Sequence record: NC_135729.1
Reading direction: 5' to 3' (one strand)
From: a phage
DNA length: 64,000 nucleotides
Part shown: positions 1 through 64,000 of the stretch, in pieces
Layout: each line of letters opens with the position of its first letter
Numbering within the stretch: position 1 is the first letter of the stretch
The notes under the pieces: model-generated
What the model saw: only the letters and a program-made list of their open reading frames with translations
Database searches by the model: none
Told to the model about the DNA's origin: nothing
Made by a program: the position numbers and the translations under genes

Positions 1-181
1 AAATGAGAACGGTTATCATTATCATTTAAAAATTTATGCAAAAAATCCTTGCTTTCTTTGTCCTGTGTGATACTATAATAACAAGCCGGGGCAACAGGGG
101 CCGGGAGACAATCACCGGGCCTGCCCGTTATTCTGCAAACGAGAATGATTATCATTCAAAATTCTAAATGAGAACTCCTCG
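1..181. repeat. direct repeats with Fur-box-like cores in non-coding leader
   Basis: AAATGAGAAC at 1-10 and 166-175; GAGAACGGTTATCATTATC (5-23) and GAGAATGATTATCATTCAA (141-159) match the 19-bp Fur-box consensus GATAATGATAATCATTATC at about 15/19 and 14/19 positions (counted by eye); no ORF >=60 aa in 1-760. Confidence 0.4.
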
Positions 182-283
182 CATTTAATAAATTTAATTA
201 GCACGCTAATTACCCTCCGTAACAATTTCCTATAAAACAGTATCCCATAAAATATTCCCGTATAGAAATTTTAAAAATCCATT

Positions 284-449
284 TCTGAAAACGAAAAATC
301 GATTTCGTCCCCAAAAATTTTAGGCCAAGAGCCGGAGCGATTTCCAGAAAATCCGATTCAGAAAACGAAAAACAGATCGAGTACTGAGAAATTTATCGAG
401 AAAAATTTTCAGAAAATTCAATCTTTGAAACGAAAAACAGATCGAGTAC
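284..449. repeat. imperfect ~65-bp tandem repeats (iteron-like)
   Basis: identical 20-mer ACGAAAAACAGATCGAGTAC at 365-384 and 430-449; degenerate third copy CTGAAAACGAAAAATCGATTTCG at 286-308; flanking CAGAAAAT motifs also repeat. Confidence 0.6.
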
Positions 450-627
450 CTGGAAAGCTGCACCGCAACTTCAAGATAGTGGTTGGATTATTGCTATAAA
501 AGGTCAAGGGTAAGTGGAGGAAGTTCTAGTAGCGAGATGTAAGCATGTGCGGGAAATCTATAATGGTGGTCTGGAATATGGTGCAAACGGTAGGATGAGT
601 GATTCAGCTTGTCGCGCCTACTCTGAA

Positions 628-721
628 AAATCCATTTTAGTTTTCGATCCATTTTCTGATTTTCTAAGGATTTTAAAATATCCTGGCAGGTAAAATATCA
701 AAAGGAGGAAATCCATTTTAG
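628..721. repeat. direct repeats AAATCCATTTTAG
   Basis: AAATCCATTTTAG at 628-640 and 709-721; related GATCCATTTTCTG at 646-658 and AAAATCCATTTCTG near 274-287. Confidence 0.5.
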
Positions 722-760
722 AAATCCTCCTGATCTCTGGCAACCTGATAACTTAAAATA

Positions 761-1093
761 TCAGGCTCCCAGTGTGTTCTTTCCTTTGTACAACCGTAAG
801 GGTATAGTTTTTGTAACAGTCCATCTCCCCAGCCCTTCCCAGTTCCAGTTGTAGGCATGGTACCCGGTTACGCATGCACTGCTAGAGTGGTCATAGGCAT
901 AAGAGAACACTATACGCACCAAATGGAACCAGTCTTTCCACGGTTGTGGTCCGTAAGCTTTTCTCCAACACCGACACAAACTAAATGTCTCAAGAATAGG
1001 CAGGATAACAAATCCATACACCGCCACCAGAATAGCCAGCGCAATGATTGTCAGGAATACATACCCTGCAGTTGAAACGATGATCTCTGTCAT
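761..1093 (-). CDS. hypothetical membrane protein
   Basis: 110-aa ORF; hydrophobic stretch YVFLTIIALAILVAVYGFVILPIL suggests one transmembrane helix; same strand as neighbours. Confidence 0.35.
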   Translation of the reverse strand: MTEIIVSTAGYVFLTIIALAILVAVYGFVILPILETFSLCRCWRKAYGPQPWKDWFHLVRIVFSYAYDHSSSACVTGYHAYNWNWEGLGRWTVTKTIPLRLYKGKNTLGA

Positions 1094-1293
1094 TTGTCGT
1101 CCCCTTTCTTACGGATATAGATGTGAGAACCTGCCTGTATATAAATTTCTCGACCATCTTCTGCGAAGATGTGGAATACACGGTCACCTTCGTACTCAAT
1201 ACGAGATATCTTCATAATGGTCTTTCCACCTGGGATACGGATCTCGTCCCCCACAGCGATGTTCCATGCAGATTTAAGCTTAAACATCTGCAC
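1090..1293 (-). CDS. hypothetical protein
   Basis: 67-aa ORF, 4-nt overlap with downstream gene. Confidence 0.3.
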   Translation of the reverse strand: MQMFKLKSAWNIAVGDEIRIPGGKTIMKISRIEYEGDRVFHIFAEDGREIYIQAGSHIYIRKKGDDK

Positions 1294-1480
1294 CCTCCTT
1301 TGGGAACTTGAACTCTGGCATAGCCATATACGCTACAACAGGGTTGTGATCAAAGTAGAACTGACCGTTAATTATCCCTGTTTTGTCCACATAGTTACCA
1401 GATCCTGCAAGAACAACCTCGCAAGCTCCGAAATCTACATTGCCATCCTCATCAGCCATGGCTACGGATATACTTTCCAA
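1280..1480 (-). CDS. hypothetical protein
   Basis: 66-aa ORF in the minus-strand gene train; competes with plus-strand ORF 1169-1495. Confidence 0.25.
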   Translation of the reverse strand: MESISVAMADEDGNVDFGACEVVLAGSGNYVDKTGIINGQFYFDHNPVVAYMAMPEFKFPKEGADV

Positions 1481-1546
1481 GAGGCATGTTTTTAACGCCG
1501 TCTACAAATGTCCACCCTTTGCTCATACTTTATCTCCTGCGCTTTC

Positions 1547-1879
1547 TTAAGGTAACCAGTAAACAATCTCGCCTTTCAGCTTCATGTCGTTTCCAACATA
1601 AATTTCCCAGCCATCCATCTTAGCAACTGTAGGCCCAAAGTCATCCGCACCCCTTACCTCTTTCCAGGCTCCGTAGTCAGGTTGCCAGATATAGAATCCA
1701 CCTTCTTTGTCCCATGCTCCGTACACTACGTTTAACAGGTTTCCCATTGCAACAATGGTGGGCCGTGGGAATAATACATCTACAGATGCGCCACAATTTC
1801 GAGTATCTTTTAAGTTGCAATCCCAAAAGATGTCTGCCAGTGTGGCGGCGATAGCTTTACGTCTTTCCAATGTTACCAT
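1547..1879 (-). CDS. hypothetical protein
   Basis: 110-aa ORF, co-oriented with neighbours. Confidence 0.4.
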   Translation of the reverse strand: MVTLERRKAIAATLADIFWDCNLKDTRNCGASVDVLFPRPTIVAMGNLLNVVYGAWDKEGGFYIWQPDYGAWKEVRGADDFGPTVAKMDGWEIYVGNDMKLKGEIVYWLP

Positions 1880-1889
1880 GGCACGATAC

Positions 1890-2081
1890 TCACTTGTTGT
1901 TAATAAGGTCTAAAACTTTCTGTCTTACTTTGTCAAGGTCTGTTGATTCAAAAACTGTGCGATATCCCCAACTTTGCCCATAAGAGTGACTGCAATCCCC
2001 GTAGCACCATTGCTCAATTTGATAGTATTCAAGGAACGGGTGCTGTCTAACTATGATACCATCCCGGTTAAAAATTACCAT
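1890..2081 (-). CDS. hypothetical protein
   Basis: 63-aa ORF. Confidence 0.3.
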   Translation of the reverse strand: MVIFNRDGIIVRQHPFLEYYQIEQWCYGDCSHSYGQSWGYRTVFESTDLDKVRQKVLDLINNK

Positions 2082-2144
2082 AATACATCACTCTCTGTTA
2101 GTTTATGCATATATTATACACTGCAGTTTTCAGATGTCAATCTT

Positions 2145-2396
2145 TTACAGGTTACTCCAGTATAATCGGCATTTACATTTTGGGCAATGAGGTTCTTTTA
2201 TGTAATAACCATCAGTCTTTGGAACACTTTTTGGTGCAGTTTTAAGATTGTACCTGGTAAAACATCGGAAGCAGGTCACCTCTCCAACCTGTTGATCGTT
2301 GATCCACTCACCAGAGTAAAGCTCTTTCTTGTTTCTCATAATTCTCTCCCAAATCCTCTGCAATCTTATACCAAAATCTCCAGCCAGAAAGCACAC
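2145..2396 (-). CDS. hypothetical protein, possible Zn-ribbon
   Basis: CFRCF ... CPKCKC cysteine pairs; true start probably internal (MRNKKELY). Confidence 0.35.
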   Translation of the reverse strand: MCFLAGDFGIRLQRIWERIMRNKKELYSGEWINDQQVGEVTCFRCFTRYNLKTAPKSVPKTDGYYIKEPHCPKCKCRLYWSNL

Positions 2397-2590
2397 GGGA
2401 ACACTTTGAGGATTGAATCTTTACTTGGCTCGGAAGTTCTTTTTCCGTATGGTAGGTAGAAATACCCTCCTGCAGATTCGAATATAGCTCCTTCGGTTGT
2501 ATCTACCACAGCAAGAATTAAGATTCTAGTCTCCACAGTGCTCTCCTCTCTTAGTTGTTGTGGAGACTATATCACCTCAGAAGATGGTCG

Positions 2591-3049
2591 TCAACACTTT
2601 TTGTACTCTACTACAACCACATCAATATCTGTGGTTGCAAGATTAATTACATCTTCTACATGTTCCCACTTTAGACCGCCAATACCGCATCCAATTTTAG
2701 GAATGTAGAACGGCAATGACACACCTTTGAATACCTCGTTGACTCGCTCAAAACCTTTCATGATTGAGAAGTATTCAGCATTGGGCCCTGGGTAGAACTG
2801 GGTATACAGGTTGATTCCATATACGACCCTGTTCTTGGCAAAATGCTCCCAACAAGAAAACATACCCAGCTTGTCCAGATTACCATAGGCAGTCTCTTTG
2901 TCGGCTGCCAGTGCTTGAGGGAACTCACGGGCAATATCTTTCGCTATGCCTGCACCCATTGTATGAAAGCAGTTACAACCGTGGATCAGGTGACCAGCAC
3001 CGCTCTTAAAAAGGGAGATTAAATCTCCCGCTACAGTATCAATAATCAC
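2591..3049 (-). CDS. macro-domain protein, TARG1/OARD1-like (putative ADP-ribosyl hydrolase)
   Basis: GDLISLF...HLIHGCNCFHTMGAGIAKDIAREFP and LPFYIPKIGCGIGGLKWEHVEDVI align by eye with the TARG1 signatures GDLFSCP...CRMGAGIA...FKKKFG and LSMPRIGCGLDRLQWENV; length 152 aa fits a single macro fold. Confidence 0.7.
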   Translation of the reverse strand: MIIDTVAGDLISLFKSGAGHLIHGCNCFHTMGAGIAKDIAREFPQALAADKETAYGNLDKLGMFSCWEHFAKNRVVYGINLYTQFYPGPNAEYFSIMKGFERVNEVFKGVSLPFYIPKIGCGIGGLKWEHVEDVINLATTDIDVVVVEYKKC

Positions 3050-3464
3050 GGTATGTCAGCTCCTCTTCCGCAATTTCAAAAAACTCATCCCAACCTTGTG
3101 GCATATTTGAGTTGCCGAAGTGGCTTTCATAGTAAAGGTTCTCACCACTTGGGAGATAGAAATCTGTTACCTCGTAGAATCCACAATCGTCGCACTCGCC
3201 TTCTTCAAACTTGGCCTCAACCTTAATACCTAGGAAGGTGAAAAGTTTATGGATATCTTCAGTTTCGAACTCCCAGCAGATATTGTTTTCCGCATCGGTG
3301 TAGAACTGGATCAGCAGACCATTATCCAGTTTACCAAAATATTCTGTGAAGTAACTACCTTCCCAGAAATCTTTATGACAAATAATATCCATGCGCTTGC
3401 CCATGATAAAGGTGTGGGCGTTTTGGGCATCGTCACGAATCAGTTTTGGCATTTCATAGATCAT
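3039..3464 (-). CDS. hypothetical protein
   Basis: 141-aa ORF overlapping the macro-domain gene start by 11 nt (likely co-translated). Confidence 0.45.
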   Translation of the reverse strand: MIYEMPKLIRDDAQNAHTFIMGKRMDIICHKDFWEGSYFTEYFGKLDNGLLIQFYTDAENNICWEFETEDIHKLFTFLGIKVEAKFEEGECDDCGFYEVTDFYLPSGENLYYESHFGNSNMPQGWDEFFEIAEEELTYRDY

Positions 3465-3532
3465 CTTAGTTCTCCGGGTTCAACAGGTGGTGGTGCTACA
3501 GGAAGATCATAAAACATAGCTATCACAGTCTC

Positions 3533-3730
3533 TTACACAGGAATTGCTTCAAACAGGCCGTTATCTATACCGTCCTTCAGATAGAGATTATACTCTATGT
3601 CGGTATCTGTATAAAGGGCAGCATCCAGCATTCTATCTGTGAGTCCATCCATTGGGTGGAGAAACCACCACCCACGCCAGTCAAAGTAACAGCCTGGTGC
3701 ATCTTCTCTTACACGGATTCGATAAATCAT
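3533..3730 (-). CDS. hypothetical protein
   Basis: 65-aa ORF. Confidence 0.3.
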   Translation of the reverse strand: MIYRIRVREDAPGCYFDWRGWWFLHPMDGLTDRMLDAALYTDTDIEYNLYLKDGIDNGLFEAIPV

Positions 3731-3826
3731 GGGCAGTGGCCTCCTGTTAGTTATACATCCCAGTTTTCTTCGTTCATCGCGTCCTCCCGTTATATGAAGT
3801 TATAATTGCACACCTTTCAACCTGTG

Positions 3827-4243
3827 TCAACAGAAAACTTCAACAAATTCTTCCACAGTTTTAATGTCGTGGGAAAAAGGTTTACGGCTATAACGGGCAA
3901 TAGCACTATCAACCACCGCCCGGTACTCAAGATCTTCAGAGTATTTCATGAAGCATTGTAGTGTTTCTGGACAGATAGCCAGATAGCTCCACCACCCTTC
4001 ATCAGATTGATAGTCAAATCCCATACTCTCCAACCATGAAGCATATACTCCAGCACCCTCAAGCCAGTGAGTATTTTCATCCAGAAACTTGTTAACAGAC
4101 ATGTGAGCTTCTAAGCACTTGTCCAGCTCTTTTCCGTTAACCAGCCACGCACTGACCGTGGCGCATCCAAGGTCTACAGATTGAGTTGACAGGTTGTATT
4201 GGTCATAGTTCTCAGGTTTAACAATGATATCTTCTAATGTCAT
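3827..4243 (-). CDS. hypothetical protein
   Basis: 138-aa ORF. Confidence 0.45.
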   Translation of the reverse strand: MTLEDIIVKPENYDQYNLSTQSVDLGCATVSAWLVNGKELDKCLEAHMSVNKFLDENTHWLEGAGVYASWLESMGFDYQSDEGWWSYLAICPETLQCFMKYSEDLEYRAVVDSAIARYSRKPFSHDIKTVEEFVEVFC

Positions 4244-4260
4244 TTTTCAGATCTCCTTAT

Positions 4261-4290
4261 ACAAAAATGCCCCACCCTTTCGGGCAGGGC
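4261..4290 (-). terminator. rho-independent terminator
   Basis: minus-strand hairpin GCCCTGCCCGAAAGGGTGGGGC (plus 4269-4290) followed by ATTTTTGT; a second copy of the same hairpin is at 15885-15906. Confidence 0.6.
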
Positions 4291-4305
4291 TATGTTAACT
4301 AGGTG

Positions 4306-4929
4306 CTAAAAGTATTCGTAGAGGTATCCATCGGGGGCTGGAATTTTTTCATGAATGTAGTAATCAACACATATTCCGGTTTCTCTTCTACAAGAATTGT
4401 GGGATACCCATTCTTTAAGAACGTTTCCATTCATGTCCAGCCTCCTTACATTTTTACACCGTCTACCGCTGGTGCTTCTATGCAACAGAATATCCTCCGT
4501 CTGCTTGTCTTTATTTTCTCCCCAGGTCGTTAAACGGATATTATCAAAAGAGTACCCTTTGAAATCATCTATCCTGTCACAAGAAGGCTTTTTCCTTTTG
4601 TCGTATCCGCTGGCTACCCACTGGTCATACAACTCTTTGTAACCGTTCAGGTATAGCCACTCCTTAAACTCTTTTTTGGTGTAAGTCGGAGGAGGGTGAC
4701 CTCTTTGCTTGCTGTTGCACTTTTGAGCCTTGTACAACACGCGTATTACACCTTTTTCTGAAGAGTCGTGGGAAAACTGGTCAGCCTCCCTGCTGGCCTT
4801 CTTACAACACTCTTTGCACTTATTAAGATGACCGTCAGACATCTTTGGGTGTTTGTAGAACTCGGAGAGGTTTTTCACCTCTCCGCACTTGATGCACCTC
4901 TTACAATGCGTGGATTCTACTTTTGCCAT
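4306..4929 (-). CDS. HNH homing endonuclease (free-standing)
   Basis: zinc-finger-like [10 protein letters not shown]...CKECCK followed by [28 protein letters not shown] (His-Me finger, DRID-type); the track ORF starts at 5016 but an internal Met ([12 protein letters not shown]) at 4929 is more plausible. Confidence 0.65.
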
Positions 4930-6172
4930 ATTGCAAACCCACTGGAGCGAAAGGTATGTCATCACAGAAGTCATACTGTGCTGGATTCTGATCCATTGGG
5001 TCATCTTCCTCATCATTTACAGGAGGAGCGTCTACAGTGTTTTGCTGTGGAGCTGCTTCCTGTTTGGCAGCCTGAGGTTCTTGATGGTCAGTTGACCCAG
5101 CACCGTTCTTGATCCAATCGTACAACGGCTCAGCCAGATTAGTCAAGACATCTTTTGCTTCTGCAGTAATTGCCGCTGCAAAATCATCAACTTTCGTTTT
5201 CTTGTCAATACGGCGACAAGCGTTCAACACCGCATTACCGACACTGGCACCTACTTCATCTTCAGTTCGGTTGGTGGCTTGAGCATACTCTTTCTTAAGC
5301 TCAATGGTGACTACGTGCAGTGTTTTAGCCACGCCCAGTGGGTCGTCTACCTTAAACCCGCGATCCAGGATGATTTGCAACGCATTGATGCTATGCCCCG
5401 TTTCCACACCGATAGGGTCGTAAGAGGATTTACGCTTGCCACCAGAGCCTTGAGTGCCGTTCTCTGCCTTAGGGGGATAGGCCTTGAAACCACTGATAAT
5501 GTTTCCGGTGTCTTTGTCAACAATGGCTGCAACACGACCACCTACCACCAGGTCTTTAAGCTGCTCATCAGTTACAACCATAGCACCTTCGCCAATCTTG
5601 TGGTCATTAACAGTAACCACGTTGCCAACAATCTGAGTCACATCACCATAGATGCGTAAAACGTCCTGATTGGCATTCTGCTGAGGTTTCTGCTTCTGGC
5701 CTTGTGATTGTGCACCTTGTTGCTGTTTTTGCTGCTGAGTCGCTGCTGGAGCCTCTCCTGCACCCAGCTTAACCATCTTAGCCAGTGAGCCCTTGTAATA
5801 GGTCTTACCGTTATGCTCGTTTGCCTTCAAAGGGATATTTACGATCCATCCTGGCGTTACGGTTTCCCACTTGTCATCAATCTTAACAGAGACAGAGTCT
5901 TGATGACCTGGTTTAAGCAGCTTATCACCCATGCTGATCCAGACTTCTTCACCACCTTGAAGCAGGTTATCAGAGGAATCCAGTTCAGAAATCAGTAAAG
6001 AGATGGTGTGGCTGGATTCAATTTTCTTACCTTGCCACACAGTGGTTTTAATACCTGTTGTAGGATCAGCACCTTTGATAGGCTTGATGCTAACACGTTT
6101 AATCATGCCGTGAGCCAGTAAAACAGTTTCACGCGGATTCATTGGGTTAGCGAATTGTTGAATAACGCTCAT
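4901..6172 (-). CDS. protein with SSB-type acidic C-terminal motif (putative ssDNA-binding or SSB-interactome protein)
   Basis: Q-rich linker ([22 protein letters not shown]) and near-C-terminal YDFCDDIPF resembling the bacterial SSB tail MDFDDDIPF, but followed by a 15-aa extension; the N-terminal fold was not recognised. Confidence 0.4.
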
Positions 6173-6537
6173 TATTTGTCTCCTTGTTCTTCGTTAGTGT
6201 TTGCCGTGTGTGCAAACCCTGCTTGAATTAATTTGTCCTGAACTTGAGCCAACAGGCCCATTGCAAAACTTGTGGTCCCAGAGAGGGCCATCAGCATATC
6301 TCGTTGTTGAGCTACCCAACCTAAGGCATAGTCCAAACGACGATATTTTTCTTCTTCACGCAGAGCCTGAAATAATTGTTCAGCCTCCGGTTGTTGTGTG
6401 AGCTCCTGAAGTCTTCCCATGAAAGAAGAAAGCACTAGCAGAAGAGACACTTGATCTTTACTTAACCCTAAGAAAAATTCTTGAGGTTGTTCTTGCTCGT
6501 TCATCGCAACCGACGCTTGATCGTTCATTTGTTCCAT
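6172..6537 (-). CDS. hypothetical protein
   Basis: 121-aa ORF, GGAGA RBS upstream of the ATG. Confidence 0.4.
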   Translation of the reverse strand: MEQMNDQASVAMNEQEQPQEFFLGLSKDQVSLLLVLSSFMGRLQELTQQPEAEQLFQALREEEKYRRLDYALGWVAQQRDMLMALSGTTSFAMGLLAQVQDKLIQAGFAHTANTNEEQGDK

Positions 6538-6581
6538 TATGGAATCTCCGATTTTATTTGAACAACATAGAAGGAGACACT

Positions 6582-6610
6582 ATTTTAGCATCCCCTTCTG
6601 TAAATTACAA
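6582..6610 (-). promoter_or_regulatory. sigma70-like promoter
   Basis: minus strand TTGTAA - 17 nt - TAAAAT in the 83-nt gap upstream of 6172-6537. Confidence 0.35.
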
Positions 6611-6620
6611 TAGGTATTTG

Positions 6621-6866
6621 TTAGCCAATCACTTCGAAAGTTCCCCAATTCCCGTCCAGCAGGCAGGTGATCGGATCCCCATCGTCGTCAAAGATTTCAA
6701 AGTTTTCAGCATCCAGGATGTGGCCCTCGAACACAATACTTTCGTCGCCACCACCAGAGATAACAGCGTATTCCTTACCTTGAGTCAAGTTTTGACACCC
6801 TTTGCCACCAAAACCTACTTCCACACAACGTACTTTCTGTCCTGCGCGAGCAACTACTTCAGCCAT
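6621..6866 (-). CDS. hypothetical protein
   Basis: 81-aa ORF. Confidence 0.35.
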   Translation of the reverse strand: MAEVVARAGQKVRCVEVGFGGKGCQNLTQGKEYAVISGGGDESIVFEGHILDAENFEIFDDDGDPITCLLDGNWGTFEVIG

Positions 6867-6883
6867 CTTAAGGTCTCCTGATA

Positions 6884-7204
6884 TTAATCGTCAAGTTCAA
6901 AATAGATTTTAACAGCTTCATCAAAGATTGGAATCCCGATGTTGTTGATAAGCTGCCAAACTACCATATCTTTACCTGGGTCTGGGAGAATGTCAACCTT
7001 TCTCCATGCGCTGTATATCCAGTTCGGACCACCTTCTGCACTAACTGGCAGATTTTCACCAGCCTCCTGCAGATACTTATACAGCAAAAGATACTCTGGA
7101 TACTCTAGAATACTGTCCTCTGCAGTGTATAGCAGTTCACGGTATACTTTTAAGAACCCTGCGGGGGTGATGTTTTCAGTCTTCATTTGCTGCCTCTCCT
7201 GCAT
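6884..7204 (-). CDS. hypothetical protein
   Basis: 106-aa ORF. Confidence 0.4.
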   Translation of the reverse strand: MQERQQMKTENITPAGFLKVYRELLYTAEDSILEYPEYLLLYKYLQEAGENLPVSAEGGPNWIYSAWRKVDILPDPGKDMVVWQLINNIGIPIFDEAVKIYFELDD

Positions 7205-7565
7205 TCATCAGATCTGCCATAGCGTCACCAACGAAGAGAACAACCACATCGTTGACAGCGTCAGTATCATCTTTGTTGACGTTGCTGAATTTAGGACACA
7301 CAGCAATAATCATATAGACACCGTTACCAACCTGAACTGTCCGCGTGGTGCACATCATGGCTGTATTTGTACCCTCTTTGAAAGCGAATCCTTGAAGACG
7401 CTCCTCCAAAGTGTTACCGGTAGATTTCAGAAGCGCCAGCTCGTCCAAGGCATAGATGATATCTCCGGAAGTTAGTGTTGCCTTACCATCAGACACCATA
7501 ATCACTCCATCAGCACCGTCAAGCTTAGAGGCTTCAAAGATATCGATATCCCAAATATTTTTCAT
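7176..7565 (-). CDS. hypothetical protein
   Basis: 129-aa ORF. Confidence 0.4.
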   Translation of the reverse strand: MKNIWDIDIFEASKLDGADGVIMVSDGKATLTSGDIIYALDELALLKSTGNTLEERLQGFAFKEGTNTAMMCTTRTVQVGNGVYMIIAVCPKFSNVNKDDTDAVNDVVVLFVGDAMADLMNAGEAANED

Positions 7566-7882
7566 TACGCTTCCTCGTCTAAGGAGTTGAAGATTTCACC
7601 GAAGTATTCTAAGACTTCTAGCTCCCGTGTGGTGCAGAAAACACAGTCACCGTTGTCATCCTCGATAACGGCCTCTTTACCCAGCACATCTACTTCAAGT
7701 TTATCGTTCAACAGGACGGCCCCTGTGTAAACTTTGTCATCTGTGCAGTCCCGAAAAGCAGAGTCCTTCTCTAGGTAGTCTGGCTTAACCTTGGCTTTAA
7801 TTCGTTGATATTGTTTGGTCATTGCTGTGGTCCCCTTTCGTTTTGATAGGACCATTGTATTAGGTCCTATCGCTGTTGTCAA
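7565..7882 (-). CDS. hypothetical small Cys-containing protein (paralog of 7886-8140)
   Basis: shares AFRDCT and DDNGDCVFCTTRE motifs with the adjacent ORF. Confidence 0.4.
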   Translation of the reverse strand: MTTAIGPNTMVLSKRKGTTAMTKQYQRIKAKVKPDYLEKDSAFRDCTDDKVYTGAVLLNDKLEVDVLGKEAVIEDDNGDCVFCTTRELEVLEYFGEIFNSLDEEA

Positions 7883-7885
7883 GTA

Positions 7886-8140
7886 TTAATGTTCAGTTTT
7901 TACAAAAACTACTTCGTTAACAGTGCACCAGACAGAGTCTCCTTCATCATCTTTAAAGGTAAGGCACTGTGCTGAGTTTTCCAGCTCATCAAGCTCTTCT
8001 TGTGATAGAGGGGCCCCTTCTTCCAAAAGGGCTTTTACCAAAGGGTTCTCACAAAACTCTGCTTCATAAGTAGCGCCAAGTGTGCAATCTTTAAAAGCTC
8101 GGTCGTTTGCAACGCATTCTGGTTTCAACATGATTTTCAT
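7886..8140 (-). CDS. hypothetical small Cys-containing protein (paralog of 7565-7882)
   Basis: AFKDCT and DDEGDSVWCTVNE motifs. Confidence 0.4.
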   Translation of the reverse strand: MKIMLKPECVANDRAFKDCTLGATYEAEFCENPLVKALLEEGAPLSQEELDELENSAQCLTFKDDEGDSVWCTVNEVVFVKTEH

Positions 8141-8191
8141 CTTAGAGGTCTCCTTAATTATTTAACAATCAATACTCTGTTTGTGAGGAGT

Positions 8192-8220
8192 ATCTTACAT
8201 CTAACCTTACTTCTTGTCAA
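8192..8220 (-). promoter_or_regulatory. sigma70-like promoter
   Basis: minus strand TTGACA (plus 8215-8220) - 17 nt - TAAGAT (plus 8192-8197), upstream of 7886-8140. Confidence 0.45.
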
Positions 8221-8615
8221 CGACTATTTTCAATCATCCACCAAGGATCAAGGTAGGTTTGTTGACTTTTTGCCCACTGGCAAACATCTTCGTACATCTG
8301 AACTTCGTTTTCAGTCAGTTCACGAATAGGCTCATCTATACCCTCATTTTTGTGGTAATCCCAGTCGGCATCGATTTCCCACAACCATGACTTGTTGTCA
8401 CCACGCTTACGCACACAGAAGTCACCGGGACGGCCTGCCAATGCATTTAAGAACTCCTTCTCCGCTCGCTCCTGAAGAATACTAAGGAGCAAAACGTTGG
8501 AGCATGACCGTAAAATATGCTTCAGCTCACAATCATCAATCTCAACTTCAATACGTTGTTTGACTGTGTGGGTACCTTTTACTAACATCCTACCTCCTCT
8601 AAACGAACTCTGCAA
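8217..8615 (-). CDS. hypothetical protein
   Basis: 132-aa ORF. Confidence 0.4.
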   Translation of the reverse strand: MQSSFRGGRMLVKGTHTVKQRIEVEIDDCELKHILRSCSNVLLLSILQERAEKEFLNALAGRPGDFCVRKRGDNKSWLWEIDADWDYHKNEGIDEPIRELTENEVQMYEDVCQWAKSQQTYLDPWWMIENSR

Positions 8616-8811
8616 GAGTTGTGTTGTTCACTGCACCGCAGTAAATGGAGTATCCCAGCCCATTAGAGTGCAGAAACCACGGTGTGCCGAAATTATCTTT
8701 CACGTAGACATCGCCGTTGTTTGTAAATGGCCAATATTCTTCACCAAGGGTAAAATACCTATTCATACCTTCAGCAAGATACTTTACTTTCATAGGGGTC
8801 CTCTTCAACAA
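8599..8811 (-). CDS. hypothetical protein
   Basis: 70-aa ORF. Confidence 0.3.
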   Translation of the reverse strand: MLKRTPMKVKYLAEGMNRYFTLGEEYWPFTNNGDVYVKDNFGTPWFLHSNGLGYSIYCGAVNNTTLAEFV

Positions 8812-9019
8812 CTACAAACTTGGCAAGCAAAGTGGTTCCGTAGATATGATACTCACCGTTTGCCAGGTGAGAGATATACCAGTCAACCCCTTCCTCGTCT
8901 TTAATCATCTTGTTTGCACGAGCTTTATCGTAATAAACCTCGTAGGTCTTTCCTTCTTTAAAGAATGACAGGTCTGTCATCTTTTCTTCTACAAAGGTAG
9001 CTTTAACCAAAGTCGTCAT
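8771..9019 (-). CDS. hypothetical protein
   Basis: 82-aa ORF. Confidence 0.35.
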   Translation of the reverse strand: MTTLVKATFVEEKMTDLSFFKEGKTYEVYYDKARANKMIKDEEGVDWYISHLANGEYHIYGTTLLAKFVVVEEDPYESKVSC

Positions 9020-9333
9020 TGATCAGTCTCCTTCTTGTTAAGTCTGAATACTGCAATAATAGCATTCCCAAGGTGCAGTGTCAAATCATTTCCAAGATAC
9101 CACAGCATTCCACGGTCATCTTTGATGAAAGGGTAGCAATTTGGTGCCTTCCAGACATTGTACACTTTCCCAACCTGAAAGAAATCAGGCCCTGTTGGGA
9201 TTTTAGTGCCTGGCCACACTTGAGATACCTGAACACACTCCACCTGCATAATAACAGGGATAGTCATGGATGTAAATGTTTTTGTTGGTTCTACTACCAT
9301 AAAAGTCTCCTCTTTGCTCAACAACACTTCCAT
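9016..9333 (-). CDS. hypothetical protein
   Basis: track ORF 9016-9390 overlaps polymerase exon 2; internal Met (MEVLLSKEE) start at 9333 preferred. Confidence 0.3.
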   Translation of the reverse strand: MEVLLSKEETFMVVEPTKTFTSMTIPVIMQVECVQVSQVWPGTKIPTGPDFFQVGKVYNVWKAPNCYPFIKDDRGMLWYLGNDLTLHLGNAIIAVFRLNKKETDQ

Positions 9334-9349
9334 GTGTTGATAGTTTACA

Positions 9350-9703
9350 TTAGTGACAATCACCCCAATTACGACCACACAGGTATTCACCTGTGATCTG
9401 GAACGGGACGCCCATCATTTTAGAAGCTTGCCAGAAGCAATGCACCACCATTTCACCCACAGGGCTCCAGATAAGTTCAAGCTTTCCGTCATCGTTCAGG
9501 ATAGGATCGTACACCGTGTTTCCGTCTCTGTCAACCACTTCGTTTCCGTCCTCATCCTTGCGTGCCTTTTTGTACTTATGACCGTCGAACACATGAAGTT
9601 TGGCTTCCTGCTCTGCCTTAAATGCTTCCAATTCTTCAATTGTGTCGAAGGTGTACACAGTCTTATACTTAGGCGTGTCAGGGACCTGAAGTTGGTACTC
9701 ATC
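9350..9703 (-). CDS. DNA polymerase, family A, exon 2 (C-terminal)
   Basis: begins DEYQLQ..., completing motif C (H-DE) with the last His of exon 1; ends GRNWGDCH like T7 (GPNWAICH) and Klenow (GENWDQAH) C-termini. Confidence 0.75.
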   Translation of the reverse strand, partial: DEYQLQVPDTPKYKTVYTFDTIEELEAFKAEQEAKLHVFDGHKYKKARKDEDGNEVVDRDGNTVYDPILNDDGKLELIWSPVGEMVVHCFWQASKMMGVPFQITGEYLCGRNWGDCH

Positions 9704-10546
9704 CATCTGTTCAGGTAGGTCGTTAAGCTACCCCGCACCATTACGTGCATAGCCATACAGTTTCCTGTATGGATCGGACTACCTCACTGCCTTGGTAACA
9801 AGGCACCTCCCATTTCGACCGCACTTGCTGGCCTACTCTACTCGCTTCTTCACACCAACCTGTGTTGGAGCTATGCTTTCGATAGTCTCTGAACGTTACT
9901 ACCAGGTGTAGTTTTTAGAGATATGTTTCCACTGTCTTCTTTGCTTTATAGCCCTGACGGTCTCATAAGGATATCCAAGATCCCTAATCTCGCATTGTCG
10001 TAGACCACTCTGCAACAGTTCGCAAATCTCTATTACCTCATCTTCTGTCAGCACAGCGTTGGCATTATACTCACCAACTGGCCTTACTCTGAGGTCATTA
10101 TCATAGGCGTGCTTGATATTTCCACCAGGGGTGGTCCATTCCAGGTTCCAGTATGCATTGTTGTACTTATTCCCATCCTTATGGTTCACCCATGTGAGCC
10201 TTTCAGGATCTGGGTTTGATACAAAGCATTCAGCAACCAGGTGGTGGACACCTTTTGTGCACTGCTTCCCCTCGATTAGCATGGTTACGCAAAGGTAACC
10301 TCTACCATTATCAAAACAAAACATTGCTGTATGATCACGTTTCGATAAAGGTATTGTTCCATCATCAAACACGGTATACCCGTGATAATCAGCTGTTCTA
10401 GCCATTTTAACTACACCCCTTTAGTCTTCGCTGCGGATTAGCATATTGAGCTTTTACCATACTCAGGTGTAAAAGTCAACTTAGCTTTCCCGTCAATTAA
10501 AGAGGTTATTCGACATAGATCACTCTATGAAGCCACAATGTTATTT
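9704..10546 (-). mobile_element. group I self-splicing intron with HNH homing-endonuclease ORF
   Basis: minus-strand core elements: P-like TTAATTGACGGGAAAGC, Q AATCCGCAGC, R GTTCAGAGACTA, S-like AAGCATAGCTCC; exon 1 ends in U (..CAU), intron ends in G; candidate P1 pairing exon CCAU with intron GUGG (U.G at the splice site); in-frame stop right after the exon-1 His. Confidence 0.75.
9899..10405 (-). CDS. HNH homing endonuclease (intron-encoded)
   Basis: GVHHLVAECFVSNPDPERLTWVNHKDGNKYNNAYWNLEWTT = H-N-H His-Me finger motif; sits between the Q and R elements of the intron. Confidence 0.8.
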   Translation of the reverse strand: MARTADYHGYTVFDDGTIPLSKRDHTAMFCFDNGRGYLCVTMLIEGKQCTKGVHHLVAECFVSNPDPERLTWVNHKDGNKYNNAYWNLEWTTPGGNIKHAYDNDLRVRPVGEYNANAVLTEDEVIEICELLQSGLRQCEIRDLGYPYETVRAIKQRRQWKHISKNYTW

Positions 10547-12970
10547 ATGGTAATAGATAATACGACGGACACCTTCATCGTACCACCCACGCTTCACCAT
10601 TTGGTGGTGCATGAGTATCCCAACTAAGTCACACAGCGATGCACCACCATTCTGTTGGTATGCATTAAGTAAAGAGTGTTTAGATCGGGTCCAGATAGCA
10701 TGACCATCAAAAGAGTAGATAAACTTCTTACCCGTTGCTTCCCAGAATTTCTCCAGATCCTCTTTACGCCCCTTAAGACCAGGGTTGGCATCCCAAAGTG
10801 CATCGATTACCCTTTGTCCCAACTCTGGAGAGATGTCCAGCATATCTGCAACTTTATCTTTTTGTGCCCCGTACATAACCCCATACGTGATAGGTTTACC
10901 GTCGTTACGAGACACCTCTCTGCCTGCTACTTTTGTATATGCCTCAGCATTGTTTTGGTGTGCGTCCCCGTTACTTACAACATCATAATACAAGCCGTTG
11001 TCGAACTCAAAGGCACCCCAAGCCCCGATAAGCTGCTCTAAGTTGGACCCGTCAATACCGATCTCAAAGTATCCTGGAGGAACACCCCACAGACTGCGCA
11101 TCTCTTTACCCATAACCACTTTAGGAGATGGTTTAGGCATGTTTGCACAAATACTGTGTTTCTGTCGGGAAGTGTTTGTTAATCCAGAACTTTTAGCAGG
11201 AAGCTTATGGTCAATCTTCAAACGTGGGTGATTAAGAAGACCAGTATCAACCTTATCCTCCTTGATTGGATCAAGGACCGATCTGCGGTTTCGCAATGAT
11301 AACCACAAGACGATATCTTTAGCCATCTCTCCGTTCAATTTTTCAAGATTTGGGCATAGGTGTCCAAACGTATCTTTCAGCTGCGGAGAAGTAATAAGTG
11401 CTCTGGCTTTTCTACGTATTTTCCCGAATACTTCCTTTTTAATCCTTTCGGAGTTAGGAAAGCTTCGGAACTTGTGCACGGTTGTCTGAAACTTAGCATC
11501 AGTTTTGTTCCAGAAGTTGATAATTAGGTCACAATACTCTGACTCTAAAAGCTCGTCCATGTATGCATATACTCGTGCATCAACATCTGCATCAGGTAGA
11601 GCTTTCTTCTTGCTGTCTTTAGTTACATCCTTAGTTCTCCACATTGTCGGAAGCCAACCAGCACTGATCAGGTATCGCTTAATGTCGTCCTGATTGCTGA
11701 TTTTCATAGGTATCTTGCAGTCCGGCATTCGCTTCTGCTGTAGATCACTTATTGCCTGATCCATCAGCTCTTTAGGTAAAGGTTGTGGTGTGGAAGTGCC
11801 CTTAATATAGCCTCTCAAGAAATCAGCCATCTTATCAGGGTCTTTGCAGCCCATCTCTTCACACCATTTTATCCCCATCTTACTGACATCTCCTGTGGAG
11901 GTAAATGCTCGCTTAGGCGGGGCTTTGAACTCTAAAGCGCTCATGTCTACAGGATAGCCAAGCTTATCTTTTAACCATTTCCAACCATTATTGGAGATTG
12001 TCCCATCTTGGTTAAACGGCTTTTCAGGGAACTTGGGCCGCTGAGACATTGACAGCTCTTTTAAAGGTAGTTGTGGTTCAACACGATCAGCTATTTCTTT
12101 CATCCACGCATCACAACGGTCACGTAAAGCAATAGCTCCATCTATGTCAAAATACACACCCTGACGGGCCTGCAGCTCCATCAGGAAGTGCTGCAGCATG
12201 CCTCGGCATAGTGCGTTCTTCCAGGTGATCTTCTTGAACCCTTTCGGCTTCTCTTTGGCAGGATCGTACATAAAGTTCTGCATGTCAGACTTGCCGTAGA
12301 ATACACCTTTTGATTCCGCTACCAGTTCTTTCCAGAGCAGCTCCTGGATGATAACGTCCTCAAATACACGATCCACATACTTCCACAACGGAAGATCGCG
12401 CCAGTCATCAATTTGAACTTTCTGGTTACCAAGAGCATAGCCCCATGCCATAAGGCCGTGAGGACCAACAGGCTGCATTTTCTTAGTGACCGGGTTGAAT
12501 ACAGAGTCCGGACAACCTTTTGGTAAAGGGCGATCAGGCCACAAGATTCGACTCATCGCCAACGTATCAAACAGGTTAACCTGGTGGTCGTTGATAGTCC
12601 CCATGCATTTAGGATCACGGAACATGTCAAAATGAATACCGGATAATCTTTCCATCAGCATAAAGTCATAACTGTAGCAGTTATGGCAGTTCAAAGCTGT
12701 TGGTGACCAGTCAGAATTGCCTGTAAGCCAACCTTCCAACTCCGAAAAATCTGCTATGCGAACTTCAAAATCTTTATAAAGAGTTTTCTTTGCCAGAATG
12801 AAGTTCTTAGCCTTTTCTATATCCTCCTCGGAGTAGTGTGTGCGGTCATTTAGAGGAAGGAACAGCATAAAACGGTTCTTATTCAGCTCTTTAAACAGAC
12901 CGCAGTGATAATAAAGATCTGGGTCTTCCAGCAAACCGGATGACTCAAAATCGAAAGACCACATACTCAT
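10547..12970 (-). CDS. DNA polymerase, family A with 3'-5' exonuclease domain, exon 1
   Basis: Exo I FDFESSG; motif A DGSNLEQ; motif B RNDGKPITYGVMYGAQ; LNAYQQNGGASLCDL resembles Klenow INAPMQGTAADIIK; ORF stops at ..IIYYH-K-stop exactly where motif C (HDE) is expected (stop at 10541-10543 is intronic). Confidence 0.85.
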
Positions 12971-13028
12971 ATACAGTTCTCCTTAAAGGGGAGGCGGTTG
13001 TACTACCCCTCCCACTCTTTGTTAAACA

Positions 13029-15107
13029 TTAAAAAGGCGTTTCATCATCCTCAAAACCAGGGACCGGGTCAGAGGATGGATCATCGTACTGGAGGTCTTC
13101 CTGCGTGTCAACAGGCTTAACAGTAGGAGTTACAACCTTATCAGCCACAACCTTGCCCATAGGTGTTTCTACAACTGCATGCTCCTGATCCTCAAACATA
13201 GCCTGAGGTCTCCAAACAACCTCCCCACCTTCTCCGTCTGTAAACATTTGCATTTCTTTGTCCCAGTACCAATTACTGGCATCATGGAACTTACCTGTGT
13301 GCGGGTCCATAACCAAAGTGTCAGCAATACCTAGAGTTTTTGCTGGACGGTTTTTAAGACCTACCAGACGGACACGTCCACGAGAACGATCCACCATTTC
13401 TTCGGCCTCGACACCTATGACTACCCAACTCAACTGTTCAAGCCCTGCCGATCCTCGCAAATTCTCTTTTCGCACAGGATACCAGAAAGGTAACGGGTTA
13501 CCATCCTTGTCCTTAGGAGGCACAATCTCTGTACGTTTGAGGTGAGCGATCACCAAGATAAACACGTTAAACTGCTTACAAAACGCAGCCAGCTGAGTCA
13601 TAGCCATGTCCAGTTCTTTTCGCTCATCCTTAACATTAAGCCCTGAAATTACCATGGACAGGTGATCCAGCACAATATAACGGCAATGGTACAGGCAAAC
13701 CATTTGCTTAAGCTTGGTAATCAACTCGTCCACCGGAATAGATCCGAAATGTTTGAACACTTTGATTTTTCCAGCTTTTGCCCATGATTGGTGAATCTCT
13801 GCGTGTTCTTGATCAGTTAAAAACTGGCTAGGATCTTCAACAAACTCTTTAACATCAAACCCTAACTGGTTTGCATACAAGGAGTTAATTGCTTCCTCTG
13901 GGTCCTCCTCAAGATGGATCATGCATAGACGATCATCCTCTTCATAGTCATCGGCCTTCGGGCATGTCGGGTCCATTAGGTATCTTGCAATACAGTGTTC
14001 CAGTTTTTTAGCCACGGTTGTTTTACCGCCGCCTGATGGACCTGTAAGCATTACGAGTGTCCCTTTGTGCAAGCCTTTTAGCATTTTTTGCAGTTTTGGG
14101 AACTCTGCACTGATATCTACCCCGTTGGAAGTCTTTTTCCGCAAAGACTCGATAGAGAAGTCTTCTAAATCCGACACAGCATCAGGCACATATTTAACAG
14201 GGTGCCGGAACATGTTGACAATATCTTCCAGCTTTTTAGCCTTCAGCATGTCTCGGATATCTTTTACACCGTCAGGGTCATTTACTTCACCAGGGTATTC
14301 TACGTGGTAAACGTTATCAGCCATCAAAAATGCTGCGATATTGTGCGTGGCCTCAACACCTTTAATGACGTGTTTTTGCTTCTCTACCTCGTTAGCTGCA
14401 TCGTTATCCATTGCCAGCACAACTGTTCCATAGCTACGGATAAACTTCTCATTGTTTGCAAAAGTATCTACTGCGTTTGCACATCCACAGTTAATTCCAA
14501 CAAAAGGCAGGCAGGGTTTTCCTGCCAAATCACCACCGTTGATAACTGCGTCGATCCCGTCCTGGACCTCTTTAGCCCACTGCTTCACCTTTGCCGGGGC
14601 TTTAGCGTTGGTGAGAATCCCTTTTACTTGTATCTGATATGCAGCCTGCCATGCTGCAATAACATCACCTTCTCCCTCACAAACGTTAATCTGCTTACGG
14701 TTGTTGGAAGATGCACACAGCTTTTGACCAAACATCTGGGAGTTGGCCTTTACGATGCCAACAACGGAGAAATGGCCCCTTTGCTCTTTAGGAATAGTCC
14801 AGTCACGCTTTTTGAAACCAGACAGATTTCCGTAGCGGTCGTAATATGGGAAATATGTTGCAGTGACTGTCACACCGTCTTCTTGGGACAATGCTGATCG
14901 CACACCAAAATATTGTGCAGCCATCAGACCGATATTTTGTTGTGGGACAGGGACAATTTTAGTATTTTCTAAAACAGTCTCTACAGTTTCAACTTCTTTT
15001 TCATCACGATAGTCTCGTTTCACACTTCCCCCACTTTTATACTTAGTTGCTTTCGGGTTTGGCTCACCGAAACGGTTGTATGCAGATGCCATAAATTTAC
15101 TTCCCAT
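13029..15107 (-). CDS. DNA primase-helicase (T7 gp4-like: TOPRIM primase + RecA-fold/DnaB-like helicase)
   Basis: TOPRIM-like VVLAMDNDAANE; Walker A MLTGPSGGGKTT; Walker B YIVLDHLS; 692 aa. Confidence 0.8.
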   Translation of the reverse strand: MGSKFMASAYNRFGEPNPKATKYKSGGSVKRDYRDEKEVETVETVLENTKIVPVPQQNIGLMAAQYFGVRSALSQEDGVTVTATYFPYYDRYGNLSGFKKRDWTIPKEQRGHFSVVGIVKANSQMFGQKLCASSNNRKQINVCEGEGDVIAAWQAAYQIQVKGILTNAKAPAKVKQWAKEVQDGIDAVINGGDLAGKPCLPFVGINCGCANAVDTFANNEKFIRSYGTVVLAMDNDAANEVEKQKHVIKGVEATHNIAAFLMADNVYHVEYPGEVNDPDGVKDIRDMLKAKKLEDIVNMFRHPVKYVPDAVSDLEDFSIESLRKKTSNGVDISAEFPKLQKMLKGLHKGTLVMLTGPSGGGKTTVAKKLEHCIARYLMDPTCPKADDYEEDDRLCMIHLEEDPEEAINSLYANQLGFDVKEFVEDPSQFLTDQEHAEIHQSWAKAGKIKVFKHFGSIPVDELITKLKQMVCLYHCRYIVLDHLSMVISGLNVKDERKELDMAMTQLAAFCKQFNVFILVIAHLKRTEIVPPKDKDGNPLPFWYPVRKENLRGSAGLEQLSWVVIGVEAEEMVDRSRGRVRLVGLKNRPAKTLGIADTLVMDPHTGKFHDASNWYWDKEMQMFTDGEGGEVVWRPQAMFEDQEHAVVETPMGKVVADKVVTPTVKPVDTQEDLQYDDPSSDPVPGFEDDETPF

Positions 15108-15861
15108 TAATTCTGCTCCTTACTACAGGCTCGTTTGCTAAGAATACGGCTTTTGCCCAGCCACGTGGTGTGAGGCTTCGGATCATCTTCGTTCTTGCAC
15201 TCTTTCCACCCAGCTTGGCGTGTTGCATGGAATACCCGCTAACCGCGTCAACTATTTGCGGGACAGGTTTTGTGGCCGGGATTATAAATCCATTACCTAT
15301 CCAGCCGCAAGTTATTTTTGGATAGGCATCACGTGGAGCTATAAATTCAGGAAACCAAGGGTTTACATCATCCTCCGGTAAATACCCGCCATAGTCAGAA
15401 GGATGAAAACGGTAATCAGGTTTGCGCCACAGTGTGGACATAACACCAACAGGATTCTCTACATGCCACGGGCAATCGTAAATCTCTCCCAGCTCTTCCG
15501 CAACCCGAGCATCCTTTACAGCATTAATTTGGATCATGGGGTCCTTAGCCAGCTTTTTCTTAAAATGTGCAGCACCTGATACCGCTAAATGCGTGCACGG
15601 AGGAAATGCAAGAATAAAGTCTGGGGCTGGGTACATGCAAAAAGTTTCCTGAGGGAACCATGGGTCAATCCAATAATCCACATAGTGGATGTTGGGATGA
15701 TCGGTTATCACCTCTGCATAACTGCCGTGATCAGCACCTTCTGCATTGAAGCATAGGCACAGGTACCCAGCTTTTGCCCAGTCAATGACTGCACCACCAG
15801 ACCCGTCAAATAGACTCCACACAACACCTTTGTGGTAGTGTTCTTTGTAGATAAATTTCAA
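15097..15861 (-). CDS. putative DNA (cytosine-5)-methyltransferase-like protein
   Basis: motif I SLFDGSGG (FxGxGG), motif IV AFPPCTHLAVSG (PC-T instead of canonical PCQ), motif VI VENPVG (ENV); short for a MTase (about 254 aa). The track start (GTG at 15891) lies inside the terminator hairpin; TTG at 15861 with an AGGAGA RBS 7 nt upstream preferred. Confidence 0.45.
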   Translation of the reverse strand: MKFIYKEHYHKGVVWSLFDGSGGAVIDWAKAGYLCLCFNAEGADHGSYAEVITDHPNIHYVDYWIDPWFPQETFCMYPAPDFILAFPPCTHLAVSGAAHFKKKLAKDPMIQINAVKDARVAEELGEIYDCPWHVENPVGVMSTLWRKPDYRFHPSDYGGYLPEDDVNPWFPEFIAPRDAYPKITCGWIGNGFIIPATKPVPQIVDAVSGYSMQHAKLGGKSARTKMIRSLTPRGWAKAVFLANEPVVRSRINGK

Positions 15862-15878
15862 TTTGCTGTCTCCTAATG

Positions 15879-15906
15879 CAAAAAGCCCCACCCTTTCGGG
15901 CAGGGC
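15879..15906 (-). terminator. rho-independent terminator
   Basis: minus-strand GCCCTGCCCGAAAGGGTGGGGC followed by CTTTTTGC; same hairpin as at 4269-4290. Confidence 0.6.
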
Positions 15907-15912
15907 CTAGTG

Positions 15913-16395
15913 TTAAACCCGGATACCTATTGTATACTCGGTGGATACCAATGTCAAATCTAAATTTAAAATTTCTTGCATCTCATAGTATGCGTCCAGG
16001 GTGAGATACATTTCCCCATCCTTTTCTACATACTTGTCCAAGTGCTTGAGGCATTTCGGATAACTATCGAGTGCAGCTTTCAGACACTCAAACTCTGTGC
16101 TGTTGATGAGTCCTTCCATCTTGGCTACCCGTTCTGGGGTAACGATAGCACTGTAGTGAGATTTAGCTTCCTGAATGCAATGGGTCCAAGCATCAACTTT
16201 CTCTTCGAAAAGTCCGAAGAATTTCTTTTTAGTGAGCTTCAGATTCTTTAAGTGCTTAAGCACTCGGTTGCCGATCACAGCCACATCACGAAACTTAAGG
16301 ATCACTTTGTCGATATCCTCGCGGCCTATTTTCACAAAGCAAGCCTCACACATTTCAGGAGCTGCGTAACCTACTTTCCACATAAAATCTGACAT
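15913..16395 (-). CDS. hypothetical protein
   Basis: 160-aa ORF; N-terminal WKVGYAAPEMCEAC motif shared with ORF 33311-33511. Confidence 0.4.
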   Translation of the reverse strand: MSDFMWKVGYAAPEMCEACFVKIGREDIDKVILKFRDVAVIGNRVLKHLKNLKLTKKKFFGLFEEKVDAWTHCIQEAKSHYSAIVTPERVAKMEGLINSTEFECLKAALDSYPKCLKHLDKYVEKDGEMYLTLDAYYEMQEILNLDLTLVSTEYTIGIRV

Positions 16396-16407
16396 AACAC
16401 TATCTCC

Positions 16408-16806
16408 TTATTCTTCCTGAAAAGCAACGATATCATATGAACTTGCAGACGATCCTGGTGAAGAATGACTCCAGTCTAGGTCATCAGAGTAGTCAGCGTA
16501 CTGTGCACCACTACGTAGTTTATATTTTACCCACTTACCTGGTGCAGGGTTTTCACCACCTTCCCATACTTCCCAGCCTTCTGGCAGGCCGTCCTGGGGA
16601 TAGTCATCCACCTCACTAATAATCTTAGGGTTTGGCACCAAGATCCCTGCAGGCTCTTCCTTACGGATAAGTGTCCACACAACGTAGGTGTCTGAGCAGG
16701 CGCATGATAGCAAAGTATATCCACTATTCAGAACTTCTGCAAGCTCTTTTTCAGCATCTTCCAATTTGGTTAAGTGGTATTGGATAACCTTCACACCTGT
16801 AATCAT
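16408..16806 (-). CDS. hypothetical protein
   Basis: 132-aa ORF. Confidence 0.4.
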   Translation of the reverse strand: MITGVKVIQYHLTKLEDAEKELAEVLNSGYTLLSCACSDTYVVWTLIRKEEPAGILVPNPKIISEVDDYPQDGLPEGWEVWEGGENPAPGKWVKYKLRSGAQYADYSDDLDWSHSSPGSSASSYDIVAFQEE

Positions 16807-17108
16807 CAGAAACCTCCCACTTCTTCAGCAAATGCAGCTGCTGTCGTCGCCGCATCCAGATAGGACTCTAGTTCACGGGCTGCACGTTTGTAAATTGAGT
16901 GTCGCAAATCGTTTGGCAGTTGGTGGAAGTCCACCTCTTCACCGTTGTGGTAAACATGCACATCGGTAATTTGTCTAAATCCGTAATAGTCAACATCAGA
17001 ATCACGGCACTCCGGGTCTGGCAACTGGACAGCTGCCTGAGCTTCTACAGTAAACATATCGTCAAGTTCGAAATCGATTTCAAAAGTGTATGGTTTATAA
17101 CGTTTCAT
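16806..17108 (-). CDS. hypothetical protein
   Basis: 100-aa ORF; AAGGAAG RBS. Confidence 0.4.
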   Translation of the reverse strand: MKRYKPYTFEIDFELDDMFTVEAQAAVQLPDPECRDSDVDYYGFRQITDVHVYHNGEEVDFHQLPNDLRHSIYKRAARELESYLDAATTAAAFAEEVGGF

Positions 17109-17168
17109 CGTTTAGTGCTTCCTTAGTTTTTGTGGGGAGGAGTGCCTCCCCTTTAGACTCACATCTTA

Positions 17169-17510
17169 CTACTGAAGGTCTTCAGAGTCAAGCTCAAAAA
17201 GAATCAAACTGTGCATACCTGCAGAGAGATCAACACACCCTGCAACAATAAGGGTCTGATAGTAAGGTTCAGCACCCTCGATGTCTTCGTTAAAATCTAC
17301 AACAAGGTAGTCACCTTTGTTAAAGGTGTATTTGTCCGATGTAAACGCAAAACCTGCCCAGTCCCCTACTGCAGGATCTTTATCAGTCACCTTTGTTAGC
17401 AGTAGATCTTTTTCACGAGATCTTTTAGTAAAATCGTGAATCACAACATCCTTCTCTTCAGGAGTTGGATTGCCGCACACGTAGTTAACTATATTTCTCC
17501 ACAAACTCAT
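17169..17510 (-). CDS. hypothetical protein
   Basis: 113-aa ORF. Confidence 0.4.
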   Translation of the reverse strand: MSLWRNIVNYVCGNPTPEEKDVVIHDFTKRSREKDLLLTKVTDKDPAVGDWAGFAFTSDKYTFNKGDYLVVDFNEDIEGAEPYYQTLIVAGCVDLSAGMHSLILFELDSEDLQ

Positions 17511-18877
17511 ACGTCCCCCTCTTCGGCTCTGGTTTCAAAATCTTTCCTGACAATTTTGTCTAAGTCAGGGAATGTTGTATTGTAAAACTCTACGACTCGC
17601 GGGTCAACAATAATGTCAACTTCTCTTAGTGGACGCAACAAGTTTATTCCTTGTATTGTCTTAACTCTACTCAAAGCGACATACGTCATTCCAGGAGAGA
17701 AAGCTCCGTTCTTTCCAAGATCTAGGTTGTAGCAATCTAACGTAAGTCCTTGACTTTTATGAGATGTTACGGCGTACCCAGATTTCAGAGGGAGTTGCTT
17801 GTATGACCCGATCACTACCCTCTCTATAAACTTCTCCATCTTCCTTTCTGCAATGTTGTATCTCTGAGATGGCTTATACTCGTTATTTTCCCACAACCTC
17901 TGCTCTATGTCAACCTGTGTTCCATCTTCAAGCTCTACCACCACCGCCTTGTTCTTAAATTTAACAATTGTGGCACGTGTTCCGTTAACATAATAAGGTA
18001 CTTTGTGCGTCGGGTCAACATCGTTGGCGGTTATCATAACTTTCATGCCAATTTTCAACTTCATCTCCTGCTCAACTGGCAGGGTGGAGGGAAACTTACC
18101 CTTCATTTCACCAGTGTATACCTTCTCTGGGGCGTTGATGGCATCATAGAACCTTCTGTTCACTTCCTCTGCTTGTTTGTTGGTAGCGCAAATTGTGAGA
18201 GCGTCTGTTGGTACACCGCCTTTGTAACAGCGAGCATTAAGTTCTGCTACAACCTCTTTTATGCGACGACCCTCACGAACACAGTTGAGCATTGTGGCAA
18301 ATCGAATAGACTCCTGTCGGAACTGGTCTATTAGGGCTATGTTGTGAAGGTCCAGCTCTTTCCAAGATTCGGTATAGCAACATAGGTCTGTGTGGTAGAA
18401 GTTGAAGTAGGCCTCCTTCTCCATAGAAGAGACAACAGGAGGTGCCTGGTAAAAATCGCCAAACAATATGACCTGTATGCCTCCGAAAGGTTTGTCATTT
18501 TTTCGAAGGAAGCGGAGTTTCCTATCCATCTCTATAAACTTATCAGCACGGATCATAGAGATTTCATCGATAATTAGGATGGTAAATGCCTTGCTTTTCA
18601 AAGGCTTTGCTGTTTTTGCCCTTATTGCAGTCCAGTCAGACTCCATGCTCACACCTGCTGCAAGATCGAAGGTTCGGTGTGCTGTTGCTCCATTAACGTT
18701 TAAAGCGGCTACCCCTGTCGGGGCAACCGTTATGCAAGAGTCTCCATACATTGACTGGATCATGTTGATGAGGTACGTCTTCCCACAACCTGCGGGTCCT
18801 GAAACGAAGACATTCTCCCCACTCATGATTGCAACAAGGGCAGCATCTGTGCCTACATCATACTGCCCTTTTTCCAT
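17507..18877 (-). CDS. SF1B helicase, Dda/RecD/Pif1-like
   Basis: Walker A VFVSGPAGCGKT; Ia ITVAPTGVAA; Walker B LIIDEISMI; III ILFGDFYQAPPV; V YAVTSHKSQGLTLD; VI ALSRVKT. Confidence 0.85.
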   Translation of the reverse strand: MEKGQYDVGTDAALVAIMSGENVFVSGPAGCGKTYLINMIQSMYGDSCITVAPTGVAALNVNGATAHRTFDLAAGVSMESDWTAIRAKTAKPLKSKAFTILIIDEISMIRADKFIEMDRKLRFLRKNDKPFGGIQVILFGDFYQAPPVVSSMEKEAYFNFYHTDLCCYTESWKELDLHNIALIDQFRQESIRFATMLNCVREGRRIKEVVAELNARCYKGGVPTDALTICATNKQAEEVNRRFYDAINAPEKVYTGEMKGKFPSTLPVEQEMKLKIGMKVMITANDVDPTHKVPYYVNGTRATIVKFKNKAVVVELEDGTQVDIEQRLWENNEYKPSQRYNIAERKMEKFIERVVIGSYKQLPLKSGYAVTSHKSQGLTLDCYNLDLGKNGAFSPGMTYVALSRVKTIQGINLLRPLREVDIIVDPRVVEFYNTTFPDLDKIVRKDFETRAEEGDV

Positions 18878-20082
18878 TACGCCTCCTCGTAAAGAATGTC
18901 GATAGTGTTACCGTCTCGGTCAACCACGTATTCAATCGGGTCTCCGTCCTTGCGTGCTTCCGGAGCTACCACAATCTCATAGCGGCATGCACGGCACTTA
19001 GCGCTATTGTGTTGGTATGGCACACTAACCACATCTGCAGGGTCAACCATGACAGTCATTACAGTGCCGTAGCTCTTTGCATACTCCTTGCTGGCGCAGT
19101 GTAAGCCATAGGAGCACGCAGCTTCAGGATCATCCTCTACAAAGTTACGAGGCATGGATACAAAAGCACCCTGGTATTGTGGAACTTTACCACTGTGCCA
19201 ATCCACCCACTTGCTGCCGTTAAACTGAACCCCTTTGTAGCAAATGATTCGACCATCTTCTGCAATCTGGATATCGTTGGCCTGCATAAAATCGTAGAGC
19301 ATGTTTACAGATTTTGCAGAAGGATTGCGTAGCAGGCGAACGAGGAATTTCACATAGCGGTCATCCAGGGTTCCGTCTGCATAGTCTTTCTCAATTTTCT
19401 TTGCAATGGTGGATCGCATCTCTACACCGTAGTAGTAGAGCTTACCATCTTTCATGATCAGGTTGTCTGCAAGTGTGGTGAACTCATTCTTGCGTTCCAG
19501 CCAGACAAGGATTTCACCAATTGCCTCATCATATTCCTGAACAGAGATATGGTCGAAGACTTTCTGGTAAACTTCCTCACTTTCGCTGCGGCGAATTTCA
19601 AAAATGCCTTCGTTGCAGGTGATCTGGAGGAGTTCCCCACAAATAACTACTAAAGGCTCGATGCTTCGAGTCTGTTGCTGAGACACACTGCTAACCACCT
19701 CCAGCACCGGGTCTTTGACTTCTACTAAAGGTTCTTCTGACTTGATTGCCACCCCAGTGAACCCCACACCGTGAACAACACACAGTGGGTATACCACGCC
19801 CCAACGTTTAACGGAACCTTCGCCTAAGTCTAAGATCATGGCGTACTTACCATTATCTTCCAGCCCATATCGAAATAGACGAGCCTCTTCACGGGTTTCA
19901 AAATCCTCACGGGTGTAGCAGACGCTGTCACGGTCAGGATCGAACAATTCTGGGGCACCCACTGCCAGTGTCCAGGTTGTGTCACCTTTCTCAATGGCAC
20001 ATGTGAAACCCTTCTTCTCAAGTTCTGCACGGCGGTCTCGTGCTTCTTTACGAGTTTTGAAATGTTCGTAGATGAAAATCAT
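18877..20082 (-). CDS. putative rIIB-like protein (by position next to rIIA-like gene)
   Basis: 401-aa ORF immediately downstream of the GHKL ATPase; no motif recognised, assignment by synteny only. Confidence 0.3.
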   Translation of the reverse strand: MIFIYEHFKTRKEARDRRAELEKKGFTCAIEKGDTTWTLAVGAPELFDPDRDSVCYTREDFETREEARLFRYGLEDNGKYAMILDLGEGSVKRWGVVYPLCVVHGVGFTGVAIKSEEPLVEVKDPVLEVVSSVSQQQTRSIEPLVVICGELLQITCNEGIFEIRRSESEEVYQKVFDHISVQEYDEAIGEILVWLERKNEFTTLADNLIMKDGKLYYYGVEMRSTIAKKIEKDYADGTLDDRYVKFLVRLLRNPSAKSVNMLYDFMQANDIQIAEDGRIICYKGVQFNGSKWVDWHSGKVPQYQGAFVSMPRNFVEDDPEAACSYGLHCASKEYAKSYGTVMTVMVDPADVVSVPYQHNSAKCRACRYEIVVAPEARKDGDPIEYVVDRDGNTIDILYEEA

Positions 20083-20092
20083 AGCGGTCTCC

Positions 20093-22075
20093 TTATTTGG
20101 TGTTATTCTTTGTGTCGATCAGTTCACGGTATTCAATCATAGCAGGAGTGTCCCAATATTTCAAGCCTACATGCTTCAAAAGTGGGTATTTCTTTTCCAA
20201 TCTTGCAATATAGGCCTTCCCGCATTTAACTCGGTTGGCGATTAAGATTTTGGCACGATGATTTAGCTCACTGTGCTTCCACGTGGTGTTACCTTCCCAC
20301 TTGTGGAAATGTGGCCGATAATTTCCAAAATCTTGCATGGGAATAATTTTCCCTAATTGTCTATACAGGCTGTCATAAGAAGTCTCATTTGCTGCACGGG
20401 TCAGTAAGAATTTCCAAGCATCCTCTTTCAACAGGTGCTCCACATTCTTCTCTGTAACATACTGGCAATCAGGATCAGTCCAAAGCAGACGAGATTCAGA
20501 TACCAGATACAGATCTTCACCTTCAGGAATCTGAAGTGCCGCACGCACACGGTCATAATCTTGCTGGTAGATGTTACTCATCTGCCCCAGCCAACAACTT
20601 CCACGTTGGATATCACCCTCATAAGGGATGCAGTGTTTAATCTTCCGGAACTCTGCCTTAGTAATACGCTCACGGCGGAAGTAACCATCCTTCTCAAGTT
20701 TTTTAACCCAATAGCCCGGCTCATAACGAGTTTTTGTTTCACCTTTCTTGACAGGTCGGCGAGGGAGCTCTGATAACAATTTGACCGTATCTGCAAAGAA
20801 CGGGTGGTGTGCCGCTTCTTTAAACTCTTCCACCAGATCCGTGTTACGGCAATAGAAAACGTTGCGTCCGGTGATCTCGCTTAAGTAGTTACACTTATTC
20901 CGGTTATATTTGCCGTCTCCGTCGTTAAATACAAGGTATACACCTCGTAAGAACTCCGACTTTCCGTAACGAGCATAGCCTATGCGGCCTTTATTTAAGC
21001 CGCCAGCGAAAATTTCACAATCGCCTAAGTCGCCAAGCCCTGTTTCTTCCCAACGGTTCCACATAAAGTTCTTGCCGAAGATGTGTCCGAACACTCCACT
21101 ATTCTTCATCATTTCACGTGCTTCTGCGGAGGTTTTTGCCGTCTCCAGTTCTGCAACAACTTCTGCCCCGCGAAGACGTATACCTTCTTTGACAAATGCC
21201 TCCAGGCGATCCTGGAATCCACCGTCGTCATGGCCCTCTATGGTCCATTCACGCCCAGGGTTAATATTGCAATCCCCAATAGGAATTTCCACGCAGATTG
21301 CAGGGTAATCGGTCAATGTCTCCAGGAACTTGGAGCGGTAAGGTTGGTGACCCATCACAACACGGCTCTCATCAGAACTGGTATAACCTTTCAGGATGGT
21401 CATTTTCCAGCCATCCTTCTCGTAATGATACTGTGCCTCAACCTTGTCACCTTCTAACATCTTACTGGTCATGGGATCGGTGACGATGAACGGAAACTTC
21501 GCATAGCGTAAGCACGATGCAATAGCAGTGCGATATTTCAGGACATGCTCTTTCTTAACATGGAACTGAACTTTTACCCCGTTGTGCTCTTCAGTCTTCC
21601 GCTCGCGGATCTTGGTAACGTTTGGGATACCCTGATCCAAGAACAATAGATATGTGCTTTCAATACCATTGTGCACACTGATAACATCGAAAGTGTCCAC
21701 CATGCTGAACGGAGCCTTTGAACCAACACCTTTATTGCCAACCAGAGCGTTGCTGTTGCGCTTGGTTGACTCACCGAGGTTCATGAAAGTGTTGCGGACC
21801 ATCTCTTCTGACATGCCCAATCCAACGTCCTGCACAAAGAAGTATGGTTCAAGGTCTGTAGGAGAGTGAATAATGATCGGCACATCACCCCGTCCAGACT
21901 CAACATGAGAGTCCACAGCATTGAAGATTGGTTCACGGCAGCTTGCCAGCACCTTATCTTCGTAAATCCCTTTAATGATTAGCCCAAAAGTCTCTTTGTT
22001 AAGAGAAATTGAGCCCCTGGTGACCTCCATATTTCCGGTTAGCACTGCTTTAGTTTCATTACTGTTTACAATCAT
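20093..22075 (-). CDS. rIIA: rIIA-like protein with N-terminal GHKL (HATPase_c) ATPase domain
   Basis: Bergerat-fold boxes: N-box REPIFNAVDS, G1 DVGLGMS, G2 GNKGVGSKAPF; 660 aa, comparable to T4 rIIA. Confidence 0.55.
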   Translation of the reverse strand: MIVNSNETKAVLTGNMEVTRGSISLNKETFGLIIKGIYEDKVLASCREPIFNAVDSHVESGRGDVPIIIHSPTDLEPYFFVQDVGLGMSEEMVRNTFMNLGESTKRNSNALVGNKGVGSKAPFSMVDTFDVISVHNGIESTYLLFLDQGIPNVTKIRERKTEEHNGVKVQFHVKKEHVLKYRTAIASCLRYAKFPFIVTDPMTSKMLEGDKVEAQYHYEKDGWKMTILKGYTSSDESRVVMGHQPYRSKFLETLTDYPAICVEIPIGDCNINPGREWTIEGHDDGGFQDRLEAFVKEGIRLRGAEVVAELETAKTSAEAREMMKNSGVFGHIFGKNFMWNRWEETGLGDLGDCEIFAGGLNKGRIGYARYGKSEFLRGVYLVFNDGDGKYNRNKCNYLSEITGRNVFYCRNTDLVEEFKEAAHHPFFADTVKLLSELPRRPVKKGETKTRYEPGYWVKKLEKDGYFRRERITKAEFRKIKHCIPYEGDIQRGSCWLGQMSNIYQQDYDRVRAALQIPEGEDLYLVSESRLLWTDPDCQYVTEKNVEHLLKEDAWKFLLTRAANETSYDSLYRQLGKIIPMQDFGNYRPHFHKWEGNTTWKHSELNHRAKILIANRVKCGKAYIARLEKKYPLLKHVGLKYWDTPAMIEYRELIDTKNNTK

Positions 22076-22572
22076 TTATTGCGCTCCTTGTAGTAGATAT
22101 GACTCCCGAATTGAGCTGTCCTCTGCATCTTTTTTGCCCATTTCGGTCGTACTTTGGTTGTATGGTAGTGTGTTGCTCCACCTGTTATGTCCATAGCCAT
22201 GTATGCAACATGGTTGTTATTATAGACCTTTAGAAGCATCTTTGCAAGACTTTTAGCGTGATCCCATGAATCTTTTTCTGTCACCTTAAAAGTTTTGCCG
22301 TGGTTTGTCCACGAAAACTGGTTAGGTTGGTAGACAATCTTTCTTATAGTGTCTGGGTATTTGGGGTGAGATTTCCTGTTTAGTGTGGCAAACCCTGATG
22401 CCAGCATACCCATCGTGCCATCCCCTCTAGCCTCCCTGTAGATATTGCATGCCAGAATGTTTTCCTTAGTATCTGAGGGCTTGCAAGTATGATATACTTT
22501 TTGTTTTGGTGCTGCAACAACAGGCAGCGATAAAAATGCGCTCAAAATAATAGCAAAGATCTTAATTTTCAC
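22072..22572 (-). CDS. secreted cell-wall hydrolase, SleB/Hydrolase_2 family (candidate lysin)
   Basis: signal peptide MKIKIFAIILSAFLSLPVVAAP; family signature CNIYREARGDG...ATLNRKSHPKYPDTIRKIVYQPNQFSW. Confidence 0.75.
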   Translation of the reverse strand: MKIKIFAIILSAFLSLPVVAAPKQKVYHTCKPSDTKENILACNIYREARGDGTMGMLASGFATLNRKSHPKYPDTIRKIVYQPNQFSWTNHGKTFKVTEKDSWDHAKSLAKMLLKVYNNNHVAYMAMDITGGATHYHTTKVRPKWAKKMQRTAQFGSHIYYKERNK

Positions 22573-22582
22573 AATAACTCCA

Positions 22583-22610
22583 AATAGAAAATCCCCGCCG
22601 AAGCGGGGGA
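22583..22610 (-). terminator. rho-independent terminator
   Basis: minus-strand CCCCGC-TTCG-GCGGGG hairpin followed by ATTTTCTATTT; same hairpin at 48721-48736. Confidence 0.65.
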
Positions 22611-22621
22611 GGTCTTAGAAA

Positions 22622-23002
22622 TTAATCGTAGTGTGCCAAAATCTCTCCATCGTTGCAAGTTCCCTCTACAAAGTTATGAAGATTCATGCACTCATCTTGA
22701 TAGAAGAATTTACCGCTTTTCAGCCGTAAGCCAAACAACTCCGCATCTCCACGATGGCAAGCCTCTACAAGTTCATAGATTTCATACGGCAACTCTCCGT
22801 CGTCATGGAAGAACCCAGCCTTATCGTTGACATAGATGAAGAAATAATCACTGCTATCGCAAGCGTCCAATATTTTAAACCAGATTTCATCTACATCTTT
22901 TTCTCGGATATCAATCACGCAAGTGGAGCTGCATTCGTACTCCTTCTCCGGCTCCTCGGTCAATACCACCCGGTAATTTCCCCGCTTACCTACTTTAGCC
23001 AT
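22622..23002 (-). CDS. hypothetical protein
   Basis: 126-aa ORF. Confidence 0.4.
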   Translation of the reverse strand: MAKVGKRGNYRVVLTEEPEKEYECSSTCVIDIREKDVDEIWFKILDACDSSDYFFIYVNDKAGFFHDDGELPYEIYELVEACHRGDAELFGLRLKSGKFFYQDECMNLHNFVEGTCNDGEILAHYD

Positions 23003-23011
23003 ACAACCCCC

Positions 23012-24196
23012 TTAAGCTTTAGCTAAAATGGCGCTAAACTCTTCACCAAACTCTTTTACAATCTTCATCAGGTTTGGGTACGCTTTGATCAGTTGAGCAA
23101 CGATCTTGTCACGCCCTTTACCGATAAGCAAGGCATTTCCTAAGGCGTTAGGTTTCATCATCGCCATAAAGACTGAGAATACAAAATCTCGGTTCTCGTC
23201 CTTGAAATTTTCCCAAAGGAAATCGAGGAAGTTTGCCACACAGCTAACAAGATCTTCGTCAGAGATACTTGCATTTTCCATCATATTACGAATAGCGATA
23301 CAACCTTCAGACCCAAGAATCCACAAGATGTCTGGCTGCTTAGGCCCTACGTATTCTTTGCAACCCCCTGCCATAATCCGACCGATTTCCGGTAAATTGC
23401 GTTTCTTGGTGTGGTAGGTCCAGATCTCTACCGCTGCAGTGTGACCAATAGCACCTTGCAGAAGAACACGGGCCATAGCGTCAGAAATAATACCGCTGTC
23501 AAAATCGTGCAGGATATCAGATGCAGCAACCCAAGATCGCGGTGTGGCAAAAGATGGGCAATTAATCTCAGCCATAGCCTCATAATTATCAATAGCTGAC
23601 GGAACTCTTTTCAGATACCCAATTACAGAGGAGTGCACTCCATTAAGGAATGCGTAGTCCTCAATAAACACCTCTGCATTGCTTGTAACTTCTACAATGA
23701 TAAAACGGTTAGCCAGAGGGGCTTCAAGCGCCGAAAGAACCGCACCATCTGTAGAACGGTTACCTGCAGCTACAAAAACAGAGCCCTTAGGGAATGCATA
23801 GGTGCCGCACTTGTGGTCGAGCATAATTTGCATTGCAACCTTTTGCAGGTAACTATCTGCATGAGTAAGCTCATCCAGAAATATAATTCCGCTCCAGTCC
23901 GGATCTGCAGGCCAGAATTCTGGAATTGCAAACACTGTACGTGCAGTTCCATCCGCTTCTACAGGGATAGGTAGCCCAGATAAGTCGGCAGGATCTTTAT
24001 CTGACAGTCGCACGTCAACCAGGTTGTCATCTCGCTCACCGAACATATTATCGGCGATCTGCTTCATCACCTGGCTCTTCCCCACGCCCATTGGTCCTAA
24101 AATCAGGACAGATCGGTTATGACGTTGGGCAAACTGAATGATAGCTGGCAACTCACGGACAGTGATTTGACCACTTTCAAATACGTTTCTTGACAT
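23012..24196 (-). CDS. AAA+ ATPase, MoxR-like (AAA_5)
   Basis: Walker A LILGPMGVGKSQ; Walker B IIFLDELTHA; sensor-1-like VFVAAGN; LANRFIIVEV. Confidence 0.75.
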   Translation of the reverse strand: MSRNVFESGQITVRELPAIIQFAQRHNRSVLILGPMGVGKSQVMKQIADNMFGERDDNLVDVRLSDKDPADLSGLPIPVEADGTARTVFAIPEFWPADPDWSGIIFLDELTHADSYLQKVAMQIMLDHKCGTYAFPKGSVFVAAGNRSTDGAVLSALEAPLANRFIIVEVTSNAEVFIEDYAFLNGVHSSVIGYLKRVPSAIDNYEAMAEINCPSFATPRSWVAASDILHDFDSGIISDAMARVLLQGAIGHTAAVEIWTYHTKKRNLPEIGRIMAGGCKEYVGPKQPDILWILGSEGCIAIRNMMENASISDEDLVSCVANFLDFLWENFKDENRDFVFSVFMAMMKPNALGNALLIGKGRDKIVAQLIKAYPNLMKIVKEFGEEFSAILAKA

Positions 24197-24504
24197 TAGT
24201 AAAAGTCCTCTACTTGTGTGTAAGTGTTTTCAAAGTTTTCCAAAACAGATGCCACATCGGATCTGTCAATATCGTACACAACTTCCCAGTTGTATGCAAC
24301 CCTTTCTGCTGTTGCTTCTTCAGGACTTAGCCGTCTACTGGGGTGAAAGAATGTTGGGGTACACCTTCTTAGTTGTCTTCCGGTTTTCCCATAACAATAT
24401 CTGTGGATAACTTTGTCAAAATTTAACTCTTTTTCTGCACAAAGTTCGTGTTTCTGGTATAACATGTTTATTACTCTTCTAAGCGGCATCCCTGCCACCA
24501 CCAC
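24196..24504 (-). CDS. hypothetical protein
   Basis: 102-aa ORF. Confidence 0.35.
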   Translation of the reverse strand: MVVAGMPLRRVINMLYQKHELCAEKELNFDKVIHRYCYGKTGRQLRRCTPTFFHPSRRLSPEEATAERVAYNWEVVYDIDRSDVASVLENFENTYTQVEDFY

Positions 24505-24507
24505 CTG

Positions 24508-24888
24508 CTAGAATGCAGTTCGAATCCAGACAAGGTTCTTATCTGCCCAATCATAGAGGCAAGTCATTGCGCTATTGAATTGCTCACACGGAGGATAATC
24601 TTCTTCCATCTGGCGCATAGCAGAGCCTTGTGGGTAAAGCTCCCGTGCTGCAAGCCACGCATCGTAGTCATCCACGGTATCGAAGTAGTATACAACATCC
24701 TCCAACTCAGGATCGAACTTTGAATTATCAGGATCCAGTTGTTCAGGGAACTTGGAGCGTAACTTGCCAGCCACAATGCTTGCCAACTCGCTAACATGCT
24801 TATTGTCCCACTCTACTAGTTTCCCGTCTTCAGCGATGCGTCCTAACCACTGATCATGAAGGTCAACTGTTGTCTTCCACCGGGCCAT
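24508..24888 (-). CDS. hypothetical protein
   Basis: 126-aa ORF. Confidence 0.4.
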   Translation of the reverse strand: MARWKTTVDLHDQWLGRIAEDGKLVEWDNKHVSELASIVAGKLRSKFPEQLDPDNSKFDPELEDVVYYFDTVDDYDAWLAARELYPQGSAMRQMEEDYPPCEQFNSAMTCLYDWADKNLVWIRTAF

Positions 24889-24890
24889 TA

Positions 24891-25148
24891 TCAGTCCACC
24901 TCTTCTTCTCGTTGCAGTTCAAGATACCCGTAGGTCTGGATATCTTCAAGGGTGTGGAAATCCCCATCTGCCGCTAAGGCACGAACAACTTGGCACAAAA
25001 CCTTATGAGGAACTTCATCCAGACCAAGATTCAGTGCAGGAAACACCTTATCTAAGTCAACAAAATAAACGAACTGTAGCTCACCAGCTTCAAAAGGTGT
25101 ATCTTCAATAAACATCTTCTCGGCATTAGTCAAGATCTGCACTTTCAT
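24891..25148 (-). CDS. hypothetical protein
   Basis: 85-aa ORF. Confidence 0.35.
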   Translation of the reverse strand: MKVQILTNAEKMFIEDTPFEAGELQFVYFVDLDKVFPALNLGLDEVPHKVLCQVVRALAADGDFHTLEDIQTYGYLELQREEEVD

Positions 25149-25525
25149 TATTCTGCCTCCTCTTCTTTTTCTTCGGCGTTAGTTTCAGTGCTACCCCACT
25201 CTGGAGTTTCCACCCCGATAGTAAACTCACGCACTACACGGTAATTGCCCATGAAGCGCTCCACCTCGTCAAGGCTTATGGCGAGGCCATTGGAAACCAG
25301 GTCTGCAGCACCCTCTTCTACCAGATAGTCCAGATTGGCTTCCAAAGCTTCAGGCTCGAACCCTGTCAATGCAATCAGATAACCTTCCCCTTCATCAGGG
25401 AGGACAATACAGCCCAATTGATTTTCTTTAAAAAGGCAGTGACCATCATTATTGATTGGGTGTTCATTGCAGTAAATAGCTGCACGATAAGTAACTTTAG
25501 ACATCGGTAAGGTCTCCTTAGGCAA
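25148..25525 (-). CDS. hypothetical protein
   Basis: 125-aa ORF, acidic C-terminus. Confidence 0.35.
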   Translation of the reverse strand: MPKETLPMSKVTYRAAIYCNEHPINNDGHCLFKENQLGCIVLPDEGEGYLIALTGFEPEALEANLDYLVEEGAADLVSNGLAISLDEVERFMGNYRVVREFTIGVETPEWGSTETNAEEKEEEAE

Positions 25526-25808
25526 TTGTCATTTTACATTCTTGAAATTTTAACACAAGACGGTGATTGTGTCTAGTGTCTAAAAAGATTTTTTCAACCA
25601 TCAGGCACACGGTATAACCGTCCATCTTGTTGACAACAAAATCTCCAGGATGAGGGAGGATGTCTCCCGGATTGGGGAAACATAGTCCACTCAGAAAGGC
25701 ATCGTCAGTGGTGGACTTAATAGATTTCCACACACTGTCTGCCTGAACATGTTCACCGACGTAATATACATTACCACATGCCTTCATCATAGTCAAACCC
25801 TCGCACAA
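25518..25808 (-). CDS. hypothetical protein
   Basis: 96-aa ORF. Confidence 0.35.
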   Translation of the reverse strand: MCEGLTMMKACGNVYYVGEHVQADSVWKSIKSTTDDAFLSGLCFPNPGDILPHPGDFVVNKMDGYTVCLMVEKIFLDTRHNHRLVLKFQECKMTIA

Positions 25809-26692
25809 ATTAAACTTGTATCAGTATACTTCTTTAATGGGTAAATATCCTGTCCATAGATGCAATCATTAAACACCTCATCTACCCAAAGGCTACACTT
25901 ATATCCCATCATTTCTAAAACGCCCATCTCTTCTTCGGTGAACTTATCACCGCTCTTGCAAGATGTCAATACCTCATTCTGTACTCTTGCTACCTCGAAG
26001 CGGTTATTGGCAATATCACTATTGGCAATCAAATACTCACCTAAAGGGTGTGCAGCATTAAAGATGCACAGTGGACGGTTGACGTAATAGTCTCCCGGTG
26101 TATAAAAATTGTTGAGATCCTTCACCAGAACATTCTTATCAGTCACTTCATTTATAACATCATGCATATCACACATCTTTATATGTTTGAGGATTCCATC
26201 CCCCATCACAAAATAAAAACTTGCTGAGACACTCTCGGCATAGATCTTACTAGATCCGTTGTAGTTGTATTTTACGCGAATGCTTACAGGGGTTTTGCCT
26301 GTCGCGTTAGCCATCATCCAAAGGAACGGAAGTTCAAACCTCTCCTCTGAGGAAACAAAAGGTGAAGTTGCCAGAGATCGGAAACCTCCAGAAAAGTTGA
26401 AAGTTACAGAGCCGCTCCGGCGATATGATACCGCATATTCTACTTTTATATCGACGTACCCATTGGAATAGGTGTGTCCTTCATTATCTAAATATGTCCA
26501 CTTATCAGATCCGGATACCAGCCTACGCTCAATAACCTTCATTACTATAGGAATTAGCGGGTTGGTACAAACCGATTTTGAAGTAGCTTTATCATCTAAA
26601 GCCTCGTAAATTGCAGAAAGGATGTCTCCAGCTGAAAGATTGGTTGTTATATCCTGTTGCCACCGCGTACTAAAACTGTTAAGATTTGCCAT
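25793..26692 (-). CDS. hypothetical protein (first gene of leftward operon)
   Basis: 299-aa ORF; GGAG RBS; directly downstream of the divergent promoter. Confidence 0.45.
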   Translation of the reverse strand: MANLNSFSTRWQQDITTNLSAGDILSAIYEALDDKATSKSVCTNPLIPIVMKVIERRLVSGSDKWTYLDNEGHTYSNGYVDIKVEYAVSYRRSGSVTFNFSGGFRSLATSPFVSSEERFELPFLWMMANATGKTPVSIRVKYNYNGSSKIYAESVSASFYFVMGDGILKHIKMCDMHDVINEVTDKNVLVKDLNNFYTPGDYYVNRPLCIFNAAHPLGEYLIANSDIANNRFEVARVQNEVLTSCKSGDKFTEEEMGVLEMMGYKCSLWVDEVFNDCIYGQDIYPLKKYTDTSLICARV

Positions 26693-26728
26693 GAGTGCTC
26701 CTATGTTAGTTTTCTTTCGAATGGGTGC

Positions 26729-26757
26729 ACTATATCGGAGATTTAGAGTAAAGTCAA
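26729..26757 (-). promoter_or_regulatory. sigma70-like promoter (leftward)
   Basis: minus strand TTGACT (plus 26752-26757) - 17 nt - TATAGT (plus 26729-26734). Confidence 0.45.
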
Positions 26758-26770
26758 CACGTTTTTGATG

Positions 26771-26799
26771 TTGACATCTGTTGAGACAATTGATAAGAT
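26771..26799 (+). promoter_or_regulatory. sigma70-like promoter (rightward)
   Basis: TTGACA (26771-26776) - 17 nt - TAAGAT (26794-26799); its -35 and the leftward -35 are the two arms of the inverted repeat GTCAACA-N9-TGTTGAC (26753-26776). Confidence 0.5.
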
Positions 26800-26830
26800 T
26801 TCTTCACTTACAGAGCACGAGAGACAACTC

Positions 26831-27808
26831 ATGAATCTTGAAAAATATTATACACCAGAAGAGTTAGAGCGCCTGCTCAAAAAATATAGACGCAAACAGA
26901 ATAATGCACGGAAACGAGATATAGAGTTCGACCTGTCGTGGGAAGAATACCTACTATTTGGTAAAAAACTTTTAGGGGAAGGGGTATGCGACTACACCCT
27001 TATACCTTTCGACATGCACACAGATGAAAACGGACTGGGAAATCCTTTCTATCCATCTCTGGAGCGGATAGATGATGAAGGTCCTTACGCAATTGATAAT
27101 TGTTGTGTGGTAGGGTTGAGGTGCAACGCTCTGAAGGACTGTCTGGTAGATAAAAAGACTGCAATATTGATAAAAGACAAAACTGATCGAAAAATTGTCC
27201 AGCAGATGATGCTCCACCTGAGCGAAGAGCGTATGGAGAAATTGAAAGGTGATTATACTTTCGAAGATTTCATCTTGCAATACGGGACAGAAGAAGATAA
27301 ACTAGCACTTTTTGACGAAGAGGAAGAAGATATGTCACCAATGCAGGACTTTAAAAATTTCATGGCTGATCGTGCAGCCAACAAACACATTTCAGATATC
27401 GTAAACGAAACTGTGACAGAAGAAATTGAAGAACAGAACTCTGAAGAGGAAAAAGAGCCTCAGGAGGTCGAAGAGGAGATTGCAGAAGAGGTTCCTGCAC
27501 TGCCTGATGATGTTGAGGTTGCTAAGGCTTACACTTTCTATTGTCAAACGTTCTACGATGCAGGTATGAAAGTTGATCTGTCGTTCAGCCAATTTAAGAG
27601 TTCATATATTCGCAAATGCTGTGCTTTAACTGGTGAACGTCTCGGAGCTGGACTTAAACCGCTGTTGGTGACCGACTGGAATAAAGGTTTCACTAAAGGA
27701 AACTTTATGGTAGTATCTCCAATTATGGAAAAAGCCATGACGGATCTTATGAAGACCACTCGCATGACAATGACTGAGTTGGCAGGTATTTTCAAACACG
27801 TTAAATAA
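26831..27808 (+). CDS. protein with two degenerate HNH-like (DRID-type) modules and an acidic linker
   Basis: N-module PSLERIDDEGPYAIDNCCVVGLRCNALKD and C-module KPLLVTDWNKGFTKGNFMVVSPIMEKAM both resemble [28 protein letters not shown] of the HNH endonuclease at 4306-4929; acidic stretch EEEEDMSP...EEIEEQNSEEEKEPQEVEEE; ATG at 26831 preferred over the TTG at 26765 that lies inside the promoter. Confidence 0.4.
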   Translation: MNLEKYYTPEELERLLKKYRRKQNNARKRDIEFDLSWEEYLLFGKKLLGEGVCDYTLIPFDMHTDENGLGNPFYPSLERIDDEGPYAIDNCCVVGLRCNALKDCLVDKKTAILIKDKTDRKIVQQMMLHLSEERMEKLKGDYTFEDFILQYGTEEDKLALFDEEEEDMSPMQDFKNFMADRAANKHISDIVNETVTEEIEEQNSEEEKEPQEVEEEIAEEVPALPDDVEVAKAYTFYCQTFYDAGMKVDLSFSQFKSSYIRKCCALTGERLGAGLKPLLVTDWNKGFTKGNFMVVSPIMEKAMTDLMKTTRMTMTELAGIFKHVK

Positions 27809-27820
27809 TGACAGGGGCCA

Positions 27821-29302
27821 ATGGCCCCTTCTGGAGTTTTAATGGATAGCAGAAGTTCAGAAATCGTTGCCTCACAGAAAGATGATGCCCTGAGAATGTT
27901 GCAGGCTGCACGTATGTATCTCCTTGAAAAGCTGCCGTTTTATGGCACACTGCTGTCAGGGTTGCAGTTCGTAGAAAACCACACATGGTGCTCCACCATG
28001 GCAACCGACCATAAACGCATCTATTACAGCCCTGAGTTCATTATGGGATTGGCTGATGAACGCAAGGCTATTCTTAAGGCCTCTCTAACTGACAAGCAGT
28101 TTGAGATGGCTGAGGTTTTCTATTCCCCCAAATCTGTGAAAGAGGTGGCCTTTCTTCTGTCGCATGAGGTGGGGCATATTATCTGTGATCACCTGGTCCG
28201 TGGTAAAAGCTTTGAGCCGGAACTGTTCAATATTGCTTGTGATCACGTTATCAACACAGGCCTTGTGGTTGACTTTAGCAAACCTCCTTGTGTTTTCTTC
28301 TCGAAGGGGAAAAGCACTACGTTCGTGAAAGGTAAGCCTTTTGGCTTCTTAGCCAGCTGCTACTGCGACATGAAGTTTCATGGATGGATTGCTGAGAACG
28401 TTTATGCAGTTCTTGATAAGCAAAGAGATCAGAATAACGGTAAAAGTAAGAGCGGTAAAGGTGAGAACTCTCAAGAAGATAAGCGACAAACCGATGATCA
28501 CATGAGTGGTAACGGTGGCACCAGTGATGATCTTGGAAAGGCTATGGGGTATGATCAGCCACAACCTGTAATCAGTCAATCTGATAAAGATCAGGCCATG
28601 CAGGACTCTGGTGACATGCTGGAGGCAGCAATGCAAGCTTCCGGAGGCCGTTGCCCTGAGGCGGTTCGTGAGTTTGTCAAGAATAGAGGTAAGCCTGTAA
28701 TTAATTATATAGACATCATCAAGCAACGCATGTTGTCTAAACGAAAGGCTGAACTGACCTACAGAAAACCTGGTCGCCGATCTGGGTCTTTGACCAGCAC
28801 AATGCGAAAAGTTGGGGCTATAAACAAGAACCAGCACGTTATTGTTCCTGGTCGTAATCCGGAAAACACCATAGATATTGTGGTAGCTTTAGACGTTTCT
28901 GGCTCGATCTCTCAAAGAACTTTAAAGAAAATGTTCAATGAAATCACCGGATTGTGCAATCTGTATAAAGAGTTTAAGGTTACAATGTTCTGTTGGTCAA
29001 CTGAAGTCGGAGAGGTTAAAGTATACACTCGCGGCAACATAGACGAGATGATCAACTATGAGGTACACTCAACATGGGGCACAACAGCTGCTTGCGTGTT
29101 CGAGTATCTGGATGCCAACATACCGAATGCAAAAGATGTCATCGTCCTGACCGACCTATACTTTGAGCATAACTTTGAACAAAAGGCTGTTGACAACAAG
29201 TGGAAAAAGTACGATACTTTATGGGTTCTCACCGAAGGGTATAATAAAAATTATATCCCTAGCTTTGGGAAAACTGTGGAATTAATCGAGTACGCTAAGT
29301 AA
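27821..29302 (+). CDS. putative metallopeptidase (HExxH) fused to vWA domain (COG3864/DUF2201-like, MoxR partner type)
   Basis: HExxH LLSHEVGHIICDH; vWA MIDAS motif VVALDVSGSIS (DxSxS); 493 aa. Confidence 0.7.
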   Translation: MAPSGVLMDSRSSEIVASQKDDALRMLQAARMYLLEKLPFYGTLLSGLQFVENHTWCSTMATDHKRIYYSPEFIMGLADERKAILKASLTDKQFEMAEVFYSPKSVKEVAFLLSHEVGHIICDHLVRGKSFEPELFNIACDHVINTGLVVDFSKPPCVFFSKGKSTTFVKGKPFGFLASCYCDMKFHGWIAENVYAVLDKQRDQNNGKSKSGKGENSQEDKRQTDDHMSGNGGTSDDLGKAMGYDQPQPVISQSDKDQAMQDSGDMLEAAMQASGGRCPEAVREFVKNRGKPVINYIDIIKQRMLSKRKAELTYRKPGRRSGSLTSTMRKVGAINKNQHVIVPGRNPENTIDIVVALDVSGSISQRTLKKMFNEITGLCNLYKEFKVTMFCWSTEVGEVKVYTRGNIDEMINYEVHSTWGTTAACVFEYLDANIPNAKDVIVLTDLYFEHNFEQKAVDNKWKKYDTLWVLTEGYNKNYIPSFGKTVELIEYAK

Positions 29303-29308
29303 GAGAGG

Positions 29309-29575
29309 ATGTTATTTATGGCAACAGAGGTAGTAATTAAAGCTGAACGCCCAGTTAAAAAAGCTATCAACACGTTCCCTGTGGGAACCATTGTGAGCAT
29401 GATCACAGAGTCAGGTCGTGTATCTACGCTGCTGATTGTGAAATCTGCATGTTCTTCTTGTGTGTGGGCTTACGATCTGGACAAGAAAGAACTAAAATAT
29501 TTTGTTGGGGAGCTGAAAGCAACCGAGCTCGATGCTCGTATCGAAGTATTTGGTGAAACTATGGAGGAAGAGTAA
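29309..29575 (+). CDS. hypothetical small protein (paralog family, member 1)
   Basis: FPVGTIVSMITESG... ; 4-nt ATGA-type overlap with next gene. Confidence 0.4.
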   Translation: MLFMATEVVIKAERPVKKAINTFPVGTIVSMITESGRVSTLLIVKSACSSCVWAYDLDKKELKYFVGELKATELDARIEVFGETMEEE

Positions 29576-29838
29576 TGACCACGAAAATCACTATTGCAGA
29601 ACCGAAAGCTAACACGCAACCTATCGAAAAATTTAAATGTGGTGAGGTGGTAACATTTACACCAGATAATGAAGATGCTAAGATTTTCGCCATGGTCACA
29701 GCTGAGTGGATGTGCGACAATACCACACAGGTTCTGCGTTTTGACACCTATCTTACCGATGAAATCAGGAACGACAAGATCGTGACTGGTGTTGATACTG
29801 AAATTATTTTCTACAAGAGCTTTTTAGAGGGTTTCTGA
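29575..29838 (+). CDS. hypothetical small protein (paralog family, member 2)
   Basis: FKCGEVVTFTPDNED... similar architecture to neighbours. Confidence 0.4.
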   Translation: MTTKITIAEPKANTQPIEKFKCGEVVTFTPDNEDAKIFAMVTAEWMCDNTTQVLRFDTYLTDEIRNDKIVTGVDTEIIFYKSFLEGF

Positions 29839-29839
29839 T

Positions 29840-30073
29840 ATGGCAAAAATTCGTAAATTATCCAGCAATCAGGTTGTGAAAGACTTTGAATCTGGAGAGA
29901 TTCTGTATGTTCGTGATGCAGATGACGAAGTTGAAGATCTTGTTATGTTGGTGGGGCACGCTGAGGACGGATGCATCCAAGCTGTTTTTCTTGAAACAGC
30001 TATGGTGCACTGGATAGAGCTGGACTTGAAAGCACGAAAACCTAAAGCAGAAATCCTGATTTACGAAGATTAA
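29840..30073 (+). CDS. hypothetical small protein (paralog family, member 3)
   Basis: FESGEILYVRDADDE... Confidence 0.4.
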   Translation: MAKIRKLSSNQVVKDFESGEILYVRDADDEVEDLVMLVGHAEDGCIQAVFLETAMVHWIELDLKARKPKAEILIYED

Positions 30074-30089
30074 CAAAAAGGAGATAGCC

Positions 30090-30539
30090 GTGTTGAGCAA
30101 GCGTGAATGCGACAGCATTAGCCTGAATTCTTATAAGAAACAATGGTTTGGGGTAGAAGTTTGCCGACTGCGGCTAGGCTCCTACCTGAACTTCGTTTAT
30201 TATGAGAGCGATAGTCGTATCGTTTCTTATGAAGTGTTCTACACTAAGAACACCTTCGAACTGCGCCGTAAAGTGGATGGTGGGAGAACTACCCCCCAGA
30301 ATAATTGGGAAACTATCCTACCTACAGATGTTATAGGAAGTCCCCTGAATGTATCTGAAGATGAAAATCTTATGGTTCATGCTATGATGGGACTTGACAG
30401 CTTAGAGCTGGCGATCTATGATATGTCCATCGAAGCAGTTAAGCTGGACTACATCGAAAACACTTTAGAGGAAGGTATCAAGAAGTTTCTCAGTGAGAAA
30501 TTAAAAGACCACTTTCATAAGGAGCTATATCTGTTATGA
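30090..30539 (+). CDS. hypothetical protein
   Basis: 149-aa ORF. Confidence 0.4.
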   Translation: MLSKRECDSISLNSYKKQWFGVEVCRLRLGSYLNFVYYESDSRIVSYEVFYTKNTFELRRKVDGGRTTPQNNWETILPTDVIGSPLNVSEDENLMVHAMMGLDSLELAIYDMSIEAVKLDYIENTLEEGIKKFLSEKLKDHFHKELYLL

Positions 30540-30781
30540 AGACCCGTAAAGAACGTAACAAAATTTTACCTGGAGCTCTCGAACACCTGATGAAGTGCAG
30601 ATCTATTTGGCACTCTGCCAAGGAAGGGCAGAAGGTGGTTGTGGTTAGTGACAATACCAACCCGTTTGGAGATTATACCACCATGATGGCCCCATATGTC
30701 CGTGATGGCGTTGTAGAAGTGGTCCCTTACAACGGTTTGCATGAACGGCACTTTGAAAGCACTTTGCTAGTGGAGCTATAG
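30536..30781 (+). CDS. hypothetical protein
   Basis: 81-aa ORF, 4-nt overlap. Confidence 0.4.
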   Translation: MKTRKERNKILPGALEHLMKCRSIWHSAKEGQKVVVVSDNTNPFGDYTTMMAPYVRDGVVEVVPYNGLHERHFESTLLVEL

Positions 30782-30783
30782 TC

Positions 30784-31350
30784 ATGGCGGTCAATGTGGC
30801 TTACAACACAGGAAAGCTTGACAGAGACATTGGGTGTCTTGTCCTTTCAGATACAGAAGAGTATTGGGGCTATGGGTTGCTGTCAGACCCACACCCGAGC
30901 AACCTTGTATCAACGGTGCTATACCGCTACGACCCCGTGCCAACTGTACACGACAAAGACATTCACGACCTTCGGATCAAGTGTCTGGAAGATCTGCTGA
31001 ACAATGGTTGCAATGATCTGCGGGTAGCCAAAGAGAAGCTTACAAACATTCACAAAGAGGAAGTGATGAGCACCCTCAGTAAGAGATCAGTGCACAAAAA
31101 GATGATGCTGAACTTTGCAATGGGTATCTACATGGATGGGTATAAGGGCGGGGACCCGATTCTCAAGCTTCGCTGCCCAACACTGTGGGAAAGGGTGGTT
31201 GACAGTAAGGACGGCACTGCCCTGCTTGAGCTTCACACTGCAGGTTGGATATGGCGGTATGTTGATGGATACCCTCTATGGGCATGTGGGCCTGGGGAAT
31301 TTGTTGACAGGCCTAGTGCGGTGGTGGACTTGCTATTGCAGTTTGAATAA
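30784..31350 (+). CDS. hypothetical protein
   Basis: 188-aa ORF. Confidence 0.4.
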   Translation: MAVNVAYNTGKLDRDIGCLVLSDTEEYWGYGLLSDPHPSNLVSTVLYRYDPVPTVHDKDIHDLRIKCLEDLLNNGCNDLRVAKEKLTNIHKEEVMSTLSKRSVHKKMMLNFAMGIYMDGYKGGDPILKLRCPTLWERVVDSKDGTALLELHTAGWIWRYVDGYPLWACGPGEFVDRPSAVVDLLLQFE

Positions 31351-31405
31351 AAGTGAGATATAAGGTGTTCATGCACCTACCAACAATACAACAAGAGAGA
31401 CTGAG

Positions 31406-31681
31406 ATGACGAAAGAAGAAGCTGACGTATTAGACTTTGCACTGGAGGCTACGCAAGAGGCTCTGGTGTTAGCTTGGAAAATGAACCAGCGTGCTGCAGA
31501 ATGCAACCGCCGAATCAATGAGATTCTGGGCATGTCTATGTATGATTTCACTATGCATGCCGGAGAGATTCCTGAATTAACTGCAGAGATGAATGATCTT
31601 GACAATAAGATTAATATCATTCTGAAGACAGCAGAAACAACTCACCAAACCGCCCGTAAATTTATCAACGAGAAGGTGTGA
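31406..31681 (+). CDS. hypothetical protein
   Basis: 91-aa ORF. Confidence 0.4.
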   Translation: MTKEEADVLDFALEATQEALVLAWKMNQRAAECNRRINEILGMSMYDFTMHAGEIPELTAEMNDLDNKINIILKTAETTHQTARKFINEKV

Positions 31682-32157
31682 ATATGGACTACAGCTACTG
31701 CGGGGAAGAAGTTCCTTTTAACTACAGCAATCTTACCACAAGCAATCCATATGAGACTCGCCACGGCACGCACATCATTGCCATTGACTTTGATGGAACG
31801 TTTAATGCGAGCCCTTTCATCTTCTCCCGCCTGATCAGGGATCTGAAGAAGGAGGGGTGGACAGTCTACCTTGTGACTTTCCGATTCATTACTCAAGACA
31901 ATGTAGACATTGAGTATTGGCGCAAGGAGCTTGATGTTGGTGTGTTTTATACTGGAGGTGTTCAGAAGGCAGCCTATCTGGCTCAGTTTGATATCTACCC
32001 AGATATCTGGATTGATGATTCTCCGGCATGTATTCCGGCTAAGAATCAATTAGAGTTTGCAATGAAGGAGATTAAGTATAAGTCTGAAGCAAAGCGTAAT
32101 GGATGGCCTTTTATTATTGAAGATTACCCAGATCCTGAACCGGAGAAAGAGCCATGA
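31678..32157 (+). CDS. HAD-superfamily hydrolase, putative 5'(3')-deoxyribonucleotidase-like
   Basis: HAD motif I HIIAIDFDGTF (DxDGT); motif IV-like IWIDDSP; about 160 aa as in NT5C-type nucleotidases. Confidence 0.5.
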   Translation: MNMDYSYCGEEVPFNYSNLTTSNPYETRHGTHIIAIDFDGTFNASPFIFSRLIRDLKKEGWTVYLVTFRFITQDNVDIEYWRKELDVGVFYTGGVQKAAYLAQFDIYPDIWIDDSPACIPAKNQLEFAMKEIKYKSEAKRNGWPFIIEDYPDPEPEKEP

Positions 32158-32324
32158 GGCTAAGATATCATTACCTGATGTGGAAGTTATATCATGGTGC
32201 TGCTAAAGCTTACCGCACCGTGTTTGGTAATGACAATAACTGCATTATGTTACACCTTACCGCCATTGAACATCACAATGAGTGGATTCGTGCAATCGTA
32301 ATAGGTGACAAAGATTTTAAGTAA
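32154..32324 (+). CDS. small hypothetical protein (below ORF-track threshold)
   Basis: 56-aa ORF MRLRYHYLMWKLYHGAAKAY...; ATG overlaps the stop of the upstream gene (ATGA), suggesting translational coupling. Confidence 0.3.
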   Translation: MRLRYHYLMWKLYHGAAKAYRTVFGNDNNCIMLHLTAIEHHNEWIRAIVIGDKDFK

Positions 32325-32354
32325 AGTATTGCTTTCTAGATGGAGACTGATTAA

Positions 32355-32735
32355 ATGTGCAAGTGTAAATCCTATAATTGGAAAGTGAAAGGTGCCAAGC
32401 ATCAAAATGTTATCGTTGATGTGCCTAAAAAGCTCCGTGACGGCAAAAAACGTGTGTGCCTTGATAAGTGCATGGCTAAGCCTATCATGAGTCTATGGGC
32501 GGCAGGATTGAAAACGCTAAACTGCTGCTGTGGTCATAACAAAGATGTTCCAAGCATCATTATCCCAGAAGATGCAGATCCTAAAGCTTATGCCAAAATA
32601 CTGACCCGCTATCCCAGCACCTTCCTGATCGGAAAATGGTGTCACGATGAACTTCAATGGTGGATAGCCTATGGTAGTATAGGCACTACTTTTGGCTTCC
32701 CAGCTTTGTCAGAGCGCTATGTCAAAGTGTCATAA
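32355..32735 (+). CDS. hypothetical Cys-rich protein
   Basis: MCKCKSY...CLDKC...NCCCGHNKD; GGAG RBS. Confidence 0.4.
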   Translation: MCKCKSYNWKVKGAKHQNVIVDVPKKLRDGKKRVCLDKCMAKPIMSLWAAGLKTLNCCCGHNKDVPSIIIPEDADPKAYAKILTRYPSTFLIGKWCHDELQWWIAYGSIGTTFGFPALSERYVKVS

Positions 32736-32860
32736 TAGAATTTAAGGCCTCAAACGAGGCCTGTGCCTTCATAAATTGCCCTACCCTGTGTGATTACCCT
32801 CCTGAACAAAATACCTCCCCAGAATCGCTTAAAATTAAACTTGACACCAACACCAGATCT

Positions 32861-33307
32861 ATGTATGATTATCTCACCAACCGAACAGAGGAGATCGTCA
32901 TGGATAATCTTGCGGATGTAAATGTCGAAATTGTTAAACTAAAGTTCTTAGGCTTTCGAGACCCTTATTCTTTAACAGCTATACTAATGGACACTCACTT
33001 CACACCAGGTAAAGAGTACACTGCCTTCCGTTATATTTGCGGAGATCACGAATCAGCTTATAGTGTGAATACAAACCTCGGTGAGGGATATTTCATCAGA
33101 GATATCACAGATCACTTGTGGGGTATGTGGGAGTTGGTGGAGGAAGAGAATAAATCCCTTCCTAAAGAGATTTGGGTGCACACCTTCCACACAGGTAAGT
33201 TTGGAGGTACGGAACATAAATCTATCCACTATGATGAAGAAAGTGCCATTAAACAACAAGCTGTGCTTGGTGGATCTGTAGAAAAATTTGTTAAATGCGA
33301 GGACTGA
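32861..33307 (+). CDS. hypothetical protein
   Basis: 148-aa ORF. Confidence 0.4.
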   Translation: MYDYLTNRTEEIVMDNLADVNVEIVKLKFLGFRDPYSLTAILMDTHFTPGKEYTAFRYICGDHESAYSVNTNLGEGYFIRDITDHLWGMWELVEEENKSLPKEIWVHTFHTGKFGGTEHKSIHYDEESAIKQQAVLGGSVEKFVKCED

Positions 33308-33310
33308 GAA

Positions 33311-33511
33311 ATGGCTGATTTTTGCAAAGATTGTTCTGAAGAGTTGTTTGGTCGTGACTGCGGAGATCTGAAAGGACTGATCACAGAGGACCAGTGGAAG
33401 GAAGGTTATGCGGCCCCTGTTATCTGTGAAGGCTGTGGTTACACCTATGTCGATCATGAAGGTAAGCGTGTCCAGCCGTCTGAAGATGGGTCGTGTTGGG
33501 AATATTACTAA
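33311..33511 (+). CDS. hypothetical Zn-ribbon-like protein
   Basis: CKDC...CEGCGY cysteine pairs; WKEGYAAPVICEGC motif shared with 15913-16395. Confidence 0.4.
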   Translation: MADFCKDCSEELFGRDCGDLKGLITEDQWKEGYAAPVICEGCGYTYVDHEGKRVQPSEDGSCWEYY

Positions 33512-33550
33512 TTATAAAAAGAAAGGGGCCGTCTGGCCCCTTTTTATTTG
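33511..33550. terminator. bidirectional rho-independent terminator between convergent operons
   Basis: GGGGCC-GTCT-GGCCCC hairpin (33525-33540) flanked by AAAAAGAAA upstream and TTTTTATTTG downstream. Confidence 0.7.
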
Positions 33551-33557
33551 CCTCCTG

Positions 33558-36500
33558 TTAACTAGGGAAGTTTGTATAAGCTTCGAGATGGTATTGCTGG
33601 TTACCAGGTAGCATAACACCTATGCTTGCAACACCTAATGTTCTACCACCAGGGTTCCACTGAAACTTAAATCCAATCCAACCCGAGCTTCTGGCTGCAT
33701 CAATGTTGTCACTGTACCCAAAAGTGGCTAGACCATCAACACCTGCTCCGAAAAGCAGTTGTATCTGGTTCCTTGGTAGGCCAATAATTTCAGGTATGTA
33801 AGCACCAAAAAATGTAGGGTTGGTGGTTGTGGTCGGATTGTTCATGACCGGACCGGTAAAGACCCTCATATTGGACGTTCCTGCAGGTCTAGGGTAAGCC
33901 CCGTCAAGAGGATTTCCTTCCCAAATAAACCACTGAGGTGCCATCTGTCTGACAGTAAACGATGTTGAAGACGTTTTGCGGCCTGCATCATCTCTAACTA
34001 CAAACTTTATGGTGACATTCCCAGTAGCTTTAAATGTTACCAGCCCCGTGGTGGCATCCACTGTTGCAATGTTGGTATTACTACTTTCCCAAGTCTTTCT
34101 AATCCCTGATACGTTGGAAGGGGTGATAGAAGGTTCCTGCATCTGCAGTTTACCGCCCACAATCCCTATGCCGTTGCCCGGATTATACAGCACACCGACC
34201 TCGTCTATAATGTTCCCTGCTTTGAGACTATACTTCCTTGAGAAGTTGTAAGTTCCGTTATAAGTGTGTGTCCCTGAGAATGTGACATCTGCCTTCCCGT
34301 AAGAGATGCAAACCAAAGCATACTTCCTGTCAGGCAACGTTTCTCCAGTCTCTGGGTGAGTTTTACCCACCTGGAACACGCTCGGGTCGGTAGAGTCGTG
34401 ACTATCGCTAATGGAGCTTGTACCGCCCATCAACTGTGACAAACAATTCCTTACCCATGTCCAGTTATTATCACTGGAGAAGTCCACAGTCAAATCAAAC
34501 ACAACCCACTCATTCGGCTTCCACACAGGTGTTGCAATGGACTTGCCTACACCGCCTCCTTGGAGTGTTGCCGACTGTTCGGTGATCAGTGCCGCATAGG
34601 CCAGAGTTCCTAAACTCAGAGTCTGGCTTGCTGTCCTCACTACCTTAGAATCAGCATCTGTGAAGTTGTTGATGATTTGGAATGTGCCATAAGTGTTTTT
34701 ACAGGTAATTCTGGCGTTCAGTGTGTCAATCTTCCTCACATCTGCCATAGCAGTGTTAGACACAGAGAAGTCAGAAGCTTTAGCTGAGTTTGCCGCAACA
34801 GCAGGATCAACGTTAAGAGTTGCGTTGAACTGACAGGCAGGGGTAACCAGCAGCTTGTTATCACCTATTTGCCTCCATGAAACACTTTGAACAGGAAGAT
34901 TCCATTTAATACCTGAGAAAACCTTAGCAACCCTTGGCCCCAAAGCTCCAGTCCTGTTGTCTTTACAGCACATAGACATGGTGATCGTTGACGGAGTGGC
35001 CTGACCAAATAATTGCTGTGCTTTTGCAGAGGACATAGTGTAGAAATTGTCCTTAACAAACTCATCAGCAGCTAAAGATCCATCAGGTCTCCACCACTGA
35101 ACCTGATACCCTGTTTTATCCCAACCACCGACCTGCTTCAAGTCCTCCCAAGAGATTTCCAGATCCCCCGTGGTCGGGTTGATTGCAGCAGTTCCTGGTG
35201 TACCGGATGACCACAATGGGATATCAAACCACGCAGGTTTAACAGATTGCACTGCATTAGGACCTATTGCAGCAGCAAGTTGTTGACCCATCAGCACGCG
35301 AGCATCTTTCACCAGACCCCATTCTATCATAGACCCAGAGTAACCTTCTTTCTTGTAGGCCGAAGATCCGTTCAAATGGATAAGTCTGCTGCAGTCGAAA
35401 CCATACGCCCCGCCACCGTTAGGATCTGCAAAGTTAGTTATGATTCTATCCCTTATATTTTTCCATGCCCTGCCTCCAATCTCATAGTCATGGTCATAAC
35501 ATCTCTGCAGCGTTGTCCAGCAAATGATTGCCATTCTTCTGCCACCAGTAAACCCGAAAGCGCCGTCATTCAACTCTTTCCACAGATAGCAGTTAGTTGC
35601 CCACATAGCTCTGTGGATATTGAACCAGTTTATAGACTTAGCAGAATTGTCCCACTGAGTTCCCGGTAATTCAGGCCACACCGCATTCACCAGCATATCC
35701 TCTGTGCCAGCATCGACCAGGAAGCCTCTTACCTTCCTACCCATCCCTTCTCTGTCTTTAGCAATCCAATTGCCAAACAGCCTCAGTTTTGGACCATAAA
35801 CAACATCTTCAGGGTGCTCAAAAGAAACATACTTCAAGTATACCGTAGGATCACCGTAGGTGCCATCACAAACACTTTTATGCATGTTCTCACCCAGGTC
35901 TAGACGAAGTCCTGTCACCACTTTAGATGTGTCGGTGAATTTGTCTGTTAAGTCAAATTCATACCACCACCACCCGCCACCTAGCATAAATTTCTTGCAT
36001 CGCACAGCGTCTGTGTCAGATATTCTCTTATCCCCTGCAAAAGGTGAATCAGCAAACTGATAGTGCAGAGCAGTCTCAAATAGGTGGGTGGAAGTTCCGT
36101 TCTCTGCAAGAACTTGCTTACCTATCAGATCGCACTTAATGATCATCACAACACGCTTGTATCCGTTTGTTACCGGAACTTGCATAGATATGGATGTTCC
36201 ATCCATGTTCGATCTTAGATCACTCATGATGATATAGGGGTCGACAGCGTTACCTAAAGTTTCAGGCCCTGGAATTATCTTGTATTTCTTGACCTGGCCC
36301 ATAAATCTGTCACTGGCGTAAGTTGCAGCCTCAAAACAAGAGCCACCACCAGGTAATTCTCCAGGTCCCCAGAAAAATGCCCCATAGCAGTTATAGAACC
36401 ACTTATTAGGGTCGTATTTGTTCTTGAAGGTCTGGACCTCGTTGGCCTGTTTTGTCAAGAAAACCTGCGTATCTGTAAAGATTGCAGGATTTACCCTTGC

Positions 36501-39185
36501 CTGACGCGGAGGGTAACCTGTAGTTTGGTTAAACCACAAATTACAAGAGTAATCCCTCATATAGTCATAATCAGAGTATTTGTTTACATCTTCGTTCCAA
36601 CACATGTTTAGGTTGGTACCGCCCATGCATACAATATATTCTGCGACATACTTATCACTTCTGGCAGGAATACCTATGAACCATCTGTTAACAGGCTCAT
36701 CCCAAGCTGTGCGCTCATCTTTAACGCAGATAGCAATCCAATCATGTGTTCCTGTTTTCTTGCACACATCTCGCTTCATACCATAGTAGAACTCTTTAGT
36801 ATTTGGCTCAGGTGCATTTATCAGGTAACTCCATGCCTGATTTGCATAAGTCCCATTGGTGCGCGGATCATGATCAAAGGCATACATGATGATCCTTTCC
36901 CCACCAAGATGTTCGCCAAGAGTAACTTTGACATTCACATCGCCGTAACCGTTGCGAACAACATCCATATTGTCAATAGAGATGCCTCTAGGAGTGTAGG
37001 CAATTTTCAGTGAGTTATCCTCACTAGTGCCACCAAGAGTGATCCCTATGTTGTTTGTTGTCCCGTCGGCATATCTTACTGTAGCTTCCCAGCGTATTCC
37101 GAAATATCCTACATCATGGCTGACAATTTTCAGTGTACGAGCGCCAGGGTGAGGTTTTCCAGGATCAGGCCAAGGATCTGGATGTTCGTGGACAGTCAAC
37201 GACGTTCCGTTTTGCTCGTTAACCTGCAACATTTTACCACCTCTGCCGTTAGGGTTGAACTCCCATACGGCCTGTGTCTGCACCAAGTTGTTGTAGGTAT
37301 TTCGTCTCTGATCATAAATCTCTTGGGTAACATCATAAGTGACTGATCCAGCATCCATTCTGTGGAGTCGGACCATATACGATGTATCCCCTTCTACTGC
37401 AGGCTGAGTCCCATTCAGTCCGAAGTATACAGTATCGTTAACATGGAACTGTTTGTTTCTACCGACAGTATGCCACTTGCCGTTGGACGGATACGCAGGA
37501 ACTATAGTGTTCCAGTTCAAAGTCCTTGTCGTATAGGTTCTTCCAGTGCCATGCTTGTCATGGTAGGTGATCTTGATAGAATACAAACCACGTCTGTTGA
37601 TGTTACGGTTATACTGGGTGACCACAACTTCGTTAGCACCACCATGGTTCCAGTTAGTGGAGAACTGATAGTTTGCATCTGTAACAACAGTGCCTGCAGC
37701 ATTTACCAACTCAATCTTGTCAATAATGAACGTAGCACCCTCCGGCTGAGGTTTCAATTTCATCTTGACAGTATCTCCGATGTAAATGTTGCTAACATTG
37801 CTCACACCATTGACATCAAAGATGTCTTCGATACCCCAGCTATCTACCGGGACATTTTTATACCAATTCTCCGGAATCTCTGTGAACCCTTGGCTGTTAA
37901 GTCTGCCGCCAAAGAGGTTATTAGATCCTGAAAAACTTCCCCTTGGGATGCCTGACCACCAAAGTTTACCATTAACAACAGTAAAGGTCCCTAAGAAACC
38001 TTCTCTATGGATGCCTTGGAAATAAACACTCTCTGTCCAGCTAACTGGCAGGCGTTGCTCAACATATTTAGCTGTAGCAAGAGCTTGATAGTGGATAAAA
38101 TCGGACCTAGGACTATTGTTTGCAGATTGTGCACCAATATCATTACACAAGTTGCGAGAGAATCCACGATACTGCTTGGTGCCATTATTGAAGAAAATGC
38201 CACTTGTGCCGTACCCACGAGCCATTATTACCTCATGGGTGTAGGTGATATTCAGTTCCCGCCATGTATCATCTCCCCAAATGTTTTGACCATAAAATAC
38301 GTTAACAAGCTGCTGGTCATCGGGTCTATGCATCCTCTGTGTGGCAATTATTGCCCCGTTAGGACCGCACATAAACCCTTTCCACTCCTCATCTGCAGGA
38401 ATGCCCCTCAAATCGTTACGAGTAATCTGCACAGGAGGCCAAACAAGGTCGTTTCTACTGTTATTTCTCAGAAAGTCGTATCCAGCAATCCAGAAACCTC
38501 TAGGACCACCGAAAATAACAGAGTTGTCATGCACCTCGCAGTTGATGCTTGGGTTTTTCCAAGGACCTGTTTCAGGATTTTCCGATGTCTCACCAATCTT
38601 TACAGGGGTTGCATGCTGATTTTTGTCAACATGAAGAGAGCCGTAAGTATTATTGCCAGAGCCGTACAGGTGAAGCATACCATCAGCCTCTGGTGCAGCA
38701 ATTACCCACACTGTATTGTTTACGCCACCCATTACTTCAACAAGTCTCTCAGGATGGGTGTCCAAATGCAACCCTGTTACGATCTGTTCCGGCAAAGGTG
38801 TCCACTCTCTGACACAAACATCGTTTCCACCTGCTGCCTCCGATCCGATAAGACCAGCTGTGCAACCAATATAGAAAAATTTATTATCGAATGTGCGGAT
38901 TACAAATGCACGGTCAGCTCTCCAAACATGGTCTACGTTCCAAGCTGCCTCATTAGGATAGTTTATTGTATCAAGATCTCCAGTCCGACACTCTCCGAAC
39001 CTATTATAGCCAGTAATATTAAGCTGACCATCATCAAAAAGTATAGCTAAGCTATTTACATAGGATACTGTGTTGCTTGTACCATCACTGTTGTCTATTG
39101 GGTATGACAGAACAGCAAGTTCCTTAATTCCACCCCTCTTATCGAGGAAATGACGACCAAGTTTTAGCAAAGGGATTGGAAGCAT
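33558..39185 (-). CDS. giant tail-associated adhesin/fibre-like protein (1875 aa)
   Basis: N-terminal RCC1-like repeat signatures (YGSGNNTYGSLHVD); Big_2-type Ig-like segment (SNVSGIRKTWESSNTNIATVDATTGLVTFKATGNVTIKFVVRDDAG); last gene of the late operon. Confidence 0.5.
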   Translation of the reverse strand: MLPIPLLKLGRHFLDKRGGIKELAVLSYPIDNSDGTSNTVSYVNSLAILFDDGQLNITGYNRFGECRTGDLDTINYPNEAAWNVDHVWRADRAFVIRTFDNKFFYIGCTAGLIGSEAAGGNDVCVREWTPLPEQIVTGLHLDTHPERLVEVMGGVNNTVWVIAAPEADGMLHLYGSGNNTYGSLHVDKNQHATPVKIGETSENPETGPWKNPSINCEVHDNSVIFGGPRGFWIAGYDFLRNNSRNDLVWPPVQITRNDLRGIPADEEWKGFMCGPNGAIIATQRMHRPDDQQLVNVFYGQNIWGDDTWRELNITYTHEVIMARGYGTSGIFFNNGTKQYRGFSRNLCNDIGAQSANNSPRSDFIHYQALATAKYVEQRLPVSWTESVYFQGIHREGFLGTFTVVNGKLWWSGIPRGSFSGSNNLFGGRLNSQGFTEIPENWYKNVPVDSWGIEDIFDVNGVSNVSNIYIGDTVKMKLKPQPEGATFIIDKIELVNAAGTVVTDANYQFSTNWNHGGANEVVVTQYNRNINRRGLYSIKITYHDKHGTGRTYTTRTLNWNTIVPAYPSNGKWHTVGRNKQFHVNDTVYFGLNGTQPAVEGDTSYMVRLHRMDAGSVTYDVTQEIYDQRRNTYNNLVQTQAVWEFNPNGRGGKMLQVNEQNGTSLTVHEHPDPWPDPGKPHPGARTLKIVSHDVGYFGIRWEATVRYADGTTNNIGITLGGTSEDNSLKIAYTPRGISIDNMDVVRNGYGDVNVKVTLGEHLGGERIIMYAFDHDPRTNGTYANQAWSYLINAPEPNTKEFYYGMKRDVCKKTGTHDWIAICVKDERTAWDEPVNRWFIGIPARSDKYVAEYIVCMGGTNLNMCWNEDVNKYSDYDYMRDYSCNLWFNQTTGYPPRQARVNPAIFTDTQVFLTKQANEVQTFKNKYDPNKWFYNCYGAFFWGPGELPGGGSCFEAATYASDRFMGQVKKYKIIPGPETLGNAVDPYIIMSDLRSNMDGTSISMQVPVTNGYKRVVMIIKCDLIGKQVLAENGTSTHLFETALHYQFADSPFAGDKRISDTDAVRCKKFMLGGGWWWYEFDLTDKFTDTSKVVTGLRLDLGENMHKSVCDGTYGDPTVYLKYVSFEHPEDVVYGPKLRLFGNWIAKDREGMGRKVRGFLVDAGTEDMLVNAVWPELPGTQWDNSAKSINWFNIHRAMWATNCYLWKELNDGAFGFTGGRRMAIICWTTLQRCYDHDYEIGGRAWKNIRDRIITNFADPNGGGAYGFDCSRLIHLNGSSAYKKEGYSGSMIEWGLVKDARVLMGQQLAAAIGPNAVQSVKPAWFDIPLWSSGTPGTAAINPTTGDLEISWEDLKQVGGWDKTGYQVQWWRPDGSLAADEFVKDNFYTMSSAKAQQLFGQATPSTITMSMCCKDNRTGALGPRVAKVFSGIKWNLPVQSVSWRQIGDNKLLVTPACQFNATLNVDPAVAANSAKASDFSVSNTAMADVRKIDTLNARITCKNTYGTFQIINNFTDADSKVVRTASQTLSLGTLAYAALITEQSATLQGGGVGKSIATPVWKPNEWVVFDLTVDFSSDNNWTWVRNCLSQLMGGTSSISDSHDSTDPSVFQVGKTHPETGETLPDRKYALVCISYGKADVTFSGTHTYNGTYNFSRKYSLKAGNIIDEVGVLYNPGNGIGIVGGKLQMQEPSITPSNVSGIRKTWESSNTNIATVDATTGLVTFKATGNVTIKFVVRDDAGRKTSSTSFTVRQMAPQWFIWEGNPLDGAYPRPAGTSNMRVFTGPVMNNPTTTTNPTFFGAYIPEIIGLPRNQIQLLFGAGVDGLATFGYSDNIDAARSSGWIGFKFQWNPGGRTLGVASIGVMLPGNQQYHLEAYTNFPS

Positions 39186-39195
39186 TGTGTTCTCC

Positions 39196-39227
39196 AGATA
39201 AGAAAACCGCCCCGTCAGGAGCGGTTA
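39196..39227 (-). terminator. rho-independent terminator or attenuator
   Basis: minus-strand AACCGCTCCTGACGGGGCGGTT hairpin followed by TTCTTATCT. Confidence 0.45.
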
Positions 39228-39235
39228 GATATATA

Positions 39236-40981
39236 TTAACGTTGTGCAATTACTACGTCTACGATATCACCAACACCACAATATGTTAATTGCAGCAAGG
39301 TAACACTATTAGCCTTGTTATTAATAACAGGCGTTGCCGACAGGATAGCATACTTATCGTGCAAAGTCACGTTGTGACCTACAGCATCCTGAATGACATA
39401 GATAACCGCAGTGAATGGATAAGGTTTATCTTCCGCTGATGTACCAGGCCATTGTCCTATTGTAAAATCCCCTTTCGCGTGGACAACATACATACTGGCC
39501 TGCCCGTTAGGTGTCCATGTCCCACTGGACGCGTCAACCTCCTCTAAATCAAAATCTACCTTTCCTGCGTGGAAAGTAGGGGCAGTAATGGTTTTACCCG
39601 CCTCAATTTCTTGAGAGGTGGTTATCTTGCCACTGGAGTTAATGCCATTACAAACAAAGTTGACATTAGAGAAGTCTGGCAGCCACCCAGTCACTGTGCC
39701 GGATATTTCAAGGTTGTGAAGGTAGGTGGTGCCCGTCCCTGCTGCGTTTAAACTAACATCTCCATTTACCTGCAAGTTTCTGGTAACGTTGCAGTTTTCA
39801 GAGTTTGCAGTTGTTGCAGTTAAAGTAGTGGTTGTCAGCTCGGTAATTACACCTTTGTTGGCTGTAAGCCCTTCCCCTTCAAAAGTTGCACGCTCATTGA
39901 CTCTTAGGGTATTCAGAGCTATGTTTTGGATAGAGGCTGTACCTCGAATAACTACAGATCCGCCAACTTCTAAATCACCATTTATTAATGCGTCCCCCGT
40001 GCTTTCAATATAGCTAGGGTAAATCATGGTGCCATCGACAGAGTAGGTTATCCCTGTAACAGTGCCTGTCACCTCAAGGTTCTTAACCCTGGTGGTTCCA
40101 TCTACCTGCAATGTCGGTTCTGTTGCTGCCTTCATGGCATTACCACGAATGTACACGTAGTCAAAAAAGTTATTACCTAGACCATCAAAATGCACATCGT
40201 TATTATTAGCCACTGGTTTCCCAGAAGTTATAGTGTCAGCTATAACCCTGTGGGTGGACACTTCATGAGGTTGCAGCTCTGTGCTTCTCCAGTCTGCATG
40301 CTTAGGATCACTCCACGCAAAAGTAAGTGTAGAAGTATTTGCCGTGAGGATTAGGTTCCTGAAGCGTGCAGTAGAATCTGCTCCATTAACAGGCCCATGT
40401 AAGGTGAGTGTGCCACCAACTATAGTGTTAGCAAGTTCTGTAAGACCTTTTACCACCAAAGACCCTACAGTAACTTTCATTCCCTCCATGGCTTCAAATA
40501 TGCTATCCACATAGTCAACAACAAACTCTGTGTTTGCTATAGACTCGGATTTGTCGTCCATTGGAGGCGTAGGTACTCGCGGGTCACCTTCGAACCTCGG
40601 ACTGTTAAGTTTTGCGTAGTATTTTGCCATTACTGCAGAATCGGTATATAATCTCCAGTTTGGAGATTGTGAAGGATCTGCTGGCATTCTAACCGGGTTA
40701 GATTTTGATGCTGCGGGAGCGTACCACCACTGAGGGCCTGTGTCCCCTTTAAACTCGTACAGCTGGTTAAAAACTGTTGTGGATGCACCATACGCCCAAG
40801 GGATTGGTGGCGTTTTAAAATAAAGGGTGTCAAGCATGGCTTTTCGTACCGTAGGGATGGTGGTCCCATCCTCTACGACAACTTCATCCACAGCGTTACC
40901 GTTGACAATCAGGTGCAAACGTTCAGAATCAACAATTACTTGATCTACCGCCTGCTCAAAGCTTGTCATGTCTTGCGCCAT
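39236..40981 (-). CDS. tail fibre protein
   Basis: 581 aa, Gly/Thr/Asn-rich beta-structure-like repeats (NLEVTGTVTGITYSVDG, NLEISGTVTG). Confidence 0.45.
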   Translation of the reverse strand: MAQDMTSFEQAVDQVIVDSERLHLIVNGNAVDEVVVEDGTTIPTVRKAMLDTLYFKTPPIPWAYGASTTVFNQLYEFKGDTGPQWWYAPAASKSNPVRMPADPSQSPNWRLYTDSAVMAKYYAKLNSPRFEGDPRVPTPPMDDKSESIANTEFVVDYVDSIFEAMEGMKVTVGSLVVKGLTELANTIVGGTLTLHGPVNGADSTARFRNLILTANTSTLTFAWSDPKHADWRSTELQPHEVSTHRVIADTITSGKPVANNNDVHFDGLGNNFFDYVYIRGNAMKAATEPTLQVDGTTRVKNLEVTGTVTGITYSVDGTMIYPSYIESTGDALINGDLEVGGSVVIRGTASIQNIALNTLRVNERATFEGEGLTANKGVITELTTTTLTATTANSENCNVTRNLQVNGDVSLNAAGTGTTYLHNLEISGTVTGWLPDFSNVNFVCNGINSSGKITTSQEIEAGKTITAPTFHAGKVDFDLEEVDASSGTWTPNGQASMYVVHAKGDFTIGQWPGTSAEDKPYPFTAVIYVIQDAVGHNVTLHDKYAILSATPVINNKANSVTLLQLTYCGVGDIVDVVIAQR

Positions 40982-40990
40982 GATTTCTCC

Positions 40991-41257
40991 TTAAGCTTTT
41001 TGCTCTTCGTTTTTAACGTGGTCAGGGTGCTGGCAACCCCACCGGAGCGAGATGAATTTGCTAATAAGCTGGGGGCAAGCTACTGAAGGCGCGTATATCC
41101 ACGCATACCATTCAGGAAGCGTATCATTATACCCCATATGAATAAACACCCCAGTCATCACCGCCATGCCTATGTTCGACCATAGCTTAGATTGGGACAC
41201 TTTCGTAGGGTCATCAGATGCCGCAACCAGTCCCCATAAAAACTGAGTTAGTTTCAT
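40991..41257 (-). CDS. small membrane protein (holin-like candidate)
   Basis: 88 aa with hydrophobic segments (FLWGLVAAS, GMAVMTGVFIHMG). Confidence 0.3.
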   Translation of the reverse strand: MKLTQFLWGLVAASDDPTKVSQSKLWSNIGMAVMTGVFIHMGYNDTLPEWYAWIYAPSVACPQLISKFISLRWGCQHPDHVKNEEQKA

Positions 41258-41268
41258 TTACCCTCTTT

Positions 41269-42315
41269 TTAAGCATAAGATATAGTGATCCATTGACCAT
41301 TTACAAGTTTTTGGATAGCACCTGTCCAGTAATCACCTTGATAAGGGTGTTTATAAGCGTAGTTACCAGAGCACATCACATGTCCAGGGTAGACTCTTGA
41401 CTCTCTATAGGTGGTTTTGAAACGGTTTGCTATCCTTACATCATCAACCCCTCTGCTGGGCATAGGGATAGTAAGGTTACCACTAACGTCTGCGCTGTTA
41501 CCATTTACCCTGCGGACAACGTTTCTTCCACCAACTGTTGCATATTGTCCCCTGACGGTTTCATCGTTACAATCAACTCTTCCACCTATTTGGGCGCTTC
41601 CACAGGATTGTTGTCCATTAACAGTGGCTCTTGGTATCGTGACCGCATTGGCATTTGCAGAGGAACTTTTTGCATCGTTGCATTCAAGATTTCCTTGGAT
41701 AGCCAGTCTTGCACGGTTGGCAGTTATAGCATTGAGCTTCATAGCCGAAAACACAGGATGCCCACCAGAAGGTTGAAATCTCCAACGGAACCCGTCTATT
41801 TGGTGAGAAGGATCATCAAGGTCTGTGCCGTCAGCACCACCGATGTTGTCCATAATCCAGAAGTCCATCGTCGTCTTGTCTGGAGTTATGGTGGTATATA
41901 TTGCCGCATTGTCTGTTGACGCAGATGCAAACTCGATTCTTTGAAGGCCTAAAGTTTGAGTCTGAGTCATTATGTCTCCAGACTTGTCAACATACAGATC
42001 GTCCATTTCTTCAGGCGAGTATACATTGAGAACTTGACGTGCAGCAGCTTTGTCTGGAACGTCTGCTAGATTATTAGTGACCCTTAAGAATCTATTATCC
42101 CATCCTGGGACAACATCTTCTGTTAAATGCTTTAACCACGCAGAAAGCATGTGAAGTTCAAAGTTAACAACTTCACATGCCACTCTTTGTGTCATATCCC
42201 AACCTTTCAATCTCTCTTCTTTTTTTGGTTGAGACTTATTCAACTCTCCCGTATTTTCAAGCACAACATCCTGATTGGCCCAAATATCAAGAGGGATAAC
42301 TGGTTTAGTCATCAC
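41269..42315 (-). CDS. tail fibre protein (paralog A)
   Basis: N-terminus PLDIWANQDVVL; C-terminus GAIQKLVNGQWITISYA; paralogous to 43327-44367. Confidence 0.55.
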   Translation of the reverse strand: MMTKPVIPLDIWANQDVVLENTGELNKSQPKKEERLKGWDMTQRVACEVVNFELHMLSAWLKHLTEDVVPGWDNRFLRVTNNLADVPDKAAARQVLNVYSPEEMDDLYVDKSGDIMTQTQTLGLQRIEFASASTDNAAIYTTITPDKTTMDFWIMDNIGGADGTDLDDPSHQIDGFRWRFQPSGGHPVFSAMKLNAITANRARLAIQGNLECNDAKSSSANANAVTIPRATVNGQQSCGSAQIGGRVDCNDETVRGQYATVGGRNVVRRVNGNSADVSGNLTIPMPSRGVDDVRIANRFKTTYRESRVYPGHVMCSGNYAYKHPYQGDYWTGAIQKLVNGQWITISYA

Positions 42316-42360
42316 GTTCTCCTGAGAAAATTCCTTAGGACTATTTTAACACTTTAGGGA

Positions 42361-42393
42361 ACAAAATGCAAGAACGGAGTCCTTTCCGTTCTG
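42361..42393 (-). terminator. rho-independent terminator
   Basis: hairpin AGAACGGA/TCCGTTCT (42371-42392) followed on the minus strand by ATTTTGTTCCC. Confidence 0.5.
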
Positions 42394-42401
42394 ACCTTTG
42401 T

Positions 42402-42716
42402 TTACCTTTTACTATGCTCTACGAGCATGTGCAAAATCTTTTGTACATCGGCTCTGATGCCGGAGACATCTGTCCTGACATCCTGCTTAAGGTCGTTAAT
42501 ATCGGCCTCTAGCTTGCTTAACCGGGTCTCTATAACGGAATCAAGTTTATCTTTTGTAACCATACTGTTTTTCACTAAGATGAGGTCTTTCTCCAGCTCA
42601 TCCAACCTCTTGGAAATGCCTTTCCATTTGGTGTGCCACTGGTTGAAAGCCCATACACAGATCGGGACAACGGTACCCATGCAGATACCGTACAATGCCG
42701 CCAAATCCAACTCCAC
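42402..42716 (-). CDS. membrane-anchored coiled-coil protein
   Basis: N-terminal TM-like LAALYGICMGTVVPICVWAF followed by a heptad-like charged segment. Confidence 0.35.
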   Translation of the reverse strand: MELDLAALYGICMGTVVPICVWAFNQWHTKWKGISKRLDELEKDLILVKNSMVTKDKLDSVIETRLSKLEADINDLKQDVRTDVSGIRADVQKILHMLVEHSKR

Positions 42717-42727
42717 AACACCTCCTC

Positions 42728-43312
42728 TTAGAGGGTAGGTCGCTCCGGGAAGAAAATGTCAGGGGCTTTAGATGTATCTATTTCAAGAAGTTTTACCCTG
42801 TACATTTTCAAATCTCTGATGTTACGTTTCTGGTCATCAGTAAGATCATATTCAAGGTCAATCATGTCTTGATAGGCACCAATTCTAGCAGTAGCCCAAG
42901 CAAGTTCTGTCTCTATGACACCCTCTGCCTGTTGAACAAAGAATTCATTGTCTGTGACAAATTCATCACCAACTAAACGCAAAGCGTCGTGGTGAAGCAT
43001 AATGTTTTCTGGTACCTCTTCTTTTTTGGCGATAACCACACGAAGACCTGGAGCAGGCCATAAGGCATCAGGTTCTTCTGTAGATGTCTTAAGAATTCCC
43101 TTCTCGTCAACAAGTAGGAAGATACACCCTGGATTTTCTTGTCGTAATGTTCGTGACTGCACATACCAATCACCATCATCATTACGTAAAAAATACCCAG
43201 TGTATGCGGTGTAATCCTCAACCTCTTGAGGGGTCAGCTCCTTGGTTTCCTTGTTGGAGTGGTATTCGCCAGATCCCGGTTGGTAAAGTTTAAACTCTTG
43301 AAGTATTTTCAT
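42728..43312 (-). CDS. tail fibre assembly chaperone (Tfa/Caudo_TAP-like)
   Basis: C-terminal signature MYRVKLLEIDTSKAPDIFFPERP (YR..L..ID.S.AP.I.FP..P). Confidence 0.6.
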   Translation of the reverse strand: MKILQEFKLYQPGSGEYHSNKETKELTPQEVEDYTAYTGYFLRNDDGDWYVQSRTLRQENPGCIFLLVDEKGILKTSTEEPDALWPAPGLRVVIAKKEEVPENIMLHHDALRLVGDEFVTDNEFFVQQAEGVIETELAWATARIGAYQDMIDLEYDLTDDQKRNIRDLKMYRVKLLEIDTSKAPDIFFPERPTL

Positions 43313-43326
43313 GCTAGTCCTCCGAT

Positions 43327-44367
43327 CTATGCATAATTAACAGTGATCCATTGACCGTTTACAAGTTTTTGTAAAGGTCCTGCCCAGTAGGTTGAACCAC
43401 GCATCTCTTTTTTGTCACCGAAATGCCAGCCTGTGACAACGTAGCCGTTGCGAATTGGAGATTCGGAAACGCCGTCAACAAGTCTTGCACCGATTCTGAT
43501 GTCTTGCACACCTGTCTGCGGGATAGTGATTGTTACATCACCGTTACCGTTAGCCGTCACTCCATTCACAGAGCGCACCACATTTCTGTTACCGACAACA
43601 CAGTGCTGACTTCTTACAACCATACTGTCACAACTTGCACCTCCATTAACATACACTGACCCAGTCGTCAACTGACTAGCCACATTACAGTTGGTGAATG
43701 TTGCTGTATTGCTGATAGTAAGGTTATTGCACCTCATGTTATCGACAACTTCAACATTGCCTACCACTTTCAACAGCGCACGATTAGCCGTGATCGCGTT
43801 AAGGTACATCAAAGTGAACTCTGGATTAATATCCGGCTGAGTTGGCTGGAATCTCCAACGAAACGCATCTACTGTAGATGTACCACCATCATCAAACGAC
43901 CCTGTATTATCACTTAACCCAAAGTCGAGAGTTGTCTTATCTGGGCCAATAGTTGTCTCTATCCAAGCCTTATCTGTCTCGGCAGCTTTAAAGTTGATAC
44001 GTTGCAACCCCAAGGGGCCTGTCATTGTATCACCTGTAACTTTTACATACCTGGCGTCTGCCTCTTCCTTAGTGATAATCCCAAGGTTTCTACGGGCAAC
44101 AGGGATGTTCAAAAGATCGCTCAAGTTATTATCACGTACCAGATAACGGCCTTCTTGAGCGGGGATCTGCTCGTCAGCAATGTATTTTGCCCAAGTTCCG
44201 AGCATATTGAAAATATAGTTAAGTTCTTCACATGAGGGCTTTTGACCAAGATCCCAACCTTTTCTCCACAAATCATCAATCGGGCGTAGCCTGTTCTGTC
44301 TGTGGGTGTTAGGCAGAACCTGATCCTCCTCTGCCCAAATCTCTAATGGAAAACTAGGTTTTGACAT
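43327..44367 (-). CDS. tail fibre protein (paralog B)
   Basis: N-terminus PLEIWAEEDQVL; tail-fibre hallmark VKVTGDTMTGPLGL; C-terminus GPLQKLVNGQWITVNYA. Confidence 0.6.
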   Translation of the reverse strand: MSKPSFPLEIWAEEDQVLPNTHRQNRLRPIDDLWRKGWDLGQKPSCEELNYIFNMLGTWAKYIADEQIPAQEGRYLVRDNNLSDLLNIPVARRNLGIITKEEADARYVKVTGDTMTGPLGLQRINFKAAETDKAWIETTIGPDKTTLDFGLSDNTGSFDDGGTSTVDAFRWRFQPTQPDINPEFTLMYLNAITANRALLKVVGNVEVVDNMRCNNLTISNTATFTNCNVASQLTTGSVYVNGGASCDSMVVRSQHCVVGNRNVVRSVNGVTANGNGDVTITIPQTGVQDIRIGARLVDGVSESPIRNGYVVTGWHFGDKKEMRGSTYWAGPLQKLVNGQWITVNYA

Positions 44368-44379
44368 TTTATCTCCTGA

Positions 44380-46452
44380 TTATGAGAAGTCTGGCGGGAC
44401 AACATCCTCTACATACCCTTTCAGAGCAACCTGCCCCATATGAAGCACGGTAGAATCTCTAGCGGTAACAGTGATGCTGTCAGACATTACTTGCGGGTAT
44501 GCCCACACATACTGTTTTACCTCAGGGTATCTATACTCTATAGTTGCCATGTTTCCGCAAATACATCTCCATAAAAATTCTTGGTAATTCCTGGTTGGGT
44601 CGTAGCCATATACCGGAGCAAGCTCTTTACTAGGAACGAACCCTGCAAGGTATTGTATTTCAGACGGTTGCCAACCTAACTTAACGATAGGTATGTTTAC
44701 AGACTCTTTTGCCTTTTCAATACCTCCCTGCATCACCCAATCGTAGCACTCGGTGCAGAAGAAATCAAGAGCACCTGCTTCCTTTTTATATTGGTCAGCA
44801 AGGTTCAGCTTTTGCGTAAGCTCGGTTTCCATGATGGTTGGGAAAAACAGCAAAGCTGTCATCTGAGCTGATGCAGCGTGTGCCTTTATTGCCTTTGAAA
44901 TAGCCGCAATACGAGCGCCAAGCTTACCACGACAAAATGCTACATACTTGTCGTAAACACCGCCAGTTTTAGGATCGTCAATAGTCCCAATATCTAATGC
45001 ATACTCACCTGTCTCATCATAAAACGCCTGCTTTGTAGGGTAATCATAAATACAAGGTCTACGAGTATCGGTATTGTACCACCACCACGGTTCACCAACC
45101 TGCATAATCACTGGCAGGTTGTTTCTCATAGCGGCTGATGCAAAATTCTTAAATACTGCAGTAAGGAAATTCATACCCTCTTCAATGGTTGGAGACAGGA
45201 GGTAGCTACAGGGTGTATACCCTGTTTTAGCGTAGTTATCGTTCCAGTCTCTTTGGGTCCATTCCAACGGGCAGGCATCGCTGAAAAGCTCAAAACTTAC
45301 AGATTGCATAACGTCGAAGTTATGTCGTTTGGCATTGTACATAAAATCATCATGCCATTTATAAGCTGCAGCGTTTAGCGCCCCTGTTCTGTTTATAGAC
45401 CATTGGGTTCCTGACCATGTGTAGTCATAATAATGACTCATACCAACATAATGGTTTATGGTTCCGGTATAGCCCAGACGCTTGATATTGTTCAACACCC
45501 TTAAAGGAGATACGTTCCACATATCGTCATATGCGGTGCAGATCCCAACGTCGTGCTCTTTAACCTGAATATTGTTAAGTTGCATCATTTTCCAGCCTGT
45601 GTCTGGCTGAAGCAGATCTAGGCGCAACTCACACTCTACATTTTCCGTTCTCGGGTCTGTGCTATTACTTACCCAGTCTTTAGGCATGAGTGGTATTAAA
45701 ATCCTTCTCACCTGCCGAGGATCAACACCCATCATGTTGTTGTTCTGGTCCATCCCGACGCAGTCCTCAAAATCAATATGAATTTCTGCAACATTCTTAT
45801 CCTCTGAGATGCTGACAGCATATTGAGCTAAAGGAACATAGATGATTGTGCCATCAACAAGGTCTACAGTCATAATCATCTTTTCAGGAGTGGAGAAGTT
45901 GCTGGCGTTGGTTATTGACATTCTGAACCAGAGCTTGGTGTTTCTCATCTCATAGTGATCATCAAACCCAATGCCGAAATGGTCATACTTGTCAACTGTT
46001 TCCCAAATACACCCAGCCATACCTCCATATGTTCTTGACACTAAACGGTTAATACAACAGTTGTTATCTGCAACAATACAGGTACTTTCAGTCTGCTGAG
46101 TAGTTGTAACCCAATACCTTGGGTGAAACATTCTCTCCTCAACAGTATCCCAAGATATCCTGTCAAGATTCTCATCTGAAACTATTGTACATTTCGCCCT
46201 TTGTGTTCCAATCATTACCCCTTGGGATTTTGATGAAAACTCCATAAAGAAGCTTCTTGGCAACCTGTTGGGTAATTTGTCAACAATTTCCACGGGGATC
46301 TCAATACTTGTTGCCCCAACTGGGATAGTTATATCGCCCTCAACATGATTATAATCCCTACCAGGAACGGCAGTATCCTGAACTGTTCGGTAATGAAACT
46401 GTGCAGCCATTGTAGAGTAATCACGGTAAGGTTTAAAAACAGCTGTTGCCAT
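44380..46452 (-). CDS. structural (baseplate/tail-associated) protein
   Basis: 690 aa; N-terminal Calx-beta-like segment (AVPGRDYNHVEGDITIPVGATSIEIPVEIVD); no catalytic motif recognised. Confidence 0.35.
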   Translation of the reverse strand: MATAVFKPYRDYSTMAAQFHYRTVQDTAVPGRDYNHVEGDITIPVGATSIEIPVEIVDKLPNRLPRSFFMEFSSKSQGVMIGTQRAKCTIVSDENLDRISWDTVEERMFHPRYWVTTTQQTESTCIVADNNCCINRLVSRTYGGMAGCIWETVDKYDHFGIGFDDHYEMRNTKLWFRMSITNASNFSTPEKMIMTVDLVDGTIIYVPLAQYAVSISEDKNVAEIHIDFEDCVGMDQNNNMMGVDPRQVRRILIPLMPKDWVSNSTDPRTENVECELRLDLLQPDTGWKMMQLNNIQVKEHDVGICTAYDDMWNVSPLRVLNNIKRLGYTGTINHYVGMSHYYDYTWSGTQWSINRTGALNAAAYKWHDDFMYNAKRHNFDVMQSVSFELFSDACPLEWTQRDWNDNYAKTGYTPCSYLLSPTIEEGMNFLTAVFKNFASAAMRNNLPVIMQVGEPWWWYNTDTRRPCIYDYPTKQAFYDETGEYALDIGTIDDPKTGGVYDKYVAFCRGKLGARIAAISKAIKAHAASAQMTALLFFPTIMETELTQKLNLADQYKKEAGALDFFCTECYDWVMQGGIEKAKESVNIPIVKLGWQPSEIQYLAGFVPSKELAPVYGYDPTRNYQEFLWRCICGNMATIEYRYPEVKQYVWAYPQVMSDSITVTARDSTVLHMGQVALKGYVEDVVPPDFS

Positions 46453-47138
46453 TAACCCTCCTGTCTAGTTGCGTTTACTGTAATACTTTCACAATAAATG
46501 GTTGTGGTGTCCCAATCAGGTCTTACGTCAGGAACATATAGCAAAGTAGCCAGCCCACCAACTCCGAATTGGATTTCTTCCCACACTGATCCGAAGCCAA
46601 GAGCTGTAGAGTCCCCTTCAAAACCAAAAGCTTGCCCTTGCGATTCTGTAAGACGCAAATGACAAGGTAATGGTAGCATATCTAAGATCTGATCGATAGA
46701 CTGCAATATGTCAAAGCAAGTTTTTCTAATATTTATGTCAAACCTGAAGTTGTCTCCTTTCCACGTATCGAAATTGTCTCTTCCGAACAATTGTCGCAAG
46801 GTGGAGATGACATCTTCTCGAGTCCCGCCCCTTGATGCTGCAGCCTGCTGAATAATTAGTGTGGCACGAAAATCAGCATCTGAAAGTCCATTCCTAAGAA
46901 TACCAAGCTGATTACCAACTTCGTCAAGGTATCTTCCGCTGGCATTGTTAAGCAATCTTCCTTCAGCCAAACCTACCAGCATCTTATCAACATCCTCCAA
47001 CCTTTTAAGGTACACGGTTAAGAATGTGACTAAATTAACCTTCTCAGCCAGAAAATCTCCAGGCAGGTAGTCAAGACCTCCCTGAACAAAATCTGGCAGA
47101 GTGTGGATGTGGTTAACATCCGACTTAATCTCTGCCAT
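46452..47138 (-). CDS. baseplate/tail-associated protein (positional)
   Basis: 228 aa, directly downstream of the baseplate J-like gene with 1-nt overlap. Confidence 0.3.
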   Translation of the reverse strand: MAEIKSDVNHIHTLPDFVQGGLDYLPGDFLAEKVNLVTFLTVYLKRLEDVDKMLVGLAEGRLLNNASGRYLDEVGNQLGILRNGLSDADFRATLIIQQAAASRGGTREDVISTLRQLFGRDNFDTWKGDNFRFDINIRKTCFDILQSIDQILDMLPLPCHLRLTESQGQAFGFEGDSTALGFGSVWEEIQFGVGGLATLLYVPDVRPDWDTTTIYCESITVNATRQEG

Positions 47139-47149
47139 ATCTCGCCGCC

Positions 47150-48640
47150 TTAAATAGTTTGTTGGAAAGTTATATTACTTTCGTCGAGGTCAAACACCTC
47201 GGTCATGTTCGCAACAATATCGTTTGTAGTGTAAGCTTCATCAGAAGCTCCTACTGGTTTAACTTGAATTACCAGTCTATTAAATCTGCCTATTGACACA
47301 GCAGCAGATGCAGCACCGACCAATTGGATATTGTACAACGTATCTGCAACATCCAGTCCGTTAACAACCTGTAAAAGAGCCTCTACAATGGCATCTTTTT
47401 CGGTTGTGGAAAGCGCAGCACCGGAATAGGTAATTCTTACATCTAGGCGGTAGGTATTCGCCTTGGAGTAATAAATTCTTTCAGTTTGACCGTCAGATGT
47501 AGTGACATCGTAGAAAATATTACCATAAGTCCTGTTCGTACAGGCTATAGTTTGGTAAAGTGCTTGGCAAATGTCCTCCGTTGCACCACCAAACACAACC
47601 ACTTGGAACTTGTAAGGAGGTATACCTTTAGCATCAGTTTTATCAGTGTTGTTGGAGAACACTCTCACTTTCTCAACACCTTTCACCTCGCTTACAGCGC
47701 TAAGGATTGCAGGACGGGTAGCCTTCGATGTTAACTGTTTTGTGCTGGAAGCTCTTAAGCGATACTCGGAATCTTTCTCAACATCCCTGCCCTCGTTGAA
47801 TCTTTCTCGGTTGGTAAGCTTGATAAATCCGCTGGGAGTAGGTGACATTGTTGTCACGGTCTCTGCCTCTCTTGACAGCTCACCAGCCTCGTTAGCTATA
47901 ACATCTAGGGTGATAGTTCTTTCCCCTACAATCGGGGATACTCTGAAATCTACCCTACTATTAAGTCCAACTTGATCAAGATTCGAATTGTACCCTATCC
48001 ACAACGTTCCTGTCAACATATCGATCTGAATCAAATCGTCGTTCAACAGGGTTGTATTATCGACAATGAACTGCTTAATCTCTCCGTAAAAGCTTGGCAG
48101 ATCAGAAGAGTCCAGAGACTTATCTGTTAAAACCAGACTTTTTGTTTTGATACTTCCATCTGTCTGGTTGGTGATTTGAAAGTTGTATTTACCAATCCTT
48201 AGGTCTGGAGCATTTATTCTGTGGGCAATAAGATTCCCTGCCACCTGCACATCATTGCTAAGAACAAAGTTGCCACTATCCAGCGTATAAGTTTTGGAAT
48301 CATAAATCATATTGTACGGCACAGTTGTGTTGATTGTCAACTGGCAGGTACCTGATGATTTAGAACGGCCTCTTCGGTAAATACCCTGTCTTCCAAGAAG
48401 CTCATCCAGGTAAATACCTTCTGCCCCATACAGCGTCTGTGATGCGTATACAGATGCTGCCATAAGAATAAGTTGATACTCTCGCTCGTTGAAGATAGTG
48501 GTCAGCTTATCTGCAACGGAGTTACTCTGTACGTTGAAGTTTTCGCCAAAAGCACGGATCAGGCTTTGCTTAGTTTCAACGATTAGGTCATTTAGGGTTG
48601 GTATAACGAAACCAGCCTCTGTCAATCCATACTTAGCCAC
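47150..48640 (-). CDS. baseplate J-like (wedge) protein
   Basis: N-terminal FVIPTLNDLIVETKQSLIRAFG and YLDELLGRQGIYRRGRSKSSG resemble the Baseplate_J family signature (P.L.ELI ... LD.L..G..R....G). Confidence 0.45.
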   Translation of the reverse strand: MAKYGLTEAGFVIPTLNDLIVETKQSLIRAFGENFNVQSNSVADKLTTIFNEREYQLILMAASVYASQTLYGAEGIYLDELLGRQGIYRRGRSKSSGTCQLTINTTVPYNMIYDSKTYTLDSGNFVLSNDVQVAGNLIAHRINAPDLRIGKYNFQITNQTDGSIKTKSLVLTDKSLDSSDLPSFYGEIKQFIVDNTTLLNDDLIQIDMLTGTLWIGYNSNLDQVGLNSRVDFRVSPIVGERTITLDVIANEAGELSREAETVTTMSPTPSGFIKLTNRERFNEGRDVEKDSEYRLRASSTKQLTSKATRPAILSAVSEVKGVEKVRVFSNNTDKTDAKGIPPYKFQVVVFGGATEDICQALYQTIACTNRTYGNIFYDVTTSDGQTERIYYSKANTYRLDVRITYSGAALSTTEKDAIVEALLQVVNGLDVADTLYNIQLVGAASAAVSIGRFNRLVIQVKPVGASDEAYTTNDIVANMTEVFDLDESNITFQQTI

Positions 48641-48673
48641 GTCACTCCTCCGGTATGAAAATCTCTACAAGGT

Positions 48674-48702
48674 ATTTTACCAAATTTTGTAACAATAGTC
48701 AA
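48674..48702 (-). promoter_or_regulatory. sigma70-like promoter with extended -10
   Basis: minus strand TTGACT - 17 nt - TGG-TAAAAT; directly follows the terminator at 48709-48738. Confidence 0.45.
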
Positions 48703-48708
48703 TCTGAG

Positions 48709-48738
48709 CATAAAAATAAACCCCGCCGAAGCGGGGCT
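48709..48738 (-). terminator. rho-independent terminator
   Basis: minus-strand CCCCGC-TTCG-GCGGGG hairpin followed by TTTATTTTTA. Confidence 0.7.
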
Positions 48739-48745
48739 TTAAAGG

Positions 48746-51700
48746 TTAGTCGTGAGACTCGTTCCAAGGTCCCTGGAAGCTTGAGTTAGAACGACTAACG
48801 ATCACAGTGGGACAGGAGATTGTGACACCTGTCACGTTCGACGTTGACCACGGTGTGTAAATCTCGATAACAATGTCTATAGTTTGTTCACCCAGACCTG
48901 TTATCCCTACCGCACACATACCGTTGTTGTCGTTAAAATACTTCTTGCCAGCAAGGATCTGATGACCAGCTATCCATGCATTCAGTTGGGAGCCGGCAAG
49001 AGTACCATTCAGTTTAAAGAAGAATGTTACGTTCTTACCCTGACCTGAAACGTTATCTACGTATCTCCACCTCCAACGGCAAACCCTTTGCCGGGAGTTA
49101 TATACTGGAGCACAATCTCCGTAAGTCCTGTGTGCAACAATTGCACCTTCGAACTGGTTAGCGCGGATAACAGAAGCTTCTACACGACCACGGAAGGTAC
49201 CTCCGGTTGCATCTATGGTGCCTCTAAAGCTGCCATTATTGGCATAAACATCTCCACGGAAGGTACCACTAGTGGCGTTAACTGCCCCTGTGAAGTTACC
49301 AGAACTGGCGTTGATGTTGCCTTTCACCCACACATCCATAAATTGGGCGTGCCCGTTCTTATTAATATACCAACCGTATTTATGGTACCCGTTGCCATCG
49401 TAGTTGTTTGACGAAATTTCTTGTGCGATCTTGGCAGAGGAGATCGTGCCATTCTCTATAAAAGCGTCTTTCAAGAACGCTTGGTTGTTCTTGATTGCGA
49501 AAGCAAGGGTTGCTGTTCCATTTCCTGGGTTGTATACCGCAAAATTGTTTGCACTAACCATGAAGTAGGATTGAACTTGGCCCCCAGACCCTTCCATCCC
49601 CAGCTGGATACCTGCAACATATTTATTCCCTGCGGAGTCTACCTGTATTTTTGTGCCCCATTGAGCATTTACTTTACCCTCTAAGTCGGTTACAGCCTTA
49701 GATGTTGTAGCTACTGCAGCCCTGATCTCAGACACATCCCCAACATCATCAATGATCTCCTGCTTAGCAACAGCAAGTTCTTGACGAATAGCTGACGCTG
49801 TGCCGTTGATAAGGTCCACAGCGGCTTTGTTGGTATCGGAAATTGTAGCATCCAGCGCTGTTTTTGTGGAGGTCAGTTTTCCATCCAAAGCATCAATCGC
49901 TTGCTTGTTGGTAGAAATCTCCCCACGTGCAGAAGTTATCTGCTCTGACAGTGCAGATGTTTTCTGATTCAGCAGGTCAGTGGTGGCCTTGTTGGTATTG
50001 GCAATCAAGGTGTTGAGGTCAGTTTTTGCGGTAGTTATCTTTCCGTCAAGGGTGGTATAGTTTTTAGATACCGTCGCGTTTGTCTGACTAATCTTTTGAT
50101 CCAGAGTTTCAGATGTCCTGTTCAAAAGATCCACAGTGGCTTGGTTGGTGCTCAAGATGCTTGCGTCAAGTTCTGTTCTCTGAGTATTGATCTTACCATC
50201 TAGAGTTTTATCTCCGGCTAAATACCCGCTCTCAACTCCCTCTATCTGCTCTACCAGTTCACCTTTGGCGGCAACCAATTTCTCATCTAAAGCCTCTGTC
50301 TTTTTGTTCAGAAGATCAGTAGTTGCTTTATTGGTTGTCTCAATCAGAGATGCCAATCTTCCACTTTCAGTGTTCAGATCGTTGGTGAACTTGTTCTGTG
50401 CAGCAACAAGTTTCCTATCCAGCGCTGTGATATTGCCATTGACATCCTCAAACTTCTGAGTTGTCTCTGTAACTACCGCACCTATTCTGTCTCCAAGTTG
50501 CTGGAATGCCTCATCTACCCTACCATCCATGTATTTATTAAGCTCTGTGACACGATTTTCAACCTCTTCAATAGAGGAATCCAAAGTGCTCATCAACTCT
50601 TTATAAGTTTCTGTCTTTTTGAATTCAGCATCTATCTGAGGCATCAAATCCTCGATAGAGGTGTAGCAGCGTGCAGCGCATTCTACAAACTGAGAGCTAC
50701 CAAAAGCGTTTGTGGTTCGAATATACCAATAATAAACCTTATCGTTCTGCAGGCCTTCAGATGTCCAAGTTGAACCAACACCCATACGGGTGGCTTTTGA
50801 AGTAACGGTTGCATCACTGGTATCTGGCAATCTTGTCATCCCAGATGTCCAAAAGTCATATTGGGTGCTTACACTGGCCAAGTCTCTGCTGTGCGGGATC
50901 AGGGTAATAGCAAAGTATCCCTGTTTAACTTCTACAGAAACCGGAGCCTCAGGTGCCTGAATGTTAAACTCACAGTATGCTTCTGGAGATACACCACCTT
51001 TATAAGATGTTGCAACAACAGTGGCTGTGTAGGAACCTTTAGTCAGACCTTCAACACGGACAAACTGCTCAACTGTCTGCGCTGTCCAGACAATCTCTCC
51101 GTTTTTCCTGACCTGCACAATGTTTTGAGCATAAGTCCCAACGTTGTCCCAAGCCAAAACACCGTGAGTTACTTCTCCAGCTTGGAGAACGGAATATCTG
51201 AAGTTTTGCGGTTGAGCTACACCAGATGGAGATATCGGAATATCTACATCGCCAGAATCCGGAAGTTGCCCTGTGGCATCATTCCACTCTTTAGCATCTT
51301 GACGAAGTTTTACCTTGACACCACCCTTTTTGGTAAACTCCCATTCAAGAACTCTCATTTCTTGGCCCACTATACCAATACTTGGGAGGTCCATTGTAAC
51401 GTAACGACCAGGTTTAAATTTGAAACCTCGCATATTGCAGGTGACTTCAATAATCCTGCCAGCTCTGGCACGTCTTAGGAAGATTGCAGAAACACGTTGA
51501 GCTTGATAAGGACTGGTAACAAAGCGATAGTCTATATCGATTATCTTTCTTTCTCCATCCTTCTCTATCCACTCTGGGACAAACACTGATGGAAAATCTG
51601 TTTCAGAATACCCTTTGGTCGGACTAGTGAATCTGCCAGTTATTGTGTTGGATCTTTTGTCAAATGAGGCTTCCGGATAGATCTTGACCTCACCACAGAC

Positions 51701-52585
51701 ACAATCCTCACTCAGTGTCATTGTTGCCGGGCCATAGTATGCACCAACCAACAAACCATACTTACCAGCTACATAACTAAGATCTGCACCGCAAGCTTTC
51801 AGCATTTCTGCCATAATACTTGCTGGGGCCTCATCCATGTCAAACTCACCGTTAATGGTGTAACGGCGCTCACTGGTTCCGTCTGCGTTTTTTACCGCCT
51901 CGTCGCATATGTTGGCAGCCTCCTTGAAGGACTCCCAGTTGATGGTTTCGTCAGGACATTTAAGGTACGTTCTTAAATAGTCTAGGATCACCAAGGCAGC
52001 GTTATTGGTGTACACCTCTTTACTGATACGAGGATCATAGCATTTTTTACCAATCTTGACGAGTGTAACGTTTGGCAACCCAAAAGGAAACTTGTTAGGG
52101 TCAAACCTGAAGCTGGCACGTAGCCAACTGATCCCTCTACCTATCATGTCAGGTGACCATGATGGGCAGTGTGTACCCATGAAAGGATCAGATGTTTTTC
52201 TGTCGTTATGTAGCTCCCACGATACCAGATCTCCATACGAGGAAATAGGATTACCGTCGATAAGTATATCTTCTATACCTTCCAGAGGGTGATTGGCAAG
52301 AACAATAGCACAATGGAGGGTTCTGTCGCTATCCTGCTCCAAAAACGCAAGCAATCCAGATGTGCGTGTCTTCCCATACACTACAGAGCAAGGTGCAGCA
52401 GAAGATCTGAGAAGATTTTGTCTATCTTGCTGACTTCTGTAAGATTTGTTGCCCTCAAAAATCTTATCCAAAGTTCTGGTGGTCACAGTGTTCAGGCTGT
52501 CAGCCAGAGCTGCCTTGGATGCGTTCCAGTCATAACTTGAAGATCTTGCAGAAGCAACGATGTTATCAATCATTGCAATTGGCAT
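48746..52585 (-). CDS. host-specificity / central tail fibre protein with lambda gpJ-like FN3 and distal regions
   Basis: GYFAITLIPHS and YYWYIRTTNAFGSSQFVE vs lambda J GYFQITATPH and YYFYIRSVNTVGKSAFVE; NKYVAGIQLGMEG...FMVSANNFAVYNPGNG vs KHYVAGIGLSMED...FLVAANRIAFIDPANG; central repeat array (TDLLN-containing heptad-like units). Confidence 0.65.
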   Translation of the reverse strand: MPIAMIDNIVASARSSSYDWNASKAALADSLNTVTTRTLDKIFEGNKSYRSQQDRQNLLRSSAAPCSVVYGKTRTSGLLAFLEQDSDRTLHCAIVLANHPLEGIEDILIDGNPISSYGDLVSWELHNDRKTSDPFMGTHCPSWSPDMIGRGISWLRASFRFDPNKFPFGLPNVTLVKIGKKCYDPRISKEVYTNNAALVILDYLRTYLKCPDETINWESFKEAANICDEAVKNADGTSERRYTINGEFDMDEAPASIMAEMLKACGADLSYVAGKYGLLVGAYYGPATMTLSEDCVCGEVKIYPEASFDKRSNTITGRFTSPTKGYSETDFPSVFVPEWIEKDGERKIIDIDYRFVTSPYQAQRVSAIFLRRARAGRIIEVTCNMRGFKFKPGRYVTMDLPSIGIVGQEMRVLEWEFTKKGGVKVKLRQDAKEWNDATGQLPDSGDVDIPISPSGVAQPQNFRYSVLQAGEVTHGVLAWDNVGTYAQNIVQVRKNGEIVWTAQTVEQFVRVEGLTKGSYTATVVATSYKGGVSPEAYCEFNIQAPEAPVSVEVKQGYFAITLIPHSRDLASVSTQYDFWTSGMTRLPDTSDATVTSKATRMGVGSTWTSEGLQNDKVYYWYIRTTNAFGSSQFVECAARCYTSIEDLMPQIDAEFKKTETYKELMSTLDSSIEEVENRVTELNKYMDGRVDEAFQQLGDRIGAVVTETTQKFEDVNGNITALDRKLVAAQNKFTNDLNTESGRLASLIETTNKATTDLLNKKTEALDEKLVAAKGELVEQIEGVESGYLAGDKTLDGKINTQRTELDASILSTNQATVDLLNRTSETLDQKISQTNATVSKNYTTLDGKITTAKTDLNTLIANTNKATTDLLNQKTSALSEQITSARGEISTNKQAIDALDGKLTSTKTALDATISDTNKAAVDLINGTASAIRQELAVAKQEIIDDVGDVSEIRAAVATTSKAVTDLEGKVNAQWGTKIQVDSAGNKYVAGIQLGMEGSGGQVQSYFMVSANNFAVYNPGNGTATLAFAIKNNQAFLKDAFIENGTISSAKIAQEISSNNYDGNGYHKYGWYINKNGHAQFMDVWVKGNINASSGNFTGAVNATSGTFRGDVYANNGSFRGTIDATGGTFRGRVEASVIRANQFEGAIVAHRTYGDCAPVYNSRQRVCRWRWRYVDNVSGQGKNVTFFFKLNGTLAGSQLNAWIAGHQILAGKKYFNDNNGMCAVGITGLGEQTIDIVIEIYTPWSTSNVTGVTISCPTVIVSRSNSSFQGPWNESHD

Positions 52586-53022
52586 TAATACCTCCAGACA
52601 TCAACAACGATAGAATCTTTCATGTCGAACATAAAGACCCCTTTATCACCTTTCGCCCAAATCTGGTTGTTCCAGAACACACCAGCGGTGAGCCCGTTCA
52701 GACCTTCGAAAATAACAATATCGCCACGCTGAACCTGTTTAGGAGTATCCAGTCGAGTCATAAAGAGATCAAAAATAGTAGGCAGGTGTGTAGTTTTGAA
52801 ACGAAGCATGCACCATCTTTTGCTTTCCAACTCTGTTTTATACGTTCCTTCGAAGTTGGAAAGAAAATCTGTTCCGTATTGGGCATCAACACACTTAGCC
52901 GCAAAGGTGCAACAATCGTGGAATCCCCATTCAAAAGGTATGGTGGCCTCTTCGTCAAACACTTTCCACAATCTTTCTTGCCAATCCACTAAACGAGGGT
53001 GTGTGCTCATTAAACCTCCCAA
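52585..53022 (-). CDS. tail assembly protein, NlpC/P60-like (gpK-like) candidate
   Basis: GFHDCCTF (Cys motif) and RGDIVIFEG resemble NlpC/P60 DCS and GDLVYF; no clear catalytic His seen. Confidence 0.3.
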   Translation of the reverse strand: MGGLMSTHPRLVDWQERLWKVFDEEATIPFEWGFHDCCTFAAKCVDAQYGTDFLSNFEGTYKTELESKRWCMLRFKTTHLPTIFDLFMTRLDTPKQVQRGDIVIFEGLNGLTAGVFWNNQIWAKGDKGVFMFDMKDSIVVDVWRY

Positions 53023-53576
53023 ATGATCGGGCGGCTCGCCACCTGATCCACATATTTAAAAAATCTGTCATTATCGTTTCTTGAGCTGTGGCTTTCCTCC
53101 GTGTACCGATAAGGAAAACCTCTTAACCAACTGTTGAAGATGGAAGAGATGGATATTGACAAAGCACTATTCTCACCTGTCTGAATAGCCATATCTGTTA
53201 TAAGGCCGTCAAACAAGCCATTAGTTGTGACAGGTAGACCATTCTCCATAGCGGTAATGTACAACGTGGCACGACAACCAGAATACTCCGTCTTCAGCAG
53301 ATCACCCACATACTTAGGATCAAACCCGTTCAATGTTGCTACCACAGATCCGAAGTTGGTGGCATCTTTCTCAGACACAGCAGTTAATGTTGCTGATCCC
53401 CCTATCCCTATAAAATGTTGCCCCTCAATTACTACAACACCAGTGCCTGAGCACACCCTGACAGTTCCTGTCGGTAGCTCCAGCTTTGCAGCAATTAAGA
53501 TCTCAACACCATCAAGCTCCAGCTTTTCAAGAAATAAATTATCTAATGGCGCTCTGATCATCTTAGAAATCCTCAA
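53010..53576 (-). CDS. tail protein (positional)
   Basis: 188 aa, overlaps neighbours by 13-14 nt in the tail operon. Confidence 0.3.
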   Translation of the reverse strand: MRISKMIRAPLDNLFLEKLELDGVEILIAAKLELPTGTVRVCSGTGVVVIEGQHFIGIGGSATLTAVSEKDATNFGSVVATLNGFDPKYVGDLLKTEYSGCRATLYITAMENGLPVTTNGLFDGLITDMAIQTGENSALSISISSIFNSWLRGFPYRYTEESHSSRNDNDRFFKYVDQVASRPIIWEV

Positions 53577-54153
53577 AGAAGTTGATAACTATATTATCAC
53601 CTTTTTGCATAGCATCGACTTTTTGCTTAATTTTATAAATATCTCTGATATGAAACCTACCCTTCGGGGATTGAGTTATTATCTTCATAGTGTCCCCTGC
53701 GGCAATAGGTTTTCTAAGTCTTGGAGATATGCTTATAACAGCAGACCCAACACCATCGCTACGCACTGGAGCTGTTACCACTTTCAATTCATCATTGACA
53801 GATATTTTATCCCCAGCTCTGGCTATGTCTCTGTTTGGCTCCCACCCAACCGTCTTCAAAAAATCGTCGTTACCAGTAGGCCCAAGGGCGATTGGCTCAT
53901 TAGCTGTAACTGAGTGACCGTAAGTTTTAATAAGAAAGATGTTTCCATCTTTATACACCTGATCAACAAAGCTCTTAAGCTCTAGCAACTGTGACTCGCT
54001 GATATTGGAAACCGTCAAAGTGCCTTTCCAGTTAGGTGTGGCATAGGTTACTTTTTGCGTTTTACCTGTAAACGGACTTTTAAACGTAACAATATCTGCC
54101 AGCAGCTCCAATCTAATATCTGGAAGGTATCTAGGCCTTTCCCATAAAAACAT
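53563..54153 (-). CDS. tail protein (positional)
   Basis: 196 aa, first gene after the promoter at 54185-54213. Confidence 0.3.
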   Translation of the reverse strand: MFLWERPRYLPDIRLELLADIVTFKSPFTGKTQKVTYATPNWKGTLTVSNISESQLLELKSFVDQVYKDGNIFLIKTYGHSVTANEPIALGPTGNDDFLKTVGWEPNRDIARAGDKISVNDELKVVTAPVRSDGVGSAVISISPRLRKPIAAGDTMKIITQSPKGRFHIRDIYKIKQKVDAMQKGDNIVINFFEDF

Positions 54154-54184
54154 TGTGCCTCCAGGTTAAACAATCATGATAGTT

Positions 54185-54213
54185 ATTTTACCAGATTTTG
54201 AGTTAATACGCAA
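54185..54213 (-). promoter_or_regulatory. sigma70-like promoter with extended -10
   Basis: minus strand TTGCGT - 17 nt - TGG-TAAAAT; same CAAAATYTGGTAAAATA block as at 48674-48690. Confidence 0.4.
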
Positions 54214-54245
54214 TACAAACAAAAAGCCCCCGCCGAAGCGAGGGC
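54214..54245 (-). terminator. rho-independent terminator
   Basis: minus-strand GCCCUCGC-UUCG-GCGGGGGC hairpin (one G.U pair) followed by TTTTTGTTTG. Confidence 0.65.
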
Positions 54246-54252
54246 AAAACAG

Positions 54253-57200
54253 TTACTTCAGTTTCTCTTGCAACCCAGTAACAACCTCTGTCAATTTTTT
54301 AACCTGCTCCTCAAGGGCGGTTATTTTATCGTCCTGTTCCCTGCAAACCTGGACAAGCAAGCCTGTTACGGCTGCGTAATCCACGCTGTAGAATCTTTCC
54401 TCTGTTATCAAAGGAGTTCCATCTTGATCAGGGTTTGGGATTTCCTTTCTTTGCACGAAAGAGCTAACTGCTTCCGGCAGCGCTTCAAGCACTTCTTGTG
54501 CTATAACACCTGCATAAGGCATACCGTTCTCTTTAAGAGTGTAAGTATAACCCTTCATCTTCCGGATAGCTTCTAACGCATCAGGAATAACAGCTATGTT
54601 ATCTTTCAGATCTCTGTCAGAACTCTGATTGACAGATGTGCAATTCACAGCGCCGTTTACAGAAAGATATCTTGATTTATCTGGCAAGGTACCGCAATGC
54701 CATACCCAATTTGATTGAGACTCGTCAAGAACCTTAAACTCTAACACGTTTGGACGATCTCCTGTGCTGCCGTTACCCCAATAATACATATGGGCGGCAT
54801 TAGCAGGCATGTTGCCACCGTTATTAGTAACATGACTTCCAGAAATATATACCTTTAACTCTGGGGTTGGTATTTCCCCTTCCGGGGTTGTTCCTCCATA
54901 CCTGAAGCTAACACCATTACCACCTGTTTGGGTCCACGGGCCCCAAGTGAAGACCTGTTTCACCATATTCCCATAACGTGTAAATCTATCGCCATGGTAG
55001 GTAATATATTCTTGAACACACCCATTACCGTTATTGGCGTTATTTTGCAACACAATAAGTGTTCCGGCCTCATTTACGGGATAATGACGATCATATGTTG
55101 CATCATTATTTGCAGGCTGATGGTAAATACCTTCCCACAATCCGTGATAGGTGTTAAGGTCTGAAGAACCAAGACCTTGACCCCTGTGTTGCATAGCCTT
55201 ATTCCAGGGATGGTGATTACCACCTTCTATAGACCTGGTGTATAAGTTACTTTGTCTGCCAGCAATCTGGAAAGCGTAGTTTCCCGAGAATCCTACAGAT
55301 AACCCGCCTACAACCATGGTATCTTGTGGGCCGTTAACATTACCAGCTATTATTTTTGACGGGTTGTTAGGCCCGAACTGGTTGTTCCAGTCTGCACCTG
55401 TGTGGCATACAAAACCACCTGGTGCTGAGAAAGTACCATCTTTGTTGAAGTTGTAGAATCTATGAGCTGTGCCTACAACATCACGAACAATAACTTGACC
55501 AGCCTCTGGAGTAGATCTGAACTCTGCTTGACCTTTAAGGCCAGCACCATTACCGCATTTAGAGGTAAACGTGCCGTTAGTTAGATCCTCTGTTCCATCT
55601 GATGCACACTGGAATCCTGCGTTAGAGAATAGCGCCTTTCTAGGACCACTGTAGCACAAATAGTCAAAACCGTCAGCCCATAGCTCTACTTTAGGCATGT
55701 TCATTTTGCTCATTATCGCATAGCGTTCAGCAGTGCCTATATAGTGCCACTGTGTGCCGCCGCCAGTGTAGAACCCTGAAGTGCCTTTGAAGTCAACAAT
55801 AGGTCTGGTATTGGTATTGTTATCTCCAAGAACAGCTAGATTCAAGTCTGCTGATTGAAGAGGTGCAACGAACTTAACCCCATCCTGATTGTTTGTTACA
55901 GAGCCGACTTGATAATCTTGCTCTCTGGTAAACACTTCGACAACATTTCTACTTGCGTATATGCTGACAGGGAAAGCACGAGCCTCTGCATAGAAAGCAA
56001 CATACTCTTGTTTACCCCTTGTTGGAGCAACCATCCCAAGAAGTGCTTTTTCATTCTTCTGGTAGAAATTTACTACCCCGTAGAAAGAGTCTCCCCTGTC
56101 CGTCCAGCCGCCAGTTCTATAGTGACACTGCAGGGTGGCACAGTTCATAGGGTCATTTCCAGATGAAAACCTGGTGACTATAGTAATATCAGTGCCAGTT
56201 GCTGGAGCATAGTACGGATCTGTTCTAACGATGATTGGGTAGTATTTCCCATCTTCCATCCCTGCGGTTCTTGGCAGTGTTAAGAAGTCTTTTACACCTG
56301 CCGCTATAGGAACTTTGAACAGATTCTGAGCATCTGCTAAAGTTGTAGCTCCAGTGCCACCTGCGGCTTGAGGTAAAGGTTCCCACTTGGCCTTCCGGTT
56401 GTTATAAACACCCCACTCCAAAGTGCCGTTACCGGATTCGTCCATCCCACCATCCCAGATAACCATCTTGGCGGCTTTCTTGGACCCCCAGAAGCCTCTT
56501 TCTGCTCCTGAACTACGGATCCACTCTCCAAGTCCCCAGTTTGTCAGCTGACCAGTAAGATCCCCAACCTGCATATATTTAGGGCAGTCTAATACTCCGT
56601 CTTCGCGGAAACCTAAATATCTGTGAGTTTCAGATCCTTTTGCACCTTTGTGCAGGTGGATTGTCAACCAAGCTTTATTGTCGTTTCTTACCTCAGAGTA
56701 GATCCTATAACCATGCTCAAGGACACCGTCAGCGTTGTATTTGTCCCCGTTAACAATACCTGATGCTGACTTAACATCAGCAGAACTTTGAGACAGGTAA
56801 AGGTGCCCGAAGGTAGGGGAATTTCTAGACCCGAGACCGATGTGCGATCTAAAGGTATCATCGTTACGAGGTCTGACCATCGGCTGCCATGCAGTCCACT
56901 GGTTTGTGTTGGCTTGATAGGTTCTCAAATACCAAACATCTACGTTAGAGAATGGATAGTATTCCTGACGACAACCTGTACCGCCGTTAGCATTGTTCTG
57001 CCAAACAATCAAGTGACCAGCACCAGAACCTGCAGGGTAACCATTTTCCTCAGTTGCATAAGCAGTCATCGGCTGGTAGTATACACCATCCTGATTACCA
57101 GTCAAGTTATTGATATTGAAATTTGGCTCAAGGGCTGCACGTTGCTTATAGAAAGCCCCGATATTGATACGGACTCCAGCGGCATCTCTGGCCCCTGTAC

Positions 57201-58068
57201 CGCCTTGCTCTATAGCAAGAGGTTGCCACGAGGCTGTTTGTTGGTTCCACATACCCCAACGGCCTGTTGCATCAAGCTGCAAGTACCCTGCCGTGTTTAA
57301 ATCATCTCCAGCACGGATAACTGTTCTTGTTGGGTTGTTTGCCTCCAGGCGTTTAAATTCATCACGAAGTGCTATTCTTTTTGTTGTCGCTACACCGTTG
57401 GTTACTGAGATGGTATACATAGCTCCGGAGGTAGCTCCACGGAAAATACCATCAACAGTTGTAGTATCACGACGAGATACCACACCGTTCAGAAATTTTT
57501 CACCAGCTGCTACAGAGGGATAGTTGGTGGTTCTTCCCTCTTCAATAACTGCAGGGCCAACAAAGTTATCAAGGTGGATAACATCACTTACAGTGTGCAC
57601 TGTACCAAAATCTACACGCTGTGCAAGGGCTTTAGCATCGTTAGCTGTCTGAACAGTAACATCCATTACATCCTGGACAGACTGCCCTTCGGCTGTCATG
57701 ATCATAGATGCGCCAATGGTAGATTCCAACTCCTCCCTTAAGGACGGGTCAGTATATACCATCCATGCAGCGTCAGTAATCCCACCATCAGCGTACGGTG
57801 AAGATAGTGCAGGAACAGTGTGTGGAAATTCGCCTTTCCAACGCAGGTAGAGGTCTTCCTCTTCGAAGTAGGCAAAATCCATTGGGCCGTTTAACTTACC
57901 ACCTTCCTTAAAGGAGATTACATGAGAAACAGTCCCATCCACATGGACAACATCGCCAATTTTTACACGACGGGTCAGGTCTGGTTGTTGAACAACCAGG
58001 TAATCATCCTCTGTCACTGCGGTAGTGGCAGGAAGAGATTCAATTCTGACAACTTTAATATCAGCCAT
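54253..58068 (-). CDS. tail fibre/tailspike with C-terminal intramolecular chaperone (Peptidase_S74) domain
   Basis: C-terminus SSDRDLKDNIAVIPDALEAIRKMKGYTYTLKENGMPYAGVIAQEVLEALPEAV (S74 auto-processing signature); N-terminal anchor module shared with 60703-61371. Confidence 0.7.
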   Translation of the reverse strand: MADIKVVRIESLPATTAVTEDDYLVVQQPDLTRRVKIGDVVHVDGTVSHVISFKEGGKLNGPMDFAYFEEEDLYLRWKGEFPHTVPALSSPYADGGITDAAWMVYTDPSLREELESTIGASMIMTAEGQSVQDVMDVTVQTANDAKALAQRVDFGTVHTVSDVIHLDNFVGPAVIEEGRTTNYPSVAAGEKFLNGVVSRRDTTTVDGIFRGATSGAMYTISVTNGVATTKRIALRDEFKRLEANNPTRTVIRAGDDLNTAGYLQLDATGRWGMWNQQTASWQPLAIEQGGTGARDAAGVRINIGAFYKQRAALEPNFNINNLTGNQDGVYYQPMTAYATEENGYPAGSGAGHLIVWQNNANGGTGCRQEYYPFSNVDVWYLRTYQANTNQWTAWQPMVRPRNDDTFRSHIGLGSRNSPTFGHLYLSQSSADVKSASGIVNGDKYNADGVLEHGYRIYSEVRNDNKAWLTIHLHKGAKGSETHRYLGFREDGVLDCPKYMQVGDLTGQLTNWGLGEWIRSSGAERGFWGSKKAAKMVIWDGGMDESGNGTLEWGVYNNRKAKWEPLPQAAGGTGATTLADAQNLFKVPIAAGVKDFLTLPRTAGMEDGKYYPIIVRTDPYYAPATGTDITIVTRFSSGNDPMNCATLQCHYRTGGWTDRGDSFYGVVNFYQKNEKALLGMVAPTRGKQEYVAFYAEARAFPVSIYASRNVVEVFTREQDYQVGSVTNNQDGVKFVAPLQSADLNLAVLGDNNTNTRPIVDFKGTSGFYTGGGTQWHYIGTAERYAIMSKMNMPKVELWADGFDYLCYSGPRKALFSNAGFQCASDGTEDLTNGTFTSKCGNGAGLKGQAEFRSTPEAGQVIVRDVVGTAHRFYNFNKDGTFSAPGGFVCHTGADWNNQFGPNNPSKIIAGNVNGPQDTMVVGGLSVGFSGNYAFQIAGRQSNLYTRSIEGGNHHPWNKAMQHRGQGLGSSDLNTYHGLWEGIYHQPANNDATYDRHYPVNEAGTLIVLQNNANNGNGCVQEYITYHGDRFTRYGNMVKQVFTWGPWTQTGGNGVSFRYGGTTPEGEIPTPELKVYISGSHVTNNGGNMPANAAHMYYWGNGSTGDRPNVLEFKVLDESQSNWVWHCGTLPDKSRYLSVNGAVNCTSVNQSSDRDLKDNIAVIPDALEAIRKMKGYTYTLKENGMPYAGVIAQEVLEALPEAVSSFVQRKEIPNPDQDGTPLITEERFYSVDYAAVTGLLVQVCREQDDKITALEEQVKKLTEVVTGLQEKLK

Positions 58069-58083
58069 TCTTTCTCCTGAAAG

Positions 58084-58100
58084 GGGGCAAACAGCCCCCT
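58084..58100 (-). terminator. intergenic hairpin (possible attenuator)
   Basis: GGGGGC-AAACA-GCCCCC; weak T-tract on the minus strand, so terminator function uncertain. Confidence 0.3.
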
Positions 58101-58103
58101 ATG

Positions 58104-60701
58104 TTAAAGGTACAATCCACGGTATTGAGCATAAAGGCCCAGACCGCGAAGGATTTCGCCAGAGTGATAGCCCACCGGATCAGAAACTGCCCAGCAGCCG
58201 TTTAAAACATTATCCCCATTGATGAAGTGGTGCTTTTGCAGTAGCTTCACGCAGGCTTCTACAACAATATCTATTTGAGGTATTGTCTCTGAATACCCGC
58301 ACAGACCTAGCCAGCAGCAACCTGCAAGCCATTCACCTACCACCCACATCCTGTCTCCTCTGTCCTGATAAGAATATCCCCCAGAGGTGTTAAAGTCTGT
58401 AGGTAGATTTCCTGAATGAGATGACTGGAATCTGTTGAGGAACCATGCCCATTTCTGGCAGAACAGGAATAATCTTTCATCAACAGGTTCTTTATGTTTC
58501 TTGAGCTCATAGATTGTGCGGCACGCAGCAACAAAAGATCTTGACTGGAGCTTAGAGTTATCTACCATCTCCCACCAACCAGTCAGCCCTTCATTACCTC
58601 TCTGCCATACATAACGCGAGGCAACTGGACCCTCTGTCTTAAATGTATTATTATACCAGACTTGAGCGTCATACAGAAAGCCTATTGTATTTGACAATCT
58701 ATGGCGATCTATGTTTTCTGCACCCATGCAGTAGACTGCTGGGTATTGCATGCCTGGGTAGGGCCAATTTGGCCTTTCCTCTAAGAGATAGTTTTCCTTA
58801 TCTATCACCTTTCCGGCAGGGAACACACCTGGTGTGTGCCTGTATGCACCTTGCTTGTAGTTTCTGACATAGCAATCACCAACCTTAGCGGTTGATTCTG
58901 TCTTGCTTGCCATCCATACGCTAAACCAGATTAGATAAGCATCCCTATCTGCAATATAGAATTGCGGCAGTGTGTTGACGCAATATAGATCAAACAAGCC
59001 ATTACCTATCTGCCTGTCGCTTAGGCTGAAATCTACAGAGGTGAGTCCCTTAGGATTAGCAAAGAAAGGTTTAATCTCTTCTTCAGTGTGATGAGGTTGT
59101 GTCGGATCTAGTTTGAAATCTCCTAGAGTAAGAGTTTCTGTTACCCATTGTCCATTAGTGGCATATAGATCAGCATACCATAACCACCTGTCTTTGTCAA
59201 GAAATTTGACCCTTACCATCTCATCATCTGATCGATAAGTTACTGAGTTTAAAGAAATCTCTCTTCCAAAATTGAAAGTTACTTTGCCTCTTGCTATATT
59301 ACAACGGGTGAAGTTGTCAGAGTGGTTGTAAATGTCAGTATCGTACTGCATGCTAACACTGGCACCACCGCTCACGGCAATGTTTTCCTCTTTAGGTAAG
59401 AGGTACGGATTACCGTCTTTACCAACTACCTCTACGAAATCAGTAACCTTGGCAACTATTTCTGTTACCTCTGCCCCTCCAAAAGGAACCCCTATCCTGT
59501 ACTGTTTTTTGTTATTGTTGCCATCATTAAGGATGAAATGTGGCTGGAACAGAACCCCCTCTCCTCCGAAATTCATAACAATTTCAGCATCTCTGCCTAT
59601 TTTGTATGTAGTCCCTTTTTGGATTATTTCGCAAGGCTGGCGTGCGTTCATTCTAAAATTGATATACCCGTCACTGTCCCTGCTCATGACAGGAACTGTT
59701 CCTGCAACAAGACAAGTACCATCTGTAAACGGTGCCTTAATCAACGTGGTCTTTCTAAACAGTTTGTCGTATGCGTTTATATCACTGAAATTAAGCAACT
59801 TGTTGTAAGACTGTTCAAACGCGGTGTAATACTTTTCCTCACCTGTCAAGGTGTAGAGTTGATAACAAGCGTCACACCACATTTCTTCCCCGTCCAACTC
59901 TGGGGCCTGATTATCTGCAACCACGTTTATAGGATTTACAATTACAGGGGATCCAGCAGGTATCACCGATCCACCCTGCTCTTGAGGTAATCTTACACAA
60001 TAGGTCACCTTGTGGCTTCCTGTAACACCCTTATCTTGTAATTGGATTGTGCCGAACTCTATAGACGTATGCCCACTGTCGGCTATGCTTCCGTTAGCCC
60101 AATAGCGGTTACCATCCCATGCTATGTACCACTCAACCCACCAACTTAATCCGGATGTTGTCCAATCTGGGTTAGCATCTGTGCCACCGTAAACATCAGA
60201 GTCTACAGTGTTTCTTCCTAACACACCGTTATACGCTTGGAATGCCTTGTCCAGGTATTCCCCCCATGTCGGAGATCCAGCTGGGATTTTTCCTCTACCG
60301 TTGGTAAAAGACACCACCACATCTTTAAACCCACCGTGTGATGGAACCCCATCTGTGGATAGAGGGTAGTGGGACAATCTTTGCATTTTACTTTCTACGG
60401 CATATGCACCCAGAAGATGACTATTGTAAGATTCCCAAGCATCTTTTGCCCTATCCAGATAGAAATCGCTTTTCGATGCCCTGTATGCTTCAATGTATCC
60501 CAGAATCAACACAGCTTGGGACTCATGCATTGCCCAATCGTTATTTATCTTATTACCTGCCCACCCTGCAGCTATAAGACCATCAGGGTTTACTAGCTTA
60601 TTTTGTGTAGGTGTGTTGGTAATACCTGTGTTGTTATCGAGGCACTTCCTGTGCCCCTCAATCATCTGAAATACGTTATCAATGTTGTGTTGAATACGCA
60701 T
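58104..60701 (-). CDS. putative tailspike/tail fibre protein with enzyme-like domain
   Basis: 865 aa; Trp/Tyr-rich segments reminiscent of glycosidase-like folds; no catalytic motif identified. Confidence 0.35.
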   Translation of the reverse strand: MRIQHNIDNVFQMIEGHRKCLDNNTGITNTPTQNKLVNPDGLIAAGWAGNKINNDWAMHESQAVLILGYIEAYRASKSDFYLDRAKDAWESYNSHLLGAYAVESKMQRLSHYPLSTDGVPSHGGFKDVVVSFTNGRGKIPAGSPTWGEYLDKAFQAYNGVLGRNTVDSDVYGGTDANPDWTTSGLSWWVEWYIAWDGNRYWANGSIADSGHTSIEFGTIQLQDKGVTGSHKVTYCVRLPQEQGGSVIPAGSPVIVNPINVVADNQAPELDGEEMWCDACYQLYTLTGEEKYYTAFEQSYNKLLNFSDINAYDKLFRKTTLIKAPFTDGTCLVAGTVPVMSRDSDGYINFRMNARQPCEIIQKGTTYKIGRDAEIVMNFGGEGVLFQPHFILNDGNNNKKQYRIGVPFGGAEVTEIVAKVTDFVEVVGKDGNPYLLPKEENIAVSGGASVSMQYDTDIYNHSDNFTRCNIARGKVTFNFGREISLNSVTYRSDDEMVRVKFLDKDRWLWYADLYATNGQWVTETLTLGDFKLDPTQPHHTEEEIKPFFANPKGLTSVDFSLSDRQIGNGLFDLYCVNTLPQFYIADRDAYLIWFSVWMASKTESTAKVGDCYVRNYKQGAYRHTPGVFPAGKVIDKENYLLEERPNWPYPGMQYPAVYCMGAENIDRHRLSNTIGFLYDAQVWYNNTFKTEGPVASRYVWQRGNEGLTGWWEMVDNSKLQSRSFVAACRTIYELKKHKEPVDERLFLFCQKWAWFLNRFQSSHSGNLPTDFNTSGGYSYQDRGDRMWVVGEWLAGCCWLGLCGYSETIPQIDIVVEACVKLLQKHHFINGDNVLNGCWAVSDPVGYHSGEILRGLGLYAQYRGLYL

Positions 60702-60702
60702 C

Positions 60703-61371
60703 TTAGATAGCTCCTGCGATAATCAGTGCCCCGTACCAAGTTAACCCGTTGTCGTAGGTTTCCAACTTGAAAATGTCTGTTGCACCAGCTGTAAATGTTA
60801 GGATAGGATCTCTTCCGTAGGACCATTTAACATTACCAGGCCAATAGACTTTGTTGCCGCCAGAGGTCTGAGTAATGCATACAGTTATAGTTCTCGCCAC
60901 CCCTTCAAGACCTTCTGTTTGATTTTCAAAAGAGATTGTGGTATTTGAAGTTAGTCGAACCTTAAAGGTATCCGCAACTTCAAGATCCATATCAAGCTGA
61001 CCACCGATAGATCCGTAATCAACTATTCTGCCAGAAGAAGTTGCAGCAAGCTCACCAAAAACAGACCAGGCATTTGCAGACACACCTCCAGCACCCTCTA
61101 CAGTGGAGTCTGGGAGGATTATTTTAGGATAATCCCCGTTCCACGTGTAGTAGCGCTTAGTTTCTGGGTCATAAGCAAAGTCCTTCTTGCTCTTAAGATA
61201 ACCACCCTCTGTGAAATAGACTATCTTGGTAATGCTAAGATCGTTGACAACATCGTCAATCTTAGCCTTTCTTGTCCCATCAGTCTGGTTGACAACCAAG
61301 AAGTCATCACTCAGGACTGTTTCTGCATCTTCAAGATCTGGAATTGGTATTGTAGGATAAGCTACAGCCAT
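60703..61371 (-). CDS. short fibre-adaptor-like protein carrying the shared fibre N-terminal module
   Basis: LSDDFLVVNQTDGTRKAKIDDVV...FTEGGYLKSKKDFAY aligns with TEDDYLVVQQPDLTRRVKIGDVV...FKEGGKLNGPMDFAY of 54253-58068. Confidence 0.4.
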   Translation of the reverse strand: MAVAYPTIPIPDLEDAETVLSDDFLVVNQTDGTRKAKIDDVVNDLSITKIVYFTEGGYLKSKKDFAYDPETKRYYTWNGDYPKIILPDSTVEGAGGVSANAWSVFGELAATSSGRIVDYGSIGGQLDMDLEVADTFKVRLTSNTTISFENQTEGLEGVARTITVCITQTSGGNKVYWPGNVKWSYGRDPILTFTAGATDIFKLETYDNGLTWYGALIIAGAI

Positions 61372-61380
61372 GATTTCTCC

Positions 61381-62097
61381 TTAGTTAACATCAATAGCAC
61401 GACCAGACTGGTTGGCAATAGCCTCATCATTGGAGGTAGCAATAACACCAGAGTATTCGCGCTCATCTGGAGCAAGCGTCCAGGTATTGCGGTTAATGGT
61501 TTGTTCTGCCTCAGTCATCAGCAGATCTTTATCCTGAGTCAACAGAGAGCCTACAGGGATCGGGTTTTCCATCTCAGGACCAGCATACTGGTTCCACCAT
61601 GTGGCATCTCCGGTTCTAGGTAATCTGAAGTTGATCAGATAGTACAGTTTATTAGCCCACTTAATCCAACCCTCATCATCACAGAGAGAGGTTGTCCCAG
61701 AATCAGGCTGTGGGTAGGTGAACTGATCAAGACCTACGAAAGCCAGCCTTACAATCTCGTTCTCTTTGGTAACAACCTCAAAGAACGCTTGGTATGTTCT
61801 CGATCTTCGATCCATGGTAGACTGGAAGTTTATGATGTTTAACACATCCGGCTCTTGTCTTGCCACTTCCATGATCTTGTTATCAAGAACAGTCTTCATG
61901 ACCTTCTTACTGAGAAAGTCCATATAAGGGAAGCCAAACAACTCGTCGAAGTACCAGCTCCCCTTCCACGTATTAAACCTCATCCACAAGCGCTGGCGCA
62001 GACTTACTTGGTTTGAATCTATCAACTCAAGACCTTTGTCTATCGCCAAATCGCCTGTCTGCGGGTCCATCAATATATCACTATAAAGCGTAGCCAT
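61381..62097 (-). CDS. structural protein (baseplate/tail, positional)
   Basis: 238-aa ORF in the tail operon. Confidence 0.3.
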   Translation of the reverse strand: MATLYSDILMDPQTGDLAIDKGLELIDSNQVSLRQRLWMRFNTWKGSWYFDELFGFPYMDFLSKKVMKTVLDNKIMEVARQEPDVLNIINFQSTMDRRSRTYQAFFEVVTKENEIVRLAFVGLDQFTYPQPDSGTTSLCDDEGWIKWANKLYYLINFRLPRTGDATWWNQYAGPEMENPIPVGSLLTQDKDLLMTEAEQTINRNTWTLAPDEREYSGVIATSNDEAIANQSGRAIDVN

Positions 62098-62109
62098 GAA
62101 AGCCCTCTA

Positions 62110-62787
62110 TTAGTGCGGTCCACTTGTCTCGCCATCAGGGCAAGAGTGGGTATGACCTTTATATTCTGCATAGAATGAATCCAAATCCACGCCAGCAGCA
62201 GTTATAATTCTACCAGATGGGTCTATTGTAGCACCATTCATTCTGATATTCCCATCCACAGCAGCTCGCAAATTGGCAGCCCCGTTAGTGAAAGAAAACT
62301 CCCCGCTGCTGTCGCACCGTAATGTCCCACCAGGTGTTTGAAGCTCAAAATCGCCAGAAGGTGTCAGTTTAAAATAAACCCTATCATTCCATAACTCTAC
62401 GTTATCAGGATCGATCTGTAAAGCGTTTGAGTCTGAATGGACAGAGGTGATTGCCCACCCTGGAAACAGGCCGTGAGTTTGTTGATCGTCGTTATTGTTT
62501 TCATTTCTCTCTGAAAACTGTAATCCTACAACATCTCCGGCCTTAATAGGAAGTGTTAACCTTGCCTTTCCGCTGTTTGCAGACATCACCTGAATTGGAA
62601 CGTCATAGATAAGAGGGTATCTCTCCACATCTCCGTCATCAAACGTAGTTTCAGCTATTGGCTGCACGGCTGCAGAAGGTATACTGTAGTCAACACTGAC
62701 AACTCTGGCCCTGATACTGGTGTGGTAGTCCCTCATTATTTTTTCTATAAAGGATCTTACAGCAGCATCTTTCCTATTTATTGCCAT
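62110..62787 (-). CDS. putative baseplate central spike (gpV/gp5-like)
   Basis: N-terminal OB-like region (LTLPIKAGDVVGLQF) and C-terminal GHTHSCPDGETSGPH resembling HxH metal-binding spike tips. Confidence 0.35.
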   Translation of the reverse strand: MAINRKDAAVRSFIEKIMRDYHTSIRARVVSVDYSIPSAAVQPIAETTFDDGDVERYPLIYDVPIQVMSANSGKARLTLPIKAGDVVGLQFSERNENNNDDQQTHGLFPGWAITSVHSDSNALQIDPDNVELWNDRVYFKLTPSGDFELQTPGGTLRCDSSGEFSFTNGAANLRAAVDGNIRMNGATIDPSGRIITAAGVDLDSFYAEYKGHTHSCPDGETSGPH

Positions 62788-63791
62788 TATACCTCCTCAG
62801 TTTTGTCAACAACTCCACCCACTGTTTCCCCAAGGCCAAGCTCTGTAGTGTAATCACCTCCTTCTATGGTGCCCTTATGATGCACCGTGATCACCTTATA
62901 GAATCCTGTATATTGCTTGCTTTTAAGATAAATAGTGGACTCTGGGAGGATAGCTCCGTTAAGGCATGTGGTTACAGTAAGGCCAACATCCTCTCTCGGG
63001 TTTTTCTTTTTCTTTTTAGATGTCGAACCACCTTTGGCAGCAGCTTTAGCTTTTCGTTTTTTAGCAGGTTCTGGGTTTTTAGGGGTAGGAGATCCGTGCA
63101 TCCCAGACTCTGCACTTATTTCAAACACAGAGTCTTTGAACCTTTTTCCAACCTTGGTCCAATACAAAGCCCCATCCTGAACGCTAAATGTTGAGTTGGT
63201 CAGCCTTGCAAACCTGCGGAGGTTCTCTGCAGTGTTTCCAGAGAAAGCCATAGAGTATTGCAAAGTCTGGTTTCCAAAACCAACAACCCTACCTTTTGGC
63301 AAGTTCATATCCTTCAGCAGGTCATTAAGCACAGAGTTCAGAGGTGTGCCTTTCTGATAAGATCTTGTGCTTTGGCACTTAATGATATTCTCAGTGCCAT
63401 CTCCAAAGATGAACTTAGTTTTTCTGGTCGGACCTTCCCATCTGTCTTCAACAAACTCCACAGTTCCGGAGAATATCAACTGGTTCTCATTATCATAGCC
63501 AGCTTCAAACATAACTGCAAGGGCATCAGCCTGATGCATATCCAGATAGTTAACTGTATCGTCAGACAGGTTGTAAACTGTCACATAACCTTTGTTTGGC
63601 TCTTTGGTATTGTCCTTTTGTATATCAAACTCTATATTGGCAGCACCAGTGTCCGAGCTAACTTCATAAACTCCGGAATCACTCTCCCCTTTCTTTTCAA
63701 CAGATTTTGGGATATTGGTTTTTGATTTACCGCCATGTTCTACAGGACGACCAAACAATAATCGCCATGTTCTACGTCTGTACTCTGCCAT
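62787..63791 (-). CDS. structural protein (baseplate hub/tail, positional)
   Basis: 334 aa; lysine-rich low-complexity stretch KKRKAKAAAKGGSTSKKKKKNP; start overlaps the stop of the upstream partial ORF (TAATG). Confidence 0.3.
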   Translation of the reverse strand: MAEYRRRTWRLLFGRPVEHGGKSKTNIPKSVEKKGESDSGVYEVSSDTGAANIEFDIQKDNTKEPNKGYVTVYNLSDDTVNYLDMHQADALAVMFEAGYDNENQLIFSGTVEFVEDRWEGPTRKTKFIFGDGTENIIKCQSTRSYQKGTPLNSVLNDLLKDMNLPKGRVVGFGNQTLQYSMAFSGNTAENLRRFARLTNSTFSVQDGALYWTKVGKRFKDSVFEISAESGMHGSPTPKNPEPAKKRKAKAAAKGGSTSKKKKKNPREDVGLTVTTCLNGAILPESTIYLKSKQYTGFYKVITVHHKGTIEGGDYTTELGLGETVGGVVDKTEEV

Positions 63792-64000
63792 TATTCTAAC
63801 CCTTGCTGTTCCTTGTAAAGATCAACCGGGGTGCCGTATACAAGTTGTAGCTCAGATCTCGCCCCAAGGTTATATCTTCCAACCCTGCCCCAATATTGAT
63901 CGTCTTTAAACGACAGCGCCATCAGTCTACCTTTCGGTAAATCATCTCGGTAATGCAGTCCGTCTAAAATATCTTGACAAGCTGTTACTTTTCTGGTTAC
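63791..64000 (-). CDS. partial CDS (3' end of an upstream structural gene running off the window)
   Basis: open minus-strand frame from the window edge to the TAA at 63791-63793 (...LVYGTPVDLYKEQQGLE*), hand-translated. Confidence 0.35.
   Translation of the reverse strand, partial: VTRKVTACQDILDGLHYRDDLPKGRLMALSFKDDQYWGRVGRYNLGARSELQLVYGTPVDLYKEQQGLE

Follow-up and report, generated by a model that had tools for sequence, protein, structure and literature searches.

Three intergenic cassettes in the late tail region of a Vequintavirus genome, each a putative Rho-independent terminator followed by a predicted extended -10 promoter, form a stop-and-restart layout; before the baseplate-wedge gene this layout keeps its position across the Vequintavirinae lineages sampled while the surrounding sequence turns over. 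The window, a 64,000-nt stretch of NC_135729.1, is 97-99.5% identical to published Vequintavirus genomes, and by this measure its source is an rV5-like coliphage, a myovirus of the genus Vequintavirus. Most of the elements were already predicted, with the same sequences, in Table S4 of the rV5 genome description (Kropinski et al. 2013, Virol J 10:76, Additional file 4; PMC3606486). The 48.7-kb hairpin is absent from that table, yet it is annotated as a terminator, as is the 54.2-kb hairpin, in the GenBank records of HdK5 and Murica. Neither the terminator and promoter as a composite unit nor conservation in other Vequintavirinae genera was described by Kropinski et al. (PMC3606486).

Cassettes between the tail genes

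Every one of these elements would work only in a minus-strand reading, the sense orientation of all the genes around them. The three cassettes and the gene unit between two of them comprise the following features.

48746-48748, minus strand: stop codon of gp37 (lambda-J-like tail fibre), before the 48.7-kb hairpin
48718..48739, minus strand: putative intrinsic terminator hairpin AAGCCCCGC-UUCG-GCGGGGUUU (fold; HdK5 and Murica annotation)
48707-48717, minus strand: U-tract UUUAUUUUUAU of the 48.7-kb hairpin
48673..48702, minus strand: predicted promoter P036 (scores 10/12 with TG; rV5 Table S4, PMC3606486)
48697-48702, minus strand: P036 -35, TTGACT; 17-nt spacer, ending in TGG
48674-48679, minus strand: P036 -10, TAAAAT
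48673-48682, minus strand: P036 10-mer TGGTAAAATA, conserved here in nine Vequintavirinae
48645-48651, minus strand: Shine-Dalgarno (SD) sequence GGAGGAG after P036
48638-48640, minus strand: GTG start of the baseplate-wedge gene (protein matches Baseplate_J in Pfam)
48746..54153, minus strand: four-gene unit between two cassettes, homologous to rV5 gp40-gp37 (ORFs, annotations, Pfam)
54253-54255, minus strand: stop codon of the gp41 tail fibre, before the 54.2-kb hairpin
54226..54245, minus strand: putative intrinsic terminator hairpin GCCCUCGC-UUCG-GCGGGGGC (fold; t041; HdK5 and Murica annotation)
54216-54225, minus strand: U-tract UUUUUGUUUG of the 54.2-kb hairpin
54184..54213, minus strand: promoter P040, putative late (rV5 Table S4, PMC3606486)
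54208-54213, minus strand: P040 -35, TTGCGT; 17-nt spacer, ending in TGG
54185-54190, minus strand: P040 -10, TAAAAT
54184-54193, minus strand: P040 10-mer TGGTAAAATA
54158-54162, minus strand: SD GGAGG after P040
54151-54153, minus strand: ATG of the gp40 homologue
42342..42392, minus strand: third terminator-promoter cassette, upstream of the gp30 tail-fibre homologue (P030 in Table S4, PMC3606486)
42371-42392, minus strand: hairpin AGAACGGA-AAGGAC-UCCGUUCU of the third cassette, overlapping its -35
42366-42371, minus strand: -35 of the third cassette, TTGCAT, followed by N14
42342-42351, minus strand: TGTTAAAATA of the third cassette

The unit at 48746..54153 encodes a Dit-like protein, a tail protein, a DUF6950 protein and a J-like fibre (1279 aa), matches Phage_Tail_Tip, Ig_J and DUF6950 in Pfam, and is a lambda-like tail-tip module.

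A sequence-only reading had located the repeated hairpins and the first two cassettes and overlooked the third. Motif searches recovered its hairpin CCCCGCTTCGGCGGGG exactly at 22593-22608 and 48721-48736 (shuffles expect 0), a one-mismatch variant at 54228-54243, inside the full hairpin at 54226-54245, GCCCCACCCTTTCGGGCAGGGC exactly at both 4269-4290 and 15885-15906, and the promoter block CAAAATYTGGTAAAATA only at 48673-48689 and 54184-54200. The mismatch in the 54.2-kb hairpin, as DNA GCCCTCGC-TTCG-GCGGGGGC, is a C>T change that yields a G.U pair; phage YN3 has a perfect C there. The order of terminator and then promoter at 48.7 and 54.2 kb stands, and two details of its geometry need correction: N14, not 17 nt, precedes TGG in both promoters (TTGNNN-N14-TGG-TAAAAT, the 17-nt spacer reaching the -10 hexamer), and the promoter, described as lying within a few nucleotides of the terminator, has its -35 at 12-16 nt from the hairpin foot, a distance occupied by the U-tract.

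Nine phages from Vequintavirus, Seunavirus, Mydovirus and Certrevirus plus unclassified members, representing at least five lineages, were compared at the spacer before the baseplate-wedge gene. In all nine (9/9) a GC hairpin leads into a U-tract, and a weak -35 and then TGRTAAAATA, which does not vary, come next. The hairpin lies at the same place with differing sequence, and the -35 decays to TTnnAA, so that in every Vequintavirinae lineage sampled TGRTAAAATA is present upstream of the wedge gene while -35 and hairpin turn over. Among nine Vequintavirus genomes, one of them averaging 90.7% identity, the cassettes are 99-100% conserved.

The putative late promoter motif

In rV5, TGNTAAAATA occurs in eight copies genome-wide, all eight on the minus strand (shuffles expect 2.6 +/- 1.7); six lie in the structural region, seven precede an SD and start codon by 17-43 nt, and TTG stands at -35 with a 17-nt spacer in 7/7 gene-proximal copies. 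The motif had been reported as TggTAaAAtA, a putative late promoter with eight copies in rV5 (PMC3606486). In nine aligned rV5 late sites (eight structural-region sites and one early-region copy), as in all nine subfamily sites, TG lies one base before the -10 hexamer, with A-11 and T-7 present. The -35-like element at 17 nt is TTG in all Vequintavirus copies and only TTnnAA in other genera, the latter consistent with -35 independence.

Extended -10 promoters of E. coli sigma-70 have the form TGnTATAAT, with an optional -35 at 16-18 nt. The phage -10, TAAAAT, resembles this class in matching five of six hexamer positions, in keeping A-11 and T-7 and in tolerating a weak -35, as in other Vequintavirinae genera. 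It differs in that the third base of the hexamer is invariably A rather than T, an invariant A follows the hexamer, and the motif is confined to one phage subfamily and there to late genes; both invariant A bases, at -10 position 3 and after the hexamer, exceed what sigma-70 usually prefers. We are nonetheless fairly confident that P036, P040 and P030, as predicted from motif and spacing, are extended -10, sigma-70-type promoters, and from the same features we infer initiation there and its late timing.

The timing is where this reading is strained. With a TTG -35, TG and TAAAAT together, unmodified host polymerase would be expected to use these promoters strongly as soon as infection begins, and that expected early strength fits the label "late" poorly unless another factor acts. 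T4 late promoters, the model for such a factor, carry TATAAATA at -10 and are read with gp55, gp33 and gp45. A T4-type TATAAATA element was sought at the phage -10 and rejected, as TGRTAAAATA has only the 3' AAATA in common with it. The phage motif is like the T4 promoters in being an A/T-rich -10-type element upstream of virion genes, with a -35 that is dispensable in some Vequintavirinae lineages, and unlike them in that Vequintavirus copies keep a TTG -35 at 17 nt and in that homologues of gp55, gp33 and gp45 are unreported for rV5 (PMC3606486).

It is possible, though somewhat unlikely, that TGRTAAAATA is no ordinary extended -10 element but a promoter dedicated to late transcription, read by a host polymerase that is phage-modified or carries an unrecognised phage specificity factor, a functional analogue of T4 gp55/gp33 at TATAAATA. 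The 10-mer is invariant in at least five lineages while the -35 decays, and it is almost wholly restricted to the structural region and to one strand; it is unlike the rV5 early promoters, which have a strong TTGACA and varied -10 hexamers (PMC3606486), and Kropinski et al. pointed out its resemblance to the T4 late consensus (PMC3606486). An Srd-like "decoy of host sigma-70" protein is also encoded at 26765-27808. Against this, beyond the unreported T4 homologues, RefSeq rV5 carries no annotated sigma-like protein, ten of the proteins encoded in the plus-strand block (26765-32157) gave no such hit in PHROGs or Pfam, and the TTG -35, 17-nt spacing and TG in every Vequintavirus copy are all that sigma-70 alone needs.

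Hairpins downstream of stop codons

Three further hairpins recur elsewhere in the window.

22593..22608, minus strand: hairpin CCCCGC-UUCG-GCGGGG followed by AUUUUCUAUUU, in the gap between the gp3 homologue and the endolysin gene (t003)
4269..4290, minus strand: GAAA-tetraloop hairpin GCCCUGCCC-GAAA-GGGUGGGGC (t213 in Table S4, PMC3606486)
15883..15908, minus strand: second GAAA hairpin copy, upstream of a DNA methyltransferase gene (t232 in Table S4, PMC3606486)

A Rho-independent terminator is expected to have a stable G+C-rich stem of at least 5 bp under a 3-8 nt loop, with a U-rich run directly 3' of it; in bacterial examples capped by C(UUCG)G or GNRA, the stem is short and the whole lies immediately past a stop codon. 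The window hairpins share the stem, the hyperstable tetraloop and the U-tract with bacterial intrinsic terminators; no difference was found, and by sequence they are typical. Minus-strand folds have energies of -14 to -22 kcal/mol and are more stable than their plus-strand counterparts; the GAAA hairpin folds fully only on the minus strand because of two G.U pairs. The 48.7-kb hairpin folds at -16.5 kcal/mol (z = -3.4; 0/200 shuffles fold as well), the 54.2-kb hairpin at -16.9 kcal/mol (z = -4.1), the 42.4-kb hairpin of the third cassette at -14.8 kcal/mol (z = -3.35), and the 4.27- and 15.9-kb GAAA hairpins at -19.1 and -21.8 kcal/mol, the z-scores of these five spanning -3.3 to -4.1. The 22.6-kb hairpin, at -14 kcal/mol and z = -1.75, is only marginally above shuffles and is the weaker one among otherwise stable G+C-rich stems of 6-11 bp. 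U-tracts are present as UUUAUUUUUAU, UUUUUGUUUG, AUUUUCUAUUU, AUUUUUGUAU and UUUUUGCAUU, and a further hairpin at 58.08 kb has a poor one (UUUCAGGA). Stable hairpins with U-tracts lie 3-10 nt past stop codons, co-oriented with the genes.

On this evidence the recurrent hairpins are probably Rho-independent terminators of minus-strand transcripts, built on one plan: a few nucleotides past the stop, a short stem of G+C pairs is capped by a UUCG or GAAA tetraloop of the hyperstable kind and runs into a U-tract. What is seen is their sequence, fold energies, conserved placement and strand bias across the genome, and from these we infer that they end transcription.

Some of them are placed less simply. 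The 22.6-kb hairpin is directly followed by SD GGAG and a GTG start, the 4.27-kb hairpin by its U-tract and then an SD and ATG, and at 15.9 kb a ribosome-binding site and start codon come straight after the hairpin; none of the three has an intervening promoter. Two rV5 hairpins, t232 and t064ABC, come after the predicted promoters P231 and P064 respectively; the predicted sigma-70 promoter P231 upstream of t232 would put that hairpin within the transcript's leader. Such placement is odd for efficient terminators. The hairpins could instead be mainly RNA 3'-end protectors, or processing or attenuation signals within long polycistronic transcripts, an explanation that we consider unlikely for the set as a whole. 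It would suit the two leader hairpins, the poor U-tract at 58.08 kb, and the 22.6-, 4.27-, 15.9- and 58.08-kb hairpins, each of which is followed by an SD and start without a promoter, so that the genes beyond need read-through. At 48.7 and 54.2 kb, however, the stems are canonical (8-9 bp of G+C), the U-tracts are long (at least 8 nt) and each hairpin is followed by its own promoter, the arrangement expected under efficient termination; protection and termination are, besides, not mutually exclusive. Termination is the preferred reading, and the promoterless hairpins at 22.6, 4.27, 15.9 and 58.08 kb are most likely leaky terminators or 3'-end stabilisers, because the next gene needs read-through.

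Copy similarity and proposed module exchange

The description of these elements as near-identical repeated cassettes is not supported. Identical copies of the 16-mer hairpin turn up in more than 120 unrelated viral contigs of IMG/VR, where the flanking sequence is unrelated too; in 98 of 125 copies (78%) a T-run comes next. The 16-mer is a generic, convergent design. Outside the fixed promoter positions, the P036 and P040 cassettes are 44-53% identical, against a mean of 29-30% over all late-promoter pairs; on either measure they share the top rank among 36 pairs, each time with a different pair. Duplication of the cassette is not supported, as P036 and P040 are no more alike than other late-promoter pairs. 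The likeness of the copies reflects a common regulatory grammar and hairpins that converged in design; it does not come from a mobile repeat. Only the GAAA pair departs from this: it is a genuine two-copy repeat of ~45 nt, specific to the lineage, and its 22-mer is found only in rV5-like contigs, with two copies in each.

In T4-type phages, composite terminator/promoter cassettes termed PeSLs (promoter-early stem-loops) have been put forward as linkers through which modules are shuffled (Arbiol et al. 2010, PMC2839356; Comeau et al. 2014, PMC4122927). They carry early promoters, are numerous in hyperplastic ORFan regions, conserve ~100 bp between copies and recombine into mini-circles (PMC2839356, PMC4122927). 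The window cassettes resemble them in being intergenic, running from a stop codon to the next SD, and in joining a G/C stem-loop terminator to a sigma-70-like promoter. They differ in number (only three in the window), in similarity that is confined to functional positions rather than extending over ~100 bp, in flanking baseplate, tail-tip and fibre genes of the late region rather than non-essential ORFans, and in that just one breakpoint coincides with a hairpin in the window's relatives.

We think it unlikely that TGRTAAAATA marks a distinct late system, in which a phage factor redirects host RNA polymerase, and that the cassettes serve in addition as a PeSL-like linker for receptor-binding modules. 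Improbable, too, is that the cassettes act like T4-type PeSLs, as short patches of homology at which receptor-binding modules (fibre C-termini, the tip module) are swapped, gained or lost. The nine Vequintavirus genomes share invariant cassettes next to mosaic fibre C-termini, and Mangalyan-type homology to the window ends at 54251, just upstream of the hairpin at 54226-54245, beyond which that allele has a different fibre C-terminus and an extra 110-aa ORF; other genera have different fibre genes upstream of the same wedge-gene cassette, and CR3 and TH18 have one cassette there, without the tip module. But mosaic breakpoints fall mostly within tail-fibre genes: most boundaries are intragenic (48770-48840, 49600, 50600, 54380-54410 and 55200-56400), and among the nine genomes sampled the Mangalyan-type junction at 54251 is the only one at a hairpin, the others lying 25-160 nt or more inside genes. 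A Peptidase_S74 chaperone domain at the C-terminus of gp41 accounts for the conservation of its last ~50 codons, copy similarity is no higher than in other late-promoter pairs, the hairpin design is generic and the setting is one of essential late genes. No sampled genome lacks the 48.7-54.2 kb module and has a single chimeric cassette. The suggestion that the cassettes are recombination hot spots, which one allele breaking at the 54.2-kb hairpin favours, is therefore weakly supported at best.

Stop hairpins and restart promoters between tail genes are ordinary, real and already known, and our whole interpretation, recombination aside, repeats published predictions; the literature covered here yielded no transcriptome study of an rV5-like phage and no term-seq or other RNA data. 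What is added here is the subfamily-wide conservation of the layout, the convergent hairpin design, the comparison of the cassette pair and the positions of the breakpoints. The modular transcriptional units proposed in the sequence-only reading agree with this layout, with hairpin and U-tract after stop codons, promoters before SD and start, and terminators and promoters delimiting units. At 42.3, 48.7 and 54.2 kb a TTGnnn-N14-TGnTAAAATA promoter would begin 12-16 nt past the terminator and restart transcription 30-33 nt ahead of the next gene's start codon; the T-rich tail of the terminator probably serves the promoter as its A/T-rich upstream region too. The late tail genes would in this way be read as insulated units: fibre gene, stop, restart, lambda-like tip module, stop, restart, baseplate genes.

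Predicted terminators and promoters of an rV5-like genome

Megablast of the 46-56 kb and 41-64 kb intervals gave over 100 matches of nearly full length (95-99.5% identity), every one to an rV5-like myovirus of the genus Vequintavirus. The rV5-like phages, present also in the BASEL collection, are in wide use for E. coli O157 biocontrol. The closest records (99.0-99.5%) were deposited as "Campylobacter phage C7/C9/A112b" with Campylobacter jejuni as host; these labels look doubtful, since the genome is that of a typical rV5-like coliphage. Across the tail region, window coordinates equal rV5 (NC_011041) coordinates plus ~20,054, and the minus strand carries all the genes around the noted elements.

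Motif searches recovered both hairpin families, one with a UUCG loop and one with a GAAA loop, exactly where the sequence-only reading had placed them, and a third cassette (terminator hairpin, U-tract, and promoter between a stop codon and the next start) was added.

22593-22608 and 48721-48736, minus strand: UUCG 16-mer CCCCGCTTCGGCGGGG (minus-strand reading), exact
54228-54243, minus strand: the same 16-mer with one mismatch
54226-54245, minus strand: 54.2-kb hairpin GCCCTCGC-TTCG-GCGGGGGC
4269-4290 and 15885-15906: two copies of the GAAA-loop 22-mer
42342-42392: third cassette, of the same build as those at 48.7 and 54.2 kb and absent from the earlier reading

No copies of CCCCGCTTCGGCGGGG are expected in shuffled sequence. 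The odd base of the 54.2-kb hairpin forms a G.U pair, and phage YN3 has a fully paired C there. A hairpin scan of the window found nine strong terminator-like hairpins, all oriented to the minus strand and one of them, at 33.5 kb, bidirectional. Folding energies were −14 to −22 kcal/mol, with z scores of −3.3 to −4.1 for most hairpins and weaker values for the plus-strand versions. The 33.5-kb element (33522-33543) is a palindromic hairpin, AAAGGGGCC-AGAC-GGCCCCUUU, with T-runs on both strands; it reads as a bidirectional terminator (rV5 t026/t027) between the convergent plus-strand and late minus-strand blocks.

On the minus strand, the spacer at 48.7 kb begins with the stop codon of a 1279-aa fibre, followed by the hairpin AAGCCCCGC-UUCG-GCGGGGUUU, a U-tract, TTGACT, 14 nt, TGG, TAAAAT, 33 nt that include GGAGGAG, and the GTG of a baseplate-wedge gene. 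The order at 54.2 kb is the same, with TTGCGT at −35 and an ATG start. The proposed terminator-then-promoter layout holds with two corrections to its geometry: the 17 nt that precede the hexamer correspond to 14 nt before TGG, and the gap between terminator and promoter is the U-tract, 12-16 nt rather than a few. By their sequence, the elements would be ordinary intrinsic terminators and extended −10, sigma-70-type promoters, a reading that is well supported.

This finding is already known from predictions made in 2013 and, in part, from GenBank annotation. For rV5, 33 promoters and 20 terminators have been described (Kropinski et al. 2013, PMC3606486), and Additional file 4 of that study lists, base for base, P036 (TATGCTCAGATTGACTATTGTTACAAAATTTGGTAAAATACCTTGT; the 48.7-kb promoter), P040 (54.2 kb), P030 (42.3 kb), the terminators t003 (CCCCGCTTCGGCGGGGATTTTCTATTT; the 22.6-kb hairpin) and t041 (54.2 kb), and t213 and t232, which are the GAAA pair. 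The table (PMC3606486) does not include the 48.7-kb hairpin, which the HdK5 and Murica records annotate as a terminator. A literature search for transcript mapping of any rV5-like phage, or for the motif string, found nothing relevant.

Recurrence of hairpins and cassettes

The sequence-only reading had taken the elements for near-identical repeated cassettes, a view that is mostly unsupported. An exact scan of 2.9 million viral contigs placed the UUCG 16-mer at at least 120 loci with mutually unrelated flanks, so finding it more than once in one genome does not point to mobility or duplication of a cassette; for this hairpin, the idea of a mobile or duplicated repeat was rejected. Among the matches listed, at least five T follow within the next 8 bases in 98 of 125 occurrences, which indicates that the 16-mer is used as a terminator. 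At the homologous site, other Vequintavirinae carry GGGGC-UUCG-GCCCC, GGGACC-UUCG-GGUCCC, and similar hairpins.

Duplication of the 48.7- and 54.2-kb cassettes is likewise not demonstrated. The shared block CAAAATYTGGTAAAATA has just two occurrences, 48673-48689 and 54184-54200. When nine rV5 late promoters were aligned on the 10-mer TGRTAAAATA (an extended −10 element and putative late motif) with fixed positions left out, P036 and P040 were 53% identical in the core and 44% identical over 57 free positions, against all-pair means of 30% and 29%. They stood at the top of the 36 pairs by both measures but shared that place with another pair each time (P063n/P064 for the core, P056/P064 for the free positions), and so are no outlier; their common CAAAATY amounts to a handful of additional matches within A/T-rich spacer sequence. 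Two further candidates were rejected: apparent extra cassettes in phage V18 are gaps in which coding sequence is split by frameshifts, with no regulatory repeats, and the string CCTTGGAA...CTTTAAAG, shared upstream of the 54.2-kb hairpin of phage Mangalyan and the 48.7-kb hairpin of the window, lies in differing reading frames and is a coincidence.

The GAAA 22-mer was found in two viral contigs only (137 and 84 kb), with two copies in each, which fits rV5-like genomes. Its two copies in the window are alike over ~45 nt that comprise two G.U pairs, a T-run, and an AGGAGA ribosome-binding site; alignment gave no longer homology upstream, with only ~40% identity, the chance level, outside this core. 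The pair is a genuine but tiny lineage-specific repeat. Terminators of T-even phages are 87-89% similar to this hairpin. 

At 15883-15950 (minus strand), the order is P231 (TTGACA...TACAAT, predicted sigma-70), GAAA hairpin, Shine-Dalgarno sequence (SD), and a methyltransferase gene, so that the "terminator" would lie within the 5' leader of that gene; rV5 P064 followed by t064ABC has the same promoter-hairpin order. Immediately upstream of the 4.27-kb copy is a Cys-rich, 236-aa ORF (4306-5016, minus strand), possibly a free-standing homing endonuclease; its rV5 counterpart, ORF213, carries the annotation "endonuclease." The ORF overlaps the beginning of the adjacent gene. A hairpin at 58072-58100 (minus strand), GGGGGC-UGUU-UGCCCCC, separates the gp42 and gp41 homologues and has a poor U-tract and an SD directly after it. 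The stop-codon-rich string in front of it, TTTAACATAG, recurs almost unchanged in front of both GAAA hairpins (TTAACATAG and TTTAACACTAG). Elsewhere, a unit of ~52 nt with the core GAAAACGAAAAAYMGAT occurs three times in direct orientation within 266-456 (65-79% identity, spacing 74 and 65 nt); given that there are few convincing ORFs there, these repeats could be iteron-like or regulatory.

Cassettes and the boundaries of fibre modules

The suggestion that the cassettes are recombination hot spots also found little support. When nine Vequintavirus genomes were compared base by base with 41-64 kb of the window, the three cassettes were essentially invariant (0-1 differences across the 105-bp spacer at 48.7 kb, including in a genome with an average identity of 90.7%), and the fibre genes were mosaic at the 3' ends next to them. 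Divergence starts 25-95 nt inside the gp37 homologue at 48.7 kb and, in three genomes, 130-160 nt inside the gp41 homologue at 54.2 kb. The last ~50 codons of this 1271-aa fibre (54253-54400) are conserved, with the mosaic portion upstream; the conserved end corresponds to a C-terminal Peptidase_S74 (endosialidase/intramolecular chaperone) domain, residues 1150-1201. A different arrangement was found in Mangalyan.

54251-55200 in the window, 13400-13900 in Mangalyan (L134): alternative gp41 fibre allele

Here homology ends at 54251, just upstream of the 54.2-kb hairpin, and farther upstream lie a different fibre C-terminus (~300 codons) and an extra 110-aa ORF. FFH2, nomine, APECc02, ime, and naswa may share this structure, to judge by matching coverage and piece count alone. 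The remaining divergence boundaries are internal to fibre genes, and only one event maps to an element itself. The cassettes therefore mark module ends, a position that is simply expected where variable receptor-binding domains lie at the 3' ends of genes.

The unit between the 48.7- and 54.2-kb cassettes is a lambda-like tip module (Dit-like, tail protein, DUF6950, and J-like fibre, the last bearing Ig_J and Phage_Tail_Tip domains). CR3 and TH18 have the wedge-gene cassette and lack the tip module at that position, which argues that the cassette is ancestral and was not imported along with the module.

A conserved putative late-promoter motif

In the rV5 genome (joined from four pieces), TGNTAAAATA occurs eight times, compared with 2.6 ± 1.7 in shuffles. 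The minus strand carries all eight copies, six of them within the structural region, and seven are followed 17-43 nt downstream by an SD and start codon; every gene-proximal copy has TTG at the exact −35 place for a 17-nt spacer. We compared the 90-110-bp spacers that precede the baseplate-wedge gene in the window (Vequintavirus) and in eight other phages: TH18, LTH01, and ChuuTotoro (unclassified); SSE121 and FENT2 (Seunavirus); KpS8 (Mydovirus); and CR3 and DU_PP_IV (Certrevirus). All nine have a stop codon, a G+C hairpin of differing sequence, a U-tract, and TG(G/A)TAAAATA, with an SD and start codon 25-35 nt after it. That the 10-mer and its position are kept while the rest turns over argues for function and for an extended −10 promoter that does not depend on its −35; at that position, the other genera have only TTnnAA.

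With TTG at −35, TG, and TAAAAT, these sites would be expected to work well with unmodified host polymerase. Two positions do not vary across genera, the third base of the hexamer and the base that follows it, both of them A, which leaves room for a phage-specific factor acting at the 10-mer, a possibility that we consider rather doubtful. No gp55, gp33, or gp45 homologues were found in rV5 (PMC3606486). Among ten of the proteins encoded in the plus-strand block (26765-32157), a search for a late sigma factor or regulator found nothing sigma-like and only a Srd-like "decoy of sigma-70" protein (26765-27808). The T4 late-promoter system is unmatched here, as its motif is not the one seen in the window and there is no known gp55-like factor. 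Nor was a known structured RNA supported: the sole Rfam match, to rsmX, was hairpin driven and below threshold (26 bits against a 56-bit cut-off).

The closest conceptual relatives are the promoter-early stem-loop (PeSL) cassettes of T4-type phages, which have the same composite terminator-promoter architecture and have been shown to recombine and form mini-circles. Unlike PeSLs, however, the window cassettes lack multi-copy sequence conservation and an early, hyperplastic-region location. One PeSL subclass resembles an element at 6569-6599 (minus strand), where a 12-14-bp hairpin, AGAAGGGGAUGCU-AAAAU-AGUGUCUCCUUCU, encloses the extended −10 TGCTAAAATA, with TTGTAA at −35. This is the sole early-region 10-mer upstream of a gene; a further copy (rV5 110811) has no gene.

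In practical terms the gain is modest: the elements would delimit the transcription units of tail and receptor-binding genes in rV5-like phages, and their boundaries would thus offer natural, insulated sites at which fibres could be exchanged by engineering. TGRTAAAATA, invariant throughout the subfamily, provides a clean, testable handle on late-gene timing in phages without a known late sigma factor.

Follow-up and report, generated by a model that had tools for sequence, protein, structure and literature searches.

Tail-tip modules of four genes are known from siphoviruses of the Queuovirinae (Seuratvirus members such as Seurat, Skure and yong3, together with the Nonagvirus 9g) and from the Yersinia phage PY54, where they code for proteins of about 195, 195, 138 and 1000 aa and likewise include the hub, FN3 and tail-tip fibre architecture discussed below. 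The order TMP-Dit-L-DUF6950-J is kept in seven annotated siphoviruses. The baseplate of RcGTA has the order Dit-hub-peptidase-large tip protein, the same as that of the module described here. Both the RcGTA tip and those of T5 and DT57C cap a non-contractile tube, and we know of no case in which they act as an accessory appendage. On the myovirus side, phi92 and the Vequintavirinae possess the 'nanosized Swiss army knife', in which the baseplate core of hub, spike, sheath initiator and wedge is the same as in the phage studied here and genes for several co-expressed sets of fibres lie between the baseplate genes as well as following them.

The window analysed here is a stretch of 64,000 nucleotides of phage DNA (NC_135729.1), whose genes we refer to by the numbers of their homologues. 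The initial annotation had singled out a 1279-aa protein sharing FN3 and distal motifs with lambda gpJ, which lay among candidate contractile-tail baseplate genes, and had proposed that either fibre domains had been exchanged between tail types or the baseplate calls were wrong. We find that this protein, gp37, is the last member of a complete lambda/T5-type siphovirus tail-tip module, gp40-gp39-gp38-gp37, with the canonical order Dit-gpL fold-DUF6950-J. Hence, the J-like call was sound but too narrow: an entire J/pb3 hub and three upstream genes make up a complete siphovirus tip module in a myovirus.

The contractile-tail genes of the window

The window belongs to an rV5-like Vequintavirus of E. 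coli, a myovirus. It shows 97-99% nucleotide identity over 20 kb to more than 100 rV5-like Vequintavirus genomes (97.5% for rV5 and 97.8% for AlexBoehm), and the gene order around the ORF at 48746-52585 recurs in 109 independent phage genomes, each covering at least 80% of the 20-kb query. A search beyond the window for sheath and tape-measure genes, as the initial annotation had suggested, was successful: the rV5 and AlexBoehm records annotate the sheath gp53, the tube gp52 and the tape-measure gp49 directly past its end. The tail of rV5 is contractile, and contracted tails have been seen by electron microscopy (PMC3606486). Since the window matches known myoviruses with sheath, tube and tape-measure genes just past its end, the baseplate calls are right, and the suggestion that they were mistaken is refuted by these genes, the rV5-like identity and the micrographs.

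The tail axis of the phage is formed by a canonical contractile set, comprising the hub gp46, the Fe-type spike gp45, the sheath initiator gp44 and the wedges gp36 and gp35. The Baseplate_J-type wedge subunit gp36 (47150..48640, minus strand), which lies outside the module, matches PF04865 with 36.7 bits (cutoff 21.1) and phrog_6 'baseplate wedge subunit' (E 6.8e-45), as had been proposed; its homologues occur in 516 phage records, mostly of genomes of ~80-158 kb. Its partner wedge protein is gp35, which matches phrog_4056 'baseplate protein'. The three remaining genes, again outside the module, lie together at 61381..63791 on the minus strand: gp46 matches phrog_196 'baseplate hub' (E 2.3e-83), the gp25-like gp44 matches phrog_120 (E 1.1e-20) and phrog_4233, and the spike gp45 (62110-62787, minus strand) matches PF18352, the N-terminal domain of phage central spikes (E 1.4e-9). 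The HTH...GPH tip that had been read from the letters in a gpV-like spike candidate is confirmed by the gp45 C-terminus, ...YKGHTHSCPDGETSGPH. A wedge with its partner, a hub, a spike with an HxH apex and a gp25-like initiator are thus all present, with sheath, tube and tape-measure genes in close relatives. The phi92 counterparts of gp44, gp45 and gp46 have been located by cryo-EM (PMC13450770).

The four-gene tail-tip module

The module consists of four co-oriented genes flanked by gp41, a fibre gene, and by the wedge gene gp36. The largest, gp37, is an ORF of 1279 aa with an ATG start (48746-52585, minus strand) that matches PHROG 31 'central tail fiber J' (E 1.7e-163) and the solved lambda gpJ, 8iyk (E 1.4e-28). 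It is a full-length J/pb3-type protein in which hub and FN3 domains are followed by a coiled-coil shaft, a beta-helix of the tail-tip kind and an unmatched C-terminal domain. The hub (aa ~63-440; 51266..52399, minus strand) is 57% identical to the hub of the Seuratvirus central fibre, and aa 48-722, hub included, are 43% identical to the yong3 central fibre. Profile comparisons align gp37 with lambda J 158-486 (domain E 5e-14), T5 pb3 266-843 (E 2e-31 to 2e-33) and the T1 tip protein. In Foldseek searches with an AF2 model of aa 1-660 (pLDDT 79) lambda J ranked first (E 2.2e-37), followed by pb3 of DT57C/T5 and the tip proteins of T1, JBD30, Chi and RcGTA; the top matches are all siphovirus or GTA tip hubs. 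Pfam PF13550 falls below threshold in gp37 itself (12.8 bits against 23) and is carried by its homologues at 40-50% identity.

The hub is followed by FN3/Ig domains (aa ~455-645; 50651..51223, minus strand) aligning with lambda J 608-825, in which Ig_J_second PF24489 covers aa 547-652 (E 1.4e-30) and Ig_J PF24421 is also found (E 2.6e-5). Then comes a long alpha-helical, coiled-coil shaft (aa ~646-955; 49721..50650, minus strand), which matches nothing but coiled-coil families, and these weakly, and whose helix begins at aa 644 in the AF2 model. The distal part (aa 957-1279; 48746..49717, minus strand) combines a tail-tip fibre beta-helix, matching Phage_Tail_Tip PF09327 at aa 957-1097 (E 1.2e-38) and two C-terminal fragments of lambda J, 8xcj and 9wca (E ~1e-24), with a C-terminal domain of ~145 aa; residues ~1136-1279 gave no match in these searches, yet are conserved in LL12 gp37. 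Comparison with the LL12 protein places the variation in the shaft, where identity is 8-64% and the lengths differ by 80 aa, against 92-100% identity in the remainder of the protein. It is thus the shaft rather than the tip that varies, which is unusual for a host-range determinant. Profile searches therefore bear out both the J-like and the baseplate assignments, the matches of gp37, the wedge and the spike being strong and not due to chance.

The first gene of the module, gp40 (53563..54153, minus strand; 196 aa), appears from its sequence to be Dit-like: it matches phrog_1302 'distal tail protein' (E 2.2e-50) and is 26-33% identical to the gene that Seuratvirus, 9g and PY54 carry directly downstream of their tape-measure gene. 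Against solved structures the margin is modest, a 60-sequence profile aligning colinearly with the Dit of the T5-like DT57C (8hqz_H, E 3.3e-4) and reaching E 0.12 with T5 pb9.

The second, gp39 (53010..53576, minus strand), has 188 aa from a TTG start (183 aa from the RefSeq ATG at 53561), matches phrog_2048 'tail protein' (E 8.9e-68) and shares 36% identity with the 'minor tail protein' of yong3. Its AF2 model (pLDDT 77) is predicted to have the fold of the gpL tube-like domain, with Foldseek matches to lambda gpL (8iyk_L; E 9.8e-5, TMq 0.52), the N-terminal domain of T5 pb3, JBD30 8rk3_O, Sf11 9occ_F, T1 9l9p_J and RcGTA 6tba_7A. In gpL, a C-terminal cysteine cluster binds an iron-sulfur centre. 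Neither of the two Cys residues of gp39 is conserved in its family alignment, so that no gpL-type cluster is present, and an hhalign comparison with gpL is not significant. Hence, gp39 is better seen as working like the tube-like domain of gpL than as a member of the gpL family, and its completion of a pseudo-hexameric ring with J is a prediction.

The third, gp38 (52585..53022, minus strand; 145 aa from a TTG start, 141 aa in RefSeq), occupies the position of lambda gpK and has DUF6950 (PF22262, E 2.7e-33) as its sole Pfam assignment. A role as peptidoglycan hydrolase is putative: the yong3 gene so annotated is 41% identical, a W-G-x-x-D-C motif is invariant in the family alignment, which shows no evident conserved His after the GD(I/V)V motif, and the hhalign match of the motif to the Cys region of gpK is weak (22 columns, E 0.052).

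Both ends of the module carry terminator- and promoter-like sequences. The upstream boundary (54154..54252, minus strand) has, after gp41, a terminator-like hairpin GCCCTCGCTTCGGCGGGGGC with a T-run at 54245-54226, an extended -10 promoter-like motif AAAATCTGGTAAAATA at 54199-54184 and an RBS before gp40. The downstream boundary, between gp37 and the wedge gene (48641..48745, minus strand), is a paralogous unit with a hairpin at 48739-48718 and TTGACT-17-TAAAAT at 48702-48674. The two units are colinear and identical at 67 of 107 positions, and they hold the only two occurrences of the 16-nt motif in the 64 kb. In the sister phage K54_rec3 the module is absent and a single such unit precedes the wedge gene; in Septuagintavirus W70 the wedge gene directly adjoins a gp44-like gene. 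The duplication of a unit that is single in the module-less K54_rec3 points to insertion of the module as a unit. The proposed exchange of fibre domains between tail types accordingly holds in its direction but not in its scope, as the whole four-gene module would have moved and gp37 has retained its hub. The sole tape-measure gene (rV5 gp49) lies ~10 kb away, with the hub, spike and sheath-initiator genes and three fibre genes in between, and a search of the window and the rV5 structural region found no siphovirus TMP-like or plug segment. Should gp37 and gp39 form a cone, the rV5 structural region offers no tape-measure-like segment that might fill it.

Judged by sequence, the closest relatives of the module are the tip modules of Queuovirinae siphoviruses (Seuratvirus and 9g) and PY54. 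Identity to the Seuratvirus/9g module spans 31-57% and, for Seuratvirus, declines from the J hub (57%) through gp38 (41-45%) and gp39 (36-39%) to Dit (31-33%), the lowest value falling on the component whose partner must have changed. Among 77 non-rV5 loci in IMG/VR, 76 show the order L>DUF6950(>J), with Dit also upstream in 33, and the remaining one has a gp39 match alone. Among myoviruses the module was found in Vequintavirus only; phi92 and the sister genera yielded no J-like protein and no Dit or gpL genes. The annotation of the gp37 gene and its J-likeness are already public, RefSeq naming it 'central tail fiber J' and the BASEL authors annotating it as a lateral tail fibre. In the literature we found no paper noting a complete tail-tip module in these phages.

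All four ORFs are intact and the module is under strong purifying selection: gp38-40 differ from rV5 by 16 synonymous and 0 nonsynonymous changes, and the pN/pS of gp37 against rV5 (0.055) is similar to that of the baseplate genes. Proteomics detected gp37 in rV5 virions (PMC3606486), with 4 peptides and 4.2% coverage in a run that identified 19 proteins in all; the peptide GYSETDFPSVFVPEWIEK falls in the hub region. Peptides of gp38-40 were sought in the same 19-protein set and none were found.

Candidate roles of the module on the virion

Since gp46 and gp45 already supply the tail axis, the label 'central fibre' given to gp37 in the initial annotation is probably wrong, and the context, a phage whose contractile tail already possesses a hub and a spike, argues against gp37 acting as the closing cone of a non-contractile tube. 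That the axis genes are common to module-less relatives, while the module is confined to one genus, points to a peripheral role, as do the BASEL label of gp37 as a lateral tail fibre and the low identity of Dit, the component with a changed partner. Cryo-EM of two Vequintaviruses, in which one fibre head was joined to density left without an assignment and no position was found for the J-like fibre, fits this role as well. We consider it probable that the module is a horizontally acquired accessory fibre complex with its own late operon, predicted to sit at the periphery of the virion and not at the central tip. It would have been acquired whole and be expressed as a late operon of its own alongside the wedge genes. 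Three copies each of gp37 and gp39 may form a pseudo-hexameric cone with a ring of gp40 as cap, a self-contained 'mini tail tip' that would be mounted at the baseplate periphery or on another fibre, its once tube-facing side now serving as a docking adaptor. The result would be an accessory fibre for host recognition, measuring roughly 70-80 nm, with the conserved distal beta-helix and C-terminal domain touching a conserved cell-surface structure, and the gp37 complex would not form the central tip of the tail.

Certain observations sit less easily with this proposal. The known receptors of these phages have been given to other proteins, NGR/ECA being bound via gp34 and the LPS core via short fibres; together with the variability of the shaft, this counts against an accessory host-recognition fibre. 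There is, to our knowledge, no known way in which a hexameric Dit ring with a closed hub cone could attach laterally to a wedge or a fibre. The sparse peptide record of gp37 in virions and the failure to find gp38-40 peptides there also count against the proposal.

It is possible, if rather unlikely, that gp37 alone is the structural fibre, docked through a repurposed hub, with gp38, gp39 and gp40 acting solely in assembly or as chaperones and missing from the mature virion; their absence might then parallel that of lambda gpK, which is thought to be missing from the mature virion. The rV5 virion proteome contained gp37 as its sole module protein, and small genes beside fibre genes often encode chaperones, the Caudo_TAP protein gp32 lying in the same cluster. 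However, small low-copy components would escape detection in a proteome of 19 proteins, Dit and the gpL-fold protein are structural in the tip of every solved relative, and gp39 and gp40 are full length with no nonsynonymous change from rV5.

Far less probable is a hybrid tip, in which a Dit-gpL-J complex would lie on the tail axis beneath or around the myovirus hub and spike, so that the phage would have both its spike and a genuine central J fibre. The completeness of the module, the native on-axis position of a closing hub and a Dit ring, and the RefSeq naming of gp37 agree with this arrangement, and we found no published map of the centre of the rV5 baseplate. Nevertheless, the HxH apex of gp45 is a membrane-piercing tip that should be exposed, and the spike is bare in the phi92 maps (PMC13450770). 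Hub, spike and wedge proteins are common to genera that do not have the module, cryo-EM of Bas49 and Bas54 reported lateral fibres only, and the module, separated by 10 kb from the tape-measure gene, comes after the fibre genes.

The reading of the tail as non-contractile and lambda-like, with gp37 at its tip, has nothing but the J-like module itself in its favour and is refuted by the profile matches of the wedge, hub, spike and gp25-like proteins, the sheath and tube genes in genomes at least 97% identical, the contraction of rV5 tails (PMC3606486) and the phi92 homologues placed by cryo-EM (PMC13450770). Equally untenable is the view that the genes occur together as an artefact, through chimeric assembly or a neighbouring prophage, or that the module is a decaying relic: the module's own terminator and promoter and its identity of only 30-57% to siphovirus genes might suggest as much, but this reading is refuted by the conservation of the gene order across 109 independently sequenced genomes and IMG/VR contigs, besides the four intact ORFs, pN/pS values of 0-0.055 and the gp37 peptide in virions. 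If the favoured account of an accessory peripheral fibre is true, a myovirus would be using a siphovirus tip module as an extra side fibre, encoded in a separate conserved operon.

Comparison with described tail tips and baseplates

The modules of the Queuovirinae and PY54 share their gene order with the window, and their gene lengths are nearly equal to those found in it, apart from gp37, which is ~280 aa longer than its Queuovirinae counterpart, mainly owing to a longer coiled-coil shaft. The setting differs: their module directly follows the tape-measure gene and ends a non-contractile tail, whereas that of the window is placed inside a contractile-tail baseplate cluster.

Relative to the lambda tip (gpM, gpL, gpK, gpI and gpJ; 8iyk, 8k35), gp37 resembles gpJ in hub, FN3 domains and C-terminal fibre, gp39 shares the fold of the gpL tube-like domain and gp38 stands at the position of gpK, though at the sequence level neither gp38 with gpK nor gp39 with gpL gives a significant match. 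The module has no homologue of gpI, and gp40 is closer to the T5-type Dit (pb9) than to the 109-aa gpM. In T5 and DT57C (7zhj, 8hqz), the counterparts picked out by profile or fold are pb9 for gp40, pb3 for gp37 and the N-terminal domain of pb3 for gp39. In the RcGTA baseplate (g12-g15; 6tba), the fold of gp39 is similar to that of g13 and gp37 matches chain 6tba_8A. Finally, the fibres of phi92 and the sister genera are conventional trimeric fibres or spikes with N-terminal adaptors, while gp37 is of a hub-forming type with a Dit partner.

The J-like protein gp37 and its three upstream neighbours

The initial annotation had described a 1279-aa lambda-J-like fibre beside contractile-type baseplate genes, and proposed that either fibre domains had been exchanged between tail types or the baseplate calls were wrong. 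The J-like call is real. The protein, gp37 (48746-52585, minus strand; gp numbers are those of the homologous rV5 genes), contains Phage_Tail_Tip (PF09327; aa 957-1097, E 1.2e-38) and Ig_J_second (aa 547-652, E 1.4e-30) domains, and is matched by PHROG 31 'central tail fiber J' (E 1.7e-163) and by the solved lambda gpJ (E 1.4e-28), of which the direct PDB match spans the FN3 domains and the C-terminal fibre alone. Kropinski et al. had earlier noted COG4733 and weak HHpred matches to Mu-type hub proteins for gp37 (PMC3606486).

The relationship extends into the N-terminal region. Over residues 48-722, gp37 shares 43% identity with the central fibre (residues 52-721) of yong3, a siphovirus of Hafnia in Seuratvirus, and this stretch includes the N-terminal part that must form the tail-tip cone in yong3; the N-terminal 490 aa show 57% identity to Seuratvirus proteins and 51% to the siphovirus 9g. 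A profile built from 26 sequences of the N-terminal 660 aa aligns with lambda J at 158-486 (hub) and 608-825 (FN3), as well as T5/DT57C pb3 at 266-843 and the phage T1 tip protein. For the AF2 model of aa 1-660 (pLDDT 79; aa 1-62 disordered), the best structural matches are lambda J (E 2.2e-37), DT57C/T5 pb3, and tip proteins from T1, JBD30, Chi and RcGTA. Since sequence identity, profile and modelled fold all recover the hub, gp37 is a full-length protein that goes beyond borrowed fibre domains. Hence, an exchange between tail types is upheld to the extent that a siphovirus-type fibre does occur in a myovirus, but not in its restriction to fibre domains. In rV5 virions gp37 was detected at low coverage with 4 peptides, the best of which comes from the hub domain (PMC3606486); the hub is therefore not removed.

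Three further genes of tip-protein type lie upstream of gp37. gp40 (53563-54153, minus strand) matches phrog_1302 'distal tail protein' (E 2.2e-50), and a profile of 60 relatives gives a colinear match to the solved DT57C Dit (E 3.3e-4; T5 pb9, E 0.12). For gp39 (53010-53576, minus strand), which has no PDB sequence match, the AF2 model (pLDDT 77) shows fold matches to tube-like hub domains, including the N-terminal domain of T5 pb3, JBD30 8rk3_O and Sf11 9occ_F, and likewise to lambda gpL (E 9.8e-5), T1 9l9p_J and RcGTA 6tba_7A. The size of the profile and the type of search mattered for these links: direct phmmer searches of gp40, gp39 and gp38 against PDB sequences returned chance matches only, 7-sequence profiles of the gp40 and gp39 families found no PDB match, and it took the 60-sequence profile and the fold search, respectively, to connect them. 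Similarly, a word-indexed protein search with gp39 alone returned three near-identical proteins, and an alignment query succeeded.

gp38 (52585-53022, minus strand) is a DUF6950 protein (E 2.7e-33) in the position of lambda gpK, to which it is linked by a weak alignment around an invariant D-C motif. hhalign comparisons of the gp39 family with lambda gpL and of the gp38 family with lambda gpK were not significant, and NCBIfam holds no model for gp38-40. The W-G-x-x-D-C motif of gp38 is invariant in seven distant relatives, and its alignment shows no conserved His at the NlpC/P60 position (GD(I/V)V...GLTAGV). Relatives of gp38 bear a peptidoglycan hydrolase annotation; judging from the alignment, such 'cell wall hydrolase' labels may be over-calls. 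The mechanical ORFs of gp39 and gp38 begin with TTG codons that lie 5 and 4 codons ahead of the RefSeq ATG (183 and 141 aa), and, as in siphovirus modules, each gene shares a few bases with its neighbours.

We conclude with high confidence that the four adjacent genes gp40-gp37 constitute a complete siphovirus tip module. In the siphoviruses compared (Seuratvirus, 9g, PY54, Pseudomonas phiPSA1, Roseobacter CRP-822 and Vibrio K486) one gene order holds throughout: tape measure, ~195-aa Dit, ~195-aa protein, ~135-aa DUF6950 protein, J. Relative to the Seuratvirus module, identity declines from 57% for the J hub to 41-45% for gp38, 36-39% for gp39 and 31-33% for Dit (gp40).

Throughout the genus, none of the four ORFs is disrupted. 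Relative to rV5, there are 0 nonsynonymous and 16 synonymous differences in gp38-40, and 19 and 101, respectively, in gp37, whose pN/pS of 0.055 is like that of the wedge, spike and sheath-initiator genes. None of six tryptic gp38-40 peptides occurs in the rV5 mass spectrometry supplement, which is uninformative because that run detected just 19 proteins. Strong allelic variation in the gp37 gene has been reported by BASEL. Compared with LL12 gp37, residues 1-650 and 1000-1279 are 92-100% identical, while residues 650-1000, the coiled-coil shaft (window 49586-50635), are 8-64% identical with an 80-aa length difference; thus, the tip is conserved and the shaft variable. Across the genus the C-terminal half falls into identity bands of at least 99%, 95-99%, 80-90% and 60-80%, the hub remaining at 95% or above. 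Usually it is the tip that varies and the shaft that is conserved, so the pattern here is inverted. Segments of ~55 aa recur within the shaft (e.g. TNKATTDLLNxKTxAL).

The contractile-tailed host genome and the boundaries of the module

Every ORF from 39 kb to the window end lies on the minus strand. Positions 44000-64000 are 97-99% identical over their full length to more than 100 phage genomes (109 records at a coverage of at least 80% of the 20-kb query); rV5 (NC_011041) is 97.5% and the BASEL phage AlexBoehm 97.8% identical, and rV5 gp28-gp46 correspond one-to-one to window ORFs. Past the window end, both rV5 and AlexBoehm have annotated genes for a tube initiator, the tape measure gp49, chaperones, the tube gp52 and the sheath gp53. 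The search for sheath and tape-measure genes beyond the window is thus positive and the window phage is a myovirus; rV5 itself has a contractile tail by electron microscopy (PMC3606486). That the baseplate calls were wrong can be dismissed, with profile matches for the wedge subunit gp36 (47150-48640; Baseplate_J/phrog_6), gp44 (61381-62097; gp25-like wedge/sheath-initiator family), the central spike gp45 (62110-62787; PF18352 N-terminal domain, with the HTH...GPH tip of the initial annotation present at its C-terminal end, GHTHSCPDGETSGPH) and the hub gp46 (62787-63791; phrog_196 'baseplate hub'), all on the minus strand, and their phi92 counterparts (hub gp137, spike, sheath initiator gp139 and wedge gp145/146) placed in the cryo-EM baseplate (PMC13450770). 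The initial puzzle is largely answered by known biology, since the phage is a multi-fibre myovirus of the rV5 type.

Elsewhere in the window, the GC skew changes sign at about 26000-34000, where ORFs lie on the plus strand for ~8 kb between two long minus-strand blocks, and the whole 64 kb is devoid of tRNA genes. The closest matches include 'Campylobacter phage' records: 18-22 GenBank entries (MG0656xx etc.) with Campylobacter jejuni as host are 98-99% identical over the 20 kb. This host label looks doubtful, or a matter of coliphage carry-over.

The module has the fibre gene gp41 on its upstream side and the wedge gene gp36 on its downstream side. It is bracketed exactly by two strong terminator-like hairpins (54245-54226 and 48739-48718) that have the core CGCTTCGGCGGGG in common, and each hairpin is followed by a 16-nt extended -10 motif, AAAATYTGGTAAAATA, found at these two sites only in the 64 kb. 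The resulting terminator-promoter units, upstream (54154-54252, minus strand) and downstream (48641-48745, minus strand) of the module, are colinear intergenic regions of ~105 nt with 67/107 identical positions. The Klebsiella myovirus K54_rec3, whose wedge protein is 60% identical, is without the module and has a single unit of like design directly upstream of its wedge gene (15882-15991 of its locus), in which TGGTAAAATA is unique in 33 kb; in Septuagintavirus W70 a gp44-like gene directly adjoins the wedge gene. Given the paired units here, and the single unit or adjoining genes in these relatives, we infer that the module entered the variable fibre locus as one unit, and that the terminator-promoter region of the wedge gene was duplicated in the process. 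The module would now form its own operon, co-regulated with the wedge genes.

Among the myoviruses sampled, the module is confined to one genus. Searched against the phage collection, the gp37 hub region gave 116 matches of at least 95% identity, all rV5-like, and none between 60% and 95%; a spread sample of the weaker matches consists entirely of genomes of 30-85 kb. An IMG/VR scan with the gp39 family recovered 80 loci, just three of which, all rV5-like, have wedge or spike genes. The order L-DUF6950(-J) is found in 76 of the 77 non-rV5 loci, with Dit also upstream in 33, and one locus has the gp39 match only. The published screen of all phi92 proteins for fibre-like folds includes no J-like protein in its list (PMC13450770).

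Place on the virion and the surrounding fibres

The module is most likely accessory and peripheral, because myovirus proteins common to the module-less relatives already make up the tail axis; BASEL, too, places gp37 among the lateral fibres. If the arrangement seen in every solved relative applies, gp37 and gp39, with three copies of each, would build a pseudo-hexameric cone with a gp40 hexamer as its cap, and the distal shaft, beta-helix and C-terminal domain of gp37 would provide a fibre of ~70-80 nm, as estimated from domain lengths. Micrographs of rV5 show thin fibres of ~70 nm (PMC3606486). The former tube-facing side would become the docking surface, which fits with Dit, whose partner must have changed, being the component least like that of Seuratvirus. 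The peripheral 'mini-tip' proposed here is of medium confidence only. More tentatively, the whole tip complex (Dit ring, three gpL-fold subunits, J trimer and closed cone) could self-assemble without tube or tape measure and be mounted, possibly in six copies, on the baseplate periphery, a proposal to which we give somewhat less than even weight. If true, a whole tail-tip organelle has moved between tail morphotypes and taken on a new role as a side fibre, perhaps even retaining its receptor-triggered conformational switch and signalling to the baseplate. Cryo-EM of two Vequintaviruses resolved three fibre types only, without locating the J-like class, and showed one fibre head, that of TC8, joined to density of no assigned protein; we speculate that this density (EMD-51868, EMD-51869) is a candidate site for the module.

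Other fibre genes of the cluster have distinct architectures. The gp34 homologue (44380-46452, minus strand) combines domains of the N4 'non-contractile tail sheath protein' (NCTSP TIM barrel, E 4e-80, and NCTSP_N) with a Calx-beta domain, and the literature ties this fibre to recognition of the ECA/NGR glycan, common to the podovirus N4. It is the second case in the cluster of a receptor-binding part common to different tail morphotypes. Both gp43 (60703-61371, minus strand) and gp41 (54253-58068, minus strand) have an N-terminal Tail_spike_N (TSP1/Gp66) adaptor domain, and an S74 intramolecular chaperone domain forms the C-terminal end of gp41. This arrangement points to a branched network of fibres, as in CBA120-type phages. 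Two paralogous short tail fibre genes (43327-44367 and 41269-42315, minus strand; phrog_4465; 346 and 348 aa), described in the literature as Mu gpS-like and binding the LPS core, flank a Caudo_TAP chaperone gene (42728-43312) and a 104-aa ORF.

Relation to previous descriptions and to siphovirus modules

That the gene exists, resembles J and lies in a myovirus is already on public record; the whole-module reading and its boundaries are new. RefSeq labels gp37 'central tail fiber J', BASEL 'lateral tail fiber protein with fibronectin type III domain', and RBPseg describes its N-terminal region as 'common in central tail fibers'; similarity of ORFs 37-40 to PY54 is already recorded in the rV5 GenBank notes. 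Searches of the accessible literature recovered no recognition of a complete, hub-retaining four-gene module, of its duplicated regulatory boundaries or of its restriction to one genus among the myoviruses sampled, and yielded no paper on Vequintavirus and tip attachment protein J. Vequintaviruses rank with the E. coli phages that are isolated most frequently, and biocontrol and therapy cocktails make use of them; even so, the BASEL authors consider it unclear which genes build which of their fibres. Reading gp40-gp37 as one siphovirus tip module gives four genes a concrete, testable assignment.

Two candidates for further module-bearing myoviruses, suggested by a larger genome or a myovirus-like name, were ruled out: Vibrio K486 has the ordinary TMP-Dit-L-DUF6950-J layout, and vB_VibM_83AMN, with module genes of the same sizes and order, belongs by classification to Queuovirinae. 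The C-termini of seven siphovirus tape measures, used in tblastn and HMM searches for a hub plug, gave no match better than E 0.2 in any window ORF or in the 44-kb rV5 structural region. If the reading of the module holds, a tail-tip assembly of several proteins would clearly have crossed between siphoviruses and myoviruses as one unit, which bears on the modularity of phage adsorption machines and on how J-type fibres might be grafted onto other chassis. In Seuratvirus, 9g and PY54 the module comes directly after the tape-measure gene, whereas in the window phage it lies ~10 kb from the only such gene.

Follow-up and report, generated by a model that had tools for sequence, protein, structure and literature searches.

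Three adjacent genes of an rV5-type E. coli myovirus probably encode a single accessory host-recognition device, in which a 222-residue protein is the adaptor for an 865-residue glycosidase-like enzyme and shares its anchor with a 1271-residue lateral fibre. The window analysed here is a 64,000-nt stretch of record NC_135729.1, and the three ORFs lie on its minus strand, with the lengths and positions given in the earlier note (Table 1). Our proposal builds on observed homology, domain make-up, gene-pair conservation, enzyme fold, presence in virions, and a common genetic phenotype. The enzyme gene starts 1 nt downstream of the gene for the 222-residue protein, and the hairpin 3' of the fibre gene has a stem of 8 bp, 7 of them G-C, and a T run after it. 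The 222-residue protein is 100% identical to Bas54_0025, and the fibre is 94.6% identical to Bas54_0027.

Table 1. Features of the three-gene unit, in window coordinates
Feature	Position	Strand	Basis
222-aa protein gene (rV5 gp43 / Bas54_0025 / orthologue of phi92 gp140)	60703..61371	-	ORF; phrog_7760 E=8e-120
N45 segment of 222-aa protein, residues 1-45, lineage-specific putative anchor	61237..61371	-
Tail_spike_N domain of 222-aa protein, residues ~46-105	61057..61236	-
C-terminal beta-sandwich of 222-aa protein, residues ~112-222	60706..61038	-
865-aa glycosidase-like protein gene (rV5 gp42 / Bas54_0026 / phi92 gp141 family)	58104..60701	-
1271-aa lateral fibre gene (rV5 gp41 / Bas54_0027), S74 C-terminal chaperone	54253..58068	-	phrog_6578 E=0; Pfam
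Shared N-terminal module of fibre, residues 1-105 (N45 + Tail_spike_N)	57754..58068	-
Predicted auto-cleaved intramolecular chaperone, Ser1150 to residue 1271	54256..54621	-	Peptidase_S74 52.1 bits
Terminator-like hairpin directly 3' of fibre gene, closing the unit	54226..54245	-	consensus match only
GC hairpin GGGGGC-TGTTT-GCCCCC in the 35-nt enzyme-fibre gene spacer	58083..58099	-	read from sequence
C-terminal tail of sheath-initiator-like protein, residues 204-238 (gene 61381-62097)	61384..61488	-	Bas54 insertion phenotype

A two-part N-terminus shared by the 222-residue protein and the fibre

Residues 8-105 of the 222-residue protein and 7-105 of the fibre align at 38% identity (E=3e-18 in a single pairwise comparison), a significant match that bears out the shared N-terminus of about 100 residues described in the earlier note. 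A two-sequence HMM of these N-termini recovered just these two proteins from the 455 six-frame ORFs of the window (E ~1e-64 each), with the next best ORF at E=1.4. The sharing thus stands, but the description of a single module does not: residues 1-45 (N45) are unclassified, while residues ~46-105 form a Tail_spike_N domain (PF18668), found at residues 46-103 of the fibre (39.1 bits) and 51-105 of the 222-residue protein (41.0 bits; Pfam's curated gathering cut-off is 25 bits) and matching the fold of the solved CBA120 TSP1, TSP3 and TSP4 and G7C gp63.1. The two parts differ in their distribution among proteins. By alignment, N45 also occurs in a 223/712-aa protein pair of EC152, in phi92 gp140 and gp143, and in phAPEC8 gp098 and gp095. 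It matched no Pfam family, and its profile matched no PDB sequence at E<=10, leaving the putative anchor with no structural precedent; in an AF2 monomer model it is predicted to form a beta-hairpin and a short helix, at a low pLDDT of 45-61.

Two observations support a role of this N-terminus in attachment. It remains constant while fibre bodies vary, as in alleles P0098, P0102, P0104 and P0122 (617-1481 aa), which have at least residues 1-330 in common, and it stands at the head of many different tailspike-sized proteins. Within the module, N45 would be the element that contacts the virion.

The fibre carries an ordinary S74 chaperone

As the earlier note had recognized, the fibre ends in a Peptidase_S74 domain (residues 1150-1201, 52.1 bits against a cut-off of 22). 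The catalytic-dyad pattern S-[DE]-x-x-x-K is present at the start of this domain, where Ser1150 and Lys1155 of the S-D-x-x-x-K motif (S-D-R-D-L-K, 1150-1155) align with Ser757 and Lys762 of the phi92 endosialidase gp143. The annotated mature peptide of gp143 ends at residue 756 and its released C-terminal domain begins at Ser757; by analogy, cleavage at Ser1150 would leave a mature fibre of 1149 aa. With a match above cut-off and a Ser-Lys dyad where expected, the domain is an ordinary member of the endosialidase-type chaperones, of the same type as those of K1F endoNF, T5 pb1 and S16 gp37; we found no difference from these, and cleavage is predicted. The fibre belongs to RBPseg class TC12, whose members have been located at the proximal baseplate by cryo-EM, and in Vequintavirus cryo-EM an S74-bearing TC12 fibre (RBP_11) has no density for its peptidase domain.

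The 222-residue protein is not a truncated fibre

The earlier note offered two readings of the 222-residue ORF, a truncated paralog of the fibre or an adaptor. The resemblance between the two proteins is indeed limited to the N-terminal ~105 residues, as a decaying duplicate without a function of its own might show, yet conservation, proteomic and genetic data already refute this reading, and we give it virtually no credence. Across more than 100 genomes the protein is conserved at 98-100%; it has orthologues at 40-46% identity in Seunavirus and others, and matches phrog_7760 (E=8e-120) and phrog_9017 (E=2e-25). Its C-terminal half is a distinct domain of ~110 residues, unrelated to the fibre, confidently folded (pLDDT 79.8 for the AF2 model of the whole protein), and conserved in phages whose hosts differ widely. 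This C-domain bears the family motif Q-G-x-G-x-N-K-V-x-W-P...W-Y-G in a multiple alignment, is 39% identical to the orthologous phi92 gp140 over residues 109-203, and has 3,413 representatives at E<=1e-3 in an exhaustive protein search; its profile matched nothing among PDB sequences, and a Foldseek search returned matches to Tail_spike_N only. Proteomic data identify the orthologue as a virion protein in rV5, and the gene is classed as essential on E. coli K-12.

A conserved gene pairing with the downstream enzyme

The 865-residue protein matches the phrog_2871 profile over its full length (E=0, 1182 bits) and is 35% identical, also over its full length, to proteins of Justusliebigvirus and Phapecoctavirus, while searches of Pfam and NCBIfam gave no match. 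It has a six-hairpin, (alpha/alpha)6-barrel glycosidase-like fold with beta-rich inserts, placing it by fold likeness in the broad GH105/GH88/GH8/GH76-like class as a putative glycosidase; a homologue in Aeromonas phage Atoyac15 gives a sub-threshold GH76 match. Virions of rV5 contain this enzyme type together with the 222-residue-type protein and the fibre. No virion-specific anchor is present in the enzyme itself, which argues that the 222-residue protein is an adaptor.

The history of the gene pair favors the adaptor reading as well. Adjacency and tight coupling of the adaptor and enzyme genes are kept through at least 18 changes of the adaptor's N-terminus, across morphotypes. Where the small protein is missing, the enzyme carries a fused baseplate domain, and in other virion types the small partner bears an ordinary virion anchor (T7-type or P2-type) that it has in common with no second fibre. 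Gene-pair conservation, coupling, anchor swapping and fusion in cis together suggest that the C-domain physically binds the enzyme. The reverse association, from C-domain to neighboring enzyme, rests on six hand-picked records and near-identical taxon counts because the C-domain is too divergent for a pattern-based scan of viral contigs. A mirror-tree comparison of C-domain and enzyme gave r=0.85 overall and was uninformative, as r was only 0.26 for distant pairs; structure prediction from a shallow 7-sequence alignment reached a pLDDT of only 70.

Alternatively, the 222-residue protein could be an independent short fibre that attaches to a host surface molecule through its C-domain, with the enzyme nearby through synteny without interaction. 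Its PHROG families are labeled tail fibre protein, the phi92 authors count gp140 among their fibre-like candidates, and it is more strongly required on K-12 than the enzyme is. We consider this improbable: the C-domain is conserved over very different hosts, unlike receptor-binding tips, the proposal leaves a virion enzyme without a means of attachment, and it does not account for a coupling that survives anchor changes or for the baseplate fusions found where the small protein is missing.

The three genes share a host-specific phenotype

Published transposon data for phage Bas54 show that the three genes function together as a single unit of host-specific recognition: insertions in them are tolerated on strain CFE311 and not on K-12. 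The host contrast is between these two strains, as the supplement's CFE303 sheet duplicates the CFE311 analysis. On K-12, loss of the 222-residue protein gene is at least as severe as loss of the fibre gene, and more severe than loss of the enzyme gene. Within the fibre gene, a positional effect of K-12 insertions (0/83 sites in the N-terminal part versus 6/155) is marginal and is gone on CFE311.

These data bear on the earlier note's proposal that fibre and short protein are interchangeable partners competing for one baseplate site, giving alternative or mixed particles. Both proteins do carry the same type of module, and the population does hold fibre alleles that share a head but differ in body. 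Yet the rV5-type genome records listed, each with two places for the module, encode both proteins, both are found in virions, and disruption of either gives a host-specific defect in the same direction, without compensation; the swapping observed is of fibre alleles in different genomes rather than of these two genes. We therefore conclude that the fibre and the 222-residue protein work together, and regard competition for one site as very improbable.

A different arrangement would make the 222-residue protein a hub on the baseplate that holds the enzyme by means of its C-domain and holds the S74 fibre as well, with the two N-terminal modules packed together rather than in separate sockets. 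The order of severity on K-12 fits this idea. So do the phi92 cryo-EM maps, where fibre II is joined not to the wedge but to the base of fibre I, and the finding that all four lineages examined have both a small protein and a fibre with N45. Weighing against it, no result shows contact between the two modules, N45 plus Tail_spike_N also heads many tailspike-sized proteins (seen without their genomic context), and the T7-type and P2-type partners share their anchors with no second fibre. We thus hold the hub arrangement to be possible but unlikely.

The sheath initiator encoded next to the unit shows a related pattern. On CFE311, Bas54 tolerates insertions at initiator codons 171 and 204-238 that are absent on K-12, like those in the three genes, which links this tail genetically to the unit, possibly as a socket element or through a polar effect. 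Since residues 204-238 are missing from the EC152 and phi92 homologues, the tail is ruled out as a universal socket for N45.

Discussion

We propose that the device sits on the periphery of the baseplate and uses its ~105-residue N-terminus twice, as a two-part attachment cassette: N45 would fasten a trimer to the virion as a lineage-specific anchor, and Tail_spike_N would be a generic shoulder domain. On the 1271-residue protein, the cassette would carry a long fibre that folds with its S74 chaperone and is then cut at Ser1150; on the 222-residue protein, it would carry a small conserved beta-sandwich that holds the enzyme. The anchor-bearing proteins would be trimeric, and fibre and adaptor-enzyme complex would coexist on the particle, both needed on K-12 and neither on CFE311.

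The closest known counterpart is phi92 (Stephanstirmvirinae), a phage studied by cryo-EM in 2012 and 2026 (PLoS Pathog; PMC13450770), where gp140-gp141-gp142-gp143 follow the sheath initiator in identical gene order. Like the 222-residue protein, gp140 combines N45 with the C-domain; gp141 is a homologue of the enzyme (35-42% identity), and gp143 is an S74-matured fibre that, like ours, starts with N45. In contrast, both gp140 and gp143 lack Tail_spike_N, gp140 has 157 aa rather than 222, and gp143 carries an endosialidase as its distal enzyme. The phi92 papers examined assign no density to gp140 or gp141, and in them neither fibre II nor fibre I's proximal arm has an assigned protein. A more speculative combined reading, which we consider doubtful as a whole, is that a portable two-gene adaptor-enzyme appendage has travelled through virtually every body plan of tailed phages, with only the adaptor's N-terminal anchor being swapped or the enzyme being fused to a baseplate protein, and that in rV5- and phi92-type phages the adaptor is also a lateral fibre hub, its N45 pairing with that of the S74 fibre. 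On this reading, gp140 and gp141 would be the unassigned fibre II or proximal arm of phi92.

A small anchored protein carrying an anchorless enzyme, as proposed here, is also seen in the gp37 adaptor of K1E, K1-5 and SP6 and, among Klebsiella phages of the KP32 type, in anchor-branch receptor-binding proteins. The Atoyac15 version of the cassette follows the same scheme, with a T7 fibre N-terminal domain as its adaptor anchor. The K1E/K1-5/SP6 and Klebsiella adaptors, however, are built on T4 gp10-like domains and bear spikes that are trimeric beta-helices. Here the cargo is instead an (alpha/alpha)6-barrel enzyme, and no solved structure matches the holder domain by sequence. CBA120 (TSP1-4) and G7C (gp63.1/gp66) build multi-spike trees on Ackermannviridae or N4-like virions, unlike the rV5-type device, and N45, which had no PDB match, is unrelated to the segments upstream of their Tail_spike_N domains.

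The best sequence match among solved structures to the second half of the module is the gp13 tailspike of Shigella siphophage Sf11 (E=2.8e-5 and 1.3e-10), whose in situ structure (9OCC; PMC12724387) shows the segment preceding Tail_spike_N acting as an anchor on a distal-tail-protein (Dit) helix. That anchor is a three-helix bundle to which one Dit helix is joined, and N45, a predicted beta-hairpin and short helix, is not homologous to it. In phiTE (Certrevirus), of the same subfamily, Vequintavirinae, wedge proteins and the sheath initiator's C-terminal helix hold the N-terminus of the long fibre (PMC11972413). The window encodes its wedge proteins at 46452-47138 and 47150-48640. Truncation of the initiator C-tail here phenocopies loss of the three genes, which polarity may explain; the rV5 tail is absent from other N45-bearing lineages. 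N45 matched no PDB sequence at E<=10, in a search that may or may not have covered the phiTE chains.

Phages of the rV5 and phi92 types are prized for their very broad host range, and the assignment of genes to their lateral fibres was called unclear both by the BASEL authors in 2021 and in the 2026 phi92 paper (PMC13450770). Our analysis offers a testable assignment, with gp43/gp140 as the adaptor for gp42/gp141 and an anchor in common with the S74 fibre, which explains why three adjacent genes have one host-specific transposon phenotype. It also flags a large family of predicted virion-borne barrel glycosidases. Finally, it defines a segment of ~45 residues that could be grafted to re-target rV5- and phi92-type phages, and a cassette whose interchangeable anchors, at least 18 in number, offer phage engineering a natural catalogue of plug-compatible modules for attachment.

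A shared N-terminal module with two parts

The earlier note proposed that the 222-aa protein of the window (the orthologue of rV5 gp43, Bas54_0025 and phi92 gp140) and its 1271-aa fibre (the S74 fibre; rV5 gp41, Bas54_0027) begin with a common module. Alignment of the two N-termini bears this out: the similarity is significant, with 38% identity over residues ~7-105 (E=3e-18), and both N-termini score above the Pfam cut-off for Tail_spike_N. An HMM built from the pair finds no third copy among the 455 six-frame ORFs of the window. Comparing the N-termini of all fibre-like proteins of the window, Enterobacter phage EC152, phAPEC8 and phi92, we find that the module consists of two parts, residues 1-45 (N45; consensus MAD..PTV.ISDLP.A..V...D.LV.DQ.D.TRK) and residues ~46-105 (Tail_spike_N). 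N45 is common to the small protein and a fibre in every lineage compared. Tail_spike_N is carried by the rV5 and Seunavirus pairs and separately by phi92 gp151; phi92 gp140 and the endosialidase gp143 have N45 but not Tail_spike_N. N45 belongs to no Pfam family and matches no solved structure at E<=10.

In a tblastn search the 115-residue module matched 1,186 phage records, with at least 80% coverage in only 255, from Vequintavirus and its relatives. Among the records listed, each rV5-type or Cronobacter entry has two module places per genome. The records below that coverage hold Tail_spike_N alone, in tailspikes of siphoviruses, podoviruses and myoviruses. Solved tailspikes place Tail_spike_N at about residues 70-160, downstream of the true attachment element, and in phage Sf11 the anchor seen in situ, helices 4-59, forms a bundle together with a distal-tail-protein helix and precedes Tail_spike_N (PMC12724387). 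Because the two parts differ in distribution, and because the anchor precedes Tail_spike_N in these structures, N45 is likely the part that makes contact, with Tail_spike_N serving as a generic shoulder.

Layout of the locus

The 7.1-kb region is 97-99% identical to that of more than 100 rV5-type Escherichia phages (Vequintavirus), and the products of its three genes, rV5 gp43, gp42 and gp41, have all been found in rV5 virions by mass spectrometry (PMC3606486). Hairpins in the enzyme-fibre spacer and after the fibre gene together suggest that expression of the small-protein/enzyme pair may differ in level from that of the fibre gene. Every gene here is on the minus strand, and past the terminator-like hairpin the order continues with a siphovirus-like tip block, followed by the wedge genes and additional fibres. 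By position, the Pfam family of the central spike's N-terminal domain should be the one named for phi92 gp138.

Features of the locus and of related loci
Feature	Record	Position	Strand	Remark
Baseplate hub	NC_135729.1	62787-63791	minus	first in transcription order
Central spike	NC_135729.1	62110-62787	minus	3' of hub
gp25-like sheath initiator	NC_135729.1	61381-62097	minus	3' of central spike
Initiator 35-residue C-terminal extension	NC_135729.1	61384-61488	minus	NTWTLAPDEREYSGVIATSNDEAIANQSGRAIDVN
222-aa protein gene (rV5 gp43)	NC_135729.1	60703-61371	minus	3' of sheath initiator
865-aa protein gene (rV5 gp42)	NC_135729.1	58104-60701	minus	3' of 222-aa gene
GC-rich hairpin GGGGGC-TGTTT-GCCCCC	NC_135729.1	58083-58099	minus	in 35-nt enzyme-fibre spacer
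1271-aa fibre gene (rV5 gp41)	NC_135729.1	54253-58068	minus	3' of 865-aa gene
Strong terminator-like hairpin	NC_135729.1	54245-54226	minus	directly 3' of fibre stop
Cis-fusion clade, gp141-type enzyme + P2 gpI-type Tail_P2_I	L038, L041-L043, L046, L047, L049-L051			IMG/VR contigs, ~13-20 kb
Rosemountvirus-type pair	L005, Salmonella phage SE13	4336-7916
Rosemountvirus-type pair	L094, ES2-BCU-3	3578-7155

The tip block (48746-54153, minus strand) is of siphovirus type; in this myovirus it is flanked by the S74 fibre gene on one side and the Baseplate_J gene on the other. It encodes a 196-aa distal-tail-protein-like protein, a 188-aa protein, a 145-aa DUF6950 protein and a 1279-aa lambda-J-like protein with Phage_Tail_Tip and Ig_J domains; phi92, phAPEC8 and EC152 lack it at the equivalent position. 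The best DNA matches to the region (99.2%; MG065658, MG065661 and MG065682) are unannotated records titled 'Campylobacter phage' with C. jejuni as host, and ~20 other records are likewise named; all else at 95-99% identity is E. coli rV5-type phage, and the C. jejuni label looks doubtful.

The small-protein gene is paired with an enzyme gene

The earlier note left the short ORF as either a truncated paralog or an adaptor. The former does not hold: residues ~112-222 (the C-domain) form a confidently predicted beta-sandwich (pLDDT >90) that is unrelated to the fibre, equals the C-terminal domain of phi92 gp140, and recurs in 3,413 cluster representatives at E<=1e-3, mostly at the extreme C-terminus. 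The adaptor reading is favoured by the protein's pairing with the 865-aa protein (the enzyme; gp141 family) and by the swapping of its anchors. In the phage collection the two proteins occur in 535 and 524 records, with almost superimposable taxon distributions. A scan of IMG/VR with an alignment of the enzyme family gave 76 loci whose upstream sequence was long enough, and in 66 of these a C-domain ORF ended 0-62 nt upstream of the enzyme gene. Conversely, starting from six C-domain matches in unrelated groups (Asteriusvirus, Seoulvirus, Kolesnikvirus, an N4-like schitovirus, Ackermannviridae and a 54-kb Rosemountvirus-like phage), an HMM-confirmed enzyme family member follows in every case. 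One nucleotide separates the stop and start codons in the window, with an AGGAG lying within the 3' end of the small gene; spacing is -20 to +13 nt in 59/59 distinct junctions, the nearest in-frame start having been picked, which biases to small gaps.

The small partners carry at least 18 unrelated classes of N-terminal part, several being recognised fibre anchors: Phage_T7_tail (in T7-like phages), P2-type Phage_tail_fib and, weakly, lambda-type phage_tail_N. In myoviruses and podoviruses alike, conservation of the enzyme family begins at the very first residues, and the family therefore has no lineage-specific anchor. Nine of the ten exceptions to pairing are ~1100-aa enzymes fused in cis to Tail_P2_I (E=3.6e-53) and adjoining a Baseplate_J gene; the tenth has a different N-terminal extension. 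Given the pairing, the anchor swapping, the anchorless enzyme and these fusions, the simplest reading of the sequences is that the enzyme would reach the virion through an anchor which the small protein provides in trans or which is fused to the enzyme in cis.

The fused gene lies directly 3' of the Baseplate_J gene in a P2-like tail cluster, placing the enzyme within a wedge protein; this clade is possibly prophage or tailocin. In Rosemountvirus-type 52-54-kb myoviruses the pair sits between head-tail connector genes and the sheath gene, outside the baseplate block, and the small protein begins with an alanine-rich coiled coil; this appendage may be attached at the neck.

The S74 fibre

As proposed earlier, the C-terminus of the fibre is a Peptidase_S74 domain. 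In an alignment, its Ser1150/Lys1155 motif falls on the cleavage site annotated in the phi92 endosialidase, and this predicts a mature fibre of 1149 aa and a released chaperone of 122 aa. Low-resolution cryo-EM of two Vequintaviruses places this fibre class at the proximal baseplate and detects no peptidase-domain density (PMC12143355). Across rV5-type alleles (617-1481 aa), deletions, swaps or extensions affect the middle and distal parts and the first ~330 residues stay constant, a pattern that marks an attachment end. Alleles P0098, P0102, P0104 and P0122 (617, 827, 988 and 1481 aa) show large internal deletions and swaps. Within the fibre, residues 318-370 resemble residues ~970-1022, a knob-like motif (G.LIV.QNNAN.G.GC.QEY) being repeated internally.

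Transposon genetics of the three genes

The HIDEN-SEQ preprint reports transposon mutagenesis of Bas54, a phage that shares 94.6-100% identity with the window in the four proteins concerned. In its reference library the 222-aa gene is Essential (7/47 TA sites) and the enzyme (94/189) and fibre (154/238) genes are Intermediate; from K-12 to CFE311, mean reads per site rise from 0.0 to 17.8, 3.1 to 52.1 and 0.2 to 16.6 for the 222-aa, enzyme and fibre genes (log2FC +4.2, +3.7 and +3.9, all significant) (10.1101/2025.11.20.689424). Surviving sites after K-12 liquid competition number 0/47, 29/189 (our own count) and 6/238, respectively. CFE311 tolerates insertions at 16 sites spread over both halves of the 222-aa gene, and along the whole fibre gene, module-encoding region included. 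From these results we conclude that the 222-aa protein does not belong to the core assembly machinery, and that the three genes are one host-specific recognition unit rather than mutual alternatives. The suggestion that interchangeable partners share one baseplate site is not supported, since all three move together and in the same direction.

The tip block is dispensable on K-12 (bas54_0029 being Intermediate) and essential on the clinical isolate CFE311: bas54_0028, _0030 and _0031 are non-essential and bas54_0029 Intermediate (28/35) in the reference library, and reads per site fall from 38-86 on K-12 to 0-0.6 on CFE311 (log2FC -5.1 to -6.4) (10.1101/2025.11.20.689424). Other Bas54 fibres classed essential on K-12, with positions given for the window, are the two paralogous short tail fibres (41269-42315, 43327-44367), a gp150-like 581-aa fibre (39236-40981) and an N4-gp65-like deacetylase fibre of 690 aa (44380-46452); the 1875-aa Ig-domain fibre (33558-39185) is dispensable on this host. 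In supplementary file 9 (Extended Data Table 8) of the preprint, sheet 'resampling_K-12_vs_CFE303' (Data S6) repeats the command line and the values of the CFE311 sheet (Data S7), and the file therefore does not actually contain the CFE303 comparison.

Loss of the 222-aa protein is worse than loss of the enzyme, and the small protein must therefore do more than carry it. It may be a base that also supports the S74 fibre, or it may act on its own; the greater severity of its loss fits either account. Insertions in the sheath initiator at codons 171 and 204-238 behave like those in the three genes, being accepted on CFE311 and not on K-12. This recalls phiTE, in which a C-terminal helix of the initiator clamps the long fibre (PMC11972413). 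The initiator tail, however, is rV5-specific: the extension is absent from the EC152, phAPEC8 and phi92 homologues, which belong to other N45-bearing lineages. Polar effects on the next gene would account for the phenotype equally well.

Discussion

The use of modular N-terminal anchors, of adaptor proteins and of S74 chaperones is well established (K1E/K1-5/SP6, KP32-type phages, CBA120, G7C, Sf11), and the three genes themselves have been annotated since 2013. In the searchable literature, three points seem undescribed: N45 as an anchor common to gp140-type and S74-type proteins; a role of gp43/gp140 as adaptor for gp42/gp141; and the cassette's wide distribution, with interchangeable anchors and a barrel-type cargo that is not a beta-helix. 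In a 2026 cryo-EM paper on phi92, fibre II and the proximal arm of fibre I have no assignment, and gp141 goes unmentioned (PMC13450770). The K-12 essentiality classes provide a first functional ranking of the fibre sets. We favour the 222-aa protein as a candidate adaptor. The principle is ordinary, but the reading gives an open structural question a concrete assignment that can be tested, and it draws attention to a widespread adaptor-enzyme cassette.
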